This document shows positions 1 through 64,000 of a DNA stretch of 64,000 nucleotides, one piece after another (positions within the stretch are counted from its first letter, which is position 1; every line of letters begins with the position of its first letter). Under the pieces are notes generated by a model that saw only the letters and a list, made by a program, of their open reading frames with translations, had not been told where the DNA came from and made no database searches. The DNA comes from Flavobacteriales bacterium (GTDB lineage: Bacteria > Bacteroidota > Bacteroidia > Palsa-965). A program made the translations under genes and the position numbers. Location: the NCBI GenBank assembly GCA_040377305.1, contig JBEIPA010000004.1, forward strand, positions 96,001-160,000, given 5' to 3'.

Positions 1-277
1 CAACGAGGAATGTTATTGCGCGGATGACGGATAAACGCCGCAGGTCGTGGAGACAGGGTGGACGCTGAAGCATGAAGCGCGCCGCCATGCCGACACGTTC
101 TGCGTACCATTCTGCATTGGAAGCCAAGGCATGCACGCGAACCGCGCGATCTCTTCGTGCATGCACGAGGTGATCAAGAGGCGAGCAGACATGCAGCACC
201 CGCACACGTGCATCAAGATCAGCGCTCGCCCGGCTTGCCGGAGAATGCTGAGGGAAGATGGCGTGTGCCTATAAAAC

Positions 278-312
278 AAAAAACCCCGTTGTCGAATAAC
301 AACATGGGTTTT
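278..312 (-). terminator. Probable intrinsic terminator after the 72-aa ORF
   Basis: Imperfect hairpin AAAACCCCGTTGT...ACAACATGGGTTTT with A/T tracts on both sides. Confidence 0.5.
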
Positions 313-319
313 GCGATTC

Positions 320-538
320 TCACCGCGGTTTTTTCTGCACTGACATGTAATGCTCATACGGCGATTTCATGCTTTTGGCAATTTTATCAATTGTCCTTCT
401 GTGCTTCTCGCTCATTGCCTCAAATTCCTCATCTGAAGCATTGAGCACTTTGAGTCCTTCGGCTTTTAGCTGTGATTCAGTTTTTCCGAGACGTCTTAAT
501 ACTTCCTTTCGAGAAAGTTTTTTTTCTTGCTTTTTCAT
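320..538 (-). CDS. Small basic/charged hypothetical protein (72 aa)
   Basis: ATG ORF downstream of the sigma gene, flanked by terminator-like hairpins. No family recognised. Confidence 0.55.
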   Translation of the reverse strand: MKKQEKKLSRKEVLRRLGKTESQLKAEGLKVLNASDEEFEAMSEKHRRTIDKIAKSMKSPYEHYMSVQKKPR

Positions 539-550
539 AGGGTGCTAATT

Positions 551-589
551 AAAAAGCCATTACCATCCCGACATTGGGATGATAATGGC
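551..589 (-). terminator. Intrinsic terminator after the sigma factor gene
   Basis: Stem GCCATTACCATCCC/GGGATGATAATGGC followed by TTTTT on the minus strand. Confidence 0.7.
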
Positions 590-606
590 CTGTTCTATTC
601 GCTACA

Positions 607-1302
607 CTAGCATGCCTTGCTTCTGTTGTCAATGGATTCAAAAAGCTGCCAATTTACTTTCTGACCCAATGCTTTTTCAATCGCTCTTTTCGCACGCATC
701 CAATATGTTTTGATGGAGCTTTCCTTGATGCCATATGTGGTGGCAATCCTTTCCCGCTCCTCTCTCGGCATATCTGCTGGCGCGAATTTCAACTTCGTGA
801 GCATGATATCCTCCTGCACTTTAGAAAGAGATTTCAGGGCAGCTTTAATCTTCCTGATTTCCTTCTTCTTCGCTTCTGCTCGCCAATCGGGACGCACAGG
901 TCCGATTGATTCTTTTTGAACAACAATTGCCAAAGTGCTAATCATCCGGTTAGACAGCGGAACGACCTTTACATCAAATAGTTTGTTGTCCTTCTTTCTC
1001 AAGAGTTCCAGAAGTTCATTGTTCACGATTCTGTATATCCAAGCCATGATGTCACCCTTCTTTGGATCGAATTGGGAAGCACGTTTCAAGATTTTCAGGA
1101 ATGCATCCTGACAAACCTCTTCGCTGTCCGCCTCTACACCCGAACGGGAAAAACTTCGCACTCGACCGATACAGATATCCAAAATTCGCTCTCTGAACAA
1201 TTTATCAAACTTATTTGCTGCGATCTTAAATTCAGTCGTGTGATCAGCAGTATTCGCGATTGTTGCGAGCAGTTTTGCTGCTATTTTATTTCTCTTTTGC
1301 AT
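607..1302 (-). CDS. ECF-type sigma-70 family RNA polymerase sigma factor
   Basis: Region 2 motif SEEVCQDAFLKILKRASQFDPKKGDIMAWIYRIVNN and region 4 HTH IATTYGIKESSIKTYWMRAKR. Confidence 0.85.
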   Translation of the reverse strand: MQKRNKIAAKLLATIANTADHTTEFKIAANKFDKLFRERILDICIGRVRSFSRSGVEADSEEVCQDAFLKILKRASQFDPKKGDIMAWIYRIVNNELLELLRKKDNKLFDVKVVPLSNRMISTLAIVVQKESIGPVRPDWRAEAKKKEIRKIKAALKSLSKVQEDIMLTKLKFAPADMPREERERIATTYGIKESSIKTYWMRAKRAIEKALGQKVNWQLFESIDNRSKAC

Positions 1303-1580
1303 AATTTTCTCGTTGAGTAACTCTCGATGACATTTTGCAATTACACCTGGACATCGAATTCCAGTTGCAAAAGAGAACCAATCCGTCTCCTTATGAGAAG
1401 CTAACGAAGGTTATGCGAACCTTTCAAAGTTTGAAGTTGATGAAGACGCAAAATATTAGTGACGTGTCATTTATCGGGATGACATTTCCCCGTCAATCAG
1501 GACCTGACTAATAGACCTGCTTAAACTGATATATGCAAAGGGGTAACAGGCAGTGTTACTTTTTCAAGTAGTACGTCAAA

Positions 1581-1967
1581 ATGCCCAGCATGTCTTCAGA
1601 AAAAATCCATACTATCTATGTCAAAGATCTTGCGCACCTTCTCGGGGTAACCGACCTGCGCACCGCGAAGCGCTGGTGTAGGCTAAACAGCGTTGCTATC
1701 CTCACGGATCGCGGCCGCCGCGTGTCATATGTCGTGCGTTCCGAGTATGAAGCCGCACGACTTAGTGCATTTATCAAGTTGTTAAAGAACCGGCATGGTA
1801 AAGACTGGTTCATTGCATTTCACGCGCACGTTGATTTCAACATTGAATTATTATCGACCATGCATGCAACGAACGGGAAAAAACAATCTGGAAGAAGTTT
1901 TGAGTCATTAGATAATACGGGAAAACATGAGCAAAGGTTTCTTGAGTCTCTTACCAGTTTAAAATAA
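1581..1967 (+). CDS. Putative excisionase-like HTH DNA-binding protein
   Basis: N-terminal HTH-like segment YVKDLAHLLGVTDLRTAKRWC; ends 7 bp upstream of the integrase. Confidence 0.55.
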   Translation: MPSMSSEKIHTIYVKDLAHLLGVTDLRTAKRWCRLNSVAILTDRGRRVSYVVRSEYEAARLSAFIKLLKNRHGKDWFIAFHAHVDFNIELLSTMHATNGKKQSGRSFESLDNTGKHEQRFLESLTSLK

Positions 1968-1974
1968 CCCGTAG

Positions 1975-3381
1975 ATGACAAAACCTATCTACATACCACC
2001 CGATTCAAAACGGGTCTCTGGCCTCCATATTCAGTGCCGGTCCTGTAACGCCCTCGCCGATCTCGGCATCTGCAACAAGACGAAAAAAGCAATCAATAGC
2101 AACTGTCCCGGAAGAAATACAATGTGCTACAAAGCGGTCGTGCACGTGCCGGGCACCAAAAACGGACGGAAGACGAAAATTTTGAAAGCCGTTCAGTATG
2201 AAGAGGCCATCGCTGAATTTCTCGAATTCAAAAACTCTTTCAAGGAATCAACGTTGGAGAATATCCCTGCGCCCGCCCTACTTCCGAAAATTCCGCCACC
2301 AGAAAAAGAAAAGACTCCAGGACTTATTGCACTCATGGCAAAGTATGTCGGCTATCTGCATGGCGACAACATACCCAGCTTCAAAAAGAAAACGCGCAGC
2401 AAGGGTCATCTCGATGATGTTGAACGTTGCCTTAAAAGATGGGTCACGGCTTTGCACGAGAACGGCCATATTCCCAGTGCTATTCGCGCCGATGAAGTCA
2501 ACGATGATCTCATCTCCGAGTTGCACGATTACCTCATTGACGATCTGGAAATAGGGAATAGCGGATACAATCGCAGCCTTACCATCCTCACTTCGTTCTA
2601 TCGCTATCTCATCAACGAAGGATACTGCACTAAAAATCCCTTTCTCGACATACCAAGAAAAGCAGTTAAGGAAAGCGTCGAAACAATAGAGCAAGATCAA
2701 TTCGAGCGCTTGCTCGAAATTCTGAAGAAGCCCGAACTTGGTCTGCGGCCACTACCCAATGGCGTGCGCAAGAACTTCTACAAAAGCTGGATGCCGAGCG
2801 CCGTATCTCTGGCTCTCTATAGCGGACGGCGTCGCACCGAATGCGTACTCATGAAGTGGAAAGATGCTGTTTATAACGACGGCATTTTGCAACACGTGAT
2901 CGTACCTGATTACAAAGTCAACCGTGCGAAAAATCTGCCTCCTGAAAACTGGATCTACCGGTATGTTCCTGGCACTGCTGAATTGCATAACCTCTTAGAA
3001 GAATTGGGAAAGGAAAGTCGTAACCCCGATGATTACATACTTGCTCCCGATGAGGTTATGTCCCGCGCATCAATGGCTAGTCTCATGTCTAAATCATTCG
3101 CTCACTATTTTTCCCAACTCGGATACCAGAAGCAATTATCCTTCGGCTGTCTGCGCCGTACCAATTTCAGTTCACTTTCAAGCGCAATCGGCATGGAGAA
3201 CGCGCGAACGATCAGCGGGCATGCAGACAACAAAACACTCAAGAAATTCTATGTCTCGCAGAAGGTCCTTGCTCGAGCGGCCAAACAACATGGTGTCTTT
3301 GACGAGAGAAAAAAAGACGAACAGCAGCGCGCTACTGATGACATTTTGAAGCCAGATTCTGATCACAGCATCGACCGCTGA
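1975..3381 (+). CDS. Tyrosine recombinase/integrase
   Basis: SAM-like core (LTSFYRYL...NPF); catalytic R (SGRRRTE), LRRT, SGH and Tyr (KKFY); adjacent to a tRNA. Confidence 0.9.
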   Translation: MTKPIYIPPDSKRVSGLHIQCRSCNALADLGICNKTKKAINSNCPGRNTMCYKAVVHVPGTKNGRKTKILKAVQYEEAIAEFLEFKNSFKESTLENIPAPALLPKIPPPEKEKTPGLIALMAKYVGYLHGDNIPSFKKKTRSKGHLDDVERCLKRWVTALHENGHIPSAIRADEVNDDLISELHDYLIDDLEIGNSGYNRSLTILTSFYRYLINEGYCTKNPFLDIPRKAVKESVETIEQDQFERLLEILKKPELGLRPLPNGVRKNFYKSWMPSAVSLALYSGRRRTECVLMKWKDAVYNDGILQHVIVPDYKVNRAKNLPPENWIYRYVPGTAELHNLLEELGKESRNPDDYILAPDEVMSRASMASLMSKSFAHYFSQLGYQKQLSFGCLRRTNFSSLSSAIGMENARTISGHADNKTLKKFYVSQKVLARAAKQHGVFDERKKDEQQRATDDILKPDSDHSIDR

Positions 3382-3444
3382 ATAGTTGTTTTATCAGAAG
3401 TTCCGCGCTGAAATTCTTGCTATCACAAATCCGTCCGCGCTGAA
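3376..3444 (+). repeat. Three CGCTGAA direct repeats (two extend to TCCGCGCTGAA), candidate integrase arm-type sites
   Basis: Copies at 3376, 3406 and 3438 (30 and 32 bp spacing) between the integrase stop and the tRNA 3' end. Confidence 0.5.
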
Positions 3445-3462
3445 CGATTCATTGAAAAACAG

Positions 3463-3495
3463 AAAAGCCTCATTCTTTTCAGAACAAGGCTTTTT
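3463..3495. terminator. Bidirectional terminator between integrase and tRNA
   Basis: AAAAGCCT...AGGCTTTT hairpin. Confidence 0.65.
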
Positions 3496-3500
3496 ATCCG

Positions 3501-3574
3501 CTCCCCCTTCTGGACTTGAACCAGAGACCCCATGATTAACAGTCATGTGCTCTAACCAGCTGAGCTAAGGAGGA
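3501..3574 (-). tRNA. tRNA-Asn (GTT); CCA not encoded
   Basis: Reverse complement TCCTCCTTAGCTCAGCTGGTTAGAGCACATGACTGTTAATCATGGGGTCTCTGGTTCAAGTCCAGAAGGGGGAG folds as a cloverleaf with anticodon GTT. Confidence 0.97.
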
Positions 3575-3740
3575 TCATGCGTCCGTTTTAAAGTGTAATT
3601 CCTTAAAACGGGCTGCAATATTACCATTCCGGACGGGATTTTGCAACTGAAACCGTGTTTTTTCGATGTTTTTTCGTCCGATTTGACCTAAAAACGTCTC
3701 CTTGGTGCTTCGTGGCGCCTTCTCATAACTCGAAGCGATA

Positions 3741-3775
3741 AACTGAGAACAGAGAACCGGGAACTTAGAACTGAG
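3741..3775 (+). repeat. Five tandem degenerate 7-mers (AACnnnG)
   Basis: AACTGAG AACAGAG AACCGGG AACTTAG AACTGAG. Confidence 0.75.
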
Positions 3776-3778
3776 GAG

Positions 3779-3786
3779 TATATTTG
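3779..3786 (+). promoter_or_regulatory. Bacteroidota housekeeping -7 promoter box for the PfkB kinase gene
   Basis: TATATTTG matches TAnnTTTG, about 25 bp before the ATG. Confidence 0.6.
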
Positions 3787-3811
3787 CCGCCGGTTAAATC
3801 AACACCTCAAA

Positions 3812-4735
3812 ATGAGCCTACTCGTAGTCGGAACAATGGCATTTGATGCCATCGAAACACCTTTCGGAAAAACAGATAAAATTATTGGCGGCGCTGCAAC
3901 CTATATTGGGTTGGCGGCCTCCTACTTCTTCAAAAACATCAACATGGTTTCTGTGGTTGGTGGCGACTTTCCGCAAGAGTCGATGGACATGCTTAAGAAG
4001 CACGGACTGAAACTCGACGGTGTTCAGATCAAACAGGATCAGAAATCTTTTTTCTGGTCGGGACGTTACCACACGGATATGAATTCACGCGATACACTTG
4101 CGACTGAACTCAACGTGTTGGCCGACTTCGATCCTATTGTTCCTGAGAACTGCAAAGAAGTTGATTTCCTCATGCTCGGAAATCTGATGCCGCAGGTGCA
4201 GCAGAAAGTAATTGCTCAATTGCGTAAACGTCCGAAACTGATTGTGCTCGACACCATGAATTTCTGGATGGACACTGCGCACGATGAACTCGTGAAAACA
4301 ATTTCGCAAGTTGATGTACTCACGATCAACGATGGTGAAGCGCGTCAGTTGTCCGGCGAATATTCACTCGTGAAAGCAGCGCAGAAAATTTTGGCGATGG
4401 GACCAAAAGTTCTCATCATCAAAAAAGGTGAGCATGGTGCATTGCTGTTCAACAAAGAGCAAGTGTTCTTCGCTCCTGCTCTTCCACTGGAAGATGTGTT
4501 CGACCCAACAGGTGCTGGCGACAGTTTCGCTGGTGGATTCATTGGCTACCTCGCAGAAACAAAAGATATTTCTTTCGATAACATGAAGCGTGCAATCATT
4601 TTCGGATCTGCGATGGCTTCGTTTACTGTTGAGAAATTCGGCGTTGAACGTCTTGTAGGATTAACACAAGACCAGGTTGACGAACGTGTACAGGAGTTTA
4701 TTGATCTTGTTCAGTTCGATATTTCATTGGTGTAA
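3812..4735 (+). CDS. PfkB/ribokinase family carbohydrate or nucleoside kinase
   Basis: N-terminal GGAATY motif and C-terminal DPTGAGDSF PfkB signature. Confidence 0.93.
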   Translation: MSLLVVGTMAFDAIETPFGKTDKIIGGAATYIGLAASYFFKNINMVSVVGGDFPQESMDMLKKHGLKLDGVQIKQDQKSFFWSGRYHTDMNSRDTLATELNVLADFDPIVPENCKEVDFLMLGNLMPQVQQKVIAQLRKRPKLIVLDTMNFWMDTAHDELVKTISQVDVLTINDGEARQLSGEYSLVKAAQKILAMGPKVLIIKKGEHGALLFNKEQVFFAPALPLEDVFDPTGAGDSFAGGFIGYLAETKDISFDNMKRAIIFGSAMASFTVEKFGVERLVGLTQDQVDERVQEFIDLVQFDISLV

Positions 4736-4869
4736 AAACAAGCTTGTACTGCATGTTATCCTGAGTACTTCGACTTCGTGCAATACGAACGCCGAAAGGT
4801 GATGCTTTTCGATATTTTGTTAGTATTGGCATGATTAGCTAACTTCATCCTTAGATCAAAATCTCCATT

Positions 4870-5853
4870 ATGAAAACGTTCCGCCCAAACTGGATAATTA
4901 CGGTTGCGATAACATTGTTGGCTGCGCTTCCGCTGACTGCGCAATTTCAACTTTCCGAAGTGGAATACCTCGACAAGGTGAAGAACGGAACTACCTACAT
5001 TGCGATGCGCGATACAGGCTCGATAAAGTCCAGAGAATACAAAGACATTTTCATTAAGTACTGGACGTACACCAAATTCAAGTTCATTAATTACAGCGAT
5101 ATCAGCGACTACCTTGCTGAAGGAAATTCCTTCTTGTCAATTGGTGGATACGAAACAACAACGCAGATGTCAACTTTGTACAGTAATGGAACCAGCAAAG
5201 AAGGAATCAACTATAGCATCACACATATCTATCTTGAGTTCTGGACTCCCAGCGATAAATATTTGAATAGAAAAAAGAAGAGCGATCCGTTTGAGAGTTC
5301 AGATAAAGCCCTGATTGGCCGTATAGATCTCTTCACCGACTTTCCTACACTGAACAGTCCGAAAAATATTTACAAGGAAGATTATGATTGCGGAGGACAC
5401 GTCAGAAACTGGGGCGTTGGGTACCTGAAAAATTACCTGCAGGTATTCACTACACTGCTCAAGGCAGGTGTTGAACGCAAGCTTTATGACGCATCTTCTG
5501 ATCCTGTGAAATTGAAGACGCTGAAAACTCAAACTTTATACGTACCGGATTACGTGCTAACGAAGTTCAACAAATTCACGGGCGATGAAAGTGATAGACA
5601 CACTGAAAGTGAGATCTTCGAAGACTACGCATACAAGCATGAAATGGTGACCAATGAAAAGCTCAACCAGATGATCATGACGTCTGACGAAAAGCCGTTC
5701 TATTACCTGATCTATGTGAAGAGTTCTACGGATAAGTTCATAACGGTTATGAACTCTGCAACCGGTGAGTTTATTTATACCGACTACACCCCCGCGTCTT
5801 ACAATATCAGCAGCAAGGATTTGAAGAAATTGTCCGGCGCAATCGCAAAATAA
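4870..5853 (+). CDS. Exported hypothetical protein
   Basis: 327-aa ORF with Sec signal ending LTA-Q. Confidence 0.8.
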   Translation: MKTFRPNWIITVAITLLAALPLTAQFQLSEVEYLDKVKNGTTYIAMRDTGSIKSREYKDIFIKYWTYTKFKFINYSDISDYLAEGNSFLSIGGYETTTQMSTLYSNGTSKEGINYSITHIYLEFWTPSDKYLNRKKKSDPFESSDKALIGRIDLFTDFPTLNSPKNIYKEDYDCGGHVRNWGVGYLKNYLQVFTTLLKAGVERKLYDASSDPVKLKTLKTQTLYVPDYVLTKFNKFTGDESDRHTESEIFEDYAYKHEMVTNEKLNQMIMTSDEKPFYYLIYVKSSTDKFITVMNSATGEFIYTDYTPASYNISSKDLKKLSGAIAK

Positions 5854-5913
5854 GAAGCAGTCGCAAAATAATTCCGCCGTTCCACTCCGAAAGAGTCGCT
5901 CGGGAAGAGCAGA

Positions 5914-6321
5914 CTATTTCCGCTTAAACGAATATTCGATTACGCGCACTGCAGCCAGTGAAGTATCACTCACCGTTTCAGTAACAACAAGTTTCTTGCG
6001 TGTGAGTTCCTGAATGGTTGTTCCCATCAAGGTTAACGGATCCCCCGGATCGCCGGTCCAGGAAACACCGAATCCAGCCGGAGTAATCTCCAACGAATTG
6101 ATCGATTGATTACCCAATTCTTCATCGTCCCACAGATATAGTTCTCCTGAATTCGGCACGACCGAATCGCGCGACGGTTCGTTGTTGACGTAGAAAATAT
6201 ATTTCACTTCGGTTGCTTCCCACACACCGCCAAGTCGCTTTTCGTTGAGCCTTTCCTTGTTACATGCGAATAGAAAAATCGCAATCAACACCGGCACAAT
6301 TGTTCTTCTGATTGTCTGCAT
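5914..6321 (-). CDS. Lipoprotein (possibly lipocalin-like)
   Basis: Start reassigned to MQTIRR; lipobox LFAC followed by LGGVWEAT. Confidence 0.7.
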   Translation of the reverse strand: MQTIRRTIVPVLIAIFLFACNKERLNEKRLGGVWEATEVKYIFYVNNEPSRDSVVPNSGELYLWDDEELGNQSINSLEITPAGFGVSWTGDPGDPLTLMGTTIQELTRKKLVVTETVSDTSLAAVRVIEYSFKRK

Positions 6322-6322
6322 A

Positions 6323-7012
6323 CTAATCATAATGTTTACCGAGTCGGAATGTGATACCTGCTGATAATGTAACGCCAATGAAATCCAGTGTTGCCTTCTC
6401 TGCGTTGTAAGAGAAATTCGGCGACAGTTCCGGATGATTTTTCAGGTAGAACGCCTGGCACATGAGATCAAACCAAATCACATCCGTCATTCTGCGCAAA
6501 TAATTTATGCGTGCTGTGCCTCCCAGATTTACCCAACTCATCATGCCCGATACGCCCACAAAAGCGTCCTTCGTCCCATCCGGATACTGCGCGTAACTGT
6601 ATGCCCCACTTTGCGAATGCAGCAATCCAATTTCAATGGTGTACTCCGAATTCTCCGAGTAACCGAAGTACCCAATGTTTGCCACAGTGAAATTATAATC
6701 GTACTTAATAATTCGTTTCGTTCCATTGGTAAATTTCGCAGTGGTTTGCGCTTCCAGATGTGTACGTCCAATGGAAGCCGAAAGGTGCAACACGCGGTAA
6801 CCAGCGTTCATCGAATAGCCATACCCGAACATAGGCATGCCGAGTTTCTTATCCAATGTCCCGGCATTCGCAGCATTGTACTCACGCCGGTAGCCGGAAA
6901 AGAATCCGGGGGCATTCACCGAACCCGTGCCCTGAAAGGAAATAACGAACTGTGCGTTCACTTCACCGACGAGCAACAGCACAAAGAAGAGAATGAATGT
7001 GATCTGTCTCAT
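6323..7012 (-). CDS. Putative outer-membrane beta-barrel protein
   Basis: Signal peptide, alternating beta-strand pattern, C-terminal LSAGITFRL. Confidence 0.65.
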   Translation of the reverse strand: MRQITFILFFVLLLVGEVNAQFVISFQGTGSVNAPGFFSGYRREYNAANAGTLDKKLGMPMFGYGYSMNAGYRVLHLSASIGRTHLEAQTTAKFTNGTKRIIKYDYNFTVANIGYFGYSENSEYTIEIGLLHSQSGAYSYAQYPDGTKDAFVGVSGMMSWVNLGGTARINYLRRMTDVIWFDLMCQAFYLKNHPELSPNFSYNAEKATLDFIGVTLSAGITFRLGKHYD

Positions 7013-7017
7013 GTGCG

Positions 7018-7794
7018 TTAGTTAAAATGTAAAAGCAAAGACACCATCGTGTTCGTTATCGGAAATCTTTTCTCCGACCAGGGTATGTTCGTGTATTTCC
7101 CTGTTGATGACAACATGCTTCCATCGAGGACAGGACGTGTGTGCACCAGACGGAGCGTGAAAATGGAAAAATCATACGACGCAGAAAACGAATACCCGGC
7201 GATTGGAGTTTTCGGCTGGGGACCATCCTTTATTACACCCATCACATAAAACCACGGCTCCCATTTCGACATCTCTCCGCCAGCATTGCTGTACTTAATC
7301 TTGGTGCGAAGGAATCCGAGATCCGCACCAACACCAATTTTCAAACGACCTCCGGTTGGACGATAGCCTAAATTGAAGAAGGCCATATTCGTACTCATCT
7401 TGACTTTCTCCTCGTACTTCACCGGAGTTCCGCCAGGAGTTGGTTCATACGTATAAGCAAACGAATTTTTTTTGAAGCGCATTGTCCAGCCAAACTCTGC
7501 TGTGACTTTGGCGTTTTCATACGGATACATTTCATAGCTGATAGTGGCACCATGAAAATTATTCATGCTTCCGTACTTCTCATTCACTTCGAGAACAGAC
7601 TGCGAAGTATCCGCAGCGATTCCGTTTCTACGTTCACAGTAAATCTCCGGTCCCGACATGTGATAGGTATACATTCCGTACCCATACCCCATTCTCAAAC
7701 CACTTCCGTCGTAGTCTTGCGCGCATAATTGAGGCAAACCATAAACAAAAAGTGCGAAGAGCACGAGAACTTTTCTGGTCTCTGAATAAATCAT
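7018..7794 (-). CDS. Putative outer-membrane beta-barrel protein
   Basis: Start reassigned to MIYSET; signal peptide ending LCA-Q; amphipathic strands; ends VSLLLHFN. Confidence 0.65.
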   Translation of the reverse strand: MIYSETRKVLVLFALFVYGLPQLCAQDYDGSGLRMGYGYGMYTYHMSGPEIYCERRNGIAADTSQSVLEVNEKYGSMNNFHGATISYEMYPYENAKVTAEFGWTMRFKKNSFAYTYEPTPGGTPVKYEEKVKMSTNMAFFNLGYRPTGGRLKIGVGADLGFLRTKIKYSNAGGEMSKWEPWFYVMGVIKDGPQPKTPIAGYSFSASYDFSIFTLRLVHTRPVLDGSMLSSTGKYTNIPWSEKRFPITNTMVSLLLHFN

Positions 7795-7898
7795 GGATGC
7801 GAAGATCGCATTTGTTCCGAAAGAATAAACCGATGCGCATCGAATTCCACTACGCAATTATTCGTATTTCCGGATGAAAGAATTCGCAGATGTGTGCC

Positions 7899-8546
7899 CT
7901 ACAAATACAACCCGTTCTTGATTGCGTACATGACAATGCCCACAGAATTTCTTGCCTTTATCTTCTCGAGAATCATTTCCCGGTGGCCTTCGATGGTACG
8001 TATGCTAAGATTCATGCGGTCGGCAATTTCCGCGTTGGTCAGCTCCTGACAGATGAGTTGGATCACCTTTGTTTCTCTTTCCGTTAAGGAGACCTTGTTG
8101 AAATTCGGTTTCACTTTTTCTCCGAGCACAAGTCGTTGCAACAGCGCGCGCGAAACACGATCGTCGAAATAATATCCGGTATCCATTACGGAGTGTATGG
8201 AGTCAATCAACGTTTCAATCGGATCGTTCTTCACCAGAAATCCATGTGCCCCATTTTCGATCATGTGTGCAATGATGGGTTCCTCATTGTGCATCGTGAG
8301 AATGATCACGCGTACTGCGGGATGCGTTTCTTTCAGCCAGGCCATTGTTGCCATTCCGTCCATCACAGGCATTTCAAGATCAAGCAAAACCACATCCGGT
8401 TTTTTCCGCTTCATCTTATCCTGCAGATCCTTTCCGTTGTCGGCCTCGATCACCACTTTTAGTTCAGGAAATTCGCTCAGCAGGGAAATTAATCCCTTGC
8501 GAAACATCACCTGATCGTCTGTAACTGCTATGTTGAACTTTGCCAT
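7899..8546 (-). CDS. NarL/LuxR family DNA-binding response regulator
   Basis: REC domain (TDD, LLDLEMPVMDG, LTMH, GFLVK) and LuxR HTH (LTERE...TNAEIADRMNLSIRTIEGHR). Confidence 0.95.
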   Translation of the reverse strand: MAKFNIAVTDDQVMFRKGLISLLSEFPELKVVIEADNGKDLQDKMKRKKPDVVLLDLEMPVMDGMATMAWLKETHPAVRVIILTMHNEEPIIAHMIENGAHGFLVKNDPIETLIDSIHSVMDTGYYFDDRVSRALLQRLVLGEKVKPNFNKVSLTERETKVIQLICQELTNAEIADRMNLSIRTIEGHREMILEKIKARNSVGIVMYAIKNGLYL

Positions 8547-9349
8547 ACTGCCGGTACTTCAATTATTACTTCTGAATCTGATTGACCTTTTGTTAAGTAC
8601 TGAATAGTACCGTTTACGAGTTGCACCCGGCTTTGGATACTCTTCAACCCAACTCCTTTTTCGGATTGAGCGAGTTCTGTTGCCGCTTCATTCGATATCC
8701 CCAAGCCATTGTGGTGAATTCGCACACTGAGACTTGCATCTGTTGCACGAACAGAAACATCCAGTGCTCTCGCCTGCGAATGTTTCAGAATGTTGTTGAT
8801 TACTTCCCGCACAGCACGATACAATTGCAACTCCGACCGCGGATGTATACGACGGTCATTCGTGTCTAAATGAGTCTCCACTTTCACTTGTCCGGATGCA
8901 TTGATCTGTCTGCACAACTCGGTAATTCCTTTATCAAAACCCAGCTTCACCAGCGTAGGTGGCATGAGGTCATGTGCAATACCGCGAACAGTTTGTATGC
9001 TCTCGTCAATCATGGTTAAGCTTTCCTTCACGAGCTCTTCTGTCTTTGGAACATCTGCCGCATTGCGTGAAAGCTTCGTCATCTGCAGGCGGATTACATT
9101 CAGTAGCGTGCCTACATCGTCGTGAATATTCTTTGCAATTTTTTCACGCTCCTGTTCGGCCACTTCCATCGATGCATCCAGCAATTCTTTCTGGTGACGG
9201 TTTTCTGCCGCCTGAATCTCGTTTTGTTGCGCGAGTACTTTGCGTTGGTACAGGGCCACGAACATGATGATCGACACAACGAGTGTCAACATTGCGACGG
9301 TGCCGATGGCAACCAACATCACTACTGGTATTGTTTCCTGGCTTTCCAA
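8528..9349 (-). CDS. Sensor histidine kinase (HisKA_3) with a single N-terminal TM helix
   Basis: H-box EREKIAKNIHDDVG, N-box EVINNILKHS, G2 GVGLKSI. Start uncertain (TTG at 9349 or ATG at 9319). Confidence 0.9.
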   Translation of the reverse strand: MESQETIPVVMLVAIGTVAMLTLVVSIIMFVALYQRKVLAQQNEIQAAENRHQKELLDASMEVAEQEREKIAKNIHDDVGTLLNVIRLQMTKLSRNAADVPKTEELVKESLTMIDESIQTVRGIAHDLMPPTLVKLGFDKGITELCRQINASGQVKVETHLDTNDRRIHPRSELQLYRAVREVINNILKHSQARALDVSVRATDASLSVRIHHNGLGISNEAATELAQSEKGVGLKSIQSRVQLVNGTIQYLTKGQSDSEVIIEVPAVWQSST

Positions 9350-9912
9350 AATGCTATTGTCAATATGACTGAATAAGACATTCTCAATACCGCGTGCATC
9401 ATCCAAAGGCTATTGAATAAGTCCCGTGAAATTCTGCTTGCATAATTTACTGAACTGAAAACAAAGATAGCGCCCCCAAAGTAAATCAGGATAGCGCTCA
9501 GAATCCAGAAATTAGGAGTAGAAGTCAGCGATGTGAATTTCATGTCTGTCATGAAATGATAGAACGCCATCACAGAGTACGTTACAAAAACGGCCGATTC
9601 ACAAACCAATACCAGATTGTCAAAAGAGATAGTATTTCCTGAGAATTTAAAATCCGCAACAACTATCAACGGAAAGAGGATCATCAACGAAATAATGATT
9701 CTTGAAAAGTATCTTCTTTGTGACAGGAAGAGAAAAAACAAACTTGTGAGTTCAAATTCCAGGAACGAGTAGATCCTTGTTACTACCGTGCCAACTGCTG
9801 GTGTTTTAAAATTCAATATGGACAAATCGGAACACGCTGAAACCAATGTTAGAAGAATGATCACTTTTATTCCTCGGCTGCATTTTCCAAAAACGAACAT
9901 TCCCAACGCCAA
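9322..9912 (-). CDS. Multi-pass (about 6-7 TM) membrane protein, putative sensor partner of the kinase; natural start may be 9973 via a frameshift
   Basis: Successive hydrophobic helices; overlaps or abuts the kinase start. Confidence 0.75.
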   Translation of the reverse strand: MALGMFVFGKCSRGIKVIILLTLVSACSDLSILNFKTPAVGTVVTRIYSFLEFELTSLFFLFLSQRRYFSRIIISLMILFPLIVVADFKFSGNTISFDNLVLVCESAVFVTYSVMAFYHFMTDMKFTSLTSTPNFWILSAILIYFGGAIFVFSSVNYASRISRDLFNSLWMMHAVLRMSYSVILTIAFWKARKQYQ

Positions 9913-10025
9913 AGGAATGAGTGTCGCAAACGTGCTTATTCTCTGAAATATTTCACTCCAATCCTAACTCCATTAGTGGTATTAACGTTATTAACGCGAA
10001 GATACAGCCCTATTATAGATAGAAC

Positions 10026-10059
10026 AATCACAGGAGAGTGTTAGCCCTCTCCCGTGATT
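10026..10059 (-). terminator. Stem-loop after the CPxxC protein gene (weak terminator or mRNA stabiliser)
   Basis: AATCACAGGAGAG...CTCTCCCGTGATT with a weak U-tract. Confidence 0.55.
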
Positions 10060-10066
10060 AGTTCAA

Positions 10067-10378
10067 TTATAACGGACTTCCGTTGGTGTCACAATATGTC
10101 GGACAGCCCATGCTACGGTCACCAATAATTCCTCCGGTCATGTCATTGCCCTCTGCATTTACACCCACAAATACAAGTTGTTTATTCCCGTCTGTGTCTT
10201 CTGCGTAATATGCGCGTATGCCTACACAACCTGTTTGCGCAAGAATGCTGGAGATAATTGCTTTTCCGATATACTGCGCACGATAACCATATGCATGATC
10301 ACCGTTTCTATAGTTAGCAGTCATTGCAGCTGCTTCTTCAAGGGAAATCTGCTCCCCTTCCTTACCGTCAAATGCCAT
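10067..10378 (-). CDS. Small hypothetical protein with C-terminal CPxxC motif
   Basis: 103 aa; I recognise the pattern ISLEEA..MTANYR / GIRAYY / LVFVGV..GND / CPTYC from Bacteroidota two-component loci; no signal peptide. Confidence 0.85.
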   Translation of the reverse strand: MAFDGKEGEQISLEEAAAMTANYRNGDHAYGYRAQYIGKAIISSILAQTGCVGIRAYYAEDTDGNKQLVFVGVNAEGNDMTGGIIGDRSMGCPTYCDTNGSPL

Positions 10379-10507
10379 AAATTTTTTGTTTTAGGTGGTT
10401 GTTAACTGATTTTCTTAAAAATAAGGAAACGCTAGTAACGATAATCGAATCACGACGAAATGGTGTTTTCGTACTGACTTTATTCTCAGTGTTTTAATAA
10501 AAAAACA

Positions 10508-10581
10508 GGGGTAAACACCCCCGTATTTCTACGGTAAAAAACCCGTAGTAATACGGTAGAAAAAATCAGGTAGTAATACCC
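10508..10581. promoter_or_regulatory. Array of 14-bp palindromic operator-like sites (CCGTA-N4-TACGG)
   Basis: CCGTATTTCTACGG at 10521, CCGTAGTAATACGG at 10543, AGGTAGTAATACCC at 10568, plus GGGGTAAACACCCC at 10508. Confidence 0.7.
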
Positions 10582-10661
10582 TTGTACCTGCAGTGGCTGC
10601 GGAAGTATTTTTGAATCCAACGTTTGTGTGCACGACCCCATTCAGCAAACACAGAACAGGC

Positions 10662-10856
10662 ATGGAGAGCAACGATCATTTGCGCGGACAGTACATCAAC
10701 ATCAAAGAAGAACGCGAGTTACTGTATTGGTCGTACATGCTCGAGTGCGAAAAAGAAGATGTGGTGAAAGCTGTAATTAAAATCGGAACAAGTGCGAAGA
10801 TGGTCGACGACTATCTCTACATGAACCGGAGAAAACTTTCTTCAAATGGCCAATAA
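10662..10856 (+). CDS. DUF3606-like small protein
   Basis: Pattern INIKEERELLYW...VVKAVIKIGTS..VDDYL; start reassigned to ATG 10662. Confidence 0.7.
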   Translation: MESNDHLRGQYINIKEERELLYWSYMLECEKEDVVKAVIKIGTSAKMVDDYLYMNRRKLSSNGQ

Positions 10857-11190
10857 AACCGCTGCTGGAAACCCGTTCAGCGACGATGTGATTCAAAAAA
10901 TCTGGGAGAAAGCGCAACCCGTTCCCGGCGAAGATCCTGCGCGCATCCGTCGCGATATCTGCGGAGCAATTATTCACCGCGAAGATTTTAATAAAGCCGT
11001 AAAAGCACTTTCCTTCGGCTGGGAAATTGATCACATCAAACCTATTTCAAAAGGTGGCAGCGACGATTACCACAACCTTCAGCCACTGCAATGGGAAAAC
11101 AATCGAGGCAAAGGAGATGAGCATCCTTCGTGGAATTGTAGAGTGGGAAGCGCGTTGAAGGTGAATGGTTATTTGAAAAACGAACTCTAG
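10846..11190 (+). CDS. HNH endonuclease family protein
   Basis: WEIDHIKPISKGGSDDYHNLQPLQWENNRGK HNH motif. Confidence 0.9.
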   Translation: MANKTAAGNPFSDDVIQKIWEKAQPVPGEDPARIRRDICGAIIHREDFNKAVKALSFGWEIDHIKPISKGGSDDYHNLQPLQWENNRGKGDEHPSWNCRVGSALKVNGYLKNEL

Positions 11191-11444
11191 TCTAGATCGA
11201 TAAGATCGCGAAGTTTCACATCCAGAACCTTTGAAATAGCATAAAGAGTTGTAATTGTAGGGCTCTGTAGCCCTCGTTCAATACGGCCGATATATTCGCC
11301 ATGCACCCCACATTCGAATCCGAGTTGCGCCTGAGAAATATTCTGTGCGATTCGGGCCGAACGAATACGTTGACCTAAATCTTTCAGAAGTTTTTTGCTA
11401 GCTCGAGCACTCACGAACGAAAAGTGCAACGGATCAGAAAACAT
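11187..11444 (-). CDS. XRE (Cro/C1) HTH transcriptional regulator
   Basis: LGQRIRSARIAQNISQAQLG...YIGRIERGLQSPTITTL. Confidence 0.9.
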   Translation of the reverse strand: MFSDPLHFSFVSARASKKLLKDLGQRIRSARIAQNISQAQLGFECGVHGEYIGRIERGLQSPTITTLYAISKVLDVKLRDLIDLD

Positions 11445-11447
11445 ATT

Positions 11448-11463
11448 CCAACCTATAGGTTGG
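11448..11463. promoter_or_regulatory. Perfect 16-bp palindrome, probable XRE operator
   Basis: CCAACCTATAGGTTGG lies between the divergent xre and T9SS genes. Confidence 0.6.
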
Positions 11464-11536
11464 CTGCGCGCATTTTACCTTATAATTCGAAAGAACGATT
11501 CTTGAATATAATTCATTGAAAACTTAACTCTGCTGC

Positions 11537-14500
11537 ATGAAGTCAATCAGAAACATTTTCTTCGTTACTCCCGTTTTGTTTTGCCTGTCAACGAAAGCAC
11601 AAAACGTTTATGACACCTATAATCCAATTGTAGATTCCATTGTCACAACATATGGCGAAGACTCAAACTACTACGCATTTACCGGAGAGTATCAAATCTT
11701 TAGTAATCTATTAGAGTCTTGGGAGGCAGCTTCATCTTTAGGATACTCTATCTCATACAAAATTGAGCCGGTTTCTTTTCCTTTCACTCCGGATTGCTCA
11801 AATGGTGATTGCGGAAATAGTTCGAGCTCCACTAGAGATTTAGTACTGATCGGCAGCTACGTCTATGGTGATTACAATTTCCATCGTGCTTTGGATACAA
11901 TGTCTAGTTATTCCACGTTGCTTAGTAACAAATTCACAAATACAGCCCCTCCTGGGGGTATGCGAGACTTCATTCCACATACAGTACTAAAGCACACATT
12001 GTTTTTACACTTCGGAGCCTCCGTTAACAGTCCTGTTGTAGATTCTTTTGTGTTTCTGCTCGATCATACTAGAGGTTTTATGTCCGAATATCCCTTTCGC
12101 AATGACAACGATGAATCGGACCCGGCAGAGCATGACGTTACAATTTTTCCATGGTTCATCTATACTCACAACGATTCCTTTCTAACCGTTCCAAACCAAG
12201 GAACCAATTTCATGAATACGGTAGATTACTTTCCTTTTCCGGACGCACATTATTTTCCCGATAGTCTTATTCCCGCTTGGTTGATGGTACCACAGCCAAA
12301 TACACCTAATATTTATCTAGCGCCTGAATATTTCTTGCATCCATCACCATATTCTCTCGTCGGTGTATTGGTGGCAAATTACGCGTGGGATCCTTTTGCT
12401 GGCTTGCAAAGTCAGGTGGTGATGGGCCATGCACCTCATACCTATTACATCGATACCGCAATGGATTTGACGACAATCAATCCAAGAGAAAGAATTATCT
12501 ACAACCCTTCGGCGGTCTACATCACTGCTGCTGATCCGATCGTATTTCCGAGTGGTTACACTTTCATGACAGTGGGCGGAAAATATCCTACCAAAATTCA
12601 AGTGGAAGCAATTGACTCAGACACCATGTATGCCGATCTACGCGAAGTGCCAGTCATAGGTGCGGCTTTGAATCTTACCGATAATCCGAATACTACAGCT
12701 GTCGACAGTATGTCCTATTATTATGTCACTGCTGGATGCACTCTGAGAATCGAGCCATGTGTAACAATATATGATGCGACAATTGTAGTGCAAACAGGTG
12801 GGAGAATTGAACTCGATACTAATGGCGTAGGCGGCAACTATATTCTTCTCGTTGATTCTGGCGGTGTGTTAGTTCAACAGAACTCGAATCCTAGTGTTCC
12901 TTGCAGTTATATGTGCTTTGAGTCTTCGCACTATAATCAACGACATGTAACAATTAGTTCGAATACAACTTGGGATACAACAAATGTGGAGTCAGCCTTT
13001 CCAGGAAGCGCGATGTGGTCTGCAGCAACGAATAACACTGTGAAATTCGTAGAAGGAATTACCATTGACTCGGGCATCACATTAACAATTGGAGCGGGGG
13101 TAAATTTGCTTTTCGGTCCGAACGGTAAAGTCATTGTGAAAAAAGGCGGACGTCTTATTGTAAATGGAACTGCGACGGACAGTTGTCTCTTTGGACCAGC
13201 CTGTCAGTTGGAATGGAATGGAATAGAGGTGTGGGGAGATTCGGCAATCACCCAATTCGTTGGAACTGGCTATACGCTTCAAGGCTATCTCGATATGGAT
13301 TATTGTGTAGTTGAACATGCGAGAACTGCTGTGACATTAGGAAAGCCAGGAACACTTGAAAACAACGGTGGCGTAATTAAAGCATATCATTGTTCTTTTC
13401 TGAATAATGTGCACGATGTAGTATTTCAGCCCTACCGCAATTTCGTGAACACGGGTCCATATTATCCGACTGCATATAATATCAGTTTACTCAGTGCTTC
13501 TGAATTCCGAACAACGGAATATTTCTTTGACGCAAGTCTCAATCTGGACGTTGACGATGGACCATCCTCAGCATCTTCTCACATTGTTCCGGATGGAGTA
13601 AAAGTGCGGCACATCGCAAGTTGTACATTTGCTAATGATACCCCTAATAACTACGCTCCTCATTTGCGTGGAACTGGGATTTCGGGTTTTGAAAGTGGGT
13701 TATTGTTGCAGTCTCAAAATCCAAATCGCTTCGAAGGTCTTTCGGATGGAGTTTGGATGAAAGGTGTAGGGACATCTGCTTATGCGATGAATTTATCTGC
13801 TCAAACATTTAAGAATAACATTCATGCTATCGTTTGTGAAGGCACTCGTTTCAGTGCGATCTTGGCAGATACGATTGATGTTCCTGAATCTCCACAGTAT
13901 GGGTATGATTCTTTGGATCTCGAGTTAGGTTACGATAAGCCCGTTGGTGTTTTTATGATTGGCTCAATTGATTACAGAATTGAGGACAATCAATTTAATG
14001 TCGGGGATACAACGACTCAAATCACACCGATGGCTTCGTGCAAAGACTGCTCGTATAACATTGTAATATACAACACCGCGTGGCCAACACCTGCCAATAC
14101 CGGAAATGGCACAATCTACAACAACAACATTCATCATGCGAGTATTGGAATTCAGGCACAAGGAAACAATGGAGTGGGTGGTTTCGGAAATGATGGGGCG
14201 GAATTTATTTGTAACGATTTTGAAGAGAGCGAATTTTTCGACTTCCTTCTAATAGGTCGCGGGTGGATGCCCTCTGCACCCGCCGTGCAATCAACAATTC
14301 GCGATCAGGGAAACTGCGACCCCAACGCTCCGCATTTGAAAGCTACAAATTACTATGATGGTTGTGACTTTCCATCCGATAGTCAAGCACATTATTTTTA
14401 TGCGACCTCATCTTCATTTGTCTATAATGATCTTTCCGTAACTTCTCCTGCGTGCCATAATATTGGTCTAGTCTACTGCAACCCACTAGAAAATCCTAAT

Positions 14501-15628
14501 CCATGTGGATCTCATCTCACGGGACTGTATTGGGCTCCGATTCTTACCAAATACAATACTGCTACAACTGCACATGAGAATGCACGACACCTATTAGACT
14601 CGCTTGTTGATGGAGGCAGTACAGAGGATGCTCTCGATTTGATCAAAGATAAATCCGGGAGTGATCTTTATGATGAACTAGAGAAACTTTCACCGTGGCT
14701 GTCTGACATTGTCCTGCTGGATCTATTGGAGGAGCATAACAGAAGCAAACTTAATGAGGAGCAACTAGTCGCAATTCTTCTGCTGAATGGACGATTGTCT
14801 CAAGTGGTTTACGATGCTGCCATAAATACATCGCCGGAACTTGCCGGTGCATCAATCGATGCACTTACTGCAAATCAAGAAAATATCGGTGCACGTGAAT
14901 TGAAAGAAAGAGAATGGCACACTATGTTGTTTGAAGCAGACAAGGAGGCGACTGTAATAGTCGAATATGCATTGAGCTCGGACTCAATTGTAGAAGGCGC
15001 CAATGCATTAAGACACGCTGAACCAATTCCGGAAATGCAAAAATTATTTACGTTGCAGTTGGCTGCGTGCCGATTTGATGCCGCACGAGGAACCTTAGAT
15101 TCAATCTTTATAAAACAGGGAAATGTAGAAACATTCTGGACTGTGTTGGCGAGTATATCAATAGTTCAGGCTGAAGAGAATCGGAGTTGGAGCAGTGCGA
15201 CTATTGAAGAAATTCAAGTAGCAGATAGTATTTGGGGTGAATACGGTGAAGAATTTATTGGCGCAAGAGTCGCTGTATCACGATACACCAAGCAAGGATT
15301 TCTGCGATCTCCGTTTGACCTGGAGTCCAGTTCGGAGCGTCGGGCTAACCCAGATTCAGACGCGCCTTTACTTACGCAAAGCACAACTATGAATGTGTTC
15401 CCCAACCCGGCAACGCATTCAGCGACGATAACAATTAATGGAGCTTCGAATCTGACAGGTTATCTGGAAGTCGTTAATTCCGTTGGACAGACGGTAAATC
15501 GCATATCATTAGCGCAGGGCAGCCAGATTACGATCAATCTGGACGAATATCCGTCAGGCATTTTGTACCTTAGACTAGTCAGCGAAGGGGAGTGTTTAGA
15601 TACCGAAAAGTTGATAATAATGCGATGA
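11537..15628 (+). CDS. Large T9SS-secreted protein with probable beta-helix region
   Basis: Signal peptide; WNGIEVWG and parallel-beta-helix-like repeats; CTD VFPNPA...GILYLRL...KLIIMR. Confidence 0.85.
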   Translation: MKSIRNIFFVTPVLFCLSTKAQNVYDTYNPIVDSIVTTYGEDSNYYAFTGEYQIFSNLLESWEAASSLGYSISYKIEPVSFPFTPDCSNGDCGNSSSSTRDLVLIGSYVYGDYNFHRALDTMSSYSTLLSNKFTNTAPPGGMRDFIPHTVLKHTLFLHFGASVNSPVVDSFVFLLDHTRGFMSEYPFRNDNDESDPAEHDVTIFPWFIYTHNDSFLTVPNQGTNFMNTVDYFPFPDAHYFPDSLIPAWLMVPQPNTPNIYLAPEYFLHPSPYSLVGVLVANYAWDPFAGLQSQVVMGHAPHTYYIDTAMDLTTINPRERIIYNPSAVYITAADPIVFPSGYTFMTVGGKYPTKIQVEAIDSDTMYADLREVPVIGAALNLTDNPNTTAVDSMSYYYVTAGCTLRIEPCVTIYDATIVVQTGGRIELDTNGVGGNYILLVDSGGVLVQQNSNPSVPCSYMCFESSHYNQRHVTISSNTTWDTTNVESAFPGSAMWSAATNNTVKFVEGITIDSGITLTIGAGVNLLFGPNGKVIVKKGGRLIVNGTATDSCLFGPACQLEWNGIEVWGDSAITQFVGTGYTLQGYLDMDYCVVEHARTAVTLGKPGTLENNGGVIKAYHCSFLNNVHDVVFQPYRNFVNTGPYYPTAYNISLLSASEFRTTEYFFDASLNLDVDDGPSSASSHIVPDGVKVRHIASCTFANDTPNNYAPHLRGTGISGFESGLLLQSQNPNRFEGLSDGVWMKGVGTSAYAMNLSAQTFKNNIHAIVCEGTRFSAILADTIDVPESPQYGYDSLDLELGYDKPVGVFMIGSIDYRIEDNQFNVGDTTTQITPMASCKDCSYNIVIYNTAWPTPANTGNGTIYNNNIHHASIGIQAQGNNGVGGFGNDGAEFICNDFEESEFFDFLLIGRGWMPSAPAVQSTIRDQGNCDPNAPHLKATNYYDGCDFPSDSQAHYFYATSSSFVYNDLSVTSPACHNIGLVYCNPLENPNPCGSHLTGLYWAPILTKYNTATTAHENARHLLDSLVDGGSTEDALDLIKDKSGSDLYDELEKLSPWLSDIVLLDLLEEHNRSKLNEEQLVAILLLNGRLSQVVYDAAINTSPELAGASIDALTANQENIGARELKEREWHTMLFEADKEATVIVEYALSSDSIVEGANALRHAEPIPEMQKLFTLQLAACRFDAARGTLDSIFIKQGNVETFWTVLASISIVQAEENRSWSSATIEEIQVADSIWGEYGEEFIGARVAVSRYTKQGFLRSPFDLESSSERRANPDSDAPLLTQSTTMNVFPNPATHSATITINGASNLTGYLEVVNSVGQTVNRISLAQGSQITINLDEYPSGILYLRLVSEGECLDTEKLIIMR

Positions 15629-17049
15629 GGAAATTTGCACTTGTTATTGTTGTAAATCTGTTGTGCGAAATAGCTCCTGCACAACAGATTTATTTTAATA
15701 ATTTCTATGATGTCGCTGGTTTTCCTAATTACACGAGTAGTGTTATTCAAAAACCCGATAGCGGATTTATTTTTATAAACACAGATATTGGACCAATTCA
15801 GAAAGGGTATGTTATTACGGGCACTGACAAGTTTGGCGATACTATTTTTACTAAGCCCTACTATTACACGAACCTTGTCGTTACTACCGGATCAACGCAT
15901 TCTTTAATCCCAACACAGGATGGGAACTATTTGGTTTCGGGAACAGGGATCGATACAGCCAATGTGCGTGACGGTTGGTTAATAAAATTTACTCCGGCGG
16001 GTGACACACTTTGGACAAGTCGGTATGGGGGAGCAGCAGGGGATTATATTAATTCGATTTATGAGGATTCACAAGGAGACATTTGGGGATGTGGTTCTAC
16101 TTCGAGTTGGGGGAATGGGTTAAGCGATTTTTGGTTAATGCGCTTCGATTCCAATGGAATTCTACTTTGGGACACAACTTTTGGCACACCTCAAAACGAA
16201 GGATGTGTAAGCGGAGAACTGACTGCTGACGGTGGAATAATTATGGCGGGCAGAACTGACGGAATTCCGTATGTCGTTAAGGTTAATGCCAGCGGACAGG
16301 TTGATTGGCAGTATGCTTATTCTAATTATAATGGTTACGGCTATGTTTCGGCCGCACCTGATTCTGGATATATTATTGCTTGTGGTAAAATTATCTCTGC
16401 AAATGAAGAGCAAGGTGTCATATTAAAACTGAACTCCAATGGTGTTGAATTGTGGAATAGATATGTTGGCTTCGCAAACACGGGTGAAGGATTGTCTGCT
16501 AAACCAATAGTAACCGCGAATAGTATAGTAGTAAGTGGAGTTAGCGCTCCAGTTAGTGGGTACTATAGAGGATTCTTAGCTAAAACAGACATTTTCGGAT
16601 TCATGCTCTGGCAAAGAGCTTACACTCTAGACAGCACTCACAATCACTATGTGTATGAATGTTTGGCGACTTCTGATAGTGGTTATTTACTAGCCGGTTC
16701 AACTTTTCAGACCACTCAAAATGCCTGGCTAGTGAAAGTAGATAGTATGGGATGTGAAGTTGCTGGGTGCGATGCCGTGAATATCAACGAACAACAGGCG
16801 GAACAAGCGATTCGTGTCTATCCAAATCCCGCAAGGGAATATGTTTCAGTTGCATTTTTGGGAGACCACATCGGCGCTACGCGTCTAGAGATTTTCAATT
16901 CAGAAGGAAAACTAGTTGATTGTGCTTTCTTCGATGGGCTCCGTTTGCTTACTATTTCAACTACGGAATATGCTGAGGGAATCTATTTTTTACGGGTGAT
17001 GCGAGAAGGAGAATGCATTGATTCGCAAAAACTGGTCGTAATTAGGTGA
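15625..17049 (+). CDS. T9SS-secreted beta-propeller-like protein (paralog 1)
   Basis: Repeats of type WLIKF..GDTLWT; CTD VYPNPA; ATGA overlap with the upstream stop. Confidence 0.85.
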   Translation: MRKFALVIVVNLLCEIAPAQQIYFNNFYDVAGFPNYTSSVIQKPDSGFIFINTDIGPIQKGYVITGTDKFGDTIFTKPYYYTNLVVTTGSTHSLIPTQDGNYLVSGTGIDTANVRDGWLIKFTPAGDTLWTSRYGGAAGDYINSIYEDSQGDIWGCGSTSSWGNGLSDFWLMRFDSNGILLWDTTFGTPQNEGCVSGELTADGGIIMAGRTDGIPYVVKVNASGQVDWQYAYSNYNGYGYVSAAPDSGYIIACGKIISANEEQGVILKLNSNGVELWNRYVGFANTGEGLSAKPIVTANSIVVSGVSAPVSGYYRGFLAKTDIFGFMLWQRAYTLDSTHNHYVYECLATSDSGYLLAGSTFQTTQNAWLVKVDSMGCEVAGCDAVNINEQQAEQAIRVYPNPAREYVSVAFLGDHIGATRLEIFNSEGKLVDCAFFDGLRLLTISTTEYAEGIYFLRVMREGECIDSQKLVVIR

Positions 17050-18473
17050 GAATTTTTATCGCATTTCTTTTTTCCAACCTGTTATTCGAGTTTTTACCCG
17101 CTCAACAGACCTATTTTAATAACTACTATGAAGTATCCGGCTATACAAACTATACTTCTAGTGTAATTCAGAAATCGGACAGCGGATATATTTTCATTAA
17201 TACCGATGTGGGGCCTGTATACAAAAGCTTCGGTTTTGTTAATGTGAATAAATTCGGCGACACACTGTACTCTAAAAATTACTACTACCAGTATTTGCTC
17301 TTTTCTAGCGGCGTAACTCATTCTCTAATTCAAACCCAAGATGGAAATTATCTCGTCTCTGGCAGTGTGATGGATACCTCAAATACCAGACAAGGATGGT
17401 TAGCGAAGTTTGATCCCAATGGAGATACTTTATGGACAAGGTATTATGGCGGAGTTGCCAATGATTACATAAATTCCCTTTATGAAGACGCGCAGGGAGA
17501 TGTGTGGGGATGTGGATCAACATCGAGCTGGGGAAATGGACTCAGTGATTTTTGGTTAGTTCATTTTGATGCAAATGGCCTCGCAATATGGGATACGACT
17601 TTTGGTACCAACCAAAGTGAAGGCTGTGTTAGTGGTGAACTCACTGATGATGGTGGAATAATTATGGCTGGTAGGACTAACGGAAGTCCGTATGTCGTGA
17701 AAGTTGACGCTGCAGGCAACTCAGAATGGCAATTCGCATACCCAAATTATAGTGGATATGGTTACATTTCGACTGCTGCTGATTCAGGTTACATTGTCGG
17801 TTGTGGCGAAGTAATTTCTGCCGCTGAAGCTCAAGCAGCAATATTAAAATTGAATTCCGATGGAACACTTGATTGGGTTAAACATGTTGGATTTGTTGGT
17901 GTTGAAGATATCATCACTACAAAACCTGTTGTTTCAGATAGTAACATTGTAGTGTCAGGTGTAAGTACTACGGCAACATCAGGTTATTATACAGGCTTTT
18001 TGGCTAAAACAGATATTCAAGGATATATGCTTTGGCAGAGAACGTACACGTTAGACAGTATGCACAGCCACCACGTTTACGAATGCTTAGCTACATCCGA
18101 TGGCGGTTATTTACTTGGCGGCTCCACTTTTCAGTCGACTCAAAATGCCTGGCTAGTGAAAGTAGATAGCTTGGGATGCGAAGTTGCCGGATGTGATGCT
18201 GTCGGAATTTCAGAATTGAACGAATCAAATAATGTCTCAGTCTATCCTAATCCCGCTAACAACTTAATCACGATCGAAATAGGGGTTCCCGATTTTACAA
18301 ATTCAACTTTTGAACTTTTTTCGTCAACTGGTCAATTGGTAAAAAGTGAGCTCATCGTGAATGACTTAGTTGTCCAGATTAATGTCGCTGATCTCGAACC
18401 TGGTTTATATTTCTACAGGCTAAGTGATCAGACGGACAAATCCTATCAAGGCTGTGTTCTAATCACCCACTAG
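17046..18473 (+). CDS. T9SS-secreted beta-propeller-like protein (paralog 2)
   Basis: Colinear with paralog 1 (WGCGSTSSWGNGLSDFWL is identical); GTGA overlap; different CTD. Confidence 0.85.
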   Translation: MRIFIAFLFSNLLFEFLPAQQTYFNNYYEVSGYTNYTSSVIQKSDSGYIFINTDVGPVYKSFGFVNVNKFGDTLYSKNYYYQYLLFSSGVTHSLIQTQDGNYLVSGSVMDTSNTRQGWLAKFDPNGDTLWTRYYGGVANDYINSLYEDAQGDVWGCGSTSSWGNGLSDFWLVHFDANGLAIWDTTFGTNQSEGCVSGELTDDGGIIMAGRTNGSPYVVKVDAAGNSEWQFAYPNYSGYGYISTAADSGYIVGCGEVISAAEAQAAILKLNSDGTLDWVKHVGFVGVEDIITTKPVVSDSNIVVSGVSTTATSGYYTGFLAKTDIQGYMLWQRTYTLDSMHSHHVYECLATSDGGYLLGGSTFQSTQNAWLVKVDSLGCEVAGCDAVGISELNESNNVSVYPNPANNLITIEIGVPDFTNSTFELFSSTGQLVKSELIVNDLVVQINVADLEPGLYFYRLSDQTDKSYQGCVLITH

Positions 18474-18514
18474 CCACACACAAGCACTTTTTCAGTAGCT
18501 TCACTCCGCTGATT

Positions 18515-20410
18515 ATGCGGAAGTATTTCCTGTTTCTGTTCACCCTGCTTTCCCTGAATGCAAGCTCGCAATCAGCTGCCGATTATATCAAACAATCGGA
18601 TGCAATCTATTCTGCAAATCCGGACTCTTCGCTGGTGTTGTGCGAAAAGGCATTGGAAATAGCGAACGCTAAGGGTGATTCTGCAAACATCGCTTACGCA
18701 AAAGCGAAATGTTCCCGCTATCACATTCTGAAGTCGGATTTTGAGAATGCAACTGCCTGCCTGAATGCCGCTATTGAAATTCAGCAGCGTCACGACTACA
18801 AAAGCGGACTCGCCTACTCGTATAAGCTTAAAGCAATCATGCAGAAGCGAATCGGCAATACGGCTGATGCGCTTCGCCTCCAACAAGAGGCTGTTGAGCT
18901 TTACAGAGAAGATGGCGACATCTACGGCATGTGCTCTGTACTGATCAATCTTACCCTCGATTACATTGAAGGAAAACAATTTGATCTCGCTGAAGCGGCA
19001 CTGGATACAATCGCGGCGCACCCGGAAGGTCTTTTAGAATCGGCTTCGTATTTCTATTGGCAGAATCGGGGTTCATTACAGGCCGCACGCGAAGATTTCT
19101 CCGGCGCCTTGGTTTTTTATGACTCGGCAAAAGTGATTGCGCTGAAGTACGATCTGGTGGATAGCTATGTGACGTTGCTATCACTCATTGGAACTGCACA
19201 CATAAAACTCGGCAAACTCGACGCTGCTGAAATCGCATTGCTGGAAAGCTGCGAACTGGCGCGCGAAAACAATCTCGATCACGAATTGAATGAATCGCTT
19301 ACAGTGCTCGCACAACTCTACGTTTCCAGGGGCGATTTCAAAAATGCGTACCTCGCCAACAAAGAACAAACCGATCTCGCCACGAAAATTTACAACATCG
19401 ATCGTATCAACAAGATCAATGAGCTGGAGAAAAAGCTGGAACTCGCCGAGAAAGAAAAAACCATCGCAGAACAGAACATCACAATCGCTGAAGAAGAAGC
19501 GCAGAAGAAAGAACTCGAACAACGGAATTTTCTCCTGGGCATTGTTGTCGGCGCTGTAGCGCTTATAGCCGGACTGCTCACTTTCCTGTTCGTTCGCACA
19601 CGCATGCTCAATACGAGAATCGCGAAACAGAATGTGCTCATCGAAGACGCGTACTCCAAAATCCGCGACAGCATAACGTATAGTCGCAAGATTCAAACCG
19701 CTATGTTGCCGACGAATGAAACGATCTCCTCTTACCTTCCGAAGTCCTTTGTGTTGTACGAACCACGTGATATTGTAAGCGGAGATTTCTACTGGTTCGA
19801 CAAGCGCGCAGAAGAAATTCTCTTTGCGGCTGCCGATTGTACGGGACATGGCGTTCCCGGTGCTTTCCTCAGCATTGTTGGATATAATCACATTCACCAG
19901 GCCGTGAATATTTACAACATCACTTCACCGGAGAAAATTCTCGATCGGGTGCGTGAAGATGTTTCTGAAACACTGAAACAGTACGACGACAATGCTGCAA
20001 ACGATGGAATGGACGTTTCGATTTGCGCGGTGAATCGCTCAACGAATGTTTTGAAATTCGCCGGAGCTAATCATGCTGCATGGATTCTTCGCGGTGAAAC
20101 AATTCACGAACTGAGGGGCGATAATCAGCCCATCGGTGCGTACCCCGGACAAGAAATTCTCCCGTACAAGCTGCAGGAATTTCAGCTGGAGAAAAAAGAT
20201 CGCATCTATTTGTTCAGCGATGGTTATACGGATCAGTTCGGCGGAGAGAAGGGCGGAAAGTTCAAGAGCAAACAGCTCAAAGAGATTTTGATTGCATCAC
20301 GCACCGAATCTCTTCCGCAGCAGAAAGAATCTCTCCTCCAAACACTTCGTAAGTGGCAAGGATCGTATGAACAGATTGATGATGTGCTGGTGATCGGAAT
20401 CGAAATCTGA
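18515..20410 (+). CDS. Membrane sensor with extracytoplasmic TPR region, TM helix and SpoIIE/PP2C Ser/Thr phosphatase
   Basis: Signal peptide; TPR helices; TM FLLGIVVGAVALIAGLL; motifs VSGDFY, ADCTGHGVPGA, FSDG, IDDVL. Confidence 0.92.
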   Translation: MRKYFLFLFTLLSLNASSQSAADYIKQSDAIYSANPDSSLVLCEKALEIANAKGDSANIAYAKAKCSRYHILKSDFENATACLNAAIEIQQRHDYKSGLAYSYKLKAIMQKRIGNTADALRLQQEAVELYREDGDIYGMCSVLINLTLDYIEGKQFDLAEAALDTIAAHPEGLLESASYFYWQNRGSLQAAREDFSGALVFYDSAKVIALKYDLVDSYVTLLSLIGTAHIKLGKLDAAEIALLESCELARENNLDHELNESLTVLAQLYVSRGDFKNAYLANKEQTDLATKIYNIDRINKINELEKKLELAEKEKTIAEQNITIAEEEAQKKELEQRNFLLGIVVGAVALIAGLLTFLFVRTRMLNTRIAKQNVLIEDAYSKIRDSITYSRKIQTAMLPTNETISSYLPKSFVLYEPRDIVSGDFYWFDKRAEEILFAAADCTGHGVPGAFLSIVGYNHIHQAVNIYNITSPEKILDRVREDVSETLKQYDDNAANDGMDVSICAVNRSTNVLKFAGANHAAWILRGETIHELRGDNQPIGAYPGQEILPYKLQEFQLEKKDRIYLFSDGYTDQFGGEKGGKFKSKQLKEILIASRTESLPQQKESLLQTLRKWQGSYEQIDDVLVIGIEI

Positions 20411-21346
20411 TTACCGCATTTTCGCGAAAACAAAATTCCCGCCTTCATCGCCCATCACACGCAAGTGACCGTAACGCGGAACTTGTCCGCAGGCTTCATA
20501 CACTTGTGGCAATACATGCCCGGCCATCATGTCCATTGTGAATGCCGCGTTCGCTCCGGAAAGAAATTCATTCACGTAATATGCAAACGGACTGTGCTCT
20601 CCGTCTCCATCTGTTACAGTCGACAATCGTCCGGAAACAAATGCCTCACGCGATGGCGTTTGATTAAGAATGTCCAGATAACTCATTTGCTGATCGGGTG
20701 TGAACCCGCGGATATGAACTCCGGATGAATCGTGATCTTCCTGGATTGCATTCGAAGAGGCGCGTGCTGCACTGTCGCTGAGGTAAACCGCGCGACGATC
20801 ATCGAATATGCTGGAGCTGTAACAGGCGTCAATGAACATCACAACATGCAATGCAGAATTTGTTGCAAGTCCGTGCGACCGAAGTTGCTCACAGGAAATA
20901 AACGAAGACGTTTTTGATCCTCCATCACTCGGAATCCAAAAACCCATATCTGTTTTTTCGCTGTAGTAACCGTGACCTGCGAAGTAAATGATCAGATTGT
21001 CTTTCTCCTTCATCGAGCGCGCAAGGAAAAGCAAAGTATCCAGAATATTTTTGCGCGTTGCTATGGAGTCCGACAAGATGATGCTGTTCTTTCTCCCGAA
21101 ATGATATTCGGTCTGCAGCTCAGTGCAAATGGAAATCATATCACCATTCGCGTTTTTCAGATCCTTCCACACAGCGTTTGAATCGTAATTGGAAATACCG
21201 ATTCCGAACAACCAGTTTCTTCCCGGTGATTCGCTGATCCAGCTACCGTCATTCAACTTCGCATTCTCGCGCGCATCACACATGTTCGTGTACGCGTAGA
21301 CAAACAAGATGAGGATAGCGGCTAATGCAAGACGTGATATTCGCAT
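20411..21346 (-). CDS. Exported or anchored peptidase C14 (caspase/metacaspase-like)
   Basis: IGISNY, dyad YFAGHG and IDACYS, HSPF; hydrophobic N-terminus; start reassigned to MRISRL. Confidence 0.88.
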   Translation of the reverse strand: MRISRLALAAILILFVYAYTNMCDARENAKLNDGSWISESPGRNWLFGIGISNYDSNAVWKDLKNANGDMISICTELQTEYHFGRKNSIILSDSIATRKNILDTLLFLARSMKEKDNLIIYFAGHGYYSEKTDMGFWIPSDGGSKTSSFISCEQLRSHGLATNSALHVVMFIDACYSSSIFDDRRAVYLSDSAARASSNAIQEDHDSSGVHIRGFTPDQQMSYLDILNQTPSREAFVSGRLSTVTDGDGEHSPFAYYVNEFLSGANAAFTMDMMAGHVLPQVYEACGQVPRYGHLRVMGDEGGNFVFAKMR

Positions 21347-21474
21347 TTCATTTTCTCTTTCAACTATGGTTTTAAATCGCTTCAGCGATCGCACCGTGTC
21401 TCATTGGGCCATGGGCATTAGCACCCAACGCCTCCGGTTCTCCGCGTCGCCGTGTAAAGCGCCGCAGGCAACCT

Positions 21475-23754
21475 CTACTTTCTCTCTTTCGGATCGGCGC
21501 TCAGCACCTGCAGCTTTCTCACGCACCACATTTCACTCGTGACCGCTGGAGGATCTTCTGTAAAGCTTCTTGTCTTCGAACCATAGTTGCGCATCATGTT
21601 TGTAAGCGGACTCGAACTAGTCTTCGCAGGTCCACGCTCTAACACACCATCTGACCGGAAAATATCTGCCGGCAGTGGCGTTTCCGATGCAACCATGAAG
21701 TAGGTATCATATCCGTAAGGTTTTGAAACATTGAATCCGAGCTTTTCTCCTCCCGGAGTTTTCTCCAATGGAATCATGCGCTGACTCTGCCACTTGCCGC
21801 GATATTCTATTTTGTTTCCGTCGCCCAATTCCGGACGAGGATATAAGAGCGCCATCTTTCCGTTTGCGTCTACACCAAATACGTTGATGTAACGTGAACA
21901 ATAGAACGGCTTGAAGTTTACGGTGTCAAGCACGAGTACAAGTTCGAGACGATCGCCGCCGTAAACTGTTTCGCCGGGAGCAACAACACCACCATCCTTG
22001 CGCTTCAATCCGAGATAATATGGAAACTCATCTGGCGGAGATGCAAGATTCATCCACGCATTTAATTTTCCGAGACGGATTGCATAGTTGGCTACGGAGT
22101 CTGCGCCTTTCGCTGCCTGGTCGCCACCAATCCACGAAGAACGTAAAGGCAATCCTAGATTCGATGCGGTATCTGTCTTCGAAAGGTTCGGACGGATAAG
22201 CGCGTACTCTAATCTCCCATTGCTTCTTCCTGCGATGATATAATTTGCCGACATAGGATCGCTTGTGAAATCAATTGCAGAGTTGTCGGTGCCTGCACCA
22301 ATCTTCGTATGAAGTGCAGCATCAAATTCTTTTGTTGGTGGTAGTTGAAGTGAAACAGTTGCGCCCTTACGGATATTTTTCTTCAGCTCTTTGTCTGTGA
22401 GTGAAGCAAGCGTGGTGATCTTGTCTTTGCCCGCTTGTGAAATCATCCAGTGATTGATGTGATACTGAATCACGTATTCAGGAACCGCTTCGGTCTGATC
22501 TTTTACCTGAACACAATGTCCGGATGCGAATAGCGCCTGCACCGGTGCGATTGCTGCGAGCAGTTCCGTTGCAGACATGGTTGCTGCCGGTGCCCACAAT
22601 AAAAGTGTTGGACGATCGGGAGTAACCCAGTTGAGCATTTCTACAATGTCTCCGGGTTGAAACGACTTAACGTCACCGCTCACCACATTTGCAATGCTTG
22701 TTCCGATACCGGCAACTGAAATTACTTCGAGCGTATCTTTTCCGTCTGGTCGCGCGAAACGACATCCCGGATAAATAGAAAGCTCGAATCCTCCGCGAAG
22801 GCGAACGTGTCCATCAACAATTTCCTGAACGCCAACTACAGTTTTCGTTTTTGCGTCGGAAACAGGTTGACCAAACAGTGTTGCGTTCTTTCTCGTGTCA
22901 TTCGCTCCCAGCACCGGATCCTGAAACTTTGGTCCTCCATCCGATTTCAGATTCGCAACAATACGAGTGAAAATCATTTGTGCGCTCTCATTTGAAGTTG
23001 AGCTGTTGATTGCGCGTATGAATGCTAACGTAAATGCACCGTGTGAAATTCCATCAGCGTCTACAGCTTCTTTCGCTGTCTGATCACGTTGCGCAGCGCT
23101 GAACACCAGTGCACCACGCTCTTCAATGTTTGGAGATTTGCTGTCGTCGTTCGCGTCGAAGTTCAGTGGTGGCGCCTGGCGAGCGATGTATTGAACGGGC
23201 AAACTGTTCCCGCGCGCAATTCCTCCGCTGTGACAACAATCGTAGATCAATGTAAGTGTCACTCCTTTATCGAGAAACTGATTGAACAGCGGCGCGAGTT
23301 CTTTGTTGCGAATGTCCCACAAATCAGAAGGCACCATGGTTTGATCCTGTCCGGTGCCATCGTACGAGCGACTGTTTTTCACTTGAGATCCGTGTCCTGC
23401 GTAATAAATTAAAACAACATCACCAGCTGCCGGCTGGCATTTGCTGATCATGTTGTTGATTGCATTCAGAATGGACTCATGTGTTGCCTGACGGTTCATG
23501 AGTGTATCTATATTCTCATTCATGAAACCATACCGCGCCATGATGAGTTGCTTCACCGAACGCGCATCGTTTACACAGCCCGATAGATTTTGCCATCCCG
23601 CACGCTCTGCAGTGCCTCGTTGTGCGAACGCAGCCGGAGTTTGTTTGGTTTCTTCGTACGTGTCTATGCCGATAATGAGCGCACGTTTAACTCCGGCGTT
23701 AAGTGTTGTGACCGCGAGTAAGAGAATCAGGGAACTGACGAGATACTTTTTCAT
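21475..23754 (-). CDS. Exported peptidase C14 with C-terminal DUF4384-like domain
   Basis: Signal peptide; RALIIGIDTY, GCVNDA, YYAGHG, YDCCHSG, HGAFT; C-terminal GDRLEL...YINVF..D.NG..LLYP. Confidence 0.9.
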   Translation of the reverse strand: MKKYLVSSLILLLAVTTLNAGVKRALIIGIDTYEETKQTPAAFAQRGTAERAGWQNLSGCVNDARSVKQLIMARYGFMNENIDTLMNRQATHESILNAINNMISKCQPAAGDVVLIYYAGHGSQVKNSRSYDGTGQDQTMVPSDLWDIRNKELAPLFNQFLDKGVTLTLIYDCCHSGGIARGNSLPVQYIARQAPPLNFDANDDSKSPNIEERGALVFSAAQRDQTAKEAVDADGISHGAFTLAFIRAINSSTSNESAQMIFTRIVANLKSDGGPKFQDPVLGANDTRKNATLFGQPVSDAKTKTVVGVQEIVDGHVRLRGGFELSIYPGCRFARPDGKDTLEVISVAGIGTSIANVVSGDVKSFQPGDIVEMLNWVTPDRPTLLLWAPAATMSATELLAAIAPVQALFASGHCVQVKDQTEAVPEYVIQYHINHWMISQAGKDKITTLASLTDKELKKNIRKGATVSLQLPPTKEFDAALHTKIGAGTDNSAIDFTSDPMSANYIIAGRSNGRLEYALIRPNLSKTDTASNLGLPLRSSWIGGDQAAKGADSVANYAIRLGKLNAWMNLASPPDEFPYYLGLKRKDGGVVAPGETVYGGDRLELVLVLDTVNFKPFYCSRYINVFGVDANGKMALLYPRPELGDGNKIEYRGKWQSQRMIPLEKTPGGEKLGFNVSKPYGYDTYFMVASETPLPADIFRSDGVLERGPAKTSSSPLTNMMRNYGSKTRSFTEDPPAVTSEMWCVRKLQVLSADPKERK

Positions 23755-23854
23755 GTTGGGATATGCTGTTGTGAGTATTACAAATTTACGTGTTTGCAAT
23801 TCTTGTTCCGCAGTTGCGATTCACAATCACACTTAAGTGGTAGTGTTTAAAACA

Positions 23855-23890
23855 GAAGATTCGAATACTCTTTCGAATATTCGAATCTTC
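23855..23890 (-). terminator. 13-bp perfect stem after the small exported protein gene
   Basis: GAAGATTCGAATA...TATTCGAATCTTC followed by TGTTTT on the minus strand. Confidence 0.65.
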
Positions 23891-23931
23891 AAATCGGAGG
23901 TGTTAGGATTATATCCTGACACTAGGCATTT

Positions 23932-24351
23932 TTACTCGCGGAGGTTAACCCACCAATCAGAGTAGCAGTCTCCGCTGTTCTCCCAGTAGAAAGATCCACC
24001 TGAAGTTTCAGCATACCAGCTTGTCCAGCCACCGTATACCCATACTTCGCCAGTTCCCCAAGGCTCAACATAGCCTTTGAAGTTACCGTCAACGTAGATC
24101 TTAACCCAGTATCCAGTGTAGTTGTCAAAAGTAAGGTGACACTCACTTGCAGATCCGCGCTCAGCTGGCTTAGGTGCCGCAACGTCTGTAGTAGGAACAT
24201 CAGTCTTAACTTTGTCCTTACCGCGTGCAGCTCCGCCGGCCATTTTAGTTGCTTTAACGTCTTTTACAACGTGTTCCTTCTTTCCAGATTGCGCATTTGC
24301 AACTCCGAAAGACAGTACTGCGATAAGCAGCATAAAAAGATGTTTTCTCAT
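23932..24351 (-). CDS. Small exported protein: signal peptide, low-complexity pro-region with two RG motifs, Trp/Tyr-rich beta domain
   Basis: Signal ending ANA-Q; AARG at R43 and AERG at R65; 74-aa C-terminal domain with 2 Cys; own TATATTTG promoter box at 24386-24393. Confidence 0.85.
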   Translation of the reverse strand: MRKHLFMLLIAVLSFGVANAQSGKKEHVVKDVKATKMAGGAARGKDKVKTDVPTTDVAAPKPAERGSASECHLTFDNYTGYWVKIYVDGNFKGYVEPWGTGEVWVYGGWTSWYAETSGGSFYWENSGDCYSDWWVNLRE

Positions 24352-24440
24352 AGTAGTTAGTTGGTTTGGTTATGATGTTACAACGCAAATATATATGTTT
24401 AGATTCGTCAGTCGGTATGCCAATTGTCATTTTCACACCT

Positions 24441-24553
24441 AAGTAGTAATACATTTACTGGGCGGTAACAATCTGGAATATTTGAATGCGCGTATTCTTA
24501 TATAAATCAGCACCATTCGGCGCACAAAGTCACGTATACGTATAAATACGTAT
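24441..24553. promoter_or_regulatory. GTA-N4-TAC sites in the divergent promoter of the caspase cluster
   Basis: GTAGTAATAC at 24443-24452; ATACGTA-TAAA-TACGTAT at 24536-24553. Confidence 0.5.
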
Positions 24554-24634
24554 TCTCTTTTTTGCATCTGCGGAATGCTTTTTGTGACATTGATTTGATT
24601 AATTTTATGTTCCACAAAAAAACCTAACCAACTC

Positions 24635-26422
24635 ATGTTTCTCTCTTTCAGAAATATTATTCTTCTGCTTGCCGGATTATTCCTGCAGGGAAGTGTGGTG
24701 GCTCAAGGGGAGGGCGATTCGAAAGTGTTCTTTCTTGGAATCGGAATTGAAAAGTGCCTGAACGGCACACCAGGGAAGTCAAATGCAGTTGCCGATGTGC
24801 AGCTCGTTCTGAATCGCACCAAAAAAGACGCACAAAGCGGAGATGTAAACTTCAATCACGACGGCTCTTCGTTGATGGTAAGCAAGGCGGTTTGCTATAC
24901 CTTGTTTAACGATCAGGCTACGCTCCGAAATATCGATTCATTGGTCAATGTAATCAAGCTCACTGCCCGACCACAAGATGTTTTCTATTTGTATATCAGT
25001 GCGCAAACCACGGGACTTAATGGCAGTTTCACGATCCCGGCCGATCCCGCAAGTGCGAAAAAAGGTAAGACAGTTGCGCCTCAGCGAATTGTTCTCGAGT
25101 CTTCTCACCTCAAAGAATTATGCGAATCGGTACAATGTGAAAGTCAGATTCTCGTAGCCGATGCTGTTACCTGGCAGGAAAATCACGACGTGCTGCTAAC
25201 TGCACTTCTGGCTCCTGCTGCCAAAGGAAAAAATCAGATTATTGTGGCTCCATTTACTGAATCAACAGATTCATTTCTTGTTGCAGGGAAATACGTGAGC
25301 GCCTTCGCCGGATCAATCTACAATGCGGGACAATCGCTCCTGCGACTACTCGTTAAGAACGGAACCGTTACGGAGAAAGTAAAAACTTCAATGAACAATG
25401 CATACAATGCATTGACGGGGAGCGATGACATGATCGCGGCGGTTTATGAGTCCTGGAAATTAGTGGAAGGATCTGTTGGGCCGTCGATTGCGAAAGTGAC
25501 GCCTGCCGATCAAACCAAAGTTGCAGCACAGCCAGCACCGACCACTCCAAATCTTGGTCGTGGCTTCGAAGAAGATCAGCCTGCTCCGGTTGGACAACAG
25601 TATTCGTTGAAGGACACAAAACATTTTGCGCTCATTGTTGCAAACTGGCAGTATAATGATCCAGATTGGCAGGACCTGAATAATCCGATTAACGATGCGC
25701 TTGCCTTAAAAGCTGAACTTGAAACGTACTACGGATTTGAAGTGAAACTCTGTACAAACCTCACGAAAGAGGGAATGGAAACAGAGATTATCAGCTTACA
25801 CAAACGCAATCTTGGTCCTAACAGCCAGGTACTATTTTACTTCGCCGGACATGGTGGGTACCAGCAGCTTGGTGCAAACGCAGGTACCGGTTACCTCGTG
25901 CCTGTTGATGGAAAATCACAGCGCCTCGACTCAACCATGAGCAGCTATTACAGTTATGATGTTCTGAAAGCGAGACTGCTCTCACTTCCTTCACAACACG
26001 TGCTGGCAATGATCGATGCTTGTTATTCCGGCTCGGCAGATCCTAGTGTGTTTAACAAGAAAGACGGAGCTGCGGGAAATGAACTGGCGCAAGCGGGTAC
26101 AGAACTCAAACGCGGAACCGTAACAGCGCAGATGAATGAATGCATGCTGAAGCGGTCGCGGTATTTTATTTGCTCGGGCAAGCTGGAAGAAGTGAAAGAT
26201 GGTGTGAAGGGTGGTTTGTCCCCCTTCGCTAAAGTGATCACAGATCGTCTTGCGCTTATGAGAAAACGTGATCTCAACGATCAGGAAATAGTATTCGGCG
26301 CTGAACTTGAGATTGCACTCTCTAAAACGAAAGAGATTAATTCCTACGCTTTCTCATTTGGAAATAGCAATGAATCGACATCCAGCTTCATGTTTGTTCC
26401 TCCTGCGCATCGCATCAAATAG
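24635..26422 (+). CDS. Exported tandem C14 protein: degenerate N-terminal caspase-like domain plus intact C-terminal domain
   Basis: N-domain has FLGIGIEK, NAVADV, YISAQT, VADAV (no His/Cys); C-domain has NPINDA, YFAGHG, IDACYSG, LSPF. Confidence 0.88.
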   Translation: MFLSFRNIILLLAGLFLQGSVVAQGEGDSKVFFLGIGIEKCLNGTPGKSNAVADVQLVLNRTKKDAQSGDVNFNHDGSSLMVSKAVCYTLFNDQATLRNIDSLVNVIKLTARPQDVFYLYISAQTTGLNGSFTIPADPASAKKGKTVAPQRIVLESSHLKELCESVQCESQILVADAVTWQENHDVLLTALLAPAAKGKNQIIVAPFTESTDSFLVAGKYVSAFAGSIYNAGQSLLRLLVKNGTVTEKVKTSMNNAYNALTGSDDMIAAVYESWKLVEGSVGPSIAKVTPADQTKVAAQPAPTTPNLGRGFEEDQPAPVGQQYSLKDTKHFALIVANWQYNDPDWQDLNNPINDALALKAELETYYGFEVKLCTNLTKEGMETEIISLHKRNLGPNSQVLFYFAGHGGYQQLGANAGTGYLVPVDGKSQRLDSTMSSYYSYDVLKARLLSLPSQHVLAMIDACYSGSADPSVFNKKDGAAGNELAQAGTELKRGTVTAQMNECMLKRSRYFICSGKLEEVKDGVKGGLSPFAKVITDRLALMRKRDLNDQEIVFGAELEIALSKTKEINSYAFSFGNSNESTSSFMFVPPAHRIK

Positions 26423-26428
26423 CTTATC

Positions 26429-26764
26429 GTGCTGATCATTACTGACGAAGCGGAATCATTCTCTATTCTCGAATCTTTCGCCGCTGCTGAATTTGACTAC
26501 TCCGTACAGCACGCGAAATTTTTCCGCTCACCGGAAAAAGTCGTTTTCTTTTTGTTTTGTCCCGACGGTATAATGAAAGGTGCGCGTGTTTTCGTATTCG
26601 ACAATCCTCCAATTGCCGGAGAAATCGAGACTGATTTGCTCAAAATCATAATGTCGTTTAATGGAGATAAACACGCCGATCTGCTTCGTGAGCATGCATC
26701 GGAAGTGATTCGCGAACATCTCGAAACTAAAGGAGCTGACCACTACTTCTTCGACGCACATTAA
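26429..26764 (+). CDS. Hypothetical protein (111 aa)
   Basis: GTG ORF 6 bp after the caspase stop; no family recognised. Confidence 0.55.
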   Translation: MLIITDEAESFSILESFAAAEFDYSVQHAKFFRSPEKVVFFLFCPDGIMKGARVFVFDNPPIAGEIETDLLKIIMSFNGDKHADLLREHASEVIREHLETKGADHYFFDAH

Positions 26765-26904
26765 TTTTACTTTCTCCGTGACCATCGGTTGAGTTAAAGA
26801 TGGGGACACCTGAATTTCGTCGTAGTTGTCGCATAAGGCGACCAGAAGCATCGTGTTGACTTCCTGAGCCGATTAGGTTAGCTTTACTAAACAAAACCTA
26901 TCTC

Positions 26905-27726
26905 ATGAGAAAACTCTACTTCTTCATTCTTGCATTCTTCCTCTCGGTATCTGTTTCTTCACAAACTTTCTGCGATCCGCAAGGAAACGTAGTGCTGTTT
27001 TCGAATTACGATGGCGGCCCGCTTGTCATTAATTGTGATGTGAATATTCCCAACCTGAAAATCGGTGTGGTGAGCTATGAATTTTCCCGCATAGAAATTA
27101 TCGGACCGTACGCTTCTAACGTCACGCAACTCTGGTGGGCTGGCTACAATGGAAGTAATGACCACTGCAACCTCGGCGCGCCGTTGTACACCACAATTTC
27201 AGGTGTAGCAAATCCGGTCGACTCTATCCTCATTTATCCTGCAGCAACTTATTCCAATCCGAATGGTTACGGTTCTATCATTTGCAACTACTCTTGCACG
27301 ACCACCACCAACCAGGGCGGCTGTAACACCGCTGATCAGATTGCGCATTATTTCATTACCAATTTTGCGGGCTCGTTGCGTTCACACAGTACAGGCTACG
27401 GATGCTGGCCTGACACGATGGATATTTCCTATGGCGGAAATTGTTGTGCGAATCCATTGACTACGATTGCAGAAACAAACACCGCGCTGTTTTCCATCGC
27501 ACCGAACCCTGCAAGCAACGAAGTGAACATCACCATGCCTTCTTCTCCGGATGTGCGCACAATTCAGATCACTAATATGCTTGGAGAAACAGTAAGCGAA
27601 ATTCAGATTGCCGCAGGAACAACTTCCCAACAAATTCCACTCGAAACTTTTGCCCCGGGAACGTACTTCTTCCGCCTGCAAAACGGAGCACAGATAACCA
27701 CGGAAAAACTTGTTATCATTGATTAG
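26905..27726 (+). CDS. Small Cys-rich T9SS-secreted protein
   Basis: Signal peptide; CTD IAPNPA...GTYFFRL...KLVII. Confidence 0.85.
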   Translation: MRKLYFFILAFFLSVSVSSQTFCDPQGNVVLFSNYDGGPLVINCDVNIPNLKIGVVSYEFSRIEIIGPYASNVTQLWWAGYNGSNDHCNLGAPLYTTISGVANPVDSILIYPAATYSNPNGYGSIICNYSCTTTTNQGGCNTADQIAHYFITNFAGSLRSHSTGYGCWPDTMDISYGGNCCANPLTTIAETNTALFSIAPNPASNEVNITMPSSPDVRTIQITNMLGETVSEIQIAAGTTSQQIPLETFAPGTYFFRLQNGAQITTEKLVIID

Positions 27727-27730
27727 AAAT

Positions 27731-27778
27731 AAAAGTGCCGGATGATTCCGATAGCTATCGGGACACCCGGCACTTTTT
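27731..27778. terminator. Bidirectional terminator enclosing a CCGATAGCTATCGG palindrome
   Basis: AAAAGTGCCGG...CCGGCACTTTT between convergent genes. Confidence 0.8.
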
Positions 27779-27790
27779 CAATTTGCAGAT

Positions 27791-28333
27791 CTACGCCATT
27801 TCAGCAACCACTTTCATCATCTGCACATTCGCAGCAATCTTCACTTCGTCCGACACCACTACTCCTCCCGCTTCTGTAACTGCGCCCCACATTAATCCAA
27901 ATTCGCTGCGGCTGATTTTTCCGCTTACTTCAAATCCTGCTTTGAAATTTCCATAAATATCTGTTGCAGTTCCGCCAAACTCTACAAGAAGCGTAACCGG
28001 CTTTGTAACTCCGCGCAACGTAAGATTGCCGTGAAGTTTATATCCATCAGATGATTTCTCTACGCTGGTTGAGATAAAATCCATCGTCGGGTGATTTGCA
28101 ACGTCGAAAAAGTCGGGGCTCTTCAAATGTCCGTCGCGCTGATCGTTACCCGTAGTAATGCTGTTTACATCAGCAGAGAAGCTGATCTTTCCACCTGCGA
28201 AATCATCTCCATCCGTTTCCGCTTCTGCAGAAAATTTGGTGAATGATCCGGTAACCGTAGAGATTACGAGGTGCTTGATTTTGAACTGCACATCTGAGTG
28301 AAGCTCGTCGATTTTCCATGTGGTCTTACTCAT
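27791..28333 (-). CDS. YceI family polyisoprenoid-binding protein
   Basis: WKIDELHSDVQFKIKHL, RDGHLKSPDFFD, GNLTLRGVTKPV; start at MSKTT. Confidence 0.93.
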   Translation of the reverse strand: MSKTTWKIDELHSDVQFKIKHLVISTVTGSFTKFSAEAETDGDDFAGGKISFSADVNSITTGNDQRDGHLKSPDFFDVANHPTMDFISTSVEKSSDGYKLHGNLTLRGVTKPVTLLVEFGGTATDIYGNFKAGFEVSGKISRSEFGLMWGAVTEAGGVVVSDEVKIAANVQMMKVVAEMA

Positions 28334-28413
28334 AGGTTCTATCTTTTTTAAGTTTGAATTCGTGAATCCGGACATTCGGGTCAGGATTTCATTGTCTTTC
28401 TGTTTCGATACAG

Positions 28414-28443
28414 CAAAGATAGGCATTTATATGTATATACATA
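28414..28443 (-). promoter_or_regulatory. yceI promoter -7 box with an upstream palindromic operator
   Basis: TATCTTTG (minus strand, 28414-28421) and perfect palindrome TATGTATATACATA (28430-28443). Confidence 0.55.
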
Positions 28444-28502
28444 CATTGTGACTGCGAATGCTATTAACTTATTGTATGTCAGTAGTTTGTATTGTGATTC
28501 CT

Positions 28503-28531
28503 AAAAAGAAACGGCTCCCAATAGGGAGCCG
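28503..28531 (-). terminator. Intrinsic terminator after phoH-family gene
   Basis: CGGCTCCC-AATA-GGGAGCCG followed by a T-tract on the minus strand. Confidence 0.75.
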
Positions 28532-28573
28532 AATATGTTCTGCCAAAGGCAGCGCACCTGTTTCTTTAATCTG

Positions 28574-29902
28574 CTATAAATACTGATTCGCCAGATTCGC
28601 CAACTCACTCCGCTCACCTTTCTCGAGCGTAATGTGCGCATACAAATCTTTGCCTTTCAATCGATCGATCATGTATGAAAGTCCATTCGACTGCGCATCG
28701 AGGTACGGCGTATCGATCTGGAAAATATCTCCGGTGAAAACGATTTTCGAATTTTCTCCTGCGCGACTGATTACAGTTTTTACCTCGTGTGGAGTCAAAT
28801 TCTGTGCTTCATCCACAATGAAGAAAACATTCGATAAGCTTCGTCCACGAATGTAAGCAAGCGGACACACCACGAGCTTTTCATTCTCAACCATCTCGTT
28901 GATCTGCTTGAACTCACGATCTTTTTCGCTGAACTGGCTCTTGATGTACTTCAGATTATCCCACAGCGGCTCCATGTATGGATTCAGTTTCGACTTGATA
29001 TCGCCCGGCAAATAACCAATGTCTTTGTTGCTCAATGGAACAATTGGACGCGCAAGATAAATCTGATGATAGTTTCTTCTCTGCTCCAATGCCCCTGCCA
29101 GCGACAACAGCGTCTTGCCCGTTCCTGCAACACCTTGAATAGTTACCAGTCGAACTTCCGGACGAAGAATTGCGTCGAGCGCGAAACTCTGTTCTGCATT
29201 GCGAGGTGTAATATGAAATGCTTGTTCTTTTTTAATGCGTTCGAGCTGTGCATTCTTCTCGTTGTAATACGCGAGAACAGATTTCTGTCCGTTCTTCAGA
29301 ATGTAATAGTGATTCGCATCTGGTTTTTTCTTTTTAATCTGCGCAGGTAAAGCTGTTGTTTCCTTCTCGTACAGCTCACTGATAGTGGCAAGCGGAACTT
29401 TATCTTCCGTAGTAATTCCGGTGTAAAGTTCATTCGGGTTTTCAACTTTTCCGGTCTCATAATCTTCTGCATTCAGATTAAGCGATTTTGCTTTAATGCG
29501 AAGATTGATGTCCTTAGTTACGAGCGTAACTTTTTTTCCCGGGTTTGTTTCTGCGAGATACAATGCGCAATTCAGAATCCGATGATCCGCTTTACGCTCA
29601 CCGAACACACGTTCCGCATCCACACTCGAATTCTGGTTCATCTCAATCTTGAACATGCCATGGCCCTTGCCATTGATGTTCACCCAGTCTTTGAGTGTAT
29701 TTCTTCCGGAAATCTTATCGATGTAACGCGTAAATTCTCTCGCGGCGAAGTTCTTACTATCATGACCCTTCTTAAAGTTGTCCAGTTCTTCGAGGACAGT
29801 GATGGGAACTACTACATCATGTTCTTTGAAACTTTTGATTGCATTGTGGTCATAAATAATTACAGACGTGTCGAGCACGAAAATTTTTTTCTCCTTCGCC
29901 AT
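28574..29902 (-). CDS. PIN-PhoH (PhoH2-type) ATPase/ribonuclease
   Basis: PIN domain (VLDTSV, VLEELD, ADHRIL, TKDINLR) plus GVAGTGKT, IRGRS and DEAQN. Confidence 0.95.
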   Translation of the reverse strand: MAKEKKIFVLDTSVIIYDHNAIKSFKEHDVVVPITVLEELDNFKKGHDSKNFAAREFTRYIDKISGRNTLKDWVNINGKGHGMFKIEMNQNSSVDAERVFGERKADHRILNCALYLAETNPGKKVTLVTKDINLRIKAKSLNLNAEDYETGKVENPNELYTGITTEDKVPLATISELYEKETTALPAQIKKKKPDANHYYILKNGQKSVLAYYNEKNAQLERIKKEQAFHITPRNAEQSFALDAILRPEVRLVTIQGVAGTGKTLLSLAGALEQRRNYHQIYLARPIVPLSNKDIGYLPGDIKSKLNPYMEPLWDNLKYIKSQFSEKDREFKQINEMVENEKLVVCPLAYIRGRSLSNVFFIVDEAQNLTPHEVKTVISRAGENSKIVFTGDIFQIDTPYLDAQSNGLSYMIDRLKGKDLYAHITLEKGERSELANLANQYL

Positions 29903-30223
29903 AAGTATAAGAGCGTAATTGTTTGCTAGCTAAACTAAGGTTTCGCCCACCGCTCAACTGAGGCGACTTGTTGAAGTAATAAACAGGCAGATGTTACAAC
30001 GTGTCCAAATTCGCGTTTCCCGCATTCGACGGGCAAATTGCCATATTCGTCTAAACTCGTTGATTTTTAGGGTAATAAGTGCTAAACTGCACCATAGTTT
30101 GCGGCGGATTTCATGGTTTTGAGCGGATATTGTCAGACAATAATCTGATTTTGATATGCGTGTGAAAAATCATTGAGTTCCTCCCCTATACTATACACAC
30201 GCACACCAACTAAATTTTCCTTC

Positions 30224-33200
30224 ATGAAAAGTTGTACCCCGAAGCTACTGTTCGCAATTGCATCGCTTGCAATTTCATCTACTACCATCAGCGCACAGAA
30301 TTGGAGAGATCCACTCGCCGATCCTAATCAAAGTTTCTATGACGTTCAGGCGAACTTCTACGCAGAATGGGGCGCACGGGAACAGCAAGAGTATCAGGCA
30401 CGACAGGATCAGACCCTGATGAATGATAAATGGCCCGGCAATGACCCCGTGAATCCAACGCCTGCACCTTATATGAAAGGTGGATACAAGCAATTTAAGC
30501 GCTGGGAGAATTACATGGAGCCTCGAGTTTATCCTTCAGGGAATTTAACTCTGCCTTCTTCAAATTATGAGCGCTTCGTTCAGTACCTCGATCAGAATCC
30601 GGTGGCGATGTCCCAATACCAACAGGTGTACGGAAATCCTATCGGTAGCAATCAGTCTCCGGCATTCGGTGGACCGGTTCAAAATCCGATGTCAAGCACC
30701 TGGACATTTATGGGGCCAACCGGATATCCGACCAATGGTGGAGCGGGACGTATAAACGTAGTACGATTTGATCCGCAGTTTGCAACAAACAATACCATGT
30801 ATGCGGGCGCTCCTGCTGGTGGATTGTGGAAGTCAACCAATGGTGGAACAACATGGTCGATCGTTGCCAGTACAGACGCGATTGCATCCATTGGTGTAAC
30901 AGATATTGCGATTGATCCTGCAAACAGCAACATTCTATACATTGCTACAGGTGACGGTGATGCTGGTGATACTTACAGCGTGGGGGTATTGAAATCTATC
31001 GACGGAGGTTTAACATGGAACACAACCGGGCTTAACTGGACAACTAACCAGGGACGCACAATTAGTCGTCTACTCATTCATCCTACAAACGGACAGATTC
31101 TCATTGCATTTACAAGCAATGGAATTTACCGCACGACTAATGGCGGCACATCGTGGACACAAGTTCAGAATACAAACTCGTTCCGCGACGGAGAATTCAA
31201 ACCGGGTGATCCGAATACCGTTTACGGCGCCGGAACTCGTTTCTGGAAATCAACAGACGGTGGCGTTACATGGACTAACACAGCTACCGGTCTTCCTGCA
31301 AACACAGCGGTAGATCGATTCTCCATTGCAGTAACACCTGCAAACGTGAACTACGTCTATATTCTCGCCGGAAGCGCAGCTAACAATGGCTACTACGGTG
31401 TTTATCGTGCAACCGATTCAGGTAACACATTCACGCAGCGTTCCAGTACACCCAATATTATGGGCTGGTCGAATACAGGAGCTGACACCGGTGGACAAAG
31501 CTGGTACGATCACGGATTTGATGTATCACAAACAAATGCCGACGTAGTGGTGGTTGGTGGTGTTAATCACTGGCGATCCACCAATGGTGGTACCAACTGG
31601 ACACTTAATGCACACTGGACAGGAAGCGGTGCTCCATACGTTCACGCTGATGTGCACTGTATAATTTTTGCGCCCGGATCCGGAACACGTTACTTCTCCG
31701 GCAACGATGGTGGTATCAATGAAACAACGAATAGCGGTGGAGCATGGTCTGATCGCAGCGCGCAGTTATGTATTGCACAACCATACCGTATCGGACTTTC
31801 TGCAACAACAGCAAACTTGTGGCTCACGGGTCACCAGGACAATGGTACAAACCGCTACAACGGTGCATGGGCAGAAGTAATGGGTGGTGACGGAATGGAT
31901 TGCTTCATTGACCGCACGAACAACAACAACATGTATGCGGAATATTATAACGGCGCATTCAACCGATCAACAAACGGTGGCGGTACGTGGGCAGGTTACA
32001 CAACCGGATTAACCGGAGCTGCAAACTGGGTAACACCATGGATACAGGATCCGACGAATGCGGTTTACCTCTGGGCTGGATACACGCAGGTGTTCCGCCG
32101 CAATACAACCACAGGTAACTGGGTTCAGATGGGCACGCTCACCGGAAGCGGAACAATCATAGACATTGATGTTGCACCTTCGAACGGGGCCGTTGTTTAT
32201 GCCGCTCGTTCTAACCAGTTGTGGAGATCTGCAAACACCGGCGGAACGTGGACGAACATCACCGGCACTCTGCCAATTGCCAGCGCAGCTATTTCACGTG
32301 TAACCGTTGACCCTTCTGATGCTAATAATGTTTGGGTGACGTTCTCCGGTTATTCATCAGGCAACAAAGTTTTCGTTACCACCAACGGTGGAACAAGCTG
32401 GACCAACATTTCTGCCGGCTTACCAAATATTCCCGCGAACTGTATTGTGTATACTCCCGGGTCTACCAACGATGCAGTTTACGTGGGTATGGACATTGGC
32501 GTTTATTATCGCGATAACACAACTGGTGCCTGGGCGCCTTACTTCACGGGCTTACCAAACGTTCCGATTTTCGATCTCGAAATCTTCGCACCGACTAGCA
32601 AAATCCGTTGTGCGTCTTATGGTCGCGGAGTTTGGGAAGTAGATGTGTACAATCCGGGGACGCTCGCACCGGTTGCTGACTTCTCCGCTAATCAAACATT
32701 AATTTGTCCCGGTTCAACTGTGAACTTCACGGATCTTTCGTCGTTCACACCTACATCGTGGGCATGGACATTTCAAGGAGGAACACCAGGAACTTCTACT
32801 GCACAAAATCCTACAGGAATTACGTGGTCGACTCCAGGCACATACAGCGTAACACTTACGGCGACAAACACCAACGGATCCGATGCGGAAACCAAAACAG
32901 CTTACATCACTGTCTTAAACAATGCTGTTGCTCCTCCGCTGGTAGAAGGTTTTGAGGGCGCTCAATTCGTTCCGGCCAACTGGATAGCCAATGACATCAA
33001 TAACGATGGCGTGTACTTCGATCGTTTTGCAGCAGGTGCTAATCCAACACCTGGTAATAGTGCGCGATTCGACAACTACAACCTTGATGTCGCCGGTTCG
33101 CGGGATGAAATGTGGGCGCCACGACAAACATTCGCATCAATGACCAACTGCCAGATTACTTTCGACGTGGCGTACGCGCGATACAGTGCAGCATACTCAG

Positions 33201-36200
33201 ATACACTTGAATGTTTGGTGTCAACAAATTGCGGATCGACCTGGACACAAGTGTGGATTAAGGGCGGAAGCACGCTCGCCACCGTTCCTGATCAAACAAC
33301 GCAGTTCGCTCCGACAACCGCGCAATGGCGTAATGAAGTAGTTAGTCTCACAGCTTACAACGGACAAGCGAACGTTCTCATCAAGTTTGTTAACCGCGGT
33401 CATTACGGAAATTGTTTATACGTCGATAACGTGAACATTACCGGAACAGCATCTGCGCTACCAAGCGGAACATTTACTGCAAGCGCTACTTCTGTCTGTG
33501 CGGGGGTTCCTGTGAATTTTACAAGTACTTCTACTGCTACTCCAACTTCGTGGTCGTGGACATTCCCAAGCGGAACACCCGCAACTGCAACAACACAAAA
33601 CGTTACCGGTGTCGTTTGGAATACTGCAGGAACTTACACAGTAACGCATACTGCAACGAACGCAAACGGCACAGGAACGACAACGCAAACAATAACTGTC
33701 CTTCCGTTGCCAACCGTAACGACATCGGCATCTCCTGCAACAATTTGTTCCGGATCAAGTTCAACACTCACGGCGACAGGCGCATCAACTTATTCGTGGA
33801 TGCCGGGACCATTGAGCGGCTCACCGGTTACAGTGTCGCCAACAGGAACTACAACTTACACCGTAACAGCTACCGCTGCGAATGGTTGCACAAGAACTGC
33901 AACAAGAACAGTTACAGTAAACACCTCTCCAACTGTTACAGCGAGTGCAAGCAGTTCTACCATTTGTGCGGGAAGTAACACAACGTTAACCGGAGGCGGA
34001 GCATCTACATACGTGTGGAATCCGGGAAATATTTCCGGAAGTCCGATTACGGTTTCTCCAACGGGAACAACCACATACACCGTAACAGGCACAGCAGCGA
34101 ACGGCTGTACGTCGACAGCAACTCGAGTGATCACAGTGAATCCAGCTCCAACAGTTACAGCAACTGCGGGCAGTCCGACTATTTGCACGGGCGGAAACAC
34201 AACGCTTACTGGTGGTGGAGCGTCAACATACAATTGGCTGCCTGGTCCACTTTCAGGTTCACCAGTTACTGTTTCACCTGCAATAACTACTACGTATACC
34301 GTGACAGGAACTGCTGCGAACGGTTGTACATCTACGCAAACTGTATTGGTTACTGTGAATCCAACTCCAACTGTTGTGGTATCTGCAACACCTTCTACAA
34401 TTTGTTCGGGCGCTTCATCAACAATGACTGCTACCGGTGCCACAACTTATTTGTGGATGCCTGGATCATTGACAGGAACATCTGTTGTAGTTTCTCCAAC
34501 CACAACAACAACGTACACGGTTACCGGAACTTCGGGGTGTTCGTCAACAGCTACACAACTCATTACTGTTAACTCTTCACCTACGGTAACTGCTACATCG
34601 AGCCCGGGAACAATTTGCTCAGGTAACAACTCAACGCTCACTGCAGGTGGTGCTACAACCTATTCATGGTTGCCAGGACCATTGAGTGGTTCGCCAGTGA
34701 CTGTTGCACCTGCAACTTCTACGACGTATACCATGACAGGCACAGGAGCGAACGGATGTACATCGACTCAAACCGTTGCTGTTACAGTGAATACATCACC
34801 AACGGTTGCTGTTTCTGCTTCGAATGCATCGATTTGCACAGGAGGAAACACAACACTTACTTCTACAGGAGCTGCAAGTTATTTGTGGATGCCCGGATCA
34901 CTCACCGGTTCAAGTGTTGTAGTAACTCCGACTGCAACGACGACTTACACAGTGACAGGAACAGCCGCGAATGGTTGCACAAACGTTCAGACCATTACAA
35001 TTACCGTAGGTTCACAACCAACAGTCACTGTGTCTGCTTCTAACACTTCTGTTTGTGCGGGCTCAAGTACAACGTTGACTGGCGCGGGAACAACGTCTTA
35101 CACCTGGATGCCGGGCAACTTGACCGGAACATCAATAGTTGTATCTCCTACAGGAAATACGACTTACACCGTTACAGGTTCAAACGGTCCCGGATGCACT
35201 AACACTGCAACAATTCTGATCACTGTCAACGCAATTCCTAATGTGACTGCATCCGGTTCTCCGAATGTAATTTGCGCAGGAAGTTCAGCTACGCTCACGG
35301 GTAGTGGGGGTGTTACGTACACCTGGATGCCTGGCGCCCTTTCCGGTTCACCAATCACCGTGTCGCCAACAACTACAACTACTTATACCGTAACAGGAAC
35401 AGATGCTAATGGATGTACTGACACTGGAACACGATTAATTACTGTGAATGCTGCACCAACACTTACTGTTACTCCGGCTAACTCGTCGATTTGTCCTGGA
35501 GGCAGCGTAACATTATCCGGTACAACAACGGGCGGAAATACGTATAGCTGGTCGCCAATAACGGGATTGTCTGCACCTACATCTGCAACGACAATTGCAT
35601 CGCCGACAATTACTACAACTTATGTGCTTACGAAAACGCGCACAACAACAGGTTGCACGACTACACGAACAGCAGTTGTAACTGTGAATCCAACTCCGAC
35701 CATTACTGCAACGGCCGCGAGCCCTTCAGTTTGTACAGGAGGTAACACAACAATCACTGCAGCAGGCGGATCAACTTACACATGGATGCCAGGCTCACTT
35801 AGCGGAACAACAGTTACTGTTACACCGGTTGCAACCACAACTTACACAGTAACCGGAACTAGTGCACAAGGTTGTACCGGCACGCAAACCGTAACTGTTA
35901 CAGTAGGTCCACCTCCAACAGTAACCGCTTCTTCGAGTGGTACTATCTGCTCTGGCGACAACGCAACACTCACTGGTTCGGGAGCATCCTCATATACGTG
36001 GATGCCGGGATCGTTAAGCGGAAGTCCGATCAGTGTTTCACCAGCAGCAACAACGACGTATACGGTAACCGGTTCCAACGGTCCGGGATGTTCTAGTACT
36101 GCAACCGTGCTTGTAACGGTGAATACTTTACCAACTGTCACTGCATCTGCTTCGAATTCTACAATTTGTGCGGGTGACGCAATTACCCTTACCGGGAACG

Positions 36201-37075
36201 GTGCATCAACTTACGACTGGATGCCGGGATCGCTCAATGGCTCGCCCGTAACAGACACTCCTGCTTCGTCGACTACGTATACTGTAACCGGAACAGATGC
36301 AAACGGTTGTTCTTCTACCGGAATAGTTGCTGTAACTGTGAATGCATTACCAATCGTATCCGCGTCTTCATCGGCATCAACTTCTTGTGCGGGTGAACAG
36401 ATCACATTGACAGGTAACGGTGCTGCCAGCTACAATTGGATGCCGGGATCACTCAGCGGTTCTCCGGTAGCTGATTCTCCGACTGCAACAACAACTTACA
36501 CTGTAACCGGCACAGATGGAAACGGTTGTTCTTCTACCGGCACTGTTGCTGTAACTGTAAATACACTGCCTGCCGTTTCTATCACGCTCGCAACAGATAC
36601 GTTCTGCGACATTGATGGACCAACTGCACTAAGCGGAGGATCACCTGCTGGTGGAACATACAGCGGTCCTGGTGTAAGCGGAAACGCGTTTGATGCTTCA
36701 TCGGTTGGACAAGGCACGTACAACGTTATCTACACATTTACGGATGTAAACGGGTGCAGCGATTCTGCGTCACAGTCTGTTGTTGTTGATGTATGTTCAG
36801 GAAGCGTTGATATTGGTTCTCCGCTAAGCGGACTCGTTGCGGTTCCAAATCCGAACAATGGCGAATTTACCATCTGGTTCAACGCCGCGCAGACAGACGA
36901 CTACGTGCTCGAAATTCACAATACACTTGGACAAGTTGTGTATGCTGAAACGCTCAACAACTTCTCCGGTCAGTACAAAAAAGAAATCAGTCTCGCCGGA
37001 TTTGAAAGAGGTTGCTACAGTGTACGTCTGCGATCAACATCCGATGAAACAGTAATCAGAGTGATCACATTCTAA
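30224..37075 (+). CDS. Giant T9SS protein: BNR/Asp-box (VPS10/GH74-like) propellers, PKD domains and about 13 Ig-like stalk repeats
   Basis: Many S-T-[DN]-GG-x-TW motifs; PKD WTFQGGTP; about 73-aa Thr-rich repeats; CTD VPNPNNGEF; start at MKSCTPK. Confidence 0.9.
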   Translation: MKSCTPKLLFAIASLAISSTTISAQNWRDPLADPNQSFYDVQANFYAEWGAREQQEYQARQDQTLMNDKWPGNDPVNPTPAPYMKGGYKQFKRWENYMEPRVYPSGNLTLPSSNYERFVQYLDQNPVAMSQYQQVYGNPIGSNQSPAFGGPVQNPMSSTWTFMGPTGYPTNGGAGRINVVRFDPQFATNNTMYAGAPAGGLWKSTNGGTTWSIVASTDAIASIGVTDIAIDPANSNILYIATGDGDAGDTYSVGVLKSIDGGLTWNTTGLNWTTNQGRTISRLLIHPTNGQILIAFTSNGIYRTTNGGTSWTQVQNTNSFRDGEFKPGDPNTVYGAGTRFWKSTDGGVTWTNTATGLPANTAVDRFSIAVTPANVNYVYILAGSAANNGYYGVYRATDSGNTFTQRSSTPNIMGWSNTGADTGGQSWYDHGFDVSQTNADVVVVGGVNHWRSTNGGTNWTLNAHWTGSGAPYVHADVHCIIFAPGSGTRYFSGNDGGINETTNSGGAWSDRSAQLCIAQPYRIGLSATTANLWLTGHQDNGTNRYNGAWAEVMGGDGMDCFIDRTNNNNMYAEYYNGAFNRSTNGGGTWAGYTTGLTGAANWVTPWIQDPTNAVYLWAGYTQVFRRNTTTGNWVQMGTLTGSGTIIDIDVAPSNGAVVYAARSNQLWRSANTGGTWTNITGTLPIASAAISRVTVDPSDANNVWVTFSGYSSGNKVFVTTNGGTSWTNISAGLPNIPANCIVYTPGSTNDAVYVGMDIGVYYRDNTTGAWAPYFTGLPNVPIFDLEIFAPTSKIRCASYGRGVWEVDVYNPGTLAPVADFSANQTLICPGSTVNFTDLSSFTPTSWAWTFQGGTPGTSTAQNPTGITWSTPGTYSVTLTATNTNGSDAETKTAYITVLNNAVAPPLVEGFEGAQFVPANWIANDINNDGVYFDRFAAGANPTPGNSARFDNYNLDVAGSRDEMWAPRQTFASMTNCQITFDVAYARYSAAYSDTLECLVSTNCGSTWTQVWIKGGSTLATVPDQTTQFAPTTAQWRNEVVSLTAYNGQANVLIKFVNRGHYGNCLYVDNVNITGTASALPSGTFTASATSVCAGVPVNFTSTSTATPTSWSWTFPSGTPATATTQNVTGVVWNTAGTYTVTHTATNANGTGTTTQTITVLPLPTVTTSASPATICSGSSSTLTATGASTYSWMPGPLSGSPVTVSPTGTTTYTVTATAANGCTRTATRTVTVNTSPTVTASASSSTICAGSNTTLTGGGASTYVWNPGNISGSPITVSPTGTTTYTVTGTAANGCTSTATRVITVNPAPTVTATAGSPTICTGGNTTLTGGGASTYNWLPGPLSGSPVTVSPAITTTYTVTGTAANGCTSTQTVLVTVNPTPTVVVSATPSTICSGASSTMTATGATTYLWMPGSLTGTSVVVSPTTTTTYTVTGTSGCSSTATQLITVNSSPTVTATSSPGTICSGNNSTLTAGGATTYSWLPGPLSGSPVTVAPATSTTYTMTGTGANGCTSTQTVAVTVNTSPTVAVSASNASICTGGNTTLTSTGAASYLWMPGSLTGSSVVVTPTATTTYTVTGTAANGCTNVQTITITVGSQPTVTVSASNTSVCAGSSTTLTGAGTTSYTWMPGNLTGTSIVVSPTGNTTYTVTGSNGPGCTNTATILITVNAIPNVTASGSPNVICAGSSATLTGSGGVTYTWMPGALSGSPITVSPTTTTTYTVTGTDANGCTDTGTRLITVNAAPTLTVTPANSSICPGGSVTLSGTTTGGNTYSWSPITGLSAPTSATTIASPTITTTYVLTKTRTTTGCTTTRTAVVTVNPTPTITATAASPSVCTGGNTTITAAGGSTYTWMPGSLSGTTVTVTPVATTTYTVTGTSAQGCTGTQTVTVTVGPPPTVTASSSGTICSGDNATLTGSGASSYTWMPGSLSGSPISVSPAATTTYTVTGSNGPGCSSTATVLVTVNTLPTVTASASNSTICAGDAITLTGNGASTYDWMPGSLNGSPVTDTPASSTTYTVTGTDANGCSSTGIVAVTVNALPIVSASSSASTSCAGEQITLTGNGAASYNWMPGSLSGSPVADSPTATTTYTVTGTDGNGCSSTGTVAVTVNTLPAVSITLATDTFCDIDGPTALSGGSPAGGTYSGPGVSGNAFDASSVGQGTYNVIYTFTDVNGCSDSASQSVVVDVCSGSVDIGSPLSGLVAVPNPNNGEFTIWFNAAQTDDYVLEIHNTLGQVVYAETLNNFSGQYKKEISLAGFERGCYSVRLRSTSDETVIRVITF
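33706..36565 (+). repeat. Intragenic array of about 13 Ig-like repeats of about 73 aa
   Basis: Unit PTVT..S...IC.G...TLT..GA.TY.W.PG.LSG..V.VSPT.TTTYTVTGT..NGC; boundaries approximate. Confidence 0.85.
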
Positions 37076-37091
37076 GAATTAACTGACTCAC

Positions 37092-37120
37092 AAAAAAGCC
37101 CGGCAAGTCCGGGCTTTTTT
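37092..37120 (+). terminator. Intrinsic terminator
   Basis: AAAAAAGCCCGG-CAAGT-CCGGGCTTTTTT. Confidence 0.85.
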
Positions 37121-37329
37121 ATCGGCACACTTCGTCTGAAATGCGTCAATTACCCAATGAGAAAAATAAATTTCTACAATGCGCTACCAATTTCTTCGCA
37201 AAAACCTCCACTTAGATGTTTTTCTGTTTTTTGTGCGGTCTTTCGGGATGTTCTGGCGAACTTTGCAACGCTTGTCCTAGTCCAGATAGCGATCGTGATA
37301 GAAGGGCTCACACACCATAAATAATCAGC

Positions 37330-40300
37330 ATGAAATTGAGAATCTCAGGTCTCGTAATCGCACTTGCATGTATTGCATTTTCAGCGAACGCACAGCAACG
37401 TGAAGAACAGGCAAACGATGTAAATACATGGCTGGAGCTGTGGAGAAATCCTGCGTCCAATTACTTTACTGTGAAACATCATTTCGATTCAACTTTTTCA
37501 GAAGTTGAACAGGAAATGCGCACGCACACCGGACAATCTTCCGCACAGGAATCTGAACGTGAAGAAGGTGCAAAAGACGGCACGTTCCGTTTGTTCAAAC
37601 GCTGGGAATGGTACTACGCTCCACGTGTCGGAGTAAGTGGAGATCTCACCATGCCTGCGTATTCGTACATCAACTTCTTCACCTATCTCGAACAAAATCC
37701 GGCTGCGAAACAAATGCGCAATGCATCCATTTCGCGCCAGCTTAGTTCTACGAATTGGAATTTTGTTGGACCAACCGGTGCGCCAAATGGTGGTGGAGCC
37801 GGTCGCTTAAATTTTGTTCGCTTCGACCCGAACAACAATAGCATCATTTACGTTGGTGCTCCGGCTGGTGGTTTATGGAAAACAACGAATGGTGGTACTT
37901 CATGGACATGCCTAACGGATTTCCTTCCCATCATCGGTTGTTCCGATCTCGCTATTGATCCTTCTAACACACAGGTGCTTTATCTCGCTACCGGCGATAA
38001 TGACGGTGGCGACATGCCTTCACTCGGGGTTTTGAAAAGTATTGATGGTGGCTTGACCTGGAACAGCACGGGAATGAACTTCAATATTGTTCAGTCACGT
38101 AAAGTTGCGCGGGTTATAATTGATCCGTCAAACACAAACGTAGTCTACTGCGGAACTTCGGCCGGCATTTATAAAACCTATGATGCGGGTGTAACCTTTA
38201 CACAAATTTCAGGTTCGGGAATTGTGGATATGGAAATGAATCCTACTGATCCGCAAACATTGTATGCATGTCGTACTTCATTTATCAAATCAACAAATGG
38301 TGGCGCAACATGGACAACAATTTCCACCGGACTTCCTCTGGCGAATAGTGTTTCCCGACTGGCCATTGCAGTAACAAAAGATGACGCGAACTACGTTTAC
38401 ATTCTTGCCGGCAACGGAAACACACAAGGCTTCGAAGGAATTTATGTCTCAACAAACGCCGGACAATCTTTTACACCTCGTGCGAATTCTCCAAATCTTC
38501 TTGGTTGGGATCCGAACGGAAATGACAACGATGGTCAGGCGTGGTACGATCTTTCAATTGCTGTAGCGCCTTACAATAAAGATGTGGTTGTGGTTGGTGG
38601 TGTGAACATCTGGCGTTCAGACGACGGAGGATTTACATGGAACCTCAACGCACATTGGTACGGTGGCGGTGGCGTCCCGTACGTACACGCAGACATTCAC
38701 GCGTTAGAATTTCTTCCGGGAGCTGTTAGCACATTGTATGTTGGATGCGATGGCGGAATATTTATGACCGATGACGATGGAGCAAACTACACGGACCTAA
38801 GCAGCAACCTTTGCATTGCACAGATTTACAAAATGGGGCAATCCGTTTCTAATGCTGCGACGGTTATCACCGGACATCAGGACAACGGGACGAATCTCAA
38901 AGTTAACGCTTCAGAAGACGAAGTGCTCGGCGGAGATGGTATGGATTGTTTCATTGACCGTACCAGCGATTTTAATTTATTCGGATCAATATACTACGGC
39001 GACTACTACCGTTCGAACGACGGCGGTAACAACTGGAGCGGAATCACCAGCGGACTCAGCGGAAATTTTGGTTGGGTCTCTCCGTGGAAACAGGATCCGA
39101 ATGTGGCAAATACAATTTACTGTGCAGGCAGCCAGATGTTCAAGTCGACGAATCAAGGCAACACGTGGACGCAGATGGGAACCCTTTCGAATGGGCAATC
39201 AATTGTTGAATTTGAAGTTGCAGAATCGAACACACAGTATCTCTACATCACAAACGGTGCACAAATCTGGAAAACTTCGAACGGAGGCACTACATACACC
39301 AACATCACGAGTCCAATCAATACAAGCGGCGCATCCATCCAGAATATCACGATCAGTCCTTACGATGAGAACATGGTGTGGATATGTCTCTCCGGTTATT
39401 CTCTAAACAACAAAGTTTGGTTTACTGCAGATGCAGGTGTAACATGGACGAATATTTCTTACGGACTTCCGAATATTCCTGCTAATGCAATCAAAGCTGT
39501 TTCAAATACCGGAAACAATCTTGTGTTTGTTGGAATGGATGCCGGTGTTTACTATCGTCACGATTACAGCAACGGATGGCAGCCCTATTTCTCGGCGCTT
39601 CCACTTGCTCCTATCAGCGATTTTGAATTGTTTGAATCCACAATGACTTTGCGCGCGGCGACTTACGGTCGTGGTGTATGGGAGGTTGCAATTGATCCGA
39701 CTCTTCTGTCCATGGCTGCCCAATTCACTGTGAACGACAACACGCTTTGTCCGGGAACAACCGTGCAATTCACCGATCAAACAACAAACAGTCCTACACA
39801 GTGGTATTGGAGTTTCCCCGGAGGAAATCCTTCAACGTCCACTGTGCAGAACCCAACCGTTAATTACAGCATTCCCGGATCCTACGCTGTTACACTTACT
39901 GCGTACGGCGCGAGCGGATCAGATGTGCAGACTATCAATAACTACATCGTAGTAAGCGGAAATTACACGCCGCCATTCTTTGAAGGATTTGTAAACACTA
40001 CTTTCCTTCCACAAGATTGGACCGGAGTAAACAACGGCAATCAAAGTTATTTCTGGACACATAGTAGTACAGTAGGGCACAATAGCACCAACTCAGCGTA
40101 CTTCAACAACCATAGTTACAATAGCCCGGGAACATCTGATGACATGATTACTCCGGGAATCAGTTTGATCGGATACGCCAATCCCCAACTCACATTCGAT
40201 GTTGCGTATGCCCGATACAACGCCAACCGAACGGATACACTTGAAGTATTCGTTTCTGCAGATTGCGGCGTAACGTGGACAAGCGTGTATGAGAAAGGCG

Positions 40301-41673
40301 GAAGTGTCCTTGCAACTGTTCCTGATCAGTTAACACCGTTCACTCCTACAAACGCGCAGTGGCGCACAGAAACAATCAACCTCAATGCGTATGCGAATGC
40401 CGGAGCGTTGCTCGTGAAATTCCGAAACGAAAACGATCACGGAAATTATCTGTGGATCGACAACATCAACCTGAGTGCAACAGTAAACACTGCGCCAACA
40501 GCAATGATGTTCTCCCAAGGTGCGTGTATGATGGATTCAACTTCCTTCACGGGTCTCGCTGTTCCGGCTGCAACAGCATGGAACTGGACCTTCAGCGGTG
40601 GAAGCCCTGCAACATCATCGCTGCAGAATCCAACAACGCTGTGGACAACACCGGGAACATATACTGTTACTTTGATTGCATCAAACACTATCGGGTCTGA
40701 CACCATCACACAAACAGTTACAATCCATGGCTTGCCAACTGTTGATGCCGGCACAGACACCACATTCTGCAGTACAACCTATGTATCGCTGCAAGGTTCA
40801 GGTGGCGTGGCTTATAGCTGGTTGCCTACAACTAACCTGTACAACCCAAGCAGCGCAAGTCCGAACGTTTACCTCACAGCAAACACAACGTTCACCATGA
40901 CTGCTACAGATAGTCTCGGTTGTTCTGCAAGCGACACAGTGAACATCAGCATTCTTCCGCTTCCGACTTTTGCAGTCACCGCAAGTGACAACTCCATTTG
41001 TCCTTATGACACCATTCAGATCTGGGCAACACAACCGCAGTATCAGTACACATGGACACCAGCTTCGTCTTTAGATTCTGCCAATGTAGATTCTACAAAT
41101 GCATGGCCTGTGACAAATACAACGTATACCATTACTTCCATCGACACAACTACCGGTTGTATGTATTCAACAACAGAAGTGGTAACGGTGTACGCGCTCA
41201 CGCCTACTCCAACCGTTTTAGTTTGGGGATGGCAGCTGACCTGTTCGGTTGGTGCTGCGAGTTACCAGTGGTTCCTCAATGGAAATCCGATTGCAGGTGC
41301 AACACAGCAAACCTATCTTGCTTCAACAATCGGTATGTATCAGGTTGAAGCATACAATGTGCAGAGTTGTCCTTCGGGAATTTCTTCTGCAGTTCTGGTT
41401 GACGCGATACCTGAAATCAACGTAACGTCATTCAGCATTTATCCGAACCCGAACGGTGGAGAATTCTGGATCACGTTCGCAGGTGAGAAAAATGCGGATT
41501 ACGTCCTGGAAATTTTCAACGCAGAAGGACGAGTTGTTGCGCAGCAGAAAATCACAGGTTTCTCCGGTGAATACCGCCAGATGTTTGATATGTCGTTGTA
41601 CGGGGCCGGAGTTTACATGGTTCGTCTTTCCAACGATGAAGGATCGTCTGCATACCGAATGATTGTGTACTAA
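37330..41673 (+). CDS. T9SS BNR-propeller/PKD protein, short-stalk paralog of the upstream gene
   Basis: Shares FKRWE, GGAGR, VHAD.H, QDNGT, GGDGMDCFID and YGRGVW motifs; CTD IYPNPNGGEF. Confidence 0.9.
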   Translation: MKLRISGLVIALACIAFSANAQQREEQANDVNTWLELWRNPASNYFTVKHHFDSTFSEVEQEMRTHTGQSSAQESEREEGAKDGTFRLFKRWEWYYAPRVGVSGDLTMPAYSYINFFTYLEQNPAAKQMRNASISRQLSSTNWNFVGPTGAPNGGGAGRLNFVRFDPNNNSIIYVGAPAGGLWKTTNGGTSWTCLTDFLPIIGCSDLAIDPSNTQVLYLATGDNDGGDMPSLGVLKSIDGGLTWNSTGMNFNIVQSRKVARVIIDPSNTNVVYCGTSAGIYKTYDAGVTFTQISGSGIVDMEMNPTDPQTLYACRTSFIKSTNGGATWTTISTGLPLANSVSRLAIAVTKDDANYVYILAGNGNTQGFEGIYVSTNAGQSFTPRANSPNLLGWDPNGNDNDGQAWYDLSIAVAPYNKDVVVVGGVNIWRSDDGGFTWNLNAHWYGGGGVPYVHADIHALEFLPGAVSTLYVGCDGGIFMTDDDGANYTDLSSNLCIAQIYKMGQSVSNAATVITGHQDNGTNLKVNASEDEVLGGDGMDCFIDRTSDFNLFGSIYYGDYYRSNDGGNNWSGITSGLSGNFGWVSPWKQDPNVANTIYCAGSQMFKSTNQGNTWTQMGTLSNGQSIVEFEVAESNTQYLYITNGAQIWKTSNGGTTYTNITSPINTSGASIQNITISPYDENMVWICLSGYSLNNKVWFTADAGVTWTNISYGLPNIPANAIKAVSNTGNNLVFVGMDAGVYYRHDYSNGWQPYFSALPLAPISDFELFESTMTLRAATYGRGVWEVAIDPTLLSMAAQFTVNDNTLCPGTTVQFTDQTTNSPTQWYWSFPGGNPSTSTVQNPTVNYSIPGSYAVTLTAYGASGSDVQTINNYIVVSGNYTPPFFEGFVNTTFLPQDWTGVNNGNQSYFWTHSSTVGHNSTNSAYFNNHSYNSPGTSDDMITPGISLIGYANPQLTFDVAYARYNANRTDTLEVFVSADCGVTWTSVYEKGGSVLATVPDQLTPFTPTNAQWRTETINLNAYANAGALLVKFRNENDHGNYLWIDNINLSATVNTAPTAMMFSQGACMMDSTSFTGLAVPAATAWNWTFSGGSPATSSLQNPTTLWTTPGTYTVTLIASNTIGSDTITQTVTIHGLPTVDAGTDTTFCSTTYVSLQGSGGVAYSWLPTTNLYNPSSASPNVYLTANTTFTMTATDSLGCSASDTVNISILPLPTFAVTASDNSICPYDTIQIWATQPQYQYTWTPASSLDSANVDSTNAWPVTNTTYTITSIDTTTGCMYSTTEVVTVYALTPTPTVLVWGWQLTCSVGAASYQWFLNGNPIAGATQQTYLASTIGMYQVEAYNVQSCPSGISSAVLVDAIPEINVTSFSIYPNPNGGEFWITFAGEKNADYVLEIFNAEGRVVAQQKITGFSGEYRQMFDMSLYGAGVYMVRLSNDEGSSAYRMIVY

Positions 41674-42221
41674 TGAATAAACTGCCTGCGTTTAACATTG
41701 ACAAAACGTGGACCTTGTTCCTCGATCGCGACGGAGTGATCAATGAACGCATTCACGGTGATTATGTAAAAACCGTGAGCGGCTTTCATTTTATTCCCGG
41801 TGTGAAAGAATCCATTGCGAAGCTTTCACAACTCTTTGGTAAAATCGTAGTTGTAACCAATCAACAAGGAATCGGAAAAGGTCTGTACAGCCACGAGGAA
41901 CTTGCAGCCATTCACAACCATCTCAAACAGGAAGTGGAATCTGCCGGTGGGCGTATCGATGCAATTTTTTATGCTCCTAATCTTGCTTCAGAGAATTCTT
42001 CACTGCGAAAACCAGGGATCGGAATGGCTTTAAATGCACAGAAGATTTTTCCGCAAATCGATTTTTCCAGGAGTGTAATGGTTGGAGACACGGAAAGCGA
42101 TATGCAGTTTGCCCGTAACGCCGGTATGAAAGCTGTGTTTTGCTGCTCAAACAACGATGTGGTGTCTGCGGATGTTCACGTATCTTCACTTGCTGAATTT
42201 GCTTCCTGGATTTCAGGATAG
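41673..42221 (+). CDS. HAD-IIIA phosphatase, GmhB-like (heptose bisphosphate phosphatase family)
   Basis: LFLDRDGVIN, VVTNQQG, RKPGIGM, MVGDTESD. Confidence 0.85.
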   Translation: MNKLPAFNIDKTWTLFLDRDGVINERIHGDYVKTVSGFHFIPGVKESIAKLSQLFGKIVVVTNQQGIGKGLYSHEELAAIHNHLKQEVESAGGRIDAIFYAPNLASENSSLRKPGIGMALNAQKIFPQIDFSRSVMVGDTESDMQFARNAGMKAVFCCSNNDVVSADVHVSSLAEFASWISG

Positions 42222-42237
42222 CAATCCGAAAAGCCGG

Positions 42238-44097
42238 ATGAAACTATCTGCACAAGGCATTCTCGTTAACCGCATCAGCCTGCCACGTCTCGCATGGTTG
42301 CTGATTGCAGTTGCCATGTGCTGGCACCTGCTCTACGTGACGTGCGGAACCTTCCGTAAAGATTACATCATCAGCAGCGATGCAGCAGGATACTACGCTT
42401 ATCTGCCAGCCACGTTTATCTACCACGATCATTCGTATCAGTTCTGTTATCCCGGCGAAAAGAAAATAAATTTCCCGGGTGCAGACTTTAGCCTTTTCCT
42501 GAACATGACTGCCGATGGAAAACCCATCAACAAGTATTTTGTTGGAACGGCATTGTTGGAATTACCTGCATTTCTAACGGCTTATGCTGCAGCTCCCTTG
42601 TTCGGTTATCACATGAACGGATATTCCTTTCCTTTTGTGCTTGCAATTGTTCTGTCGGCAATGATCTATGTGCTCATTGGGTTAGAGCAATTAAGACGTT
42701 TGTTAAGCAAGCTGGGTGTTTCCGAACCGATACAGGCCGTCACATTACTACTGGTATTTTTCGGTACAAACCTGTATTACTACAGTACCGCAGAGCCGGG
42801 AATGTCACACGCCTTTTCCTTCTCAATGATGGCGCTGTTCCTCAATCAGGCATACAATGTTTTCCATGCTCAAAATAAGAAATCCATTGTTTGGATGTTG
42901 TTTGCCATTTCAATGATCATCATGATCCGTCCGGTAAATGGTGTTGCACTTTTCGCATTGCCTGTGATTGCCGGTTCCTGGAAAAAATTCACCGAAGGAA
43001 TTAGGTTTTGCGCACAACACTATTGGCGGGTAGTAATCGGCGGAGGAATTTTTCTCGCACTCGTTTTCATCCAGCTACTGATGTACAAACTTTCAACCGA
43101 TCATTGGTTTGTAGATTCCTACAGCGGGGAACATCTCATTCTTACACAACCGCACATTATTGAAGTTCTCTTCAGTTGGAAAAAAGGTTGGTTCATTTAC
43201 ACGCCACTGATGTTCCTTGCTGCAATTGGTATCATCTTCCTTAAGAATAATTTTACACGCATCGCGTTCACCTTCGTGTTGTTTCTGGCTATCTATGTTG
43301 TTTCCTGCTGGGAGTTGTGGTGGTATGGCGGAAGCTACGGTATGCGTCCGTTCATTGAATATTATCCGTTGATGGCTGTTCCGCTGGCGTTTCTTATTGA
43401 ACGTCTCTCAAAAAAATATCTGCTGTTCGTTTCGGTTCCCCTGTTCTCATTTGTAGCTGCTTTAAGCCTAGTGCAAATCTATCAGTACTCGAAGGGAATA
43501 TTGCCGTACAACGACATGACTGCTGCAAAGTACAAGAAGATATTTTTCAAGACGAGTACAGACTATTCACTCATCTATGACCCGGGAACGCTGCGCCAAC
43601 ATCAGCTTCCGATGGGAATGAAACGTATTTACTCAGTTAAAAGAACCTTCGAAGAAAACAACGACGGACAATTCGGCTCGCAGGGAATTACGTCAGGCAA
43701 TGCTTTCTCCGGAAAAAATGCAACCATGCTGAATGCGTCTGTGAAGGAATCCTCCGGACTGCGAGTAACGCTACGCGATGCTTTTCCGGATTCAACCCAA
43801 ATCGGCAAAGGTTGGCTGGTGATTCGCGCAAAGGTTATCCTCTTCGAAGATATCGCAACCGCAAAAATGGCAATGTCCATTCATGATGGCGACAAAACCT
43901 ATTACTGGACCGCACGACCGATCTATGTTGATATTGATACGGTGGGACAATGGCAGAACTTTAGCTATGCGATTAAGATTCCTGCCGATGTGCCGCCGAG
44001 CGCAGTTGTTTCCGCATACATGTACCACGATGATCAATCACTGGTGTATGCCGACGATTTTCAAATGGATTTCTACCTTCCTCACGGCTCAAAGTAG
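42238..44097 (+). CDS. Polytopic membrane protein, probable GT-C fold glycosyltransferase with C-terminal beta domain
   Basis: SDAAGYYAYLP after TM1; many TM helices; GWFIYTP and WWYGGSYGMR; start at MKLSAQ. Confidence 0.6.
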   Translation: MKLSAQGILVNRISLPRLAWLLIAVAMCWHLLYVTCGTFRKDYIISSDAAGYYAYLPATFIYHDHSYQFCYPGEKKINFPGADFSLFLNMTADGKPINKYFVGTALLELPAFLTAYAAAPLFGYHMNGYSFPFVLAIVLSAMIYVLIGLEQLRRLLSKLGVSEPIQAVTLLLVFFGTNLYYYSTAEPGMSHAFSFSMMALFLNQAYNVFHAQNKKSIVWMLFAISMIIMIRPVNGVALFALPVIAGSWKKFTEGIRFCAQHYWRVVIGGGIFLALVFIQLLMYKLSTDHWFVDSYSGEHLILTQPHIIEVLFSWKKGWFIYTPLMFLAAIGIIFLKNNFTRIAFTFVLFLAIYVVSCWELWWYGGSYGMRPFIEYYPLMAVPLAFLIERLSKKYLLFVSVPLFSFVAALSLVQIYQYSKGILPYNDMTAAKYKKIFFKTSTDYSLIYDPGTLRQHQLPMGMKRIYSVKRTFEENNDGQFGSQGITSGNAFSGKNATMLNASVKESSGLRVTLRDAFPDSTQIGKGWLVIRAKVILFEDIATAKMAMSIHDGDKTYYWTARPIYVDIDTVGQWQNFSYAIKIPADVPPSAVVSAYMYHDDQSLVYADDFQMDFYLPHGSK

Positions 44098-44230
44098 GCT
44101 TCACAGCACACGTATTGGCCCGAATCACGACTTATATGTGCTGTTGGTAGCGACTTAACATTTTTTTTAGGGTTACCTGTAGCTTTTCAACGGAATCAAC
44201 ATTATCATTCTAAACTAAACCTACTAAGTC

Positions 44231-45568
44231 ATGAGCCATCGTGGAGTTTTAACTGTTGTTGCCGGGGCTGCCCTCCTTTTCGCCGCCTGCAATGCACCTC
44301 AATCTGAAACCGCAGGAACGCGCGCGGTAAACAAACCGTGGAAAGATATTTCTCCGCCGACGCAGGAATTCACTTTTAATGCAGAAAGCGGAGATACAAT
44401 AACGTTGGACGATGGTACTTGCATCCGAATACCCGGAGGAATTCTTGTCGATTCGAAGGGAAAAACCGTTACTGGTGAAGTTACACTCGACTACACGACC
44501 ATTTATTCTGTTGCTGAACTCATCGCATCCGGAATTCCTATGGATTATGACAGCGCCGGTTCGAATTTCAATTTCCAGAGCGCCGGTATGTTCGACATGA
44601 CAGCACGCCAAGGCGAAGAAGAACTTGCCATCAAAACCGGAAACGCCATTGACATGGATTTCCCGACAACGAGACAAGATCTCACGTATAGCTTTTATCG
44701 CTACGACGGAGCTGCAAACAACTGGTCATTCCAGGAAGTCCCTGAAGTTGATTCGAATCAAACCCGACTGGCACTCGAAGAGGAATTTGCACTTGCTTCT
44801 ATTCCGCCTGCTAAACCCGAAGAGTATGTTGCCGGAACACCTGTGATTGATCTGGAGTTCGAACTTGCAAAACATCCTGAGCTGAGCGGATACGATGGTG
44901 TCATTTGGCAATATGCCGGTAACGGAAAAGATCCCGAAGACAACAAGTGGATCTACAACGAAGTGTGGACAACCGCAGACCTCAGTCTTGCCGACCGCGC
45001 TCTTGGGCATTACAATCTGTATCTGAAGAATGACAAGAAAGCATTCTCCACCATGATTCGTCCTGTATTGAAAGGTGCTGAATATGAAAACGCGATTGCA
45101 GATTTTACGGAACGCATGGAGAAATTTGAATCTGAAGAAACAGCACGCCGCGAAGAAGCAGAACGTGTGAAAGCAATTCCTCCATACATTTCACGGCTCA
45201 GTGTACTGGTGTTTGGATTGCACAACATGGATGCTATCGGTCGTTTACCGGATTTCATTATGGCGAACGTGAATTTTGTGCTGCCGGATTTTACAGGTAG
45301 TCGCGGTGATGTCACTGTGTACATTGTTTCTGGCACATCCGAAACAACACTCGCCTACAATGCAACCGGTAACAGGTGTTACTATCAAATGGGCGCAAAC
45401 AATAAAGTGATTGCTGTTGATCACAAAAGCGGAAAAACATTCACGATGACGCCGGCAGAATTTAATGCCGCTGCTATGGGAGGACAATCTTTTAATCTCA
45501 CCATGAATGAAAACAGCACACCCGTTGCCGACATGGCCGCATTGGAAAAGCTGATTGATGAACTATGA
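44231..45568 (+). CDS. Lipoprotein of unknown function
   Basis: Lipobox FAAC; SAGMF motif. Confidence 0.75.
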   Translation: MSHRGVLTVVAGAALLFAACNAPQSETAGTRAVNKPWKDISPPTQEFTFNAESGDTITLDDGTCIRIPGGILVDSKGKTVTGEVTLDYTTIYSVAELIASGIPMDYDSAGSNFNFQSAGMFDMTARQGEEELAIKTGNAIDMDFPTTRQDLTYSFYRYDGAANNWSFQEVPEVDSNQTRLALEEEFALASIPPAKPEEYVAGTPVIDLEFELAKHPELSGYDGVIWQYAGNGKDPEDNKWIYNEVWTTADLSLADRALGHYNLYLKNDKKAFSTMIRPVLKGAEYENAIADFTERMEKFESEETARREEAERVKAIPPYISRLSVLVFGLHNMDAIGRLPDFIMANVNFVLPDFTGSRGDVTVYIVSGTSETTLAYNATGNRCYYQMGANNKVIAVDHKSGKTFTMTPAEFNAAAMGGQSFNLTMNENSTPVADMAALEKLIDEL

Positions 45569-48500
45569 GTCGTTGGAGCCGACATATCGCTGTTGTTGTT
45601 CTGTGTGGATTTGTTGAGCTTCTGAACGCGCAGTTTCTGACGAGGTCAGTTGTGCCGGCCACACCGCCACCACCGAATCCTACACCCATTGTTAATTGGG
45701 TTCCGGTGAAAGTCGACGGACTGTGGGGTTACGCTGATACTTCTGGACAAATAAGAATAGCGCCTTTGTTTAACGCTGCAGAATCTTTCATCGGATCGTA
45801 TGCGGTAGTGCAAAAAGGGAACAAAGCATTTGTGATTGACACTGCCGGAACAATTCTAACTCCGGCAGGTCATGATCAGATCGCGCAACTGGACGATAGC
45901 GTATTTGCGGTTTACAAAAATTCTGGGGAATTCGGTGAAGGCGGATGGGGTGCGGAAAAAATCGGTGGGCAGGAAATTGTGCCGATGCAATACGACAACA
46001 TCGCCCGCACTTCTCTCACGGTGTATCGCTGCACACAGGATTCACTGATGGGATTCTTCAACCGGAACGGAACACTAATTGCTCCTGCCCGGTACGACAC
46101 GGGATGGGTTTTCAATAGTACGTTCATCGCGTTAAAACGCAAACGTTTGATTGGAGTAAATACTGAGCTCGGCGTAAAAGTCCTTCCCGATTCCTGCTCT
46201 CGCGTCAAAGCACTGAACAGTACAACCGTTGCGGGCGCTAAACAGAAAAAGTGGGGCGCCGGAAAAAATAACGGTGCGCGACTCATTCCATTTGAGTATG
46301 ATTCTATTGGAGGATTCTCCATCTATTTCGCTTCTGCTGTAAGAAACGACACCGTTGAGGTGTACGCAACGCACACAGCCTCACGCAAAGTCGATGGCAA
46401 ATATATTCATGCAGTTCCGTTTGGCGCAACCTGGGCAAAAGCGTACACCCATTCCAAAAAATGTGCGGTGATCGATTCTGCAGGAAATATTGTTGTTCAG
46501 CCATTGTATGATGACGTACAATTCGCAGGAAACGGAACATGGGCGATTGTACAAAACAACAAATGGGGAATGATCGGCAAGGACGGGAATGTGATCATTG
46601 CTCCTGTGTATGACAACATCCAGCCATTTCGAAATGGAATGAGCATTGTTTTCTCCGGCGGATTGCAGGGATTGATTAACGAACGCGGAGAACTACTTTC
46701 TAAACTGGCGAACTGTTCGATCACAATCAAAGGCAATACTGCTAAGGTAGTTTGCCCCGACAATAAAGTTGATTACGTCAAGACCGATGGCCAGGGAAAC
46801 ATCATTCAGCGCGACGAATACGAAGATGTGCGCATCATCAAAATTGGTGGCGACAATTCATACAGAACGAAAGCAGGCCTACCTGGTGCGCCGCAAATGG
46901 GCAGCTCTGCACTTGCGCAGTCGCCACGCGGTGATTCACTACAATGGTTTTATGATTTTGATGTTTACCTCTATGGCTTGCGCGACGCCTATCTCGGTGA
47001 CACGCTCATTCAACCGACGTATTCCTCTGTTAGAAAAGTTGGATTCGGTTACACAATCGTTTCTGTACCGAAAGTTTCTCCAGGCGTAATTCTCGACGGC
47101 AAACAAATGAAAAGCGGAATGGTATACGGTGTATTCGACGACACTACAGGAAAGTTTGTCATCGAACCTCAGTTCACGCGTCTTATGCCTTTCAGTATGC
47201 ACGGCGATGGATCTAAAACTCTTTTCCAGTGTGTGCGCACCGATGGAATGGCAGGACTTATTTCCGCTGACGGCTCAGAGCGCATCGTACAAGCATCATG
47301 TATCGATAAAGTCAACAATGGTATTGCCGCGTTTTGCGTTGGCGGAAAATGGGAAATGATTGAAGGTGGTGAGTGCAGAACGAACTGGGCGTTCTTCCTG
47401 AAAACATATAACATTATCGACAACGGTCCGTTCAGCAATATCTTCGAATCAGAAAATGCTGCTGGTCGTTCAGTCACGCACACGGGTGGCAAGTGGGGAT
47501 TTATGGATGCGCATGGAAATGTTTTAGTCGCACCGCAGTATGATGCATACGAACCTTCACTCTCCGGCACCTGCATTGTTAAACTCGGGAAGAAATGGGG
47601 AATGATTGACACTTCCGGAAATACAGTAGTGCCATTCGAGTTCGATATGATGCGTTATCTTATCACGAAAACGGATACGCTGCTTCAGACACAAGTGAAT
47701 AAAGTACAGATGGGTTGCATAGATACACTTGGAAATGTGGTGATCCCCATTGCGAACAGCAAGATACTGGCACTTGGTGAAAACAGAATCGCTGTATGCA
47801 ACGCAAACCGGTGGGAAGTGGCGCGAACAAACGGAGAAGTACTTACGCACGCACAATATCTCGAGATACGTCCCTACTCCGAAGGATTTGCCGCAGTGCG
47901 CATCGGAAGAAAATGGGGACTCATTGACACTTCAGGTACCGAGGTGGTTGCTCCGATGTATGATGATATCGGACAATTTTCCGAAGGAATGTGCGCGGTG
48001 AAGCTAGGCCTGAAATGGGGTTACATCAATGGGAGTGGCTCAACACGTATTGATCACCTCTATGCTGTCGCACTACCTTTCTTCCGCGGGGTTGCGCCAG
48101 TAAAACTGAAGTCTTCGTACGGGTTGATCGATCGGGAAGGAAAAACCATTGCGAAACACAATTATGCTTTAATCGAGCACATTCCGGGAAGCACTGTTTT
48201 CTCTTATCGTCTCGAAGGTCAAAACGGAATGATGTCGCCCACAGGTAAAGTGCTTACCACTGCGCGCTATCACAAGTTCAAAGACATTGGTGAGAATCTC
48301 ATCGCATATCAGGAAGGCTTGTATTGGGGAATTATGGATACGCTGGGTAGGAAAGTAAGTCAGGCGATGTATGACAAAGTCGGAATTTTCGGTGACGGAT
48401 TATGTCCTGTGAGTTATCAGGGGCAATGGGGATTCATCAAACCGAATGGTTTTTATAAAGTGAATCCACGGTATCGCGCAGTCAGTCGGTTCGGAAGCGG

Positions 48501-49002
48501 GCTGGCTTTTTACCTCGATTTGAATGATGACAACGGATTCATTGACACAACCGGGAAAAAACAAGTTTCCATTCACAGATGCGTGGGCGCAACCCCATTT
48601 GTAGAGAATAAAACTGCTGTCCGATTCATGGAAAAAGAGAAAACCTGGTTCCACGTTTATTCGCGATTCGGGCACCGCATTTCGAGGGAAAAGTATGCTG
48701 CCGTACACCCTTATTACCATGGAGCCGCTCCTGTAAAAGTGGGATTGTATTGGGGCCTTCTCAACTTCTCCGGGCGTTATCTGATCAAGCCTTGCTTCTC
48801 GCAAATGAGTGAGTTTCAGGATGGTGTTTCCATTGTTCAACGCAACTGTACGTTTGGTATCTACACCTTGAACGGTCAACAACTCTTGCCCGCCGAATAC
48901 GATGTGATCAAGGCCGAAGGAGCTGTGATCCGACTACAGCGAAACAACGAGATCGGCTATCTCCACACCGACGGTCGGGCATTCTGGCCCATGCAGGACT
49001 AA
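45565..49002 (+). CDS. WG-repeat (KWG-type) protein
   Basis: Many KWG.ID..G...I.P.YD....F.EG repeats; ATGA overlap with the lipoprotein gene. Confidence 0.9.
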   Translation: MSRWSRHIAVVVLCGFVELLNAQFLTRSVVPATPPPPNPTPIVNWVPVKVDGLWGYADTSGQIRIAPLFNAAESFIGSYAVVQKGNKAFVIDTAGTILTPAGHDQIAQLDDSVFAVYKNSGEFGEGGWGAEKIGGQEIVPMQYDNIARTSLTVYRCTQDSLMGFFNRNGTLIAPARYDTGWVFNSTFIALKRKRLIGVNTELGVKVLPDSCSRVKALNSTTVAGAKQKKWGAGKNNGARLIPFEYDSIGGFSIYFASAVRNDTVEVYATHTASRKVDGKYIHAVPFGATWAKAYTHSKKCAVIDSAGNIVVQPLYDDVQFAGNGTWAIVQNNKWGMIGKDGNVIIAPVYDNIQPFRNGMSIVFSGGLQGLINERGELLSKLANCSITIKGNTAKVVCPDNKVDYVKTDGQGNIIQRDEYEDVRIIKIGGDNSYRTKAGLPGAPQMGSSALAQSPRGDSLQWFYDFDVYLYGLRDAYLGDTLIQPTYSSVRKVGFGYTIVSVPKVSPGVILDGKQMKSGMVYGVFDDTTGKFVIEPQFTRLMPFSMHGDGSKTLFQCVRTDGMAGLISADGSERIVQASCIDKVNNGIAAFCVGGKWEMIEGGECRTNWAFFLKTYNIIDNGPFSNIFESENAAGRSVTHTGGKWGFMDAHGNVLVAPQYDAYEPSLSGTCIVKLGKKWGMIDTSGNTVVPFEFDMMRYLITKTDTLLQTQVNKVQMGCIDTLGNVVIPIANSKILALGENRIAVCNANRWEVARTNGEVLTHAQYLEIRPYSEGFAAVRIGRKWGLIDTSGTEVVAPMYDDIGQFSEGMCAVKLGLKWGYINGSGSTRIDHLYAVALPFFRGVAPVKLKSSYGLIDREGKTIAKHNYALIEHIPGSTVFSYRLEGQNGMMSPTGKVLTTARYHKFKDIGENLIAYQEGLYWGIMDTLGRKVSQAMYDKVGIFGDGLCPVSYQGQWGFIKPNGFYKVNPRYRAVSRFGSGLAFYLDLNDDNGFIDTTGKKQVSIHRCVGATPFVENKTAVRFMEKEKTWFHVYSRFGHRISREKYAAVHPYYHGAAPVKVGLYWGLLNFSGRYLIKPCFSQMSEFQDGVSIVQRNCTFGIYTLNGQQLLPAEYDVIKAEGAVIRLQRNNEIGYLHTDGRAFWPMQD

Positions 49003-49164
49003 TCTCTGCGCCAAACCTGCAGATTTCCCTCACGAACGGGAACTTTTTCAAGACCATTTTTCGCCCGTTTTTCCGCATTAATGCCTATTTTTACCCCGCC
49101 CGAAAATCGCCTGACTTCTGAATAGATTTTAACAACTTTCGAGGCCGTTTTTAATAGCGCATTT

Positions 49165-49560
49165 ATGACCAATTCCGCACAGGATTATCTCCCGATTGTC
49201 TACACTCTACTCGTAGCAGCCGGATTTGTCGTAACAACGATGTTTGCGACACACAAACTGGGGCCGAAACGCGACACCAAGAAAAAATTAGAATCATTCG
49301 AGTGCGGAATCGACGTTCAAGGGAACGCGCGTATTCCGTTTTCGGTTAAGTATTTCCTCGTAGCCATCCTTTTTGTGCTGTTTGACGTGGAAGTAATTTT
49401 TATGTATCCGTGGGCCGTGAATTTCAGAGACCCCGATGGGGCCGGTCCATTAACTGGCTTGGGTATTGTAGGATTCATTGAGATGATATCGTTTATGGCA
49501 TTCCTGATGGTGGGCTTTTACTACATCATCAAGAAGGGCGCATTGAAGTGGGAAGATTAA
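49165..49560 (+). CDS. nuoA: NADH-quinone oxidoreductase subunit A
   Basis: FECG and FVLFDVE motifs; operon context. Confidence 0.96.
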   Translation: MTNSAQDYLPIVYTLLVAAGFVVTTMFATHKLGPKRDTKKKLESFECGIDVQGNARIPFSVKYFLVAILFVLFDVEVIFMYPWAVNFRDPDGAGPLTGLGIVGFIEMISFMAFLMVGFYYIIKKGALKWED

Positions 49561-49581
49561 TTAACGAGGGAGGAAAAGAAC

Positions 49582-50139
49582 ATGTCTGAAATCACAAGAA
49601 CAAAAATGCAAATGGCGAAGTCGCCGGAGGGCCTTGAAGGTCCAGGCTTCTTCCTCACGTCAATGGAAAAAGCAGTTGGACTTGCACGCAAGAATTCCAT
49701 CTGGCCACTTCCATTCGCAACATCTTGCTGTGGAATTGAATTCATGGCAACAATGGCTTCGCATTACGACTTAGGACGTTTTGGTTCTGAGCGTTTGAGC
49801 TTCTCTCCTCGTCAGGCCGATTTGCTGATGGTGATGGGAACCATCGCGAAAAAAATGGGCCCTGTGTTGAAACAAGTGTACGAGCAAATGGCTGAACCAC
49901 GCTGGGTACTGAGTATGGGCGCGTGTGCAAGCAGCGGTGGAATATTTGATACATACAGCGTACTGCAGGGAATCGATCGCATCATTCCGGTTGACGTTTA
50001 CATTCCGGGATGTCCTCCACGACCGGAGCAAGTGATCGAAGGTCTGATGAAAATTCAGGACCTTGTTGGAAACGAGTCATTACGCCGTCGTAACTCACCG
50101 GAGTACAAGTCGCTCATGAATAAATACGGAATCGAATAA
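49582..50139 (+). CDS. nuoB: NADH-quinone oxidoreductase subunit B
   Basis: SCCGIE, SPRQAD, GCPPRPE. Confidence 0.97.
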   Translation: MSEITRTKMQMAKSPEGLEGPGFFLTSMEKAVGLARKNSIWPLPFATSCCGIEFMATMASHYDLGRFGSERLSFSPRQADLLMVMGTIAKKMGPVLKQVYEQMAEPRWVLSMGACASSGGIFDTYSVLQGIDRIIPVDVYIPGCPPRPEQVIEGLMKIQDLVGNESLRRRNSPEYKSLMNKYGIE

Positions 50140-50144
50140 CCGCT

Positions 50145-50672
50145 ATGGCAGTTCTCACTCCCGAACAAACAATGGCGTTGCACGATGAAGTGCTCGCTGC
50201 TCTCAAAGGAAAATTCGGAGAAGGAATTCTCTCTTCTTCCTGCGAATATGATTTCCCGGTGTTCGTTGTCGACAAAGACATCATGCACGATGTTTTGGTT
50301 TTTGTAAAAGAAACGCCGTCGCTCAATTATCATTTCCTGACCACAATGTGCGCAATGAATTATCCGGAGAAAACGGGAAATGAATTTGCGATGATGTATC
50401 AGCTCCACAACATGCCGGAGAACAAACGCATTCGTTTCAAAACATTTATTCCGGAACAGAAACTCGAGATCGCAACGATCACCGATATCTGGCCGGCGGC
50501 AAACTGGATGGAACGTCAGGAGTACGATTTCTTCGGCGTGAATTTCATCGGTCATCCGAACCTCATCCGCATTCTCAACATGGAAGACATCACTTTCTTC
50601 CCTATGCGTAAAGATTTTGCATTGGAAGATCCAACGCGCGACGATAAAAACGATTCAATGTTCGGCCGATAA
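50145..50672 (+). CDS. nuoC: NADH-quinone oxidoreductase subunit C
   Basis: [21 protein letters not shown] and PMRKDF. Confidence 0.96.
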
Positions 50673-50674
50673 TC

Positions 50675-51889
50675 ATGAGCGAATTCCAGAACATACAAGA
50701 AGAACAAAAGGCCGAAGAGAAAGAGTACACCACACTCAACCTCGGACCAACACACCCTGCTACGCATGGAATTTTCCAGAACGTATTGCAGATGGACGGA
50801 GAAATTATCCGTGATGCTGTTCCCACAATCGGATACATTCACCGCGCATTCGAGAAACTCGCTGAGCGTCGTCCGTATGCACAGATTACTGTCCTGACCG
50901 ATCGTCTCAACTACTGTTCATCTCCCATCAACAATATGGGATGGGAAATGACCGTGGAGAAATTGCTCAACGTGAAACTTCCGAAGCGCGTAGAACACAT
51001 GCGCGTTGTGATTATGGAATTGGCGCGTATTGCCGATCACATCATCTGCAACTCAGTTGTTGGTGTTGACACCGGCGCACTCACAGGATTCACGTACATC
51101 TTCCAGTGGCGCGAAAAGATTTACGAAATCTTCGAAGACATTTGCGGTGCACGCCTGACCACGAACATCGGTCGCATCGGCGGATTCGAACGTCAATGGC
51201 CCGATAAAGTGTGGGCGAAAATTGACGACTTCCTCAAGAAGTTTCCGAAGATTCTGAAAGAGTTCGAAAGCCTGTTGATGCGCAACCGCATTTTCATGGA
51301 TCGTACAATCGGTGCAGGACCAATCAAACCGGAACGTGCACTCGAGTACGGTTTCACAGGACCAAACCTTCGTGCTGCAGGATTAGACTATGATGTTCGC
51401 GTAACAAATCCATATTCATCGTACGAAGATTTCAAGTTTGATATTCCAATCGGAAAAGAAGGAGATGTTTACGATCGCTTCATGGTGCGTGAGCATGAAA
51501 TGTGGCAATCGCTCAGTATCATCGAACAGGCAATGAAGATGATCGATCGCAAAGAGCCTGTGTTCCACGCTGATGTTCCTGATTTCTTCCTTCCACCGAA
51601 AGAGAAAGTGTACAACGATATGGAAGCACTCATCTATCACTTCAAGATTGTGATGGGCGAAATGGACATTCCGGTTGGCAACGTTTATCATGCTGTTGAA
51701 GGCGGTAACGGAGAACTAGGATTTTACCTCGAGAGTGATGGCGGTCGCACACCGTATCGTCTTCACTTCCGCAGACCATGTTTTATTTATTACCAGGCAT
51801 ATCCTGAGTTGATCAAAGGATCAATGTTGTCGGATGCAATTCTGACAATGAGCTCAATGAATGTTATCGCTGGAGAATTAGACGCATAA
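50675..51889 (+). CDS. nuoD: NADH-quinone oxidoreductase subunit D
   Basis: [24 protein letters not shown]. Confidence 0.97.
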
Positions 51890-51903
51890 AACGACAACAA
51901 TTT

Positions 51904-52443
51904 ATGTCGAAGAAAGAAATAAAATTCAGTGACGAAACGTATGCGTTGATTCAGCGCATCATGCGTCGCTACCCGGAAGGAAAGCAGAAGTCTGCAATTC
52001 TTCCTGCGCTTCATTTGGCGCAAATGGAATTTGAAGGATGGCTGGCTCCTGAAGTAATGGATTACGTTGCGTCCATCCTGAAAATTAAACCAATCGAAGT
52101 CTACGAGGTGGCATCATTCTATTCGATGTTCAATCTCAAGCCGGTTGGAAAATGTGTGATTGAAGTTTGTCGTACCGGACCATGTTGGTTGCTCGGTGCT
52201 GAAGATCTCGTTCGTCACATTGAGAAGAAACTCAACATTCACGCTGGAGAAACAACTGCCGACGGAATGTTCACATTGAAAACGGTGGAGTGTCTCGCAG
52301 CATGCGGAACGGCTCCGGTTATTCAGTGCGGAGAAACGTATCACGAGAATATGACTGTTGAAAAAACAGATCAGATGATGAACGATTATCGCAGCAAAGG
52401 CGAGTTCGTAACGCACTGGGATAAAAAACACGTTAAAGCATAA
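51904..52443 (+). CDS. nuoE: NADH-quinone oxidoreductase subunit E
   Basis: VASFYSMF, CRTGPC, ECLAAC. Confidence 0.96.
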   Translation: MSKKEIKFSDETYALIQRIMRRYPEGKQKSAILPALHLAQMEFEGWLAPEVMDYVASILKIKPIEVYEVASFYSMFNLKPVGKCVIEVCRTGPCWLLGAEDLVRHIEKKLNIHAGETTADGMFTLKTVECLAACGTAPVIQCGETYHENMTVEKTDQMMNDYRSKGEFVTHWDKKHVKA

Positions 52444-52448
52444 CCGCA

Positions 52449-53795
52449 ATGGGAAAACAACTGCTGCTCGAACACATCGACGCTCCGGGAATTGCAACCC
52501 TGAACGGTTACAAAGCAAACGGCGGATATCGCGGGCTTGAGAAAGCACTCAAGATGAATCCTGCTGATATCGTTGAAGAAGTTAAGAAGTCTGGATTGCG
52601 CGGTCGCGGTGGTGCAGGATTTCCTACGGGAATGAAATGGAGCTTCATCGCAAAACCGGAAGGCGTTCCGCGTCACCTCGTTTGTAACGCAGACGAATCA
52701 GAGCCGGGAACTTTCAAAGATCGTTTCCTGATGGAGAAGAAACCGCACATTCTCATTGAGGGAATGATCATTTCTTCTTTCGCGCTCGGTGCAAACGTTT
52801 CGTACATCTACATCCGCGGAGAGTTGATGTATGTATACCACATTCTCGAAAAAGCAATTGCTGAAGCATACGAAGCAGGTTACCTCGGAAAGAACATCAT
52901 GGGAACAGGATACGATCTTGATCTCTACGTTCAGCCGGGTGGTGGCGCATACATCTGCGGAGAAGAAACGGCACTCATCGAATCACTTGAAGGAAAACGT
53001 GGCAACCCGCGCATCAAACCACCATTCCCCGCAGTAAGCGGTGTATGGGGACGTCCTACTGTTGTAAACAACGTGGAGACAATTGCAGCAACGGTTCCAA
53101 TTATCAACGACGGTGGTGAGGCGTACGCGAAGATCGGTATCGGTAAATCTACCGGAACCAAATTGATCTCTGCTTGCGGGCACATCAACAAACCCGGCGT
53201 ATATGAAATCGAGATGGGAATCACCGTGGAAGATTTCATTTACTCCAACGAATATTGCGGTGGAATTCGCAACGGAAAAAAACTGAAGGCAGTTGTTGCC
53301 GGCGGTTCTTCTGTTCCGATTCTTCCTGCTGATTTGATTCTCACCACTGCAAAAGGTGAAAAGCGTTTGATGAGTTACGAATCACTTGCCGATGGTGGTT
53401 TCCAATCGGGAACGATGCTCGGATCGGGTGGATTCATCGTGATGGACGAAACAGCTTCTGTTGTAAAGAACCTGTGGAATTTCACGCGCTTTTATCACCA
53501 CGAAAGTTGCGGACAATGTTCTCCTTGTCGCGAAGGAACAGGATGGATGGAAAAAATCCTCCACCGCATTCTCGACGGACACGGAAAACAAAGCGATGTT
53601 GATTTGCTCTGGGACATTCAAACCAAAATCGACGGAAAAACTATTTGTCCGTTGGGCGATGCAGCTTCATGGCCGGTAGCAAGTGCAATCCGTCACTTCC
53701 GTTCTGAATTCGAAGACTACATCAAGAATCCAGCGAACATCAAAGACGAAAAACATTACTACAATCTGCGCAACGAAAAAGCTCCGGTTGTTTAA
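52449..53795 (+). CDS. nuoF: NADH-quinone oxidoreductase subunit F
   Basis: GRGGAGF, NADESEPG, YICGEETAL, ESCGQCSPCREG. Confidence 0.98.
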   Translation: MGKQLLLEHIDAPGIATLNGYKANGGYRGLEKALKMNPADIVEEVKKSGLRGRGGAGFPTGMKWSFIAKPEGVPRHLVCNADESEPGTFKDRFLMEKKPHILIEGMIISSFALGANVSYIYIRGELMYVYHILEKAIAEAYEAGYLGKNIMGTGYDLDLYVQPGGGAYICGEETALIESLEGKRGNPRIKPPFPAVSGVWGRPTVVNNVETIAATVPIINDGGEAYAKIGIGKSTGTKLISACGHINKPGVYEIEMGITVEDFIYSNEYCGGIRNGKKLKAVVAGGSSVPILPADLILTTAKGEKRLMSYESLADGGFQSGTMLGSGGFIVMDETASVVKNLWNFTRFYHHESCGQCSPCREGTGWMEKILHRILDGHGKQSDVDLLWDIQTKIDGKTICPLGDAASWPVASAIRHFRSEFEDYIKNPANIKDEKHYYNLRNEKAPVV

Positions 53796-53853
53796 CAATA
53801 CACATTACATCTTTGTGTCTTTGTGCACTTAGTGGTAAAAAAGAAAATTAGAG

Positions 53854-54846
53854 ATGCCAATAGTAACGATAGACGGTAAGCAGATTGATGTTCCGAAAGG
53901 CACAACAATTTTACAAGCTGCCCGCATGCTCGGACAGGACGTTGCTCCACCGGCAATGTGTTATTACTCCAAGCTGAAAACATCCGGCGGTTATTGCCGC
54001 ACGTGCATCGTTCGCGTAACGAAGATGAACACGCAGAATCCAAATCCAATGCCGAAACCTGTTGCGTCTTGTCGCACAGAAGTAATGGACGGAATGGAAG
54101 TTGTGAATTTCACTTCTGAACAGGTGCTCGAAGATCGCAAAGGTGTTGTAGAGTTTCTGTTGATCAATCACCCGCTCGATTGCCCGGTGTGCGATCAGGC
54201 TGGAGAATGTCATCTCCAGGATCTCGGCTACGAAAACGGCGCAGAAGGAACACGCTACGATTTCGAACGCCGCGAGTTTGAAATGGAGGATATCGGTCCG
54301 TATATCAAACTACACATGAATCGCTGCATCCTGTGTTACCGTTGTGTGCACACTGCTGATCAGCTCACAGAGAAACGCGTTCACGGTGTAATGAATCGCG
54401 GAGATGTTTCTGAAATCTCAACATACATTCAGAATTCAATCGATAACGAATTCTCCGGAAATATCATTGACGTTTGTCCTGTAGGTGCGTTGACCGATAA
54501 AACATTCCGCTTCAAGAGCCGTGTTTGGTTTACGAAGCCGGTTGATGCGAATCGTAAATGCACAAAGTGTACAGGTAACGTTCGCCTCTGGTTCAAAGGA
54601 AACGAAGTGTTGCGCGTAACCGGTCGTAAAGACCAGTGGGGCGAAGTGATTGAATGGATCTGCAACGATTGCCGCTTCGATCACAAGAATCTTTCCGATT
54701 GGAATATCGAAGGACCAAGTGCAATCAGTCACCACTCGGTTATTTCACAAGGACATTACGAGTTGCAGAAACTCAAACTCGATACCGGACGCCAGATCAA
54801 GAATCTGAAAGAAGGAAAACAGAAAAAAGAATCCGCTAAGAAGTAA
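53854..54846 (+). CDS. nuoG: NADH-quinone oxidoreductase subunit G, short form (Fe-S part only)
   Basis: CRTC, HPLDCPVCDQAGEC, RCILCYRC, CPVGAL; 330 aa. Confidence 0.93.
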   Translation: MPIVTIDGKQIDVPKGTTILQAARMLGQDVAPPAMCYYSKLKTSGGYCRTCIVRVTKMNTQNPNPMPKPVASCRTEVMDGMEVVNFTSEQVLEDRKGVVEFLLINHPLDCPVCDQAGECHLQDLGYENGAEGTRYDFERREFEMEDIGPYIKLHMNRCILCYRCVHTADQLTEKRVHGVMNRGDVSEISTYIQNSIDNEFSGNIIDVCPVGALTDKTFRFKSRVWFTKPVDANRKCTKCTGNVRLWFKGNEVLRVTGRKDQWGEVIEWICNDCRFDHKNLSDWNIEGPSAISHHSVISQGHYELQKLKLDTGRQIKNLKEGKQKKESAKK

Positions 54847-54847
54847 T

Positions 54848-55909
54848 ATGCACAACCAAATCATACTCATGACGTTTTCCTGGTGGCCCGCGATTCTCGC
54901 AGTCATCGTGTTTGGCGTTACGCTGGTAACAGCAATGTATTCTACGTACGCGGAACGCAAGTTCGCTGCATTCTTTCAGGATCGTCTCGGACCAAACCGT
55001 GCAGGTCCTTTCGGATTACTTCAGCCGCTCGCAGATGGCGTGAAGATGTTCATGAAGGAAGAAATCATTCCGAGTGTATCGAATAAATTCCTCTTCATTC
55101 TCGGTCCTTGCTTGTTCATGATCACGTCGTTGATGACAAGCGCTGTAATTCCATGGGGTCCGGCGCTAACAATTGGTGGCGAGACTTACGCCTTGCAGGT
55201 TGCTGATGTAAACATTGCGGTGCTTTATCTCTTTGGTGTTGTTTCGATTGGAGTTTATGGAATCATGATCGGTGGTTGGGCATCGAACAACAAGTTTGCG
55301 CTCCTCGGTTCATTGCGTGCAGCATCGCAAATGATCAGCTACGAAGTGGCAATGGGAATTTCCGTTGTAACGCTCATCATGTTCACCGGCACGCTCAGCA
55401 CTTCTGAAATTGCAAATCAACAGCACGGGTTCTGGGACGACGGATTCTTCACTTGGAACTTCTTCAAGAATCCGGTTACGTTCCTCATCTTCTTCATTTG
55501 CGCGCTAGCTGAAACAAACCGCGCACCTTTCGATCTTCCGGAATCAGAAACAGAATTGATCGGTGGATATCACACCGAGTTCTCTTCTATGAAACTCGGC
55601 TTGTATCTCTTCGCTGAATACATTAACATGTTTGTTTCTTCTGCGGTCATGGCTTTATTCTTCTTCGGAGGATTCAACTACCCGTGGATGGACGAAATCG
55701 CAAATCCCAACGTGCAGGCACTCATTGGTGTTGGCGTCATGTTCGCGAAAACCGTATTCTTCATCTTCGTGTTCATGTGGATTCGCTGGACCATTCCGCG
55801 TTTCCGTTATGATCAGTTGATGCATCTCGGATGGAAAATATTAATCCCGTTCTCGTTGGTGAATCTTGTTGTACAAGGTTTCATTATGTACGGAATGGGG
55901 ATGTTGTAA
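54848..55909 (+). CDS. nuoH: NADH-quinone oxidoreductase subunit H
   Basis: GPFGLLQPLADGVK, ETNRAPFDL, PRFRYDQLM. Confidence 0.97.
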   Translation: MHNQIILMTFSWWPAILAVIVFGVTLVTAMYSTYAERKFAAFFQDRLGPNRAGPFGLLQPLADGVKMFMKEEIIPSVSNKFLFILGPCLFMITSLMTSAVIPWGPALTIGGETYALQVADVNIAVLYLFGVVSIGVYGIMIGGWASNNKFALLGSLRAASQMISYEVAMGISVVTLIMFTGTLSTSEIANQQHGFWDDGFFTWNFFKNPVTFLIFFICALAETNRAPFDLPESETELIGGYHTEFSSMKLGLYLFAEYINMFVSSAVMALFFFGGFNYPWMDEIANPNVQALIGVGVMFAKTVFFIFVFMWIRWTIPRFRYDQLMHLGWKILIPFSLVNLVVQGFIMYGMGML

Positions 55910-55960
55910 ACTTGCCCTGAGCTTGTAGAAGGGTTATAAATGTCAATTATCAAATCGTAA

Positions 55961-56578
55961 ATGATTCAGCTAACAAATAGATCGAAACAAGTTGTCGACA
56001 AGAAGATGACCTTCCTTGAGAAGCTCTATCTCCCGGCAATTCTTGGCGGAATGCGGATCACGTTTTCGCATTTTTTCAAAAAGTCGGTGACGATCAGTTA
56101 TCCCGAAGAGAAGCGACCTATCAGTGAAGTATATCGCGGGCAGCACGTACTGAAGCGCGATGAGAAAGGTGCGGAGCGTTGCACTGCGTGTGGTTTGTGC
56201 GCTGTGGCTTGTCCTGCTGAAGCAATCACCATGGTGGCTGCTGAGCGCAAGAAGGGCGAAGAACATTTGTACCGTGAAGAAAAATACGCTGCTGTTTACG
56301 ACATCAATATGCTCCGCTGCATTTTCTGCGGACTGTGTGAAGAAGCGTGTCCGAAAGAAGCGATCTTCCTTACCGATCGTCTCGTGCCTGTTGAATTTGA
56401 ACGCAGCGATTCTGTTTACGGAAAAGATAAGCTTGTAGAAGGAGTTGAACCGCAGAAGCGCATTGATGTTTCAAAACGCCAGACAACAGAAGTTGCCGAG
56501 TTTAAAACGAATCCGGAATACGCACACAATAAGTTGTGGGACCCGAATAAGTCGTTGACTAAAAAGAAAGCCCACTAA
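55961..56578 (+). CDS. nuoI: NADH-quinone oxidoreductase subunit I
   Basis: Two CxxCxxCxxxCP motifs. Confidence 0.96.
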   Translation: MIQLTNRSKQVVDKKMTFLEKLYLPAILGGMRITFSHFFKKSVTISYPEEKRPISEVYRGQHVLKRDEKGAERCTACGLCAVACPAEAITMVAAERKKGEEHLYREEKYAAVYDINMLRCIFCGLCEEACPKEAIFLTDRLVPVEFERSDSVYGKDKLVEGVEPQKRIDVSKRQTTEVAEFKTNPEYAHNKLWDPNKSLTKKKAH

Positions 56579-56596
56579 ACCGCATAGTTACCCGAT

Positions 56597-57106
56597 ATGA
56601 ATCTATCCGTTACTGAAATCCTATTTGGCATATTGTCGTTCATGGCGATACTGAGCGGGATCTGTGTAATCTTCAGCAAGAACCCGGTGTTCAGCGTGCT
56701 GTATCTGATTGTCACCTTCTTTTGCATCGCAGGACACTACATTCTGTTGAATGCGCAATTCCTTGCAGTGGTTCACATCATCGTGTATGGCGGAGCAATT
56801 ATGGTATTGTTCCTCTTCGTCATCATGATGCTCAACCTGAACAAAGAAACAGAACCGCATAAGCCGGCCTGGATTCAGATCGCTGCTGTAATCGGCGGAG
56901 GCATGCTCATGCTTACACTCGTTGGTGCTTTGAAAGGCGCTTCAGCAATGGGATTGCCAACCAACGTCGACTCAGGAATCGGACTCACACGAAACCTGGG
57001 CCAGGTACTCTTCACTGAATTTCTGGTACCATTCGAACTTTCATCCGTACTCTTCCTCTCAGCAATGGTTGGCGCCGTTCTGTTAGGTAAAAAACAAGCA
57101 CAATAA
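56597..57106 (+). CDS. nuoJ: NADH-quinone oxidoreductase subunit J
   Basis: NPVFS, VYGGAIMVLFLF, PFEL. Confidence 0.96.
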   Translation: MNLSVTEILFGILSFMAILSGICVIFSKNPVFSVLYLIVTFFCIAGHYILLNAQFLAVVHIIVYGGAIMVLFLFVIMMLNLNKETEPHKPAWIQIAAVIGGGMLMLTLVGALKGASAMGLPTNVDSGIGLTRNLGQVLFTEFLVPFELSSVLFLSAMVGAVLLGKKQAQ

Positions 57107-57107
57107 T

Positions 57108-57425
57108 ATGTCAGCAATACAGGTAATTCCTCTCAACTGGTACATCGCACTCAGCGCCATTCTTTTCGGAATGGGCGTAATGGGTGTTCTGTTCCGTCGT
57201 AACGCTATCATCATTCTTATGTGCGTCGAACTCATGCTGAATGCTGCGAACCTTTTGCTGGTTGCGTTTTCAGCGTATCATAACAACGCAGGCGCACAAG
57301 TGTTTGTGTTTTTCATCATGGCCGTAGCCGCAGCAGAAGTTGCAGTCGGACTAGCCATTCTGATCATGATCTATCGTAACACGAAAAGTACTGACATCAA
57401 CTTCCTCAATAAACTGAAGTGGTAA
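57108..57425 (+). CDS. nuoK: NADH-quinone oxidoreductase subunit K
   Basis: ELMLNA and AAAEVAVGL. Confidence 0.97.
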   Translation: MSAIQVIPLNWYIALSAILFGMGVMGVLFRRNAIIILMCVELMLNAANLLLVAFSAYHNNAGAQVFVFFIMAVAAAEVAVGLAILIMIYRNTKSTDINFLNKLKW

Positions 57426-57438
57426 TTCATTAAAGCGT

Positions 57439-59349
57439 ATGATTCAATTTTCCTGGCTTATTCCTCTTCTCCCACTGCTCGGCTTCACCATAATCGGGCT
57501 GGCTGGCAAGAGACTTTCTAAAGCAATGGTAAATGCCGTTGCCTGCGGAAGCATTTTACTCGCGTTCGGAATTTCTTTCCTCGTATTCTTCGAGCTGAAA
57601 GGAACGCAACACATCGTTGATGTTTTCCAGTGGATCAATGCCGGACAGATGAACATCGGGTTCTCTTTCCAGATCGATTCGCTCTCGTGTTTATTCATGC
57701 TCATCATTACGGGTATCGGATTCCTCATTCACGTGTACTCAACGGGATACATGCACGATGACGAAGGCTACAACCGCTACTTCTCTTACCTGAATCTTTT
57801 CGTGTTCTTCATGTTGCTCCTCGTAATGGGAAGCAATTACATCATCATGTTCGTTGGTTGGGAAGGTGTTGGATTGTGCTCGTACCTCCTCATCGGATTC
57901 TGGTTCAAGAAAACAGAATACAACAACGCTGCAAAGAAAGCTTTCATCGTTAACCGTATCGGTGACCTTGCGTTCCTCATCGCTTTGTTCATGATCTACT
58001 TCAAATTCCAGACGTTCGATTACAACGAAGTGTTTGAACTCGCACACAAGAACGCGTACAACAAAGAGTTCCTGAATGCAGTTGGAATCCTCCTCTTCAT
58101 TGGAGCCTGCGGTAAGTCGGCACAGATTCCATTGTACACCTGGCTTCCGGATGCAATGGCGGGCCCAACTCCTGTATCTGCACTCATCCACGCTGCAACT
58201 ATGGTTACGTCCGGCATCTACATGATCACGCGTTCTGCTGTTATCTATGCAAATGCTCCGGTGGCCAGTGAAGTAGTTGCAATTGTTGGTTTGCTTACAG
58301 CACTTTTCGCTGCGACAATCGGATTGTTCCAGAACGACATTAAAAAAGTGCTCGCCTATTCAACAGTCAGCCAGCTCGGACTAATGTTCCTCGGACTTGG
58401 TGTTGGTGCATTCACGGGTGGAGTTTTCCACGTGATGACACACGCTTTCTTCAAGGCGCTGTTGTTCCTCTGTGCAGGATCTGTGATTCACGCAATGAGC
58501 GGAGAACAAGACATCCGCAAAATGGGCGGATTGAAAAAAGTACTTCCGATTACGCATCTTACTTTTCTAATCGGCACTCTTGCGATTTCCGGCTTACCTC
58601 CATTCTCTGGTTTCTTCTCGAAAGATGAAATTCTTGCAGGAGCGTACGAACACAATCAGCTCTATTGGTTACTTGGTGTCATCGCTTCTATCATGACTGC
58701 ATTCTACATGTTCCGCTTGTACTTCCTTACTTTCTATGGTGACTTCCGCGGAACACAACATCAAAAGGAACATTTGCACGAGTCACCAAAGAGTATGACT
58801 GTTCCGTTAATGGTCCTTGCAGTACTTGCAGCACTTGGCGGATTTGTAGGAATGCCTGATGGATTCCTTGGAATTCATTCCGTGAAGCACGTGCTGCATG
58901 GATACTTGAGTTCAACGTATGATGATGGGTTCGCCGGAACATGGATTGGTGGAGCTGCACACTTCAATGCACACGAAGCTTTGCTCATGATTCTTGCTGT
59001 CGGAGGTGCACTCGCTGCAATCTATTTCGCGTACATGATGTACCGCAAACACGGCGTGTTACCTGATGCGTCTGAGGCAACAATGAGCAAAACTCATCGC
59101 ACCGTTTACAACAAATACTACGTCGATGAGATTTACGATGCAATCATCCGCAAACCACTCGACAAAATTTCTGATTACACCTACCGCTTCTTCGAAATCA
59201 AAGTAGTAGACAGTTTCGTGAACGGCATTGGAACTATGACACGACGTGCAGGTGATGTTGTGAAGCTCATGCAGGCCGGAACACTCGGCTTCTATGTATT
59301 TGCAATGACCATCGCGGTGATTCTCATTTTCGCTTACAAATTTTTCTGA
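57439..59349 (+). CDS. nuoL: NADH-quinone oxidoreductase subunit L
   Basis: GWEGVG, GKSAQIPL.TWLPDAMAGPTPVSALIHAATMV. Confidence 0.97.
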   Translation: MIQFSWLIPLLPLLGFTIIGLAGKRLSKAMVNAVACGSILLAFGISFLVFFELKGTQHIVDVFQWINAGQMNIGFSFQIDSLSCLFMLIITGIGFLIHVYSTGYMHDDEGYNRYFSYLNLFVFFMLLLVMGSNYIIMFVGWEGVGLCSYLLIGFWFKKTEYNNAAKKAFIVNRIGDLAFLIALFMIYFKFQTFDYNEVFELAHKNAYNKEFLNAVGILLFIGACGKSAQIPLYTWLPDAMAGPTPVSALIHAATMVTSGIYMITRSAVIYANAPVASEVVAIVGLLTALFAATIGLFQNDIKKVLAYSTVSQLGLMFLGLGVGAFTGGVFHVMTHAFFKALLFLCAGSVIHAMSGEQDIRKMGGLKKVLPITHLTFLIGTLAISGLPPFSGFFSKDEILAGAYEHNQLYWLLGVIASIMTAFYMFRLYFLTFYGDFRGTQHQKEHLHESPKSMTVPLMVLAVLAALGGFVGMPDGFLGIHSVKHVLHGYLSSTYDDGFAGTWIGGAAHFNAHEALLMILAVGGALAAIYFAYMMYRKHGVLPDASEATMSKTHRTVYNKYYVDEIYDAIIRKPLDKISDYTYRFFEIKVVDSFVNGIGTMTRRAGDVVKLMQAGTLGFYVFAMTIAVILIFAYKFF

Positions 59350-59368
59350 TCAGCATACTGAATAAGTT

Positions 59369-60880
59369 ATGATAACAGCATTATTAATCGGTCTACCGCT
59401 CGTTGCAGCACTCCTCCTACTCTTTTCGAGTGGAGAAGGTGCAAAGAAGATTGCGCTGCTTGCAGGAGTTGCCGAACTCGGTCTCGCGATTTTCGCCTTC
59501 TGGTTCATGCGCACTGCACCACGCGATGAAGTTTATGTTGGCAGAATGATGATGGATGTTCCGTGGATTCAATCCATTGGCGTTCACTTCAACGTTGGTC
59601 TCGACGGCATCAGCATGGTGCTCGTATTGCTTACTGCGTTCCTTGTGCCTTTGATTATCCTCAGCGGATTTGAAAAGAAATACGAGAACCCTTCTCTCTT
59701 CTACGCGCTCATGCTGTTCATGCAAATGGCACTTGTTGGCGTGTTCGTTGCAAAAGACGGATTCCTCTTCTACGTCTTCTGGGAACTCGCACTGATTCCG
59801 ATTTACTTCATATGCTTATTGTGGGGCGGAGAAAATCGCCGCAAGATTACATTCAAATTCTTCGTGTACACACTCGCAGGAAGTTTATTCATGCTCGCTG
59901 CATTAATCTTGCTGTACATGAATACTCCGATTAACGTTGCTGGCACGCATTCATTTGCAATTGATGCGCTGTATGATGCTGGTCAACACGTCTTGAGTCC
60001 AACAGAACAGGCTTGTGTCTTCTGGGGTTTCTTCCTGGCGTTCGCAATCAAGATGCCGATATTTCCTTTCCACACCTGGCAACCGGATACATACGTAACT
60101 GCTCCTACCCAAGGAACCATGTTGCTTTCCGGAATTATGCTGAAGATGGGAACATACGGAGTTCTTCGCTGGATGTTGCCAATGACTCCGGAAGCGTTCA
60201 GTACGTACGCACCAATTGTTGTCGGACTTTCAGTAGCAAGTGTCGTGTACGCATCGTGCCTGGCAATCGTCCAGAAAGATTTCAAGCGACTTATTGCATA
60301 TTCTTCAATTGCCCACGTAGGATTAATCGCTGCAGGACTTTTCGCGTTCAACATGAAGTCGGGTGCAACAGAAGGTTTGAGTGGCGCTCTGATGCAGATG
60401 TTTGCACACGGTGTGAACGTTGTTGGTTTGTTCTTCATTGCTGATATCATTCTGAACAAAACCGGCACACGTGAAATGAACAAGCTCGGCGGAATCAGAA
60501 ATGTTTCTCCTCAGTTTGCCGCGATGTTCCTCATCATTCTGCTTGGATCAGTTGCGCTTCCATTGACGAACGGATTCGTTGGAGAATTCCTGTTGTTGAA
60601 TGGAATTTACCAATACAGCGCATGGGCTTGTGCAATTGCCGGTCTCACTGTAATTCTCGGAGCAGTTTATATGTTGCGCAGTTATCAGGTTGTCATGCTT
60701 GGAGAAACGAACAGCGTTACCTCCGGATTCGCAGCATTAACAGGAAATGAAAAAGCAGTGTTGCTCATTGTGTGCGCAGCAGTGTTGGCGTTCGGTGTGT
60801 ATCCGAAACCACTTCTCGATATTATGCAGGCAGATGTGCAGAACCTCGCAGCGTTCATCACGTCGAATGCAAAACCTTAG
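59369..60880 (+). CDS. nuoM: NADH-quinone oxidoreductase subunit M
   Basis: FYVFWE, IKMP.FPFHTW, KRLIAYSS. Confidence 0.97.
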   Translation: MITALLIGLPLVAALLLLFSSGEGAKKIALLAGVAELGLAIFAFWFMRTAPRDEVYVGRMMMDVPWIQSIGVHFNVGLDGISMVLVLLTAFLVPLIILSGFEKKYENPSLFYALMLFMQMALVGVFVAKDGFLFYVFWELALIPIYFICLLWGGENRRKITFKFFVYTLAGSLFMLAALILLYMNTPINVAGTHSFAIDALYDAGQHVLSPTEQACVFWGFFLAFAIKMPIFPFHTWQPDTYVTAPTQGTMLLSGIMLKMGTYGVLRWMLPMTPEAFSTYAPIVVGLSVASVVYASCLAIVQKDFKRLIAYSSIAHVGLIAAGLFAFNMKSGATEGLSGALMQMFAHGVNVVGLFFIADIILNKTGTREMNKLGGIRNVSPQFAAMFLIILLGSVALPLTNGFVGEFLLLNGIYQYSAWACAIAGLTVILGAVYMLRSYQVVMLGETNSVTSGFAALTGNEKAVLLIVCAAVLAFGVYPKPLLDIMQADVQNLAAFITSNAKP

Positions 60881-60928
60881 AACATTAGCCTGCCCGACTT
60901 AACGAAGGCGGGCGTACCGAATTAAGAT

Positions 60929-62353
60929 ATGAAAGCAATTCTTTTACTCTCCGGACTAGGCGTACTCGCGCTTTTCGCAGAACTGTTCAAGTTCCGCAAA
61001 GCGCTATTCCCGCTTGTCATCCTAGGACTTCTCGGCACAATCGCCACTGCAGTTTCTTATTGGTGGTTCGATGACGGCGAATACGCGAAGTACTTCGGCA
61101 ACATGGTGAACTTCGAAGGTTCTTCGGTTGTTACCTCGGTAGTCATCCTTGGAACTGCACTGCTGTGGTTCATCATGTCAGGAAAATACCTGAGCACGGA
61201 AACTTCGGAAACAGATCACACGGCACTAATTATGTTCTCGCTGGTAGGTGCACTCATTCTCACCTGCTATACAAACATGGTGATGCTCTTCCTTGGAATT
61301 GAAATCCTTTCTATTCCGCTGTACGTGCTCGCGGGCAGCCGCAAGAATGAACCGGGCTCACAAGAAGCTGCGTTCAAGTATTTCATGTTAGGCGCTTTTG
61401 CATCTGGCTTTCTCTTGTTCGGAATTGCACTCGTGTTTGGCGCAACCGGAACATTCGACGGTAATGCAATGGGCAATTACATCATCGAGAACAAAGCAAC
61501 ACTTCCGGGATTCTTCTACGGAGGTGTGATTATGATTTTGGTTGGATTGCTTTTCAAAATTGGTGCCGCTCCATTCCACTTCTGGGCCCCGGATGTTTAT
61601 CAAGGTTCTCCTACCGTGTTCACCGCTTTCATGGCGACGGTTGTGAAGACTGCTGCAATTGTTGCAATCCTCCGTCTCTTCCACACCAAAATGCTGGGTG
61701 GTGTTTCTGATTTCTGGATTCCTATTCTTGCGATCTGTGTTGGACTCACATTCGTCATCGGAAATCTTTCTGCAGCCGTACAAACGAGTGTGAAGCGTAT
61801 GCTCGCATTCTCGAGTATTTCTCACGCTGGATTTTTATTACTTGCAATTGTTGCTGCATCAGCATTCACACCGAAAGCAATCATCTTCTACACGATCGCG
61901 TATTCGGTTGCATCTATCCTTGCGTTCACCGTTCTTATCAGCGTAATCCGCGCAACTGGAAAAGATGAAGTAGACGGCTTCAACGGACTCGGAAAGAAAA
62001 ATCCCCTACTCGCTGTTGTGATGTGCATTTCACTGTTGTCGCTCGCCGGTATTCCGCCAACCGCCGGATTCTTCGCGAAGTATTATGTACTCACTGCTGC
62101 AATCGGTAGTGGCCACTATTGGCTGGCAATCATCGGAATTCTTTCTTCACTCGTTGGCGTGTATTACTACTTCAAGATCATCATCGCGATGTACTTCAAA
62201 GAAGCGAAAGAAGAATTGGAATACACTTCCGATGCACAACATCAGGCTTTGCTTTTCATTACCGCAGTCGCAACAATTGTACTCGGATTGCTTCCTGATC
62301 TCATTCTGAATATCGGTTCACCAGCAGTAGTTGTTGCGGACGCGATTCAGTAA
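60929..62353 (+). CDS. nuoN: NADH-quinone oxidoreductase subunit N
   Basis: EAAFKYF, PFHFWAPDVYQG, GIPPTAGF. Confidence 0.97.
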   Translation: MKAILLLSGLGVLALFAELFKFRKALFPLVILGLLGTIATAVSYWWFDDGEYAKYFGNMVNFEGSSVVTSVVILGTALLWFIMSGKYLSTETSETDHTALIMFSLVGALILTCYTNMVMLFLGIEILSIPLYVLAGSRKNEPGSQEAAFKYFMLGAFASGFLLFGIALVFGATGTFDGNAMGNYIIENKATLPGFFYGGVIMILVGLLFKIGAAPFHFWAPDVYQGSPTVFTAFMATVVKTAAIVAILRLFHTKMLGGVSDFWIPILAICVGLTFVIGNLSAAVQTSVKRMLAFSSISHAGFLLLAIVAASAFTPKAIIFYTIAYSVASILAFTVLISVIRATGKDEVDGFNGLGKKNPLLAVVMCISLLSLAGIPPTAGFFAKYYVLTAAIGSGHYWLAIIGILSSLVGVYYYFKIIIAMYFKEAKEELEYTSDAQHQALLFITAVATIVLGLLPDLILNIGSPAVVVADAIQ

Positions 62354-62396
62354 TAGCATACTCGCCTGCATGTGCAGGTTGAAATAATTCTCGCCA

Positions 62397-63698
62397 TTGA
62401 AAAAGCTTAGCCTCACCGCCTGGATTCTTATTTCACTCGTTGGCGGAATCATTGCCGGCGTCATCGCGCACGATATGATATGGGGAAATATGGTGCTCGA
62501 TAAGCTCGATCCCGATATTCAGGCTGCAGTCAGAAATTACGCAGGAGAACAGTTGAAAGGCTTCAAACTTTGCAGCGACGTTTTCCTCAGCCTTGTGAAA
62601 GTAATTGTTGCTCCACTCGTGTTTTCACTGTTGCTCGTTGGACTTGTCAAGACCGGCAACTTCAAAGCCATGGGTCGCATCGGATTGAAAACGATGATCT
62701 ATTTCACCGGCGCTACGTTAATCGCATTGTCGATGGGTCTTATCATCGTGAACGTTTTCGAACCTGGAAAATCGCTGATTGATCATGGAATGATGCCTCT
62801 CGCCGGATCGAGTGTTGCACAACCGAAAGCCTTTAATCTTACAGAATTCGTTCTGCACATTTTTCCGAAGAACATCATTGATGCAATGGCGCACAACGAT
62901 ATACTTCCGATCATCGTCTTCGTATTGTTCTTCGCTGCTGCTGTTTCTGCAGTTGGCGAACGCGGAAAAATTGTACTCGATTTCTTCGATGCGATTTCAC
63001 ACATCATGTTGAAAGTAACAAGCTATGTGATGTTCTTCGCACCTCTTGCTGTTTTCGGAGCGGTTGCGGCCGTCATAGGATTGAACGGCCTTGGCGTCTT
63101 ACTCGGTTACGGAAAAATGATCCTCTGCTTCTTCGGTGGGCTCACTGTATTTGTTTTCGGCGTGTTGCCCGTCATCTGTTATTTTTTCCGCGTCAATTAC
63201 TGGCGACTGCTTGGATTGATCCGTGAGCCGATGATGATTGCATTCGGAACTTCTTCTTCGGAAGCTGCAATGCCGAAAACAATTACAGCGCTCGAACGTT
63301 TCGGTTGTCCTGATCGCATCATCGGATTTGTTCTTCCACTGGGTTACTCTTTCAATCTTGACGGTTCGATCATGTACATGACATTCGCAACAGTTACAAT
63401 TGCTCAGTTCACGGGTGTCGACATGCCATTGAAAGAACAGATTCTGATGATGTTGATGTTGCTCGTAACCAGCAAAGGACTCGCTGGAGTTCCTCGCGCA
63501 TCACTCGTTGTCATTTCCGGTATGTGCGCTGCATTCGGCATTCCCGCTGAAGGAATTCTTCTCATAATGGCTGTCGATTGGCTTCTCGACATGGGTCGCT
63601 CTGCTACGAACGTTGCGGGTAATGCGGTTGCAACTGCTGTTGTTTCCAAGTGGGAAAAATCGCTCGGCGATCCTAAACCCGAAGAACAACCTGCATAG
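62397..63698 (+). CDS. Dicarboxylate/amino acid:cation symporter (DAACS, GltP-like)
   Basis: FGTSSSEA, PLGYSFNLDGS, SKGLAGVPRA, DMGRSATNV; TTG start. Confidence 0.93.
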   Translation: MKKLSLTAWILISLVGGIIAGVIAHDMIWGNMVLDKLDPDIQAAVRNYAGEQLKGFKLCSDVFLSLVKVIVAPLVFSLLLVGLVKTGNFKAMGRIGLKTMIYFTGATLIALSMGLIIVNVFEPGKSLIDHGMMPLAGSSVAQPKAFNLTEFVLHIFPKNIIDAMAHNDILPIIVFVLFFAAAVSAVGERGKIVLDFFDAISHIMLKVTSYVMFFAPLAVFGAVAAVIGLNGLGVLLGYGKMILCFFGGLTVFVFGVLPVICYFFRVNYWRLLGLIREPMMIAFGTSSSEAAMPKTITALERFGCPDRIIGFVLPLGYSFNLDGSIMYMTFATVTIAQFTGVDMPLKEQILMMLMLLVTSKGLAGVPRASLVVISGMCAAFGIPAEGILLIMAVDWLLDMGRSATNVAGNAVATAVVSKWEKSLGDPKPEEQPA

Positions 63699-63903
63699 AT
63701 TATTTGAATTCTCAAATTGCTTTCGCGGTTCAATGATGCTCCTGCCTTTCGTTGTGCAAAACATGACCGTGATCAGTTTTTGTATTTGTATTCAAAGGTT
63801 CATCGAAATAAAAGGCGTTTTGTCGAAGAAACTTTCAAGTGCTTGCCAGTTGCAGTAAATTTGAGTGTGTAGTTCGGATGATCCCCAACTCGAAGCAATA
63901 GGC

Positions 63904-64000
63904 ATGAAGCGCGCAGTAACTATAGTCTTGTTATTTGGTTTGTTGATTACACAGACTGAGCTGTATCAGCTTCTGAAGCTTCCGGTTGTTTTTCAGCATT
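63904..64000 (+). CDS. 5' part of a small Bacteroidota protein, truncated by the window edge
   Basis: Reads MKRAVTIVLLFGLLITQTELYQLLKLPVVFQH; the TELxQLLKLP pattern is one I recall upstream of heavy-metal efflux genes. Confidence 0.55.
   Translation, partial: MKRAVTIVLLFGLLITQTELYQLLKLPVVFQH

Follow-up and report, generated by a model that had tools for sequence, protein, structure and literature searches.

The window, a 64,000-nucleotide stretch of DNA, contains a four-gene cassette whose members recur together across Bacteroidota: a small protein with a C-terminal Cys-Pro tail (S), a membrane protein with seven predicted helices (T), a histidine kinase and a NarL-family response regulator. 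The reading that we prefer, tentatively and at somewhat less than an even chance, is that the cell makes S as a ligand for its own T and that the cassette forms a positive feedback circuit.

All four open reading frames lie on the minus strand. S (10067..10378) encodes 103 residues of a family without a name, with an alpha/beta core and a C-terminal CPxxC tail; this copy has no signal peptide. T (9322..9973), the kinase (8528..9349; 273 residues from a TTG start at 9349) and the regulator (7899..8546; 215 residues) follow, with overlaps of 28 nt between T and kinase and 19 nt between kinase and regulator. A kinase start at 9406 was dropped, 9349 being preferred by homology with locus L065. The open frame of T in the window spans 9322-9963, and the ATG at 9973 is out of frame there. 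A contig of sequencing run X1 (possibly the source sample) carries five extra letters behind 9956, amounting to one more copy of a short repeat; in that contig the ATG is, by arithmetic, in frame and yields a protein of 218 residues. Divergent DUF3606 and small HNH genes (10662..11190, plus strand) share the intergenic region with the cassette. An HNH homologue is present at 11 of 80 related loci, and these genes are possibly co-regulated with the cassette, lying outside its core set.

The initial annotation had described four co-oriented genes, the last three overlapping or abutting, and had stated that their order recurs in Bacteroidota; a synteny survey bears out the recurrence as the overlaps do the arrangement. 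T is the next gene after S at 78 of the 80 loci related to the window cassette, both misses falling at contig ends, which favours the ligand reading. The kinase is present at 73 and the NarL regulator at 63 of these loci. Further loci from a draw across the phylum keep the S-T linkage in 27 of 29 cases. S belongs with T, because the two stay together at five loci where the kinase class has switched to PAS-HisKA. T and kinase are separate genes at every locus examined; weak searches found no T-kinase or other longer or fused form of T, and for S only tandem S-S proteins. Two observations count against the ligand reading: at C49 in genome G000, T stands behind a lead gene unrelated to S, and the S-T distance correlation with kinase and regulator removed is 0.31, no higher than that of T and regulator (likewise 0.31). 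The genes flanking the 80 loci include no recurring protease, exporter or other processing gene. S relatives number 2,985 representatives at 50% clustering and occur in 51 of 401 genomes of the phylum draw; none was found in viral contigs, annotated phages or PHROGs. Despite this abundance of S, no named family covers either S or T.

S has no match in Pfam or NCBIfam. Structure modelling predicts its fold well, as a conserved domain with most of the invariant residues in the core and an ordered tail (pLDDT 82-87). Searches with the model gave no clear PDB match (no Foldseek E below 0.09; best VIA Z 3.2), which need not mean that the fold is new. For both S and T, the ESM Atlas returned only unnamed Bacteroidota clusters. 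The close S family has three conserved cysteines, and the C28 paralogue lacks the core cysteine. Among single-domain S proteins having the motif, 99 of 118 have a Cys ring of five residues that lies 7-10 residues from the C-terminus. No conserved Trp surrounds CPxxC in the S family. In 83 tandem S proteins the tail is kept in the last domain of 70 and in the first domain of only 33, so that the core also occurs without a tail. Strain-specific pheromones are hypervariable, unlike the S tail, which scores 70% against 74% for the core; some copies (L056, L063, L067) have lost one tail cysteine. Both facts weigh against S as a ligand.

By a hydropathy rule, a signal peptide is missing from 120 of the 128 single-domain S proteins, and a folded 11-kDa protein would not pass an outer membrane unaided; these points also speak against the ligand reading. 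S with a signal peptide stands directly before T in 15 other cassettes (14 of the 29 phylum-draw loci and L047), so the S domain probably works outside the cytoplasm, in line with the extracytoplasmic action presumed earlier for a signal. The T partners of these forms keep N58 (11 of 15), Y65 (13 of 15) and E69 (13 of 15). Lipoprotein forms of S occupy the same position, and at L125 and L126 S proteins without and with a signal peptide are close kin. The sequence of signal-peptide forms stops at the tail, and no sorting domain follows it. With signal peptides missing from most single-domain copies and no recurrent exporter or protease among the flanking genes, the ligand reading gives no account of how the window S would be exported.

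For T, where six or seven membrane helices had been counted initially, the structure model has seven (pLDDT 95), and loop charge predicts an N-out/C-in orientation. Among the 50 VIA matches listed, every one is a rhodopsin or a protein of GPCR fold (Z 11.2-14.7, rmsd 3.3-4.8; for 7ytb, Z 12.6, rmsd 4.0 and 205 aligned residues), where for helical bundles a Z below about 13 may reflect just the common arrangement. The best Foldseek E was 4.6e-3. The T sequence has no match among solved structures, and no family is common to more than one of 74 T proteins. Helix 7 of the family carries W187, H190, N194 and N198, and its only common Lys lies at the cytoplasmic end; T would not be expected to bind retinal, because the middle of helix 7 has no lysine. 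No other part of the cassette changes as fast as T (in the closest pair, 35% against 82% for the kinase). T is most conserved at the inner halves of TM6 and TM7, and across 50 close pairs the outer half scores 56% and the inner half 63%. Prediction of a T-S complex scored 0.00 in a run whose controls did not fold, so that this score speaks neither for nor against binding.

The kinase consists of one hydrophobic N-terminal helix, HisKA_3 and HATPase_c, with no sensor domain, and T is its likely input, as the initial annotation had supposed. His76 and the N-box Asn are present in 52 of 52 cassette kinases, and in 44 of 52 the G1-box Asp is replaced by His (His213 in the window). A profile of the kinase membrane helix has as its best matches in this genome the three kinases adjacent to T (E 7e-14, 9e-8 and 1e-5; next, 0.15). 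The regulator combines Response_reg, with Asp56, and a GerE helix-turn-helix with Arg189-Glu190. Tyr190 accompanies an outer A in 12 of 12 cases, which fall at three points of the tree, and for Glu190 the outer base is C in 9 of 11; much of this pairing is due to shared descent. A recognition code at residue 190 was rejected, as a column scan did not single out this position for the outer base.

Three GTA-N4-TAC palindromes (10521-10534, 10543-10556 and 10568-10581) form an array upstream of S and are candidate binding sites for the regulator. Upstream regions of S contain 103 such sites in 46 of 79 cases, against 6.0 +/- 2.5 expected by chance; the enrichment is confined to spacer 4, and the palindromes are spaced 22-26 bp apart. 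In G015 two S genes stand in tandem, and each has its own copy of the array. Judged from these patterns, the array is probably the regulator's own binding site in an autoregulated promoter. The initial annotation had noted several upstream palindromes and taken them for likely operators. This holds for the three; a fourth (10508-10521) has a different spacer and scores as part of a terminator-like hairpin (10505..10524, minus strand) that adjoins the proximal operator.

A putative -7 box upstream of S (10416..10423, minus strand) fits, with one mismatch, the TAnnTTTG consensus given in PMC6847099. A sigma-70 promoter scan gave hits at chance level (8 against 9.3). The stem-loop already noted behind S proved to be a hairpin (10022..10064, minus strand; -26.5 kcal/mol, z -7.4, with 0 of 200 shuffles as good), probably a partial terminator or mRNA stabiliser. 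Before T lies a candidate -7-like box, TATCTTCG (9997..10004, minus strand), whose 8-mer is identical in L001 and L065 and which is possibly an internal promoter. Internal promoters in S-T gaps generally (32 of 36, against 9.9 in shuffles) were rejected, since many of the boxes overlap the T-run of the hairpin or precede the hairpin; a clear box after the hairpin is found in the window's clade only.

Paired-site searches gave 14 matches each in G000 and in G015, the genome with the closest regulator, and none in 37 of 41 genomes; a single match in each of G013 and G034 does not exceed what controls give (0 to 6 per genome). Elsewhere in the genome, arrays of the window type precede genes mostly for exported proteins, and these genes probably constitute a regulon. 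Besides the array at S, such arrays lie at C50:5379, C52:211174, C56:55747 and C30:68692. Behind the paralogous cassette come an array and a lanthipeptide-type cluster, which points to control of that cluster.

In the circuit that we propose, S would reach the outer face of T as a self-made ligand, and from T the signal would go to the kinase by way of its one membrane helix. The phosphorylated regulator would then bind the upstream array and raise S together with a set of exported proteins, closing the positive feedback. S may act in folded form, possibly as a dimer, displaying its terminal Cys-Pro loop, and not as a thiolactone made by AgrB. With the hairpin and the possible internal promoter, the cell could make more S than T, kinase or regulator. 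A signal-less S, as in the window, might exit by a leaderless route, by leakage or by lysis.

A close rival, possible but doubtful, is that S is induced as an accessory that acts via T to damp or reset the kinase, in the manner of SaeP/SaeQ, CpxP or LiaX, the true stimulus being an outside cue sensed by T. The layout resembles that of sae, in which, according to PMC5083920, an autoinduced promoter before the first gene and an internal promoter for the rest serve negative feedback, a point against the ligand reading. S is conserved while T diverges, signal-peptide forms with no sorting domain past the tail would stay periplasmic, and among solved structures kinase and regulator come closest to DesK, VraS and VraR. 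LiaX offers a precedent, as a signal-less, regulator-induced protein of 533 residues that acts at the surface (PMC6936494). Damping gives no reason, however, for most S copies lacking a signal peptide, and a ligand circuit accounts at least equally well for the tail's preference for the last domain and for the lanthipeptide-type cluster that follows the paralogue.

The remaining readings carry much less weight. The initial annotation had favoured an agr-like circuit, and classical peptide quorum sensing of the agr or ComX kind would make S the precursor of a C-terminal peptide that dedicated machinery cleaves off, cyclises and exports. The gene order (signal, receptor, kinase, regulator), the Cys ring near the C-terminus, the likely autoregulation and the variable T agree with this. 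We nevertheless find it improbable, as AgrB and any recurring processing gene are missing, the invariant residues of S lie mostly in the core, the tail is ordered in the model and no more variable than the core, and tandem domains hold the core without the tail. The annotation's alternative, a cytoplasmic redox or metal sensor that binds T or the kinase from the inner side, would suit the signal-less S copies, the three cysteines and the conserved inner halves of TM6 and TM7. It is weakened to the point of being very improbable by signal-peptide and lipoprotein S proteins in the same cassette position with the T motifs kept, by the C28 paralogue and by tails with missing cysteines. The least probable reading makes S a mere output of the regulator, a protective or effector protein with no action on T. 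S does share its operator array with other likely targets, and a third cassette of this genome lacks S but has the other three genes. Against this, S adjoins T at L039, L042, L047, L076 and L077, where the kinase class has changed and no GTA-N4-TAC array is seen, and at L003 it stands beside four T paralogues with no kinase in the locus.

If S is indeed a ligand, T would give bacteria a minimal receptor of GPCR topology whose candidate ligand is genetically linked to it. A wider proposal, which we rate as rather unlikely, is that of a protein-hormone system widespread in Bacteroidota: a small S of new fold, released (or periplasmic on damage) and switched on by closure of its Cys-Pro loop, would bind a stand-alone GPCR-fold receptor docked on a one-helix kinase with the His-type pocket, amplify itself through the operator array and turn on secreted proteins and RiPP clusters. 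A literature search, with subscription journals and bioRxiv supplements outside its coverage, returned nothing on the S-T-kinase-regulator cassette and no peptide or protein communication in Bacteroidota. The system is directly testable: in any genome having the cassette, the operator motif supplies a reporter promoter and a candidate regulon.

Parts of the cassette resemble several known systems. The agr system of staphylococci has a small Cys-containing product and positive autoregulation, as S has and probably undergoes; the cassette differs in having Response_reg and GerE in place of a LytTR regulator, a sensor unfused to the kinase and no AgrB (PF04647 has no match in G000, which is 99.99% complete, and none recurring in the 80 loci). 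Sensory rhodopsins, as seven-helix N-out bundles, signal via a separate membrane helix of their transducers. T shares this predicted topology, but lacks the retinal lysine, and its output would be a histidine kinase. 7TM folds do occur in histidine kinases (PMC13581589). To GPCRs, T is alike in fold only (Z up to 14.7), with no sequence match. LiaFSR and VraTSR likewise combine a HisKA_3 kinase, a NarL regulator and a membrane accessory protein (PMC6936494); none of 74 T proteins matches the LiaF/VraT-type accessory family, the cassette kinase has one helix, and LiaX and S share no family match. In SaePQRS of Staphylococcus aureus, a lipoprotein and a membrane protein turn on the phosphatase activity of the kinase (PMC5083920). 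As described there, that system has an exported small protein, a membrane protein, a minimal kinase and a regulator; S is exported in 15 cassettes homologous to that of the window, though the window copy has no signal peptide; SaeQ has four predicted helices against seven in T. No family match links S or T to SaeP or SaeQ, and most S proteins have no signal peptide. SaeS and SaeR are also of types other than HisKA_3 and NarL. ComQXPA of Bacillus subtilis comprises a small signal-peptide-less protein with a C-terminal motif, a multi-helix sensor whose sensor part is hypervariable, a HisKA_3 kinase and a NarL regulator. No ComQ-like gene recurs beside our cassette, the S tail has no conserved Trp, the sensor T is a separate protein and S is a folded domain. 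What the two have in common is a HisKA_3 kinase with a NarL regulator, a signal-less small protein with a C-terminal motif, and a variable sensor.

Gene calls placed all four minus-strand genes where the initial annotation had them. S, the 103-aa CPxxC-tailed protein (10067-10378), and T, the seven-helix membrane protein that follows it, match no Pfam or NCBIfam family; the kinase (8528-9349) consists of one hydrophobic helix, HisKA_3 and HATPase_c, and the regulator of Response_reg and GerE. The stem-loop noted earlier 3' of S is a real hairpin (-26.5 kcal/mol, z -7.4). The S-T gap is at least 35 nt in 35 of 74 loci with full T, and these gaps together with that of the window have a mean folding energy of -16.6 kcal/mol, compared with -7.1 kcal/mol for shuffled sequences. 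In the window sequence, the ATG of T at 9973 is out of frame. In a contig from sequencing run X1, compared over window positions 9950-9975, a 5-nt repeat occurs once more behind 9956; by calculation, the added letters restore an intact T gene of 218 aa. The difference is most likely an assembly slip, and possibly reflects a mixed population; we do not count the X1 contig as independent because run X1 may be the source sample. Directly downstream of the regulator lie three co-oriented family-less genes (5914-7857), two encoding signal peptides and one lipoprotein-like; a similar pair (C28:39312-40732, on contig C28 of the same genome) precedes another kinase-regulator set. Three large signal-peptide proteins are encoded at 11537-18473, the first with a T9SS C-terminal domain (Pfam) and the other two with similar tails.

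A profile search with S returned 2,985 cluster representatives. We analysed the closest 80 of 284 genome loci containing S, a set therefore biased toward S similarity. T follows S in 78 of the 80 (the two misses are at contig ends); 73 have a kinase and 63 a NarL regulator. The gene order recurs across Bacteroidota. In a draw across the phylum, S was matched in 51/401 genomes, with T immediately after it in 27 of 29 non-self loci, another order in one and one locus cut off; among relatives, S is present in 12/41 genomes, a tally that includes the unpublished G012, on which alone no claim depends. Our literature search found no publication on this cassette. Among non-signalling neighbours, a small HNH gene is the most frequent (11/80 loci). 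The window has a DUF3606 gene and a small HNH gene (10662-11190) divergent from S, which may share its operator array; the HNH homologue recurs across lineages. Expanded cassettes (L003:1934-5501, L012, L046, L065, L110, L126) variously contain S with four T paralogues in a kinase-free locus, a second T, a second S, or one T flanked by a signal-less and a signal-bearing S. Four cassettes (L036, L037, L056, L067) are on assemblies labelled Akkermansia, Rhizobium or Hydrocarboniphaga; as the L067 regulator groups inside a Bacteroidota clade, binning contamination is likely.

S is modelled confidently (pLDDT 87), and its tail is ordered in the model; structure searches with this model gave no clear match. 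Invariant residues are mainly in the core, and a few copies lack one tail cysteine. Among 211 family proteins, the domain is duplicated in tandem in 83, and a hydropathy rule assigns a signal or lipoprotein peptide to 41. CPxxC occurs in the last domain of 70 tandem proteins and in the first of only 33: the motif is dispensable for the fold, and its terminal position matters. Eleven tandem S-S lipoproteins (P0066, P0068, P0072, P0089, P0096, P0098, P0100, P0101, P0104, P0111, P0113) usually retain the motif in the last domain alone. A signal-bearing S lies directly 5' of T in 14/29 phylum loci and in L047, as judged by eye. A tree of 55 S domains implies five changes in signal state, at least two of them imposed by strong branches; signal-less copies nest within signal-bearing ones, and the T partners of signal-bearing S keep their outer-half residues. 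On these sequence patterns, the S domain likely acts outside the cytoplasm. Counting against this, 120/128 single-domain proteins, including that of the window, have no signal. LiaX shows that a regulator-induced protein can work at the surface although it has no signal (PMC6936494).

The AlphaFold2 model of T has seven helices (pLDDT 95). All 50 VIA matches listed have a GPCR fold or are rhodopsins (Z 11.2-14.7, values that by the tool's own warning may reflect a common helical arrangement); Foldseek agrees weakly (best E 4.6e-3), and the T sequence has no match in the PDB. The mid-helix-7 lysine is absent. Lys+Arg counts of 2.8, 2.5, 1.7 and 2.4 for loops 1, 3, 5 and the C-terminus, against 0.2, 0.8, 0.9 and 1.0 for the N-terminus and loops 2, 4 and 6, predict an N-out/C-in topology. 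Conservation is highest in the inner halves of helices 6 and 7, as expected of an output face. T is the fastest-changing part of the cassette, with 35% identity to the closest one (kinase 82%, regulator 76%, S 64%). Some bacterial and archaeal histidine kinases have been shown to contain GPCR-like 7TM folds, in a paper whose main text does not mention Bacteroidota (PMC13581589).

The source genome contains two further T-kinase-regulator sets. One (C28:48247-55000; L100:1748-8314) is led by a distant S and followed by an operator pair/array with other flanks and a multi-core Cys precursor cluster, which we take to be lanthipeptide-type: a 112-aa precursor with four DCCW-type repeats, an APH kinase, a HopA1-family protein and LanC. 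The other (C49:163236-165846) has a 190-aa lead gene unrelated to S and one operator-like site upstream. In a profile of the kinase TM helix, the three T-adjacent kinases rank above all others in the genome. The S-T pair also occurs with PAS-HisKA kinases in five loci and with PAS-bearing HisKA_3 kinases in others (seven scanned). With this helix shared and the pair found beside other kinase classes, S, T and the docking helix appear to make up a transferable input module. His replaces the G1-box Asp in 44/52 complete-cassette kinases (register confirmed against DesK) and in the C49 kinase. This Asp normally contacts adenine; an Asp-to-Asn kinase is reported to prefer GTP, which VanS does not (10.1101/2022.12.12.520123).

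The palindromic sites seen upstream of S recur. GTA-N4-TAC occurs 103 times, in 46/79 upstream regions, versus 6.0 ± 2.5 in shuffles, mostly 140-230 bp 5' of S and spaced by 22-26 bp; spacers other than N4 are far rarer. Sites are also present where the upstream gene is co-oriented (e.g. L002, L010), and their flanks are clade-specific, following the regulator tree. Ten of the 15 perfect CCGTA-N4-TACGG sites in the source genome fall in four intergenic arrays: at the S promoter; at C50:5379, before a 591-aa signal-peptide protein with two T9SS cargo genes after it; at C52:211174, by an 83-aa protein with DUF3467 divergent; and at C56:55747, by the gene for a 325-aa signal-peptide protein plus two small lipoprotein-like genes. 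Another, looser array (C30:68692) lies 5' of a 63-aa and a 158-aa lipoprotein-like gene, and a perfect single operator (C7:120208) about 115 bp 5' of a 251-aa response regulator gene. The looser array is on the window's contig, further left, in a region (C30:62500-72400) with a relaxase-like gene and a Gabija-like OLD nuclease-UvrD pair; with the tyrosine integrase and small upstream gene at 1581-3381, these are possibly one integrated element. The source genome and G015, which has the closest regulator, each have 14 paired-site hits, against none in 37/41 genomes (a tally that includes the unpublished G012). In G015 both S genes have an array 5' of them, and two target regions are common to G015 and the source genome. 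Of the genome's 15 GerE proteins, the regulator of the window's cassette is alone in having Arg189-Glu190, with Ile-Glu in one other. We infer that this regulator binds the candidate arrays. A -7-like box (consensus from PMC6847099) is located some 100 bp downstream of the S array, which is more consistent with activation than with repression.

The best reading, a tentative one, is that S would be a self-made protein ligand which T senses at its outer face, in a circuit with positive feedback. The agr-like circuit first proposed is not supported: AgrB was not found in the source genome, the 547 flanking ORFs contain no recurrent exporter, protease or modifying enzyme, and the S tail is not hypervariable; quorum sensing by a processed peptide is improbable. 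A cytoplasmic redox sensor, which the missing signal of most single-domain copies would suit, fits slightly worse again, and S as a pure output protein, the weakest fit, is the least probable of these readings. Close behind the self-made ligand, although itself rather unlikely, comes an S that damps signalling in the manner of SaeP: the SaePQRS system and the S cassette have the same layout (PMC5083920), an analogy that would favour such a role.

Follow-up and report, generated by a model that had tools for sequence, protein, structure and literature searches.

Positions 18515 to 26422 of the window, the 64,000-nucleotide stretch of contig JBEIPA010000004.1 of a Flavobacteriales bacterium (GCA_040377305.1) that was analyzed, carry three C14 protease genes flanking a gene for a small protein of 139 aa (23932..24351, minus strand), a candidate substrate. 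A 311-aa single-domain C14 protease (20411..21346) and a 759-aa C14-DUF4384 metacaspase (21475..23754) are encoded on the minus strand, and the gene of a 595-aa C14 protease (24635..26422, plus strand) is divergent from the small gene. Translation from the likely ATG starts yields proteins of 759 and 311 aa, instead of the 774 and 327 aa obtained from an upstream TTG at 23799 and an upstream GTG at 21394, respectively. A gene at 18515..20410 (plus strand) encodes a protein with TPR repeats, one transmembrane segment (residues ~339-361) and a SpoIIE domain. The SpoIIE stop at 20410 does abut the C14 stop at 20411, as a preliminary description of this DNA had noted, but these two genes are convergent and the 595-aa gene is divergent, so the cluster is not a single operon. 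A sigma-70 promoter scan remained at chance level (9 matches against 10.9 expected).

Hydrophobic N-termini (best 12-residue Kyte-Doolittle mean 2.4-2.9) are found in the small protein and in the three proteases, and all four proteins appear to be exported. In line with the preliminary description, each protease has an intact dyad (H121/C174 in the 759-aa, H125/C175 in the 311-aa and H406/C463 in the 595-aa protein). The Asp pair of an acidic pocket was also recognized in the three sequences (D63/D172, D69/D173 and D354/D461, respectively) and would fit specificity for Arg/Lys, the residues after which non-caspase C14 enzymes cut (PMC5756287). Since none of the four proteins matched the T9SS C-terminal sorting domain (PF18962) in a Pfam search that recognized it in three neighbours, they would stay in the periplasm after leaving by Sec/SPI. 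N-terminal helices of prokaryotic metacaspases have been read as signal peptides before, and Bacteroidetes operons with up to three metacaspases were reported in the same work (PMC3501461), the accessible part of which mentions neither a substrate nor an RG motif nor a small partner family.

The 759-aa protein consists of a p20+p10 domain (PF00656, 95.5 bits), unnamed middle domains and a C-terminal DUF4384. H121 and C174 are kept in 55/55 orthologs, and D63/D172 are invariant. Its closest solved structures are AtMC9 (Foldseek E 1e-15), AtMC4 and Yca1, and the p10 following p20 was recognized by a profile that aligns to Yca1 50-338 and TbMCA2 89-347. With the C14B metacaspases and orthocaspases (AtMC9, AtMC4, Yca1, CgMCA-I, TbMCA2, MaOC1, GSU0716) it shares this fold, the His-Cys dyad, the acidic pocket and basic linker residues. 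On the other hand, it differs from that set in its signal peptide, in a middle region of ~270 aa (residues 300-575 gave only leads under 0.9), in the DUF4384, in a fixed genomic partner and in Arg or Lys at two calcium-site Asp positions. The p20 calcium site does not have its complete set of Asp: position Cys+7 is Arg (R181) in 54/54 members of the family, where CgMCA-I has the calcium-binding Asp245 (PMC9622860), and position 151 is Lys in 39/54.

Self-cleavage at Arg/Lys of the linker is known from fungal and plant metacaspases (PMC9622860, PMC12122906), and the 759-aa protein has conserved basic residues in its p20-p10 linker as well as near its C-terminus. R181-G182 (23209..23214, minus strand) is RG in 55/55 orthologs, as part of an IARG motif, and lies in a loop predicted to be disordered (pLDDT<50 at 175-189). 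The linker site R213-G214 (23113..23118, minus strand), before the first p10 strand, is Arg in 43 and Lys in 8 of 54 sequences, its Gly not being kept (exact RG in 16/55). In the C-terminal loop before the last DUF4384 strand (21565..21636, minus strand; pLDDT<50 at 703-739), the Arg of R707-G708 is found in 46/54 and that of R729-S730 in 52/54 orthologs. Since Cys+7 is Asp in Yca1, a calcium ligand in CgMCA-I and Arg also in a signal-less C14 protein encoded elsewhere in the source genome, the invariant R181 may be structural and not a cut site.

The small protein has a signal peptide with predicted cleavage at A20|Q21, a pro-region holding two Arg-Gly sites and, at residues 70-139, a predicted beta-sandwich closed by a disulfide between Cys71 and Cys129. 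Gln occupies +1 in 133/140 homologs, in agreement with the Bacteroidetes Q-rule of Gln at +1 after the signal peptide (PMC5837995), and the two Cys co-vary across the family (both in 111, neither in 20, one only in 9). The first site, RG1 (R43-G44; 24220..24225, minus strand), is RG in 86/140 homologs, KG in 16 and another Arg pair in 17; RG2 (R65-G66; 24154..24159, minus strand), six residues before Cys71, is RG in 89/140, another Arg pair in 19 and KG in 13. Both are RG in 61/140 proteins, with a median spacing of 24, and enclose a conserved segment of ~22-24 aa, which is predicted to pack against the domain, with a pLDDT of 94 for residues 51-60. The 139-aa protein itself matched nothing in Pfam or NCBIfam. 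No Pfam family is common to more than 2/140 members, NCBIfam gave 0/5, and the Atlas clusters, which number 392 for this unnamed family, share no Pfam family. The Atlas name of the top cluster, 'Beta/Gamma crystallin family protein', is automatic and without Pfam support, and was not adopted. Fold searches gave no match at E<=0.001. For residues 64-139 they returned a weak likeness (best Z 6.8, rmsd 3.6, 76 aligned) to transthyretin-like beta-sandwiches, namely the pVHL beta domain, the HGSNAT luminal domain and the carboxypeptidase D domain, and with Z below 8 and identity of 7-16% this is a common arrangement that assigns the protein to no family.

Arg-Gly is enriched in the family of the small protein and in that of the C14-DUF4384 protease. 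The linkers of the 140 small proteins contain 189 RG against 27.3±4.7 in shuffles, a figure that is partly circular because the profile used to collect the homologs itself contains RG; Ser or Thr is the most frequent residue before the Arg (158/342), and RG is absent from the linker of 24/140 proteins. In the C-terminal 75 aa of the protease family the count was 103 against 20.5±4.2. Across the small protein and the three proteases 11/71 Arg are followed by Gly, compared to 6.2% in the exported proteins of the source genome (p=0.004); taken singly, the 311-aa (1/14 Arg) and 595-aa (2/16 Arg) proteins are not above chance. The SpoIIE protein itself has RG at 4/26 Arg. Every RG motif named in the preliminary description is present, but conservation was found for only some of them: it holds for both sites of the small protein, for IARG and, as exact RG in 40/55 orthologs, for ERG707, whereas the QRG of the 759-aa protease is kept in only 9/55 and the GRG and KRG of the 595-aa and IRG of the 311-aa protein are not RG in most orthologs. 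R729, which is conserved as well, was absent from that list. Among partner families of related loci, RG is aligned in 12/12 trypsin-like and 11/12 FecR-like proteins; the CHASE2 proteins have no conserved RG.

Instead of being read by the caspases, RG could be a docking or structural motif, or be cut by another enzyme such as a linked trypsin-like protease, the caspases then being partners and not processors. The position of R181, that of a calcium ligand in fungal metacaspases, would fit this, as would the frequent replacement of RG by KG or other Arg pairs and the trypsin-like genes that lie at most 9 kb away in 12 of the 85 non-redundant loci compared. Most loci, however, have no trypsin-like gene while C14-DUF4384 is near-constant, and the RG sites of both the small protein and the C14-DUF4384 protease fall in predicted loops, which makes this explanation distinctly unlikely.

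The linkage of the small gene to protease genes was determined in the same 85 loci, which are rich in related Chitinophagaceae and not independent; two of the alignments proved too diverse to be used in searching for loci. In 48/85 loci the small gene has a C14-DUF4384 gene no more than 600 bp away. The proposal that homologs co-cluster was borne out, with any C14 gene within 600 bp in 55/85 and within 9 kb in 67/85 loci; at least two C14 genes are present in this 9-kb range in 36/85. Among 401 sampled genomes of the class, 52 matched, of which 33 were dropped because they matched weakly and over part of the length only (E above 5e-6, mostly at the N-terminus). The remaining 19, from 9 families, have a full-length small gene and all carry the protease at E<=8.6e-113, including the four genomes where the small gene stands alone (4/4, none of these proteases being in the query alignment). 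Conversely, 13/32 protease-bearing genomes showed no small gene, and none was found in the 5 of these that were re-tested in depth. The small protein is therefore 'dedicated', as had been put forward, in one direction only. The conserved unit is two genes, those of the small protein and the 759-aa C14-DUF4384 metacaspase.

This one-way dependence on the protease (19/19 genomes) would also be expected if the small protein were a bait-loop inhibitor or decoy that restrains the exported metacaspase, its RG loops entering the active site for a purpose other than maturation. The small gene has its own terminator-like element, a 16-pair hairpin followed by a T-rich run between it and the C14-DUF4384 gene (23855..23890, minus strand); strong hairpins follow it in 12/21 loci with the protease gene directly downstream, and tandem copies (2 to 4) occur in several loci. 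These features, the docked inter-site segment, which would constrain both loops, and the lack of a receptor gene constant across loci all favour restraint. The recurrence of RG in the trypsin-like and FecR-like partners and in the loops of the protease itself, on the other hand, fits a general processing signal, and no inhibitor family was matched by Pfam, NCBIfam or fold search, methods that can miss such a family. We regard an inhibitor or decoy as unlikely. Complex prediction with the mature 759-aa protease and mature small protein scored 0.00 against a mark of 0.32, in a run in which controls were not folded, and this score speaks for neither a substrate nor an inhibitor.

The module is patchy, being present in 6/26 genomes of the same genus and 19/401 of the class, and it shows gene shuffling as well as WD40-, TPR- and CHAT-fused proteases nearby. 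Such a pattern would suit an envelope conflict or defence module whose proteases are switched on by damage or an invader, the small domain, once matured, serving as effector or alarm, a role compatible with processing by the metacaspase. Cytoplasmic bacterial caspase defence systems include gasdermin-linked, EACC1-type and CRISPR-linked CHAT systems. The locus resembles them in encoding a caspase-fold protease beside a candidate substrate; it differs in that all parts appear exported and the small protein has no PADLOC match. Of the PADLOC models, the proteases matched just the generic caspase one, along their catalytic domain, and they scored 52.6, 44.0 and 47.6 bits with NF047832 (EACC1-associated caspase), far below the curated cut-off of 140. 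No toxin-like fold was matched. We regard a role in envelope conflict or defence as quite improbable. Among the 9 window proteins scanned with Pfam and the 5 scanned with PADLOC, none was a gasdermin. The searches run found no CHASE2, FecR-like or CHAT protein in the source genome. CHAT genes do occur in 10/85 related loci.

The preliminary description had proposed a zymogen cascade of three proteases that matures the small protein, with the adjacent TPR-SpoIIE protein as the receptor that reads it out. Its TPR region is predicted to face the periplasm, and the stops abut. A SpoIIE gene was nevertheless found near the small gene in 1/85 loci, the window itself, by a profile that recognized 10/10 control loci. 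The source genome has 51 TPR-SpoIIE paralogs, giving a chance of ~2.5% for one of two flanks. Five cluster-bearing relatives have 15 to 44 each, none on the contig of the cluster and with a best full-length identity of ~32%, and the syntenic locus of a relative runs from T9SS genes straight into a 326-aa C14 gene. Contigs from sequencing runs that match the region give no information on expression, and the only long one to span the 20410/20411 junction is from the run that may be the source. The TPR-SpoIIE receptor was rejected, since adjacency is confined to this genome, and the gene is judged a chance neighbour outside the system. A constant receptor gene of the AtMC9-GRI-PRK5 type was also not found among the other candidates (CHASE2 in 13/85 and ECF in 8/85 loci).

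The cascade of three proteases gained no support either: the 311-aa protease has orthologs at no more than 2 other loci, compared to 7 for the 595-aa type (2 of them cut by contig ends). Both lack the pocket Cys (equivalent to TbMC2 Cys92 and AtMC9 Cys29), with NANGD and NPIND in place of GCVND, whereas the 759-aa protease has it (C60); loss of this Cys lowers activity in AtMC9 and TbMC2 (PMC5756287). In the 595-aa protein, the C14 domain with the intact dyad is preceded by an N-terminal caspase-like domain that has no dyad and is absent from the preliminary description; this domain was recognized by local profiles and a weak C14 score, profile-profile comparison showing only the dyad-bearing domain. 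We regard both proteins as accessory members of the same module as the 759-aa protease. The full cascade with its receptor is very improbable, being largely refuted by the genomics.

We therefore favour, with a probability of about 0.5, the view that the 759-aa C14-DUF4384 protein is an Arg-specific proprotein convertase acting outside the inner membrane and that its 139-aa neighbour is the substrate, with predicted cuts after the Arg of both Arg-Gly sites. The protease would process itself at the basic sites of the p20-p10 linker (R181, R192 and R213) and of the DUF4384 loop (R707 and R729). It would then cut the small protein, which is probably made in excess of the protease from a gene with its own terminator, at R43|G and R65|G; this would release or loosen the conserved 22-aa segment and leave a disulfide-closed beta-sandwich of 74 aa. 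Since no receptor gene is constant, the protease module itself is our best guess for the target of the cut product; in other lineages, modules of the CHASE2/FecR-like, ECF or trypsin-like kind may serve as optional outputs.

The proposed mode of action resembles that of AtMC9-GRIM REAPER-PRK5 and AtMC4-PROPEP1-PEPR, in which a metacaspase cuts a precursor after Arg, outside the cell in the GRI case (PMC12122906). The proposed pair differs in being bacterial and in its candidate precursor, an unrelated folded beta-sandwich with two sites. A wider reading, which is doubtful, is that many Bacteroidota and some Acidobacteriota have a periplasmic prohormone-convertase system. In it, an exported calcium-independent metacaspase would read a Ser/Thr-Arg-Gly code, activate itself and partner proteases and excise a conserved peptide of ~22 aa from a precursor secreted in abundance. 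Its outputs, CHASE2/FecR-like or ECF, would be interchangeable, and the system would parallel in bacteria the phytocytokine processing by plant metacaspases.

The existence of exported metacaspases in bacteria was noted in 2012, and a literature search on them found no named substrate or cut-site code. The locus described here offers a small two-protein test, limited to a single protease, a candidate substrate of 14 kDa and two predicted cut sites, and environmental cultured carriers exist for genetics, among them Flavobacterium fluvii DSM 19978 and Lutibacter agarilyticus DSM 29150. If true, the proposed processing would give caspase-fold proteases a non-death, convertase-type role in the bacterial envelope.

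The gene coordinates bear out the ORF placement of the preliminary description: a TPR-SpoIIE gene (18515-20410, plus strand), a Peptidase_C14 gene (20411-21394, minus strand; 311 aa from the likely ATG), a C14-DUF4384 gene (21475-23799, minus strand; 759 aa from the likely ATG), the gene of the small 139-aa protein (23932-24351, minus strand) and that of a 595-aa C14 protein (24635-26422, plus strand). All except the small protein matched Pfam. Intact catalytic dyads, with an Asp pair in each, were found in all three proteases as claimed; as to their N-terminal export sequences, a crude hydropathy test gave hydrophobic N-termini. The SpoIIE gene and the 311-aa C14 gene are transcribed towards each other, and the 595-aa gene is transcribed divergently, so the cluster is not one operon. 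The 759-aa and 311-aa genes are separated by a REP-like dispersed repeat (21376-21475; 34 blastn matches in the genome at E≤1e-3, self included), and because this overlaps the upstream GTG start of the 311-aa gene, the ATG at 21346 is favoured. At 26429-26764 there is a 111-aa gene that matches nothing in Pfam or NCBIfam; in four same-lineage loci it adjoins the pseudo-caspase/caspase gene on its 3' side.

Gene neighbourhoods were compared in 100 loci, including the window and a second copy from its genome, annotated with local profiles (representatives checked against Pfam) and reduced to 85, one of which corresponds to the unpublished genome G012 and whose removal shifts counts by at most 1. 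A C14 gene lay no more than 600 bp from the small gene in 55 of the 85 loci (C14-DUF4384 in 48) and within 9 kb in 67, with at least two in 36 and at least three in 17, supporting the suggested co-clustering of small-protein homologs with C14 genes. Loci with full 9-kb flanks contained C14 in 34 of 40 cases; of the 18 loci with none, 11 have one flank shorter than 5 kb. By record title, the loci come from several orders of Bacteroidota, from Acidobacteriota and from one Elusimicrobia bin; related genomes or loci are not independent samples. The full-length small gene occurred in 19 of 401 sampled genomes of the class (after removal of 33 weak partial matches, and with scoring limited to 10 candidates per genome), all 19 of which carry a C14-DUF4384 protease, including four with the two genes apart. 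Conversely, among 32 genomes that the protease matched strongly, no small gene was found in 13, five of which were re-searched in depth with no match.

The small protein has 15 close homologs, and its relatives form 392 clusters at 50% identity, the best 150 of which were listed. The alignment holds 140 of 163 sequences, the other 23 being near-duplicates, fragments and over-long entries. Gln directly follows the signal peptide in 133/140, consistent with the Bacteroidetes Q-rule described in PMC5837995. The linkers contain 189 Arg-Gly (RG) motifs against 27.3±4.7 in 1000 shuffles, an enrichment that is partly circular because the search profile itself contained RG. At least one linker RG occurs in 116/140 proteins, at site 1 (R43-G44) in 86, at site 2 (R65-G66) in 89 and at both in 61, with a median spacing of 24 residues. 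The intervening segment is conserved too (N-I-K; Pro in 93/140, Asp in 103/140), and Cys71 and Cys129 co-vary across the family. AlphaFold2 gave a model of pLDDT 90 with a seven-strand sandwich (70-139), an extra strand (26-33) and an ordered segment (51-60); fold searches gave weak transthyretin-like matches alone, and no fitting family was found in Pfam or NCBIfam. A terminator-like hairpin lies 3' of the small gene in the window, as it does in 12 of 21 loci that have a protease gene directly downstream, which suggests that the small protein is made in excess. That it is a bait or an inhibitor seems rather unlikely. A second copy in the same genome (contig C15, 4158-4571), downstream of parA/parB, has RG1 alone, a Cys-Gly-Gly-Cys stretch replacing RG2, and no caspase nearby; another genome (G007, contig C127) likewise has a copy near parA/parB.

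The 759-aa protein, a metacaspase of the p20+p10 type, most resembles AtMC9, AtMC4 and Yca1; H121, D172, C174, R181 and G182 are invariant in 55 orthologs. Exact RG was kept in 9 (QRG46), 16 (ERG213) and 40 (ERG707) of these and at site 729 in 42; 51/54 have a basic residue, Arg or Lys, at position 213. The last 75 residues of the family contain 103 RG against 20.5±4.2, and in the predicted model the stretches with pLDDT below 50, 175-189 and 703-739, are exactly the loops carrying these sites. The role of R181 is ambiguous: its position, Cys+7, is Asp in Yca1 and also Arg in a signal-less C14 protein of the same genome, and in CgMCA-I the Cys+7 Asp is a calcium ligand, according to PMC9622860. 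The metacaspase family shows Arg/Lys specificity and linker self-cleavage according to PMC5756287, PMC9622860 and PMC12122906, and both were assigned to the 759-aa protein on this ground; cleavage of the small protein we infer. We propose, with a probability of about 0.5, that this exported protease is an Arg-specific convertase that would process itself and would cleave the 139-aa protein at the bonds R43|G and R65|G. That RG is a docking motif, or that another protease cuts, is improbable.

In the single sequences, Gly follows 11 of 71 Arg (6.2% expected, p=0.004); the RG recurrence previously noted thus stands as a modest enrichment overall, but not for the 311-aa and 595-aa proteins taken alone, and the SpoIIE protein itself has 4/26 Arg in RG. 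Both of these proteases lack the pocket Cys. The 595-aa type has seven orthologs among the loci, two truncated by contig ends, with the linker RG kept in 3/5 informative ones and, at KRG, Arg but not Gly kept in the four complete ones; the 311-aa type has two, in both of which IRG is unaligned. With so few orthologs the proposed three-step protease cascade is unsupported. The TPR-SpoIIE protein was rejected as receptor, since the SpoIIE profile, which recovered 10/10 control loci, matched the window alone among 100 loci and SpoIIE is missing from the conserved order in genome G015 (kinase, two-component pair, T9SS genes, small C14, C14-DUF4384, small genes, pseudo-C14). Membrane SpoIIE/PP2C paralogs number 51 in the genome of the window, many of them containing TPR regions, giving a chance of about 2.5% that one flanks the cluster. 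Five cluster-bearing relatives have 15-44 (at a stricter cut-off than that giving 51), all on contigs other than that of the cluster and with at most about 32% identity over the full length. With SpoIIE at 1/85 loci, the full cascade with SpoIIE readout is very improbable.

Within 9 kb, the 85 loci also contained CHASE2 (13; the commonest membrane partner in other loci), FecR-like (12), trypsin-like (12), CHAT (10) and ECF sigma (8) genes; we take the second to be FecR-like from its architecture, the Pfam match being TPR alone. No CHASE2, FecR-like or CHAT gene was found in the genome of the window, so no receptor was identified. Aligned RG was found in 12/12 trypsin-like and 11/12 FecR-like partners and in no CHASE2 protein. 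The trypsin-like partner is an exported protease of about 500 aa (L030, 6326-7843, and 11 other loci) whose invariant RG near residue 53 is a candidate activation site. At L021 (13606-15748), a CHASE2 protein of about 390 aa without Pfam output domain precedes a FecR-like/TPR protein in which an RG is conserved; by eye, a similar pair directly follows C14-DUF4384, the small gene missing, in seven genomes of one genus (L159-L165). Exported thioredoxin-like proteins within 6 kb in 12/85 loci (e.g. L097, 5777-6955) may maintain the catalytic Cys in its reduced state or introduce the disulfide of the small protein; small TPR proteins occur in 9. A 128-aa exported protein with Asn-Arg-Gly and no Pfam match lies near caspases at L118 (6855-7241) and four other loci. 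A role in envelope defence, compatible with the convertase reading, is improbable. Elsewhere in the genome of the window (contig C24, 11679-24498), a signal-less C14 gene has as neighbours, all judged by eye, genes for an AAA ATPase, a calpain-like protein and a 1684-aa polymorphic-toxin-like protein; this looks like a separate conflict locus.

Many prokaryotic metacaspases carry signal-peptide-like helices, and multi-metacaspase operons occur in Bacteroidetes, according to PMC3501461. Literature searches, largely outside subscription journals, found nothing on an RG code or this small partner family. The protease and its small-protein partner are a real, conserved and apparently undescribed pair with sharp candidate cut sites.

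Follow-up and report, generated by a model that had tools for sequence, protein, structure and literature searches.

A small exported Arg-Gly precursor encoded beside a metacaspase-like protease in Bacteroidota: a candidate envelope effector that also occurs in jumbo phages

Why would a bacterium export a small protein with two Arg-Gly (RG) sites, and why is it encoded next to a caspase-family protease? The question is raised by a gene in a Flavobacteriales genome (GenBank assembly GCA_040377305.1), which we analyzed within a window of 64,000 nucleotides (contig JBEIPA010000004.1, positions 96,001 to 160,000). A first-pass annotation had read its product as an abundant pro-protein that is activated by cleavage. 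It was silent on a specific partner protease, on capture by phages, and on the rival idea that the small protein is an inhibitor or antitoxin. The features of the locus are collected in Table 1.

Table 1. Features of the precursor gene and its surroundings (positions within the window).
Feature	Position	Strand	Basis or detail
Membrane protein with TPR and SpoIIE (PP2C-type) parts, gene convergent with the caspase genes	18515-20410		No recurrence in other loci
Second protein with a caspase domain; 311 aa counted from ATG; both His and Cys motifs	20411..21346	-	PF00656
Class A protease, 759 aa, partner	21475..23754	-	PF00656, motifs, profile alignment
Terminator-like hairpin separating precursor and protease genes	23855..23890	-	Predicted fold, survey of the family
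Small hairpin directly 3' of the precursor stop codon	23899..23923	.	Hairpin analysis
Gene P0001, exported Arg-Gly precursor of 139 aa	23932..24351	-	ORF, homologs, codon bias
Acidic aromatic beta-sandwich, 74 aa, predicted Cys71-Cys129 disulfide	23935..24156	-	AlphaFold, covariation
Pro-segment 44-65, predicted across the domain face, C-terminal end Arg65	24157..24222	-	Covariation, AlphaFold
Pro-segment 21-43, predicted strand 26-33, C-terminal end Arg43	24223..24291	-	AlphaFold, covariation
Signal peptide 1-20, predicted cut ANA/Q	24292..24351	-	Sequence, conservation
TAnnTTTG box TATATTTG, Bacteroidota -7-type	24386..24393	-	3' end 34 nt before ATG
Sigma-54-like -24/-12 box TGGCATACCGACTGA	24408..24422	-	Predicted; 71 nt before ATG
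Third caspase-domain protein, 595 aa, divergent, His and Cys motifs	24635..26422	+	PF00656

The gene is confirmed as a real gene. The signal peptide proposed for its first 20 residues fits the conservation of the predicted junction, where Ala20 is kept in 84% and Gln21 in 88% of an alignment of 162 sequences (the Q-rule is treated in PMC5837995). Of the 45 positions from residue 21 to residue 65, 9 are Lys, 7 Ala and 3 Pro. Both RG sites that had been pointed out, R43-G44 and R65-G66, are present, and so is the Trp/Tyr-rich domain behind them (residues 66-139), with 8 Trp, 8 Tyr and two Cys (Cys71 and Cys129).

The suspected abundance of the product can be approached through its codons, and a calculation of the codon adaptation index (CAI) had been proposed for this purpose. 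The precursor has a CAI of 0.724, exceeding 97.4% of the 4043 called genes, relative to a reference of 23 translation and chaperone genes that were chosen by motif and position and average 0.733. The partner protease reaches 0.616 and exceeds 72.9% of genes. The codon preference noted by eye holds for GTT (10 of 14 Val), ACT (7 of 9 Thr), TAC (6 of 8 Tyr) and AAC (4 of 5 Asn); it does not hold for GGT, which encodes 4 of 16 Gly while GGA encodes 8.

The gene is followed by a strong hairpin. What had been described as a 13-bp terminator stem is a hairpin of 16 pairs (13 Watson-Crick, one G-U and two more; z = -7.55), and none of 200 shuffled sequences was equally stable. Across the family, 102 of 145 distinct members have a strong hairpin 3' of the gene, compared to 24 of 137 control genes; of the 41 members with a class A protease (the class of the partner) directly downstream, 28 have one. 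Hence, the small protein probably outnumbers the protease. Codon bias and terminator both fit the earlier claim of an abundant product.

Upstream, the gene does have the TAnnTTTG box that was attributed to it. Since a box of this type lies within 150 nt upstream of 782 of the genome's 4024 genes, it is weak evidence alone, and the family is mildly enriched in it (52 of 139 upstream regions versus 277 of 1064 for neighbours). A second, putative promoter element is a sigma-54-like box (the consensus is TGGCAC-N5-TTGC in PMC12316311), and the genome has an rpoN gene. A relaxed form of this box occurs in 29 of 139 family upstream regions, compared to 7 of 1064 for neighbours and 54 of 4015 genes of the same genome, but because the pattern was relaxed after some family sequences had been seen and many carriers are kin, we regard it as a lead only. 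Of the 29 boxes, 26 sit 43-79 nt ahead of the start; the strict box occurs in 4 of the 139 regions. Within the window the pattern matches 7 times with 4.3 matches expected, so that a single match is not significant by itself. The relaxed box is retained in 4 of 11 loci from phages (L178, L044, L179 and L058). The genome as a whole (G000, contigs C10, C27, C30, C35, C50, C52 and C53) has eight strict boxes, five of them 42-51 nt ahead of a start, and most precede exported-looking proteins.

The stretch between signal peptide and domain had been taken for a spacer. AlphaFold predicts it as ordered: mean pLDDT is 88.9 for the precursor, with block means of 82-94 across residues 21-70, and the model contains strand 26-33 in the pro-region and seven strands between residues 70 and 138. 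The last of these reaches residue 138 inside the fold, and a donor tail is absent. Mean-field covariation in 306 sequences, whose alignment overlaps that used by AlphaFold so that the two are not independent, ranks C71-C129 first. Eight of the top 25 pairs join the pro-region to the domain (V48-Y86, V52-K84, T55-T116, D51-K84, A34-F121, P60-W109, V32-W112 and V48-G89). The net charge of the domain is -7, with family medians of -3 for the domain and +3 for the pro-region, and the median aromatic fraction of the domain is 0.19. In these models, the "spacer" looks most like a lid covering the domain face that bears the conserved Tyr86 and Tyr113, a face assigned from strand alternation and not from coordinates. 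Domain release as originally written is not supported: with the pro-region modelled as docked on the domain, a cut may leave a nicked protein instead of a freed domain.

The predicted fold says little about function. Foldseek returned pVHL with an E-value of 1.5e-3; VHL scores a Z of 6.1 with an rmsd of 3.6 over 75 residues, tied with unrelated sandwiches, and the best Z of the fold search is 6.9. Sequence searches of the small protein against Pfam and the PDB gave no VHL family or chain. The pVHL beta domain and transthyretin-like sandwiches resemble the predicted fold, DUF6759 and PEGA are weak leads (Atlas feature scores 0.81-0.88), and the predicted disulfide and self-docked pro-region set the precursor family, which has no Pfam match, apart from them. 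When 150 members were scanned with Pfam at E <= 0.1, DUF6759, PEGA and beta-gamma crystallin were absent from the 25 families listed out of 35; the remaining 10 each matched one member only. A beta-gamma crystallin label was discarded, being a cluster name that Atlas assigns automatically and that no shared Pfam family backs, and beta-propeller matches were discarded as sums of sub-threshold repeats. The structural matches appear to reflect a common small beta-sandwich arrangement and give no function; the lack of a clear match does not show a new fold. None of the end functions suggested earlier (ligand, lectin, amyloid, antimicrobial) has gained direct support.

The family comprises 219 cluster representatives at E <= 0.001, mostly from Bacteroidota; among the 150 listed, P0025 (2207 aa, a low-complexity match) was excluded from all alignments. 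All 80 genome loci are labelled Bacteroidota, one distant member is labelled Acidobacteriota, and cultured carriers include, by their labels, Pedobacter, Flavobacterium, Lutibacter and Fibrella. Pfam, NCBIfam, PADLOC and PDB sequences gave no informative match for the small protein, nor did PHROGs for two phage copies. No fused or longer form turned up among 7988 candidates with lengths of 309-2000 aa, although this is a weak test. The literature searched does not describe the family or the module; supplements, notably those of PMC8195603 and PMC7159879, could list the neighbourhood.

The RG sites are a property of the family and not just of one protein. In 156 full-length homologs, a pro-region Arg is followed by Gly in 218 of 379 cases, compared to 41 of 331 for Arg in the domain and 123 of 1099 for Lys. 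Hence, the motif is selected and not compositional. At least one pro-region RG is found in 133 of the 156 homologs (in 99 no more than 12 residues from the domain), and 23 have no RG. The RG just ahead of the domain is missing in 76 of 300 sequences, 7 of which have an extra Cys there. Among 40 non-redundant precursor/protease pairs, all have an RG somewhere in the precursor, 37 have one adjacent to the domain and 31 have the upstream site. The genome's own second copy (G000 C15:4158-4571, locus L005) has lost the second site and shows ordinary codon bias, and no caspase gene lies within the 15 kb examined around it. In this copy and in the paralogs L007:10509-10976, L084:1309-1719 and L090:7999-8406, a Cys-rich stretch (CGGC, CSCGC) takes the place of the second RG; such paralogs are possibly decoys, or they may gain an extra disulfide. 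Tandem precursor copies occur in 10 of 160 loci.

The partner is a C14 protease of a composite kind, with a signal peptide, the C14 domain (His121, Cys174, Asp63 and Asp172), an Arg181-Gly182 site and a DUF4384 region. PF00656 matches with 95.6 bits (curated cut-off 21.4); PF14326, the DUF4384 model, gives 21.9 bits against a cut-off of 27, and 20-36 bits in neighbours of other loci. D63, H121, D172, C174, R181 and G182 are present in all 40 non-redundant class A members. D63 and D172 are predicted by alignment to Yca1 to be acidic pocket residues. Further RG sites are found at R707 (36 of 40 members) and R729 (30 of 40), and Arg181, Arg707 and Arg729 all lie in loops with pLDDT below 50. The nearest solved relatives are the metacaspases AtMC9 and AtMC4 (Foldseek E 1.4e-15). 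Profile matches to metacaspases have E-values of 1e-37 to 1e-28 and span about residues 21-286, p10 included; in a gapped profile alignment Arg181, which follows the catalytic Cys by 7 residues, falls where Yca1 has Asp. Metacaspases cut after Arg or Lys (PMC7475262; PMC12122906), and in calcium-dependent ones an Asp at the start of p10 is needed for calcium binding (PMC6426788).

In the window, three PF00656 proteins surround the precursor gene, and the gene of the third has the same position in several close relatives. For the locus, PADLOC returned only a generic caspase match. The T9SS sorting domain PF18962 is absent from both precursor and protease in a scan that found one in a neighbour. 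Large exported proteins with apparent C-terminal T9SS sorting domains are encoded elsewhere in the window (11537-18473, 26905-27726 and 30173-37075), with tandem paralogs at 15592-18473 and Pfam confirmation only for 26905-27726. The TPR-SpoIIE neighbour clustered with no ORF of any other locus, and signalling to this gene was rejected as an explanation for lack of recurrence.

How tightly are precursor and protease linked? The search used a caspase profile that started from nine seeds and was refined by iteration over the loci (Pfam confirmed 13 of 14 spot checks, and the remaining one has both motifs). A caspase is present in 121 of 160 loci, and in 94 of the 121 it is class A; in 52 of these 94 the class A gene lies directly downstream on the same strand. 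Of the 67 loci flanked by 5 kb or more on either side, 60 have a caspase gene no further than 5 kb away, compared to 240 of 19915 random positions in the genome of the window (1.2%). The distance is at most 600 nt in 51 of the 67, and class A alone gives 55 of 67. Because many loci are kin, raw locus counts overstate independence; clustering at 70% identity leaves linkage in 32 of 33 clusters, and clustering at 55% in 8 of 8. Three of the 7 well-flanked loci without a caspase are phage, and linkage is 59 of 63 when phage-like loci are left out. The first-pass annotation had named homologs that lack the RG motif before the domain and occur without caspases as evidence against its reading. What we find is in its favour: homologs keep RG and adjoin caspases.

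Presence and absence across genomes point the same way. Among 61 relatives, both genes occur in the same 7 genomes and neither in the other 54, some of which are incomplete; without the unpublished G422 the count is 6 of 60. The precursor is found in 6 of 26 congeners. Where a genome has no caspase near its precursor copy, class A is encoded elsewhere in 10 of 10 genomes tested (7 essentially whole, 3 as pieces at contig ends). In a phylum sample of 401 genomes, with 9 candidates scored per genome and five weak matches at model positions 1-84 uncounted, 11 genomes have a full-length class A protease and 8 of these have no member of the precursor family. The dependence is one-way: class A occurs without the precursor family. 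The mirror-tree correlation between the two proteins is low (Spearman 0.21), and kinship can produce it.

At other loci, unrelated Arg-Gly precursors fill the same slot. The fraction of Arg followed by Gly is 0.459 in the precursor family and 0.228 in class A, compared to 0.079 in other caspases, 0.050 in other neighbours and 0.055 in the genome; it is 0.545 in cluster c16, 0.228 in c6 and 0.162 in the trypsin-like, RG-bearing cluster c7, which occurs in 15 loci. The unnamed c16 proteins (11 of 160 loci) consist of a signal peptide, a pro-region, SRG and then about 22 Cys/Tyr-rich residues, and they adjoin class A; in L176 the c16 gene is immediately upstream of it. Members include L176:6366-6752, L177:6740-7147, L064:4457-4864 and L003:13015-13398. 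At L164:4505-5215, an exported protein of 236 aa with no Pfam match and two RG sites ahead of a Tyr-rich C-terminal part occupies the slot before genes for a trypsin, a class A caspase and a CHAT protein. Both this protein and c16 are unrelated to the precursor family (hhalign probabilities of 4.7 and 2.4). An astacin-family protease with TKTRG right before its domain (L169:5175-6362) is divergent from class A and a TPR-CHAT gene. Where a role can be guessed, these RG sites look like activation sites. TPR-CHAT, WD40-caspase, TPR-caspase and CHASE2 genes recur near the loci. A stand-alone exported CHASE2 gene is seen in 20 of 160 loci (e.g., L114:3314-5388 and L097:12760-14788), mostly paired with c6, an unnamed protein of 260-315 aa found in 16 loci with a conserved internal RG.

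The precursor has also entered phages. Five IMG/VR records carry the gene and none has a class A match. Three of them are nearly or fully complete (G467, 363 kb, 96%; G468, 339 kb with terminal repeats, 100%; G470, 388 kb, 93%) and the other two are fragments; G467 and G468 lack any PF00656 match, and G468 encodes a major head protein some 2 kb away from the precursor gene. The metagenome loci L044, L056, L057, L065 and L066 are phage-like judging by their neighbours. In one further phage contig, L058, terminase, head-closure and adaptor genes flank a precursor and class A pair (L058:5020-7463), whose protease is 89% identical to that of L045. In a quick tree, where L058 is not labelled as phage, the phage copies are nested in a Bacteroidales clade (SH-aLRT 99). 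Signal peptide, Cys pair and the two SRG sites are all retained in them. By rough counts, pN is 0.04-0.12 and pS 0.4-1.06 for phage precursor genes, and 0.05-0.08 and 0.78-0.86 for the L058 protease. Judging from these sequences, the phage copies are intact and under purifying selection, and their carriers are jumbo phages. INPHARED phages gave no match to the precursor, and viral contigs none to the L058 protease in a search reaching close relatives only; L180 was dropped as a chance match of 16 residues.

Taken from sequence, the reading we prefer, with belief and doubt in about equal measure, is that the precursor is an abundant effector, which an envelope defence cascade would switch on by cleavage, and a likely substrate of class A. 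The steps are given here from the most to the least certain. Precursor and protease would both be periplasmic, as their signal peptides and the T9SS scan suggest. Class A would very probably activate itself by a cut at Arg181 and read [S/T/A]R/G, and it would probably, with slightly less assurance, cut the precursor after both Arg43 and Arg65. The basic pro-segments could then depart and expose the Tyr86/Tyr113 face of the acidic domain. Neighbouring proteases with TPR, WD40 or CHAT domains would sense envelope damage or infection and trigger the cascade, and the freed domain would bind to, or clump on, an invader or a breach; the target is a guess. Phages would carry the precursor for their own use, probably against rival phages. 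The patchiness of the precursor (6 of 26 congeners), its tandem copies, the swappable cargos and capture by phages point to conflict.

One could also argue that the precursor restrains the protease. As a brake on class A, encoded upstream and made in excess, it would insert its anchored RG loops into the active site, where they would be cut slowly or stay bound, and phages would use it to silence a host defence protease. We consider this main rival rather unlikely, but some observations that count against the effector reading fit it. In the structural model, domain-anchored segments flank each site, and cleavage may do no more than nick the protein; the segments on either side of both RG loops covary with the domain. 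A precursor that is encoded upstream, has the higher CAI and is separated by a terminator from a protease directly downstream (52 of 94 class A loci) is the layout of an antitoxin too. Against the effector reading also count the 23 of 156 homologs without RG, the 76 of 300 sequences without it just ahead of the domain, the genome's own second copy and the genomes that have class A without the precursor family. The phage data fit both readings: G467, G468 and G470 carry the precursor and no class A match, which would suit a captured inhibitor, but L058 keeps the protease under purifying selection. Class A without the precursor family in 8 of 11 genomes speaks against an obligatory antitoxin, and the other RG proteins of the module (trypsin-like, astacin and c16) resemble zymogens or precursors.

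Cleavage could instead yield a ligand of a membrane receptor, like the plant Pep1 and GRI peptides, in the form of the domain or of the 22 residues that separate the two sites; the partner's nearest solved structures, AtMC9 and AtMC4, release elicitor peptides after Arg (PMC12122906), and a CHASE2 sensor protein is present in 20 of 160 loci. We think this improbable, since CHASE2 mostly adjoins c6, many loci consist of precursor and protease alone, the window's TPR-SpoIIE neighbour matched no ORF of other loci, and the strong codon bias exceeds the need of a ligand. A structural subunit with no role in defence is less probable still. Arg-specific processing matures type V pilins, and here the removal of strand 26-33 would open an edge along which the domain polymerizes into an envelope or matrix component. 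High predicted expression, the removable strand, the aromatic domain and the sigma-54-like box upstream of 29 of 139 members would suit such a subunit; a lipoprotein Cys at the cleavage site and a donor tail are absent, and patchiness (6 of 26 congeners) with phage capture is unusual for a housekeeping structure. That the precursor is an ordinary exported protein with incidental RG sites and neighbours is barely credible: no family, structure or paper found links it to a protease, but the RG enrichment, the linkage of 60 of 67 loci against 1.2%, and the exact co-presence in 61 relatives would all have to be coincidences.

If the effector reading is right, where does the pair stand among known systems? 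Gasdermin-caspase, CanABC and type IV Thoeris act in the cytoplasm. They resemble the pair in that a caspase-family protease is encoded with a partner that cleavage unlocks, and the type IV Thoeris caspase is Arg-specific (PMC13434031), whereas both genes here carry signal peptides and the cargo matches no gasdermin, nuclease or TIR domain. Plant AtMC4 and AtMC9, with PROPEP1 and GRIM REAPER, share a C14 protease with p20 and p10 that is the partner's closest solved match; as described in PMC12122906, they activate themselves at a basic residue in the linker, and by cleavage after Arg they set free an active C-terminal part. The partner differs in being bacterial, in its signal peptide and three extra domains, and in having Arg181 in place of the Asp of Yca1. 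The cargo differs from plant propeptides in its folded 74-aa domain with a docked pro-region, and no conserved receptor was found. Since the cargo matches neither group and both partners are exported, the pair belongs with neither. The orthocaspase MaOC1 is a bacterial C14 protease with Arg-directed self-processing (Arg219; PMC7475262), and DUF4384 is an accessory domain of cyanobacterial caspase proteins (PMC8283722); the parts of these two accounts available to us name no exported substrate or RG code. As for the inhibitor reading, staphostatins and the Bacteroides C10 protease inhibitors are small inhibitors encoded beside proteases. They too are small exported beta proteins beside an exported cysteine protease, but the searches gave no match to the precursor in sequence or fold, and the precursor has two conserved copies of the protease's predicted site.

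A wider picture is possible, if rather doubtful: a periplasmic cascade in Bacteroidota similar to clotting or complement. Sensor caspases, CHAT proteins and trypsin-like proteases would converge on one executioner metacaspase, which reads an Arg-Gly code on interchangeable precursors; the freed aromatic domains would seal or trap at a breach, and jumbo phages would capture the cargo or the pair. Caspase homologs are abundant in Bacteroidota, and the literature searched gives no natural substrates for them and no role outside the cytoplasm. The locus offers a candidate enzyme, a predicted site, a putative dedicated substrate and several alternative cargos in a unit of two genes. Given its capture by phages, the precursor would be new to the conflict between phages and their hosts in either case, as an effector of defence at the envelope or as an anti-defence protein.
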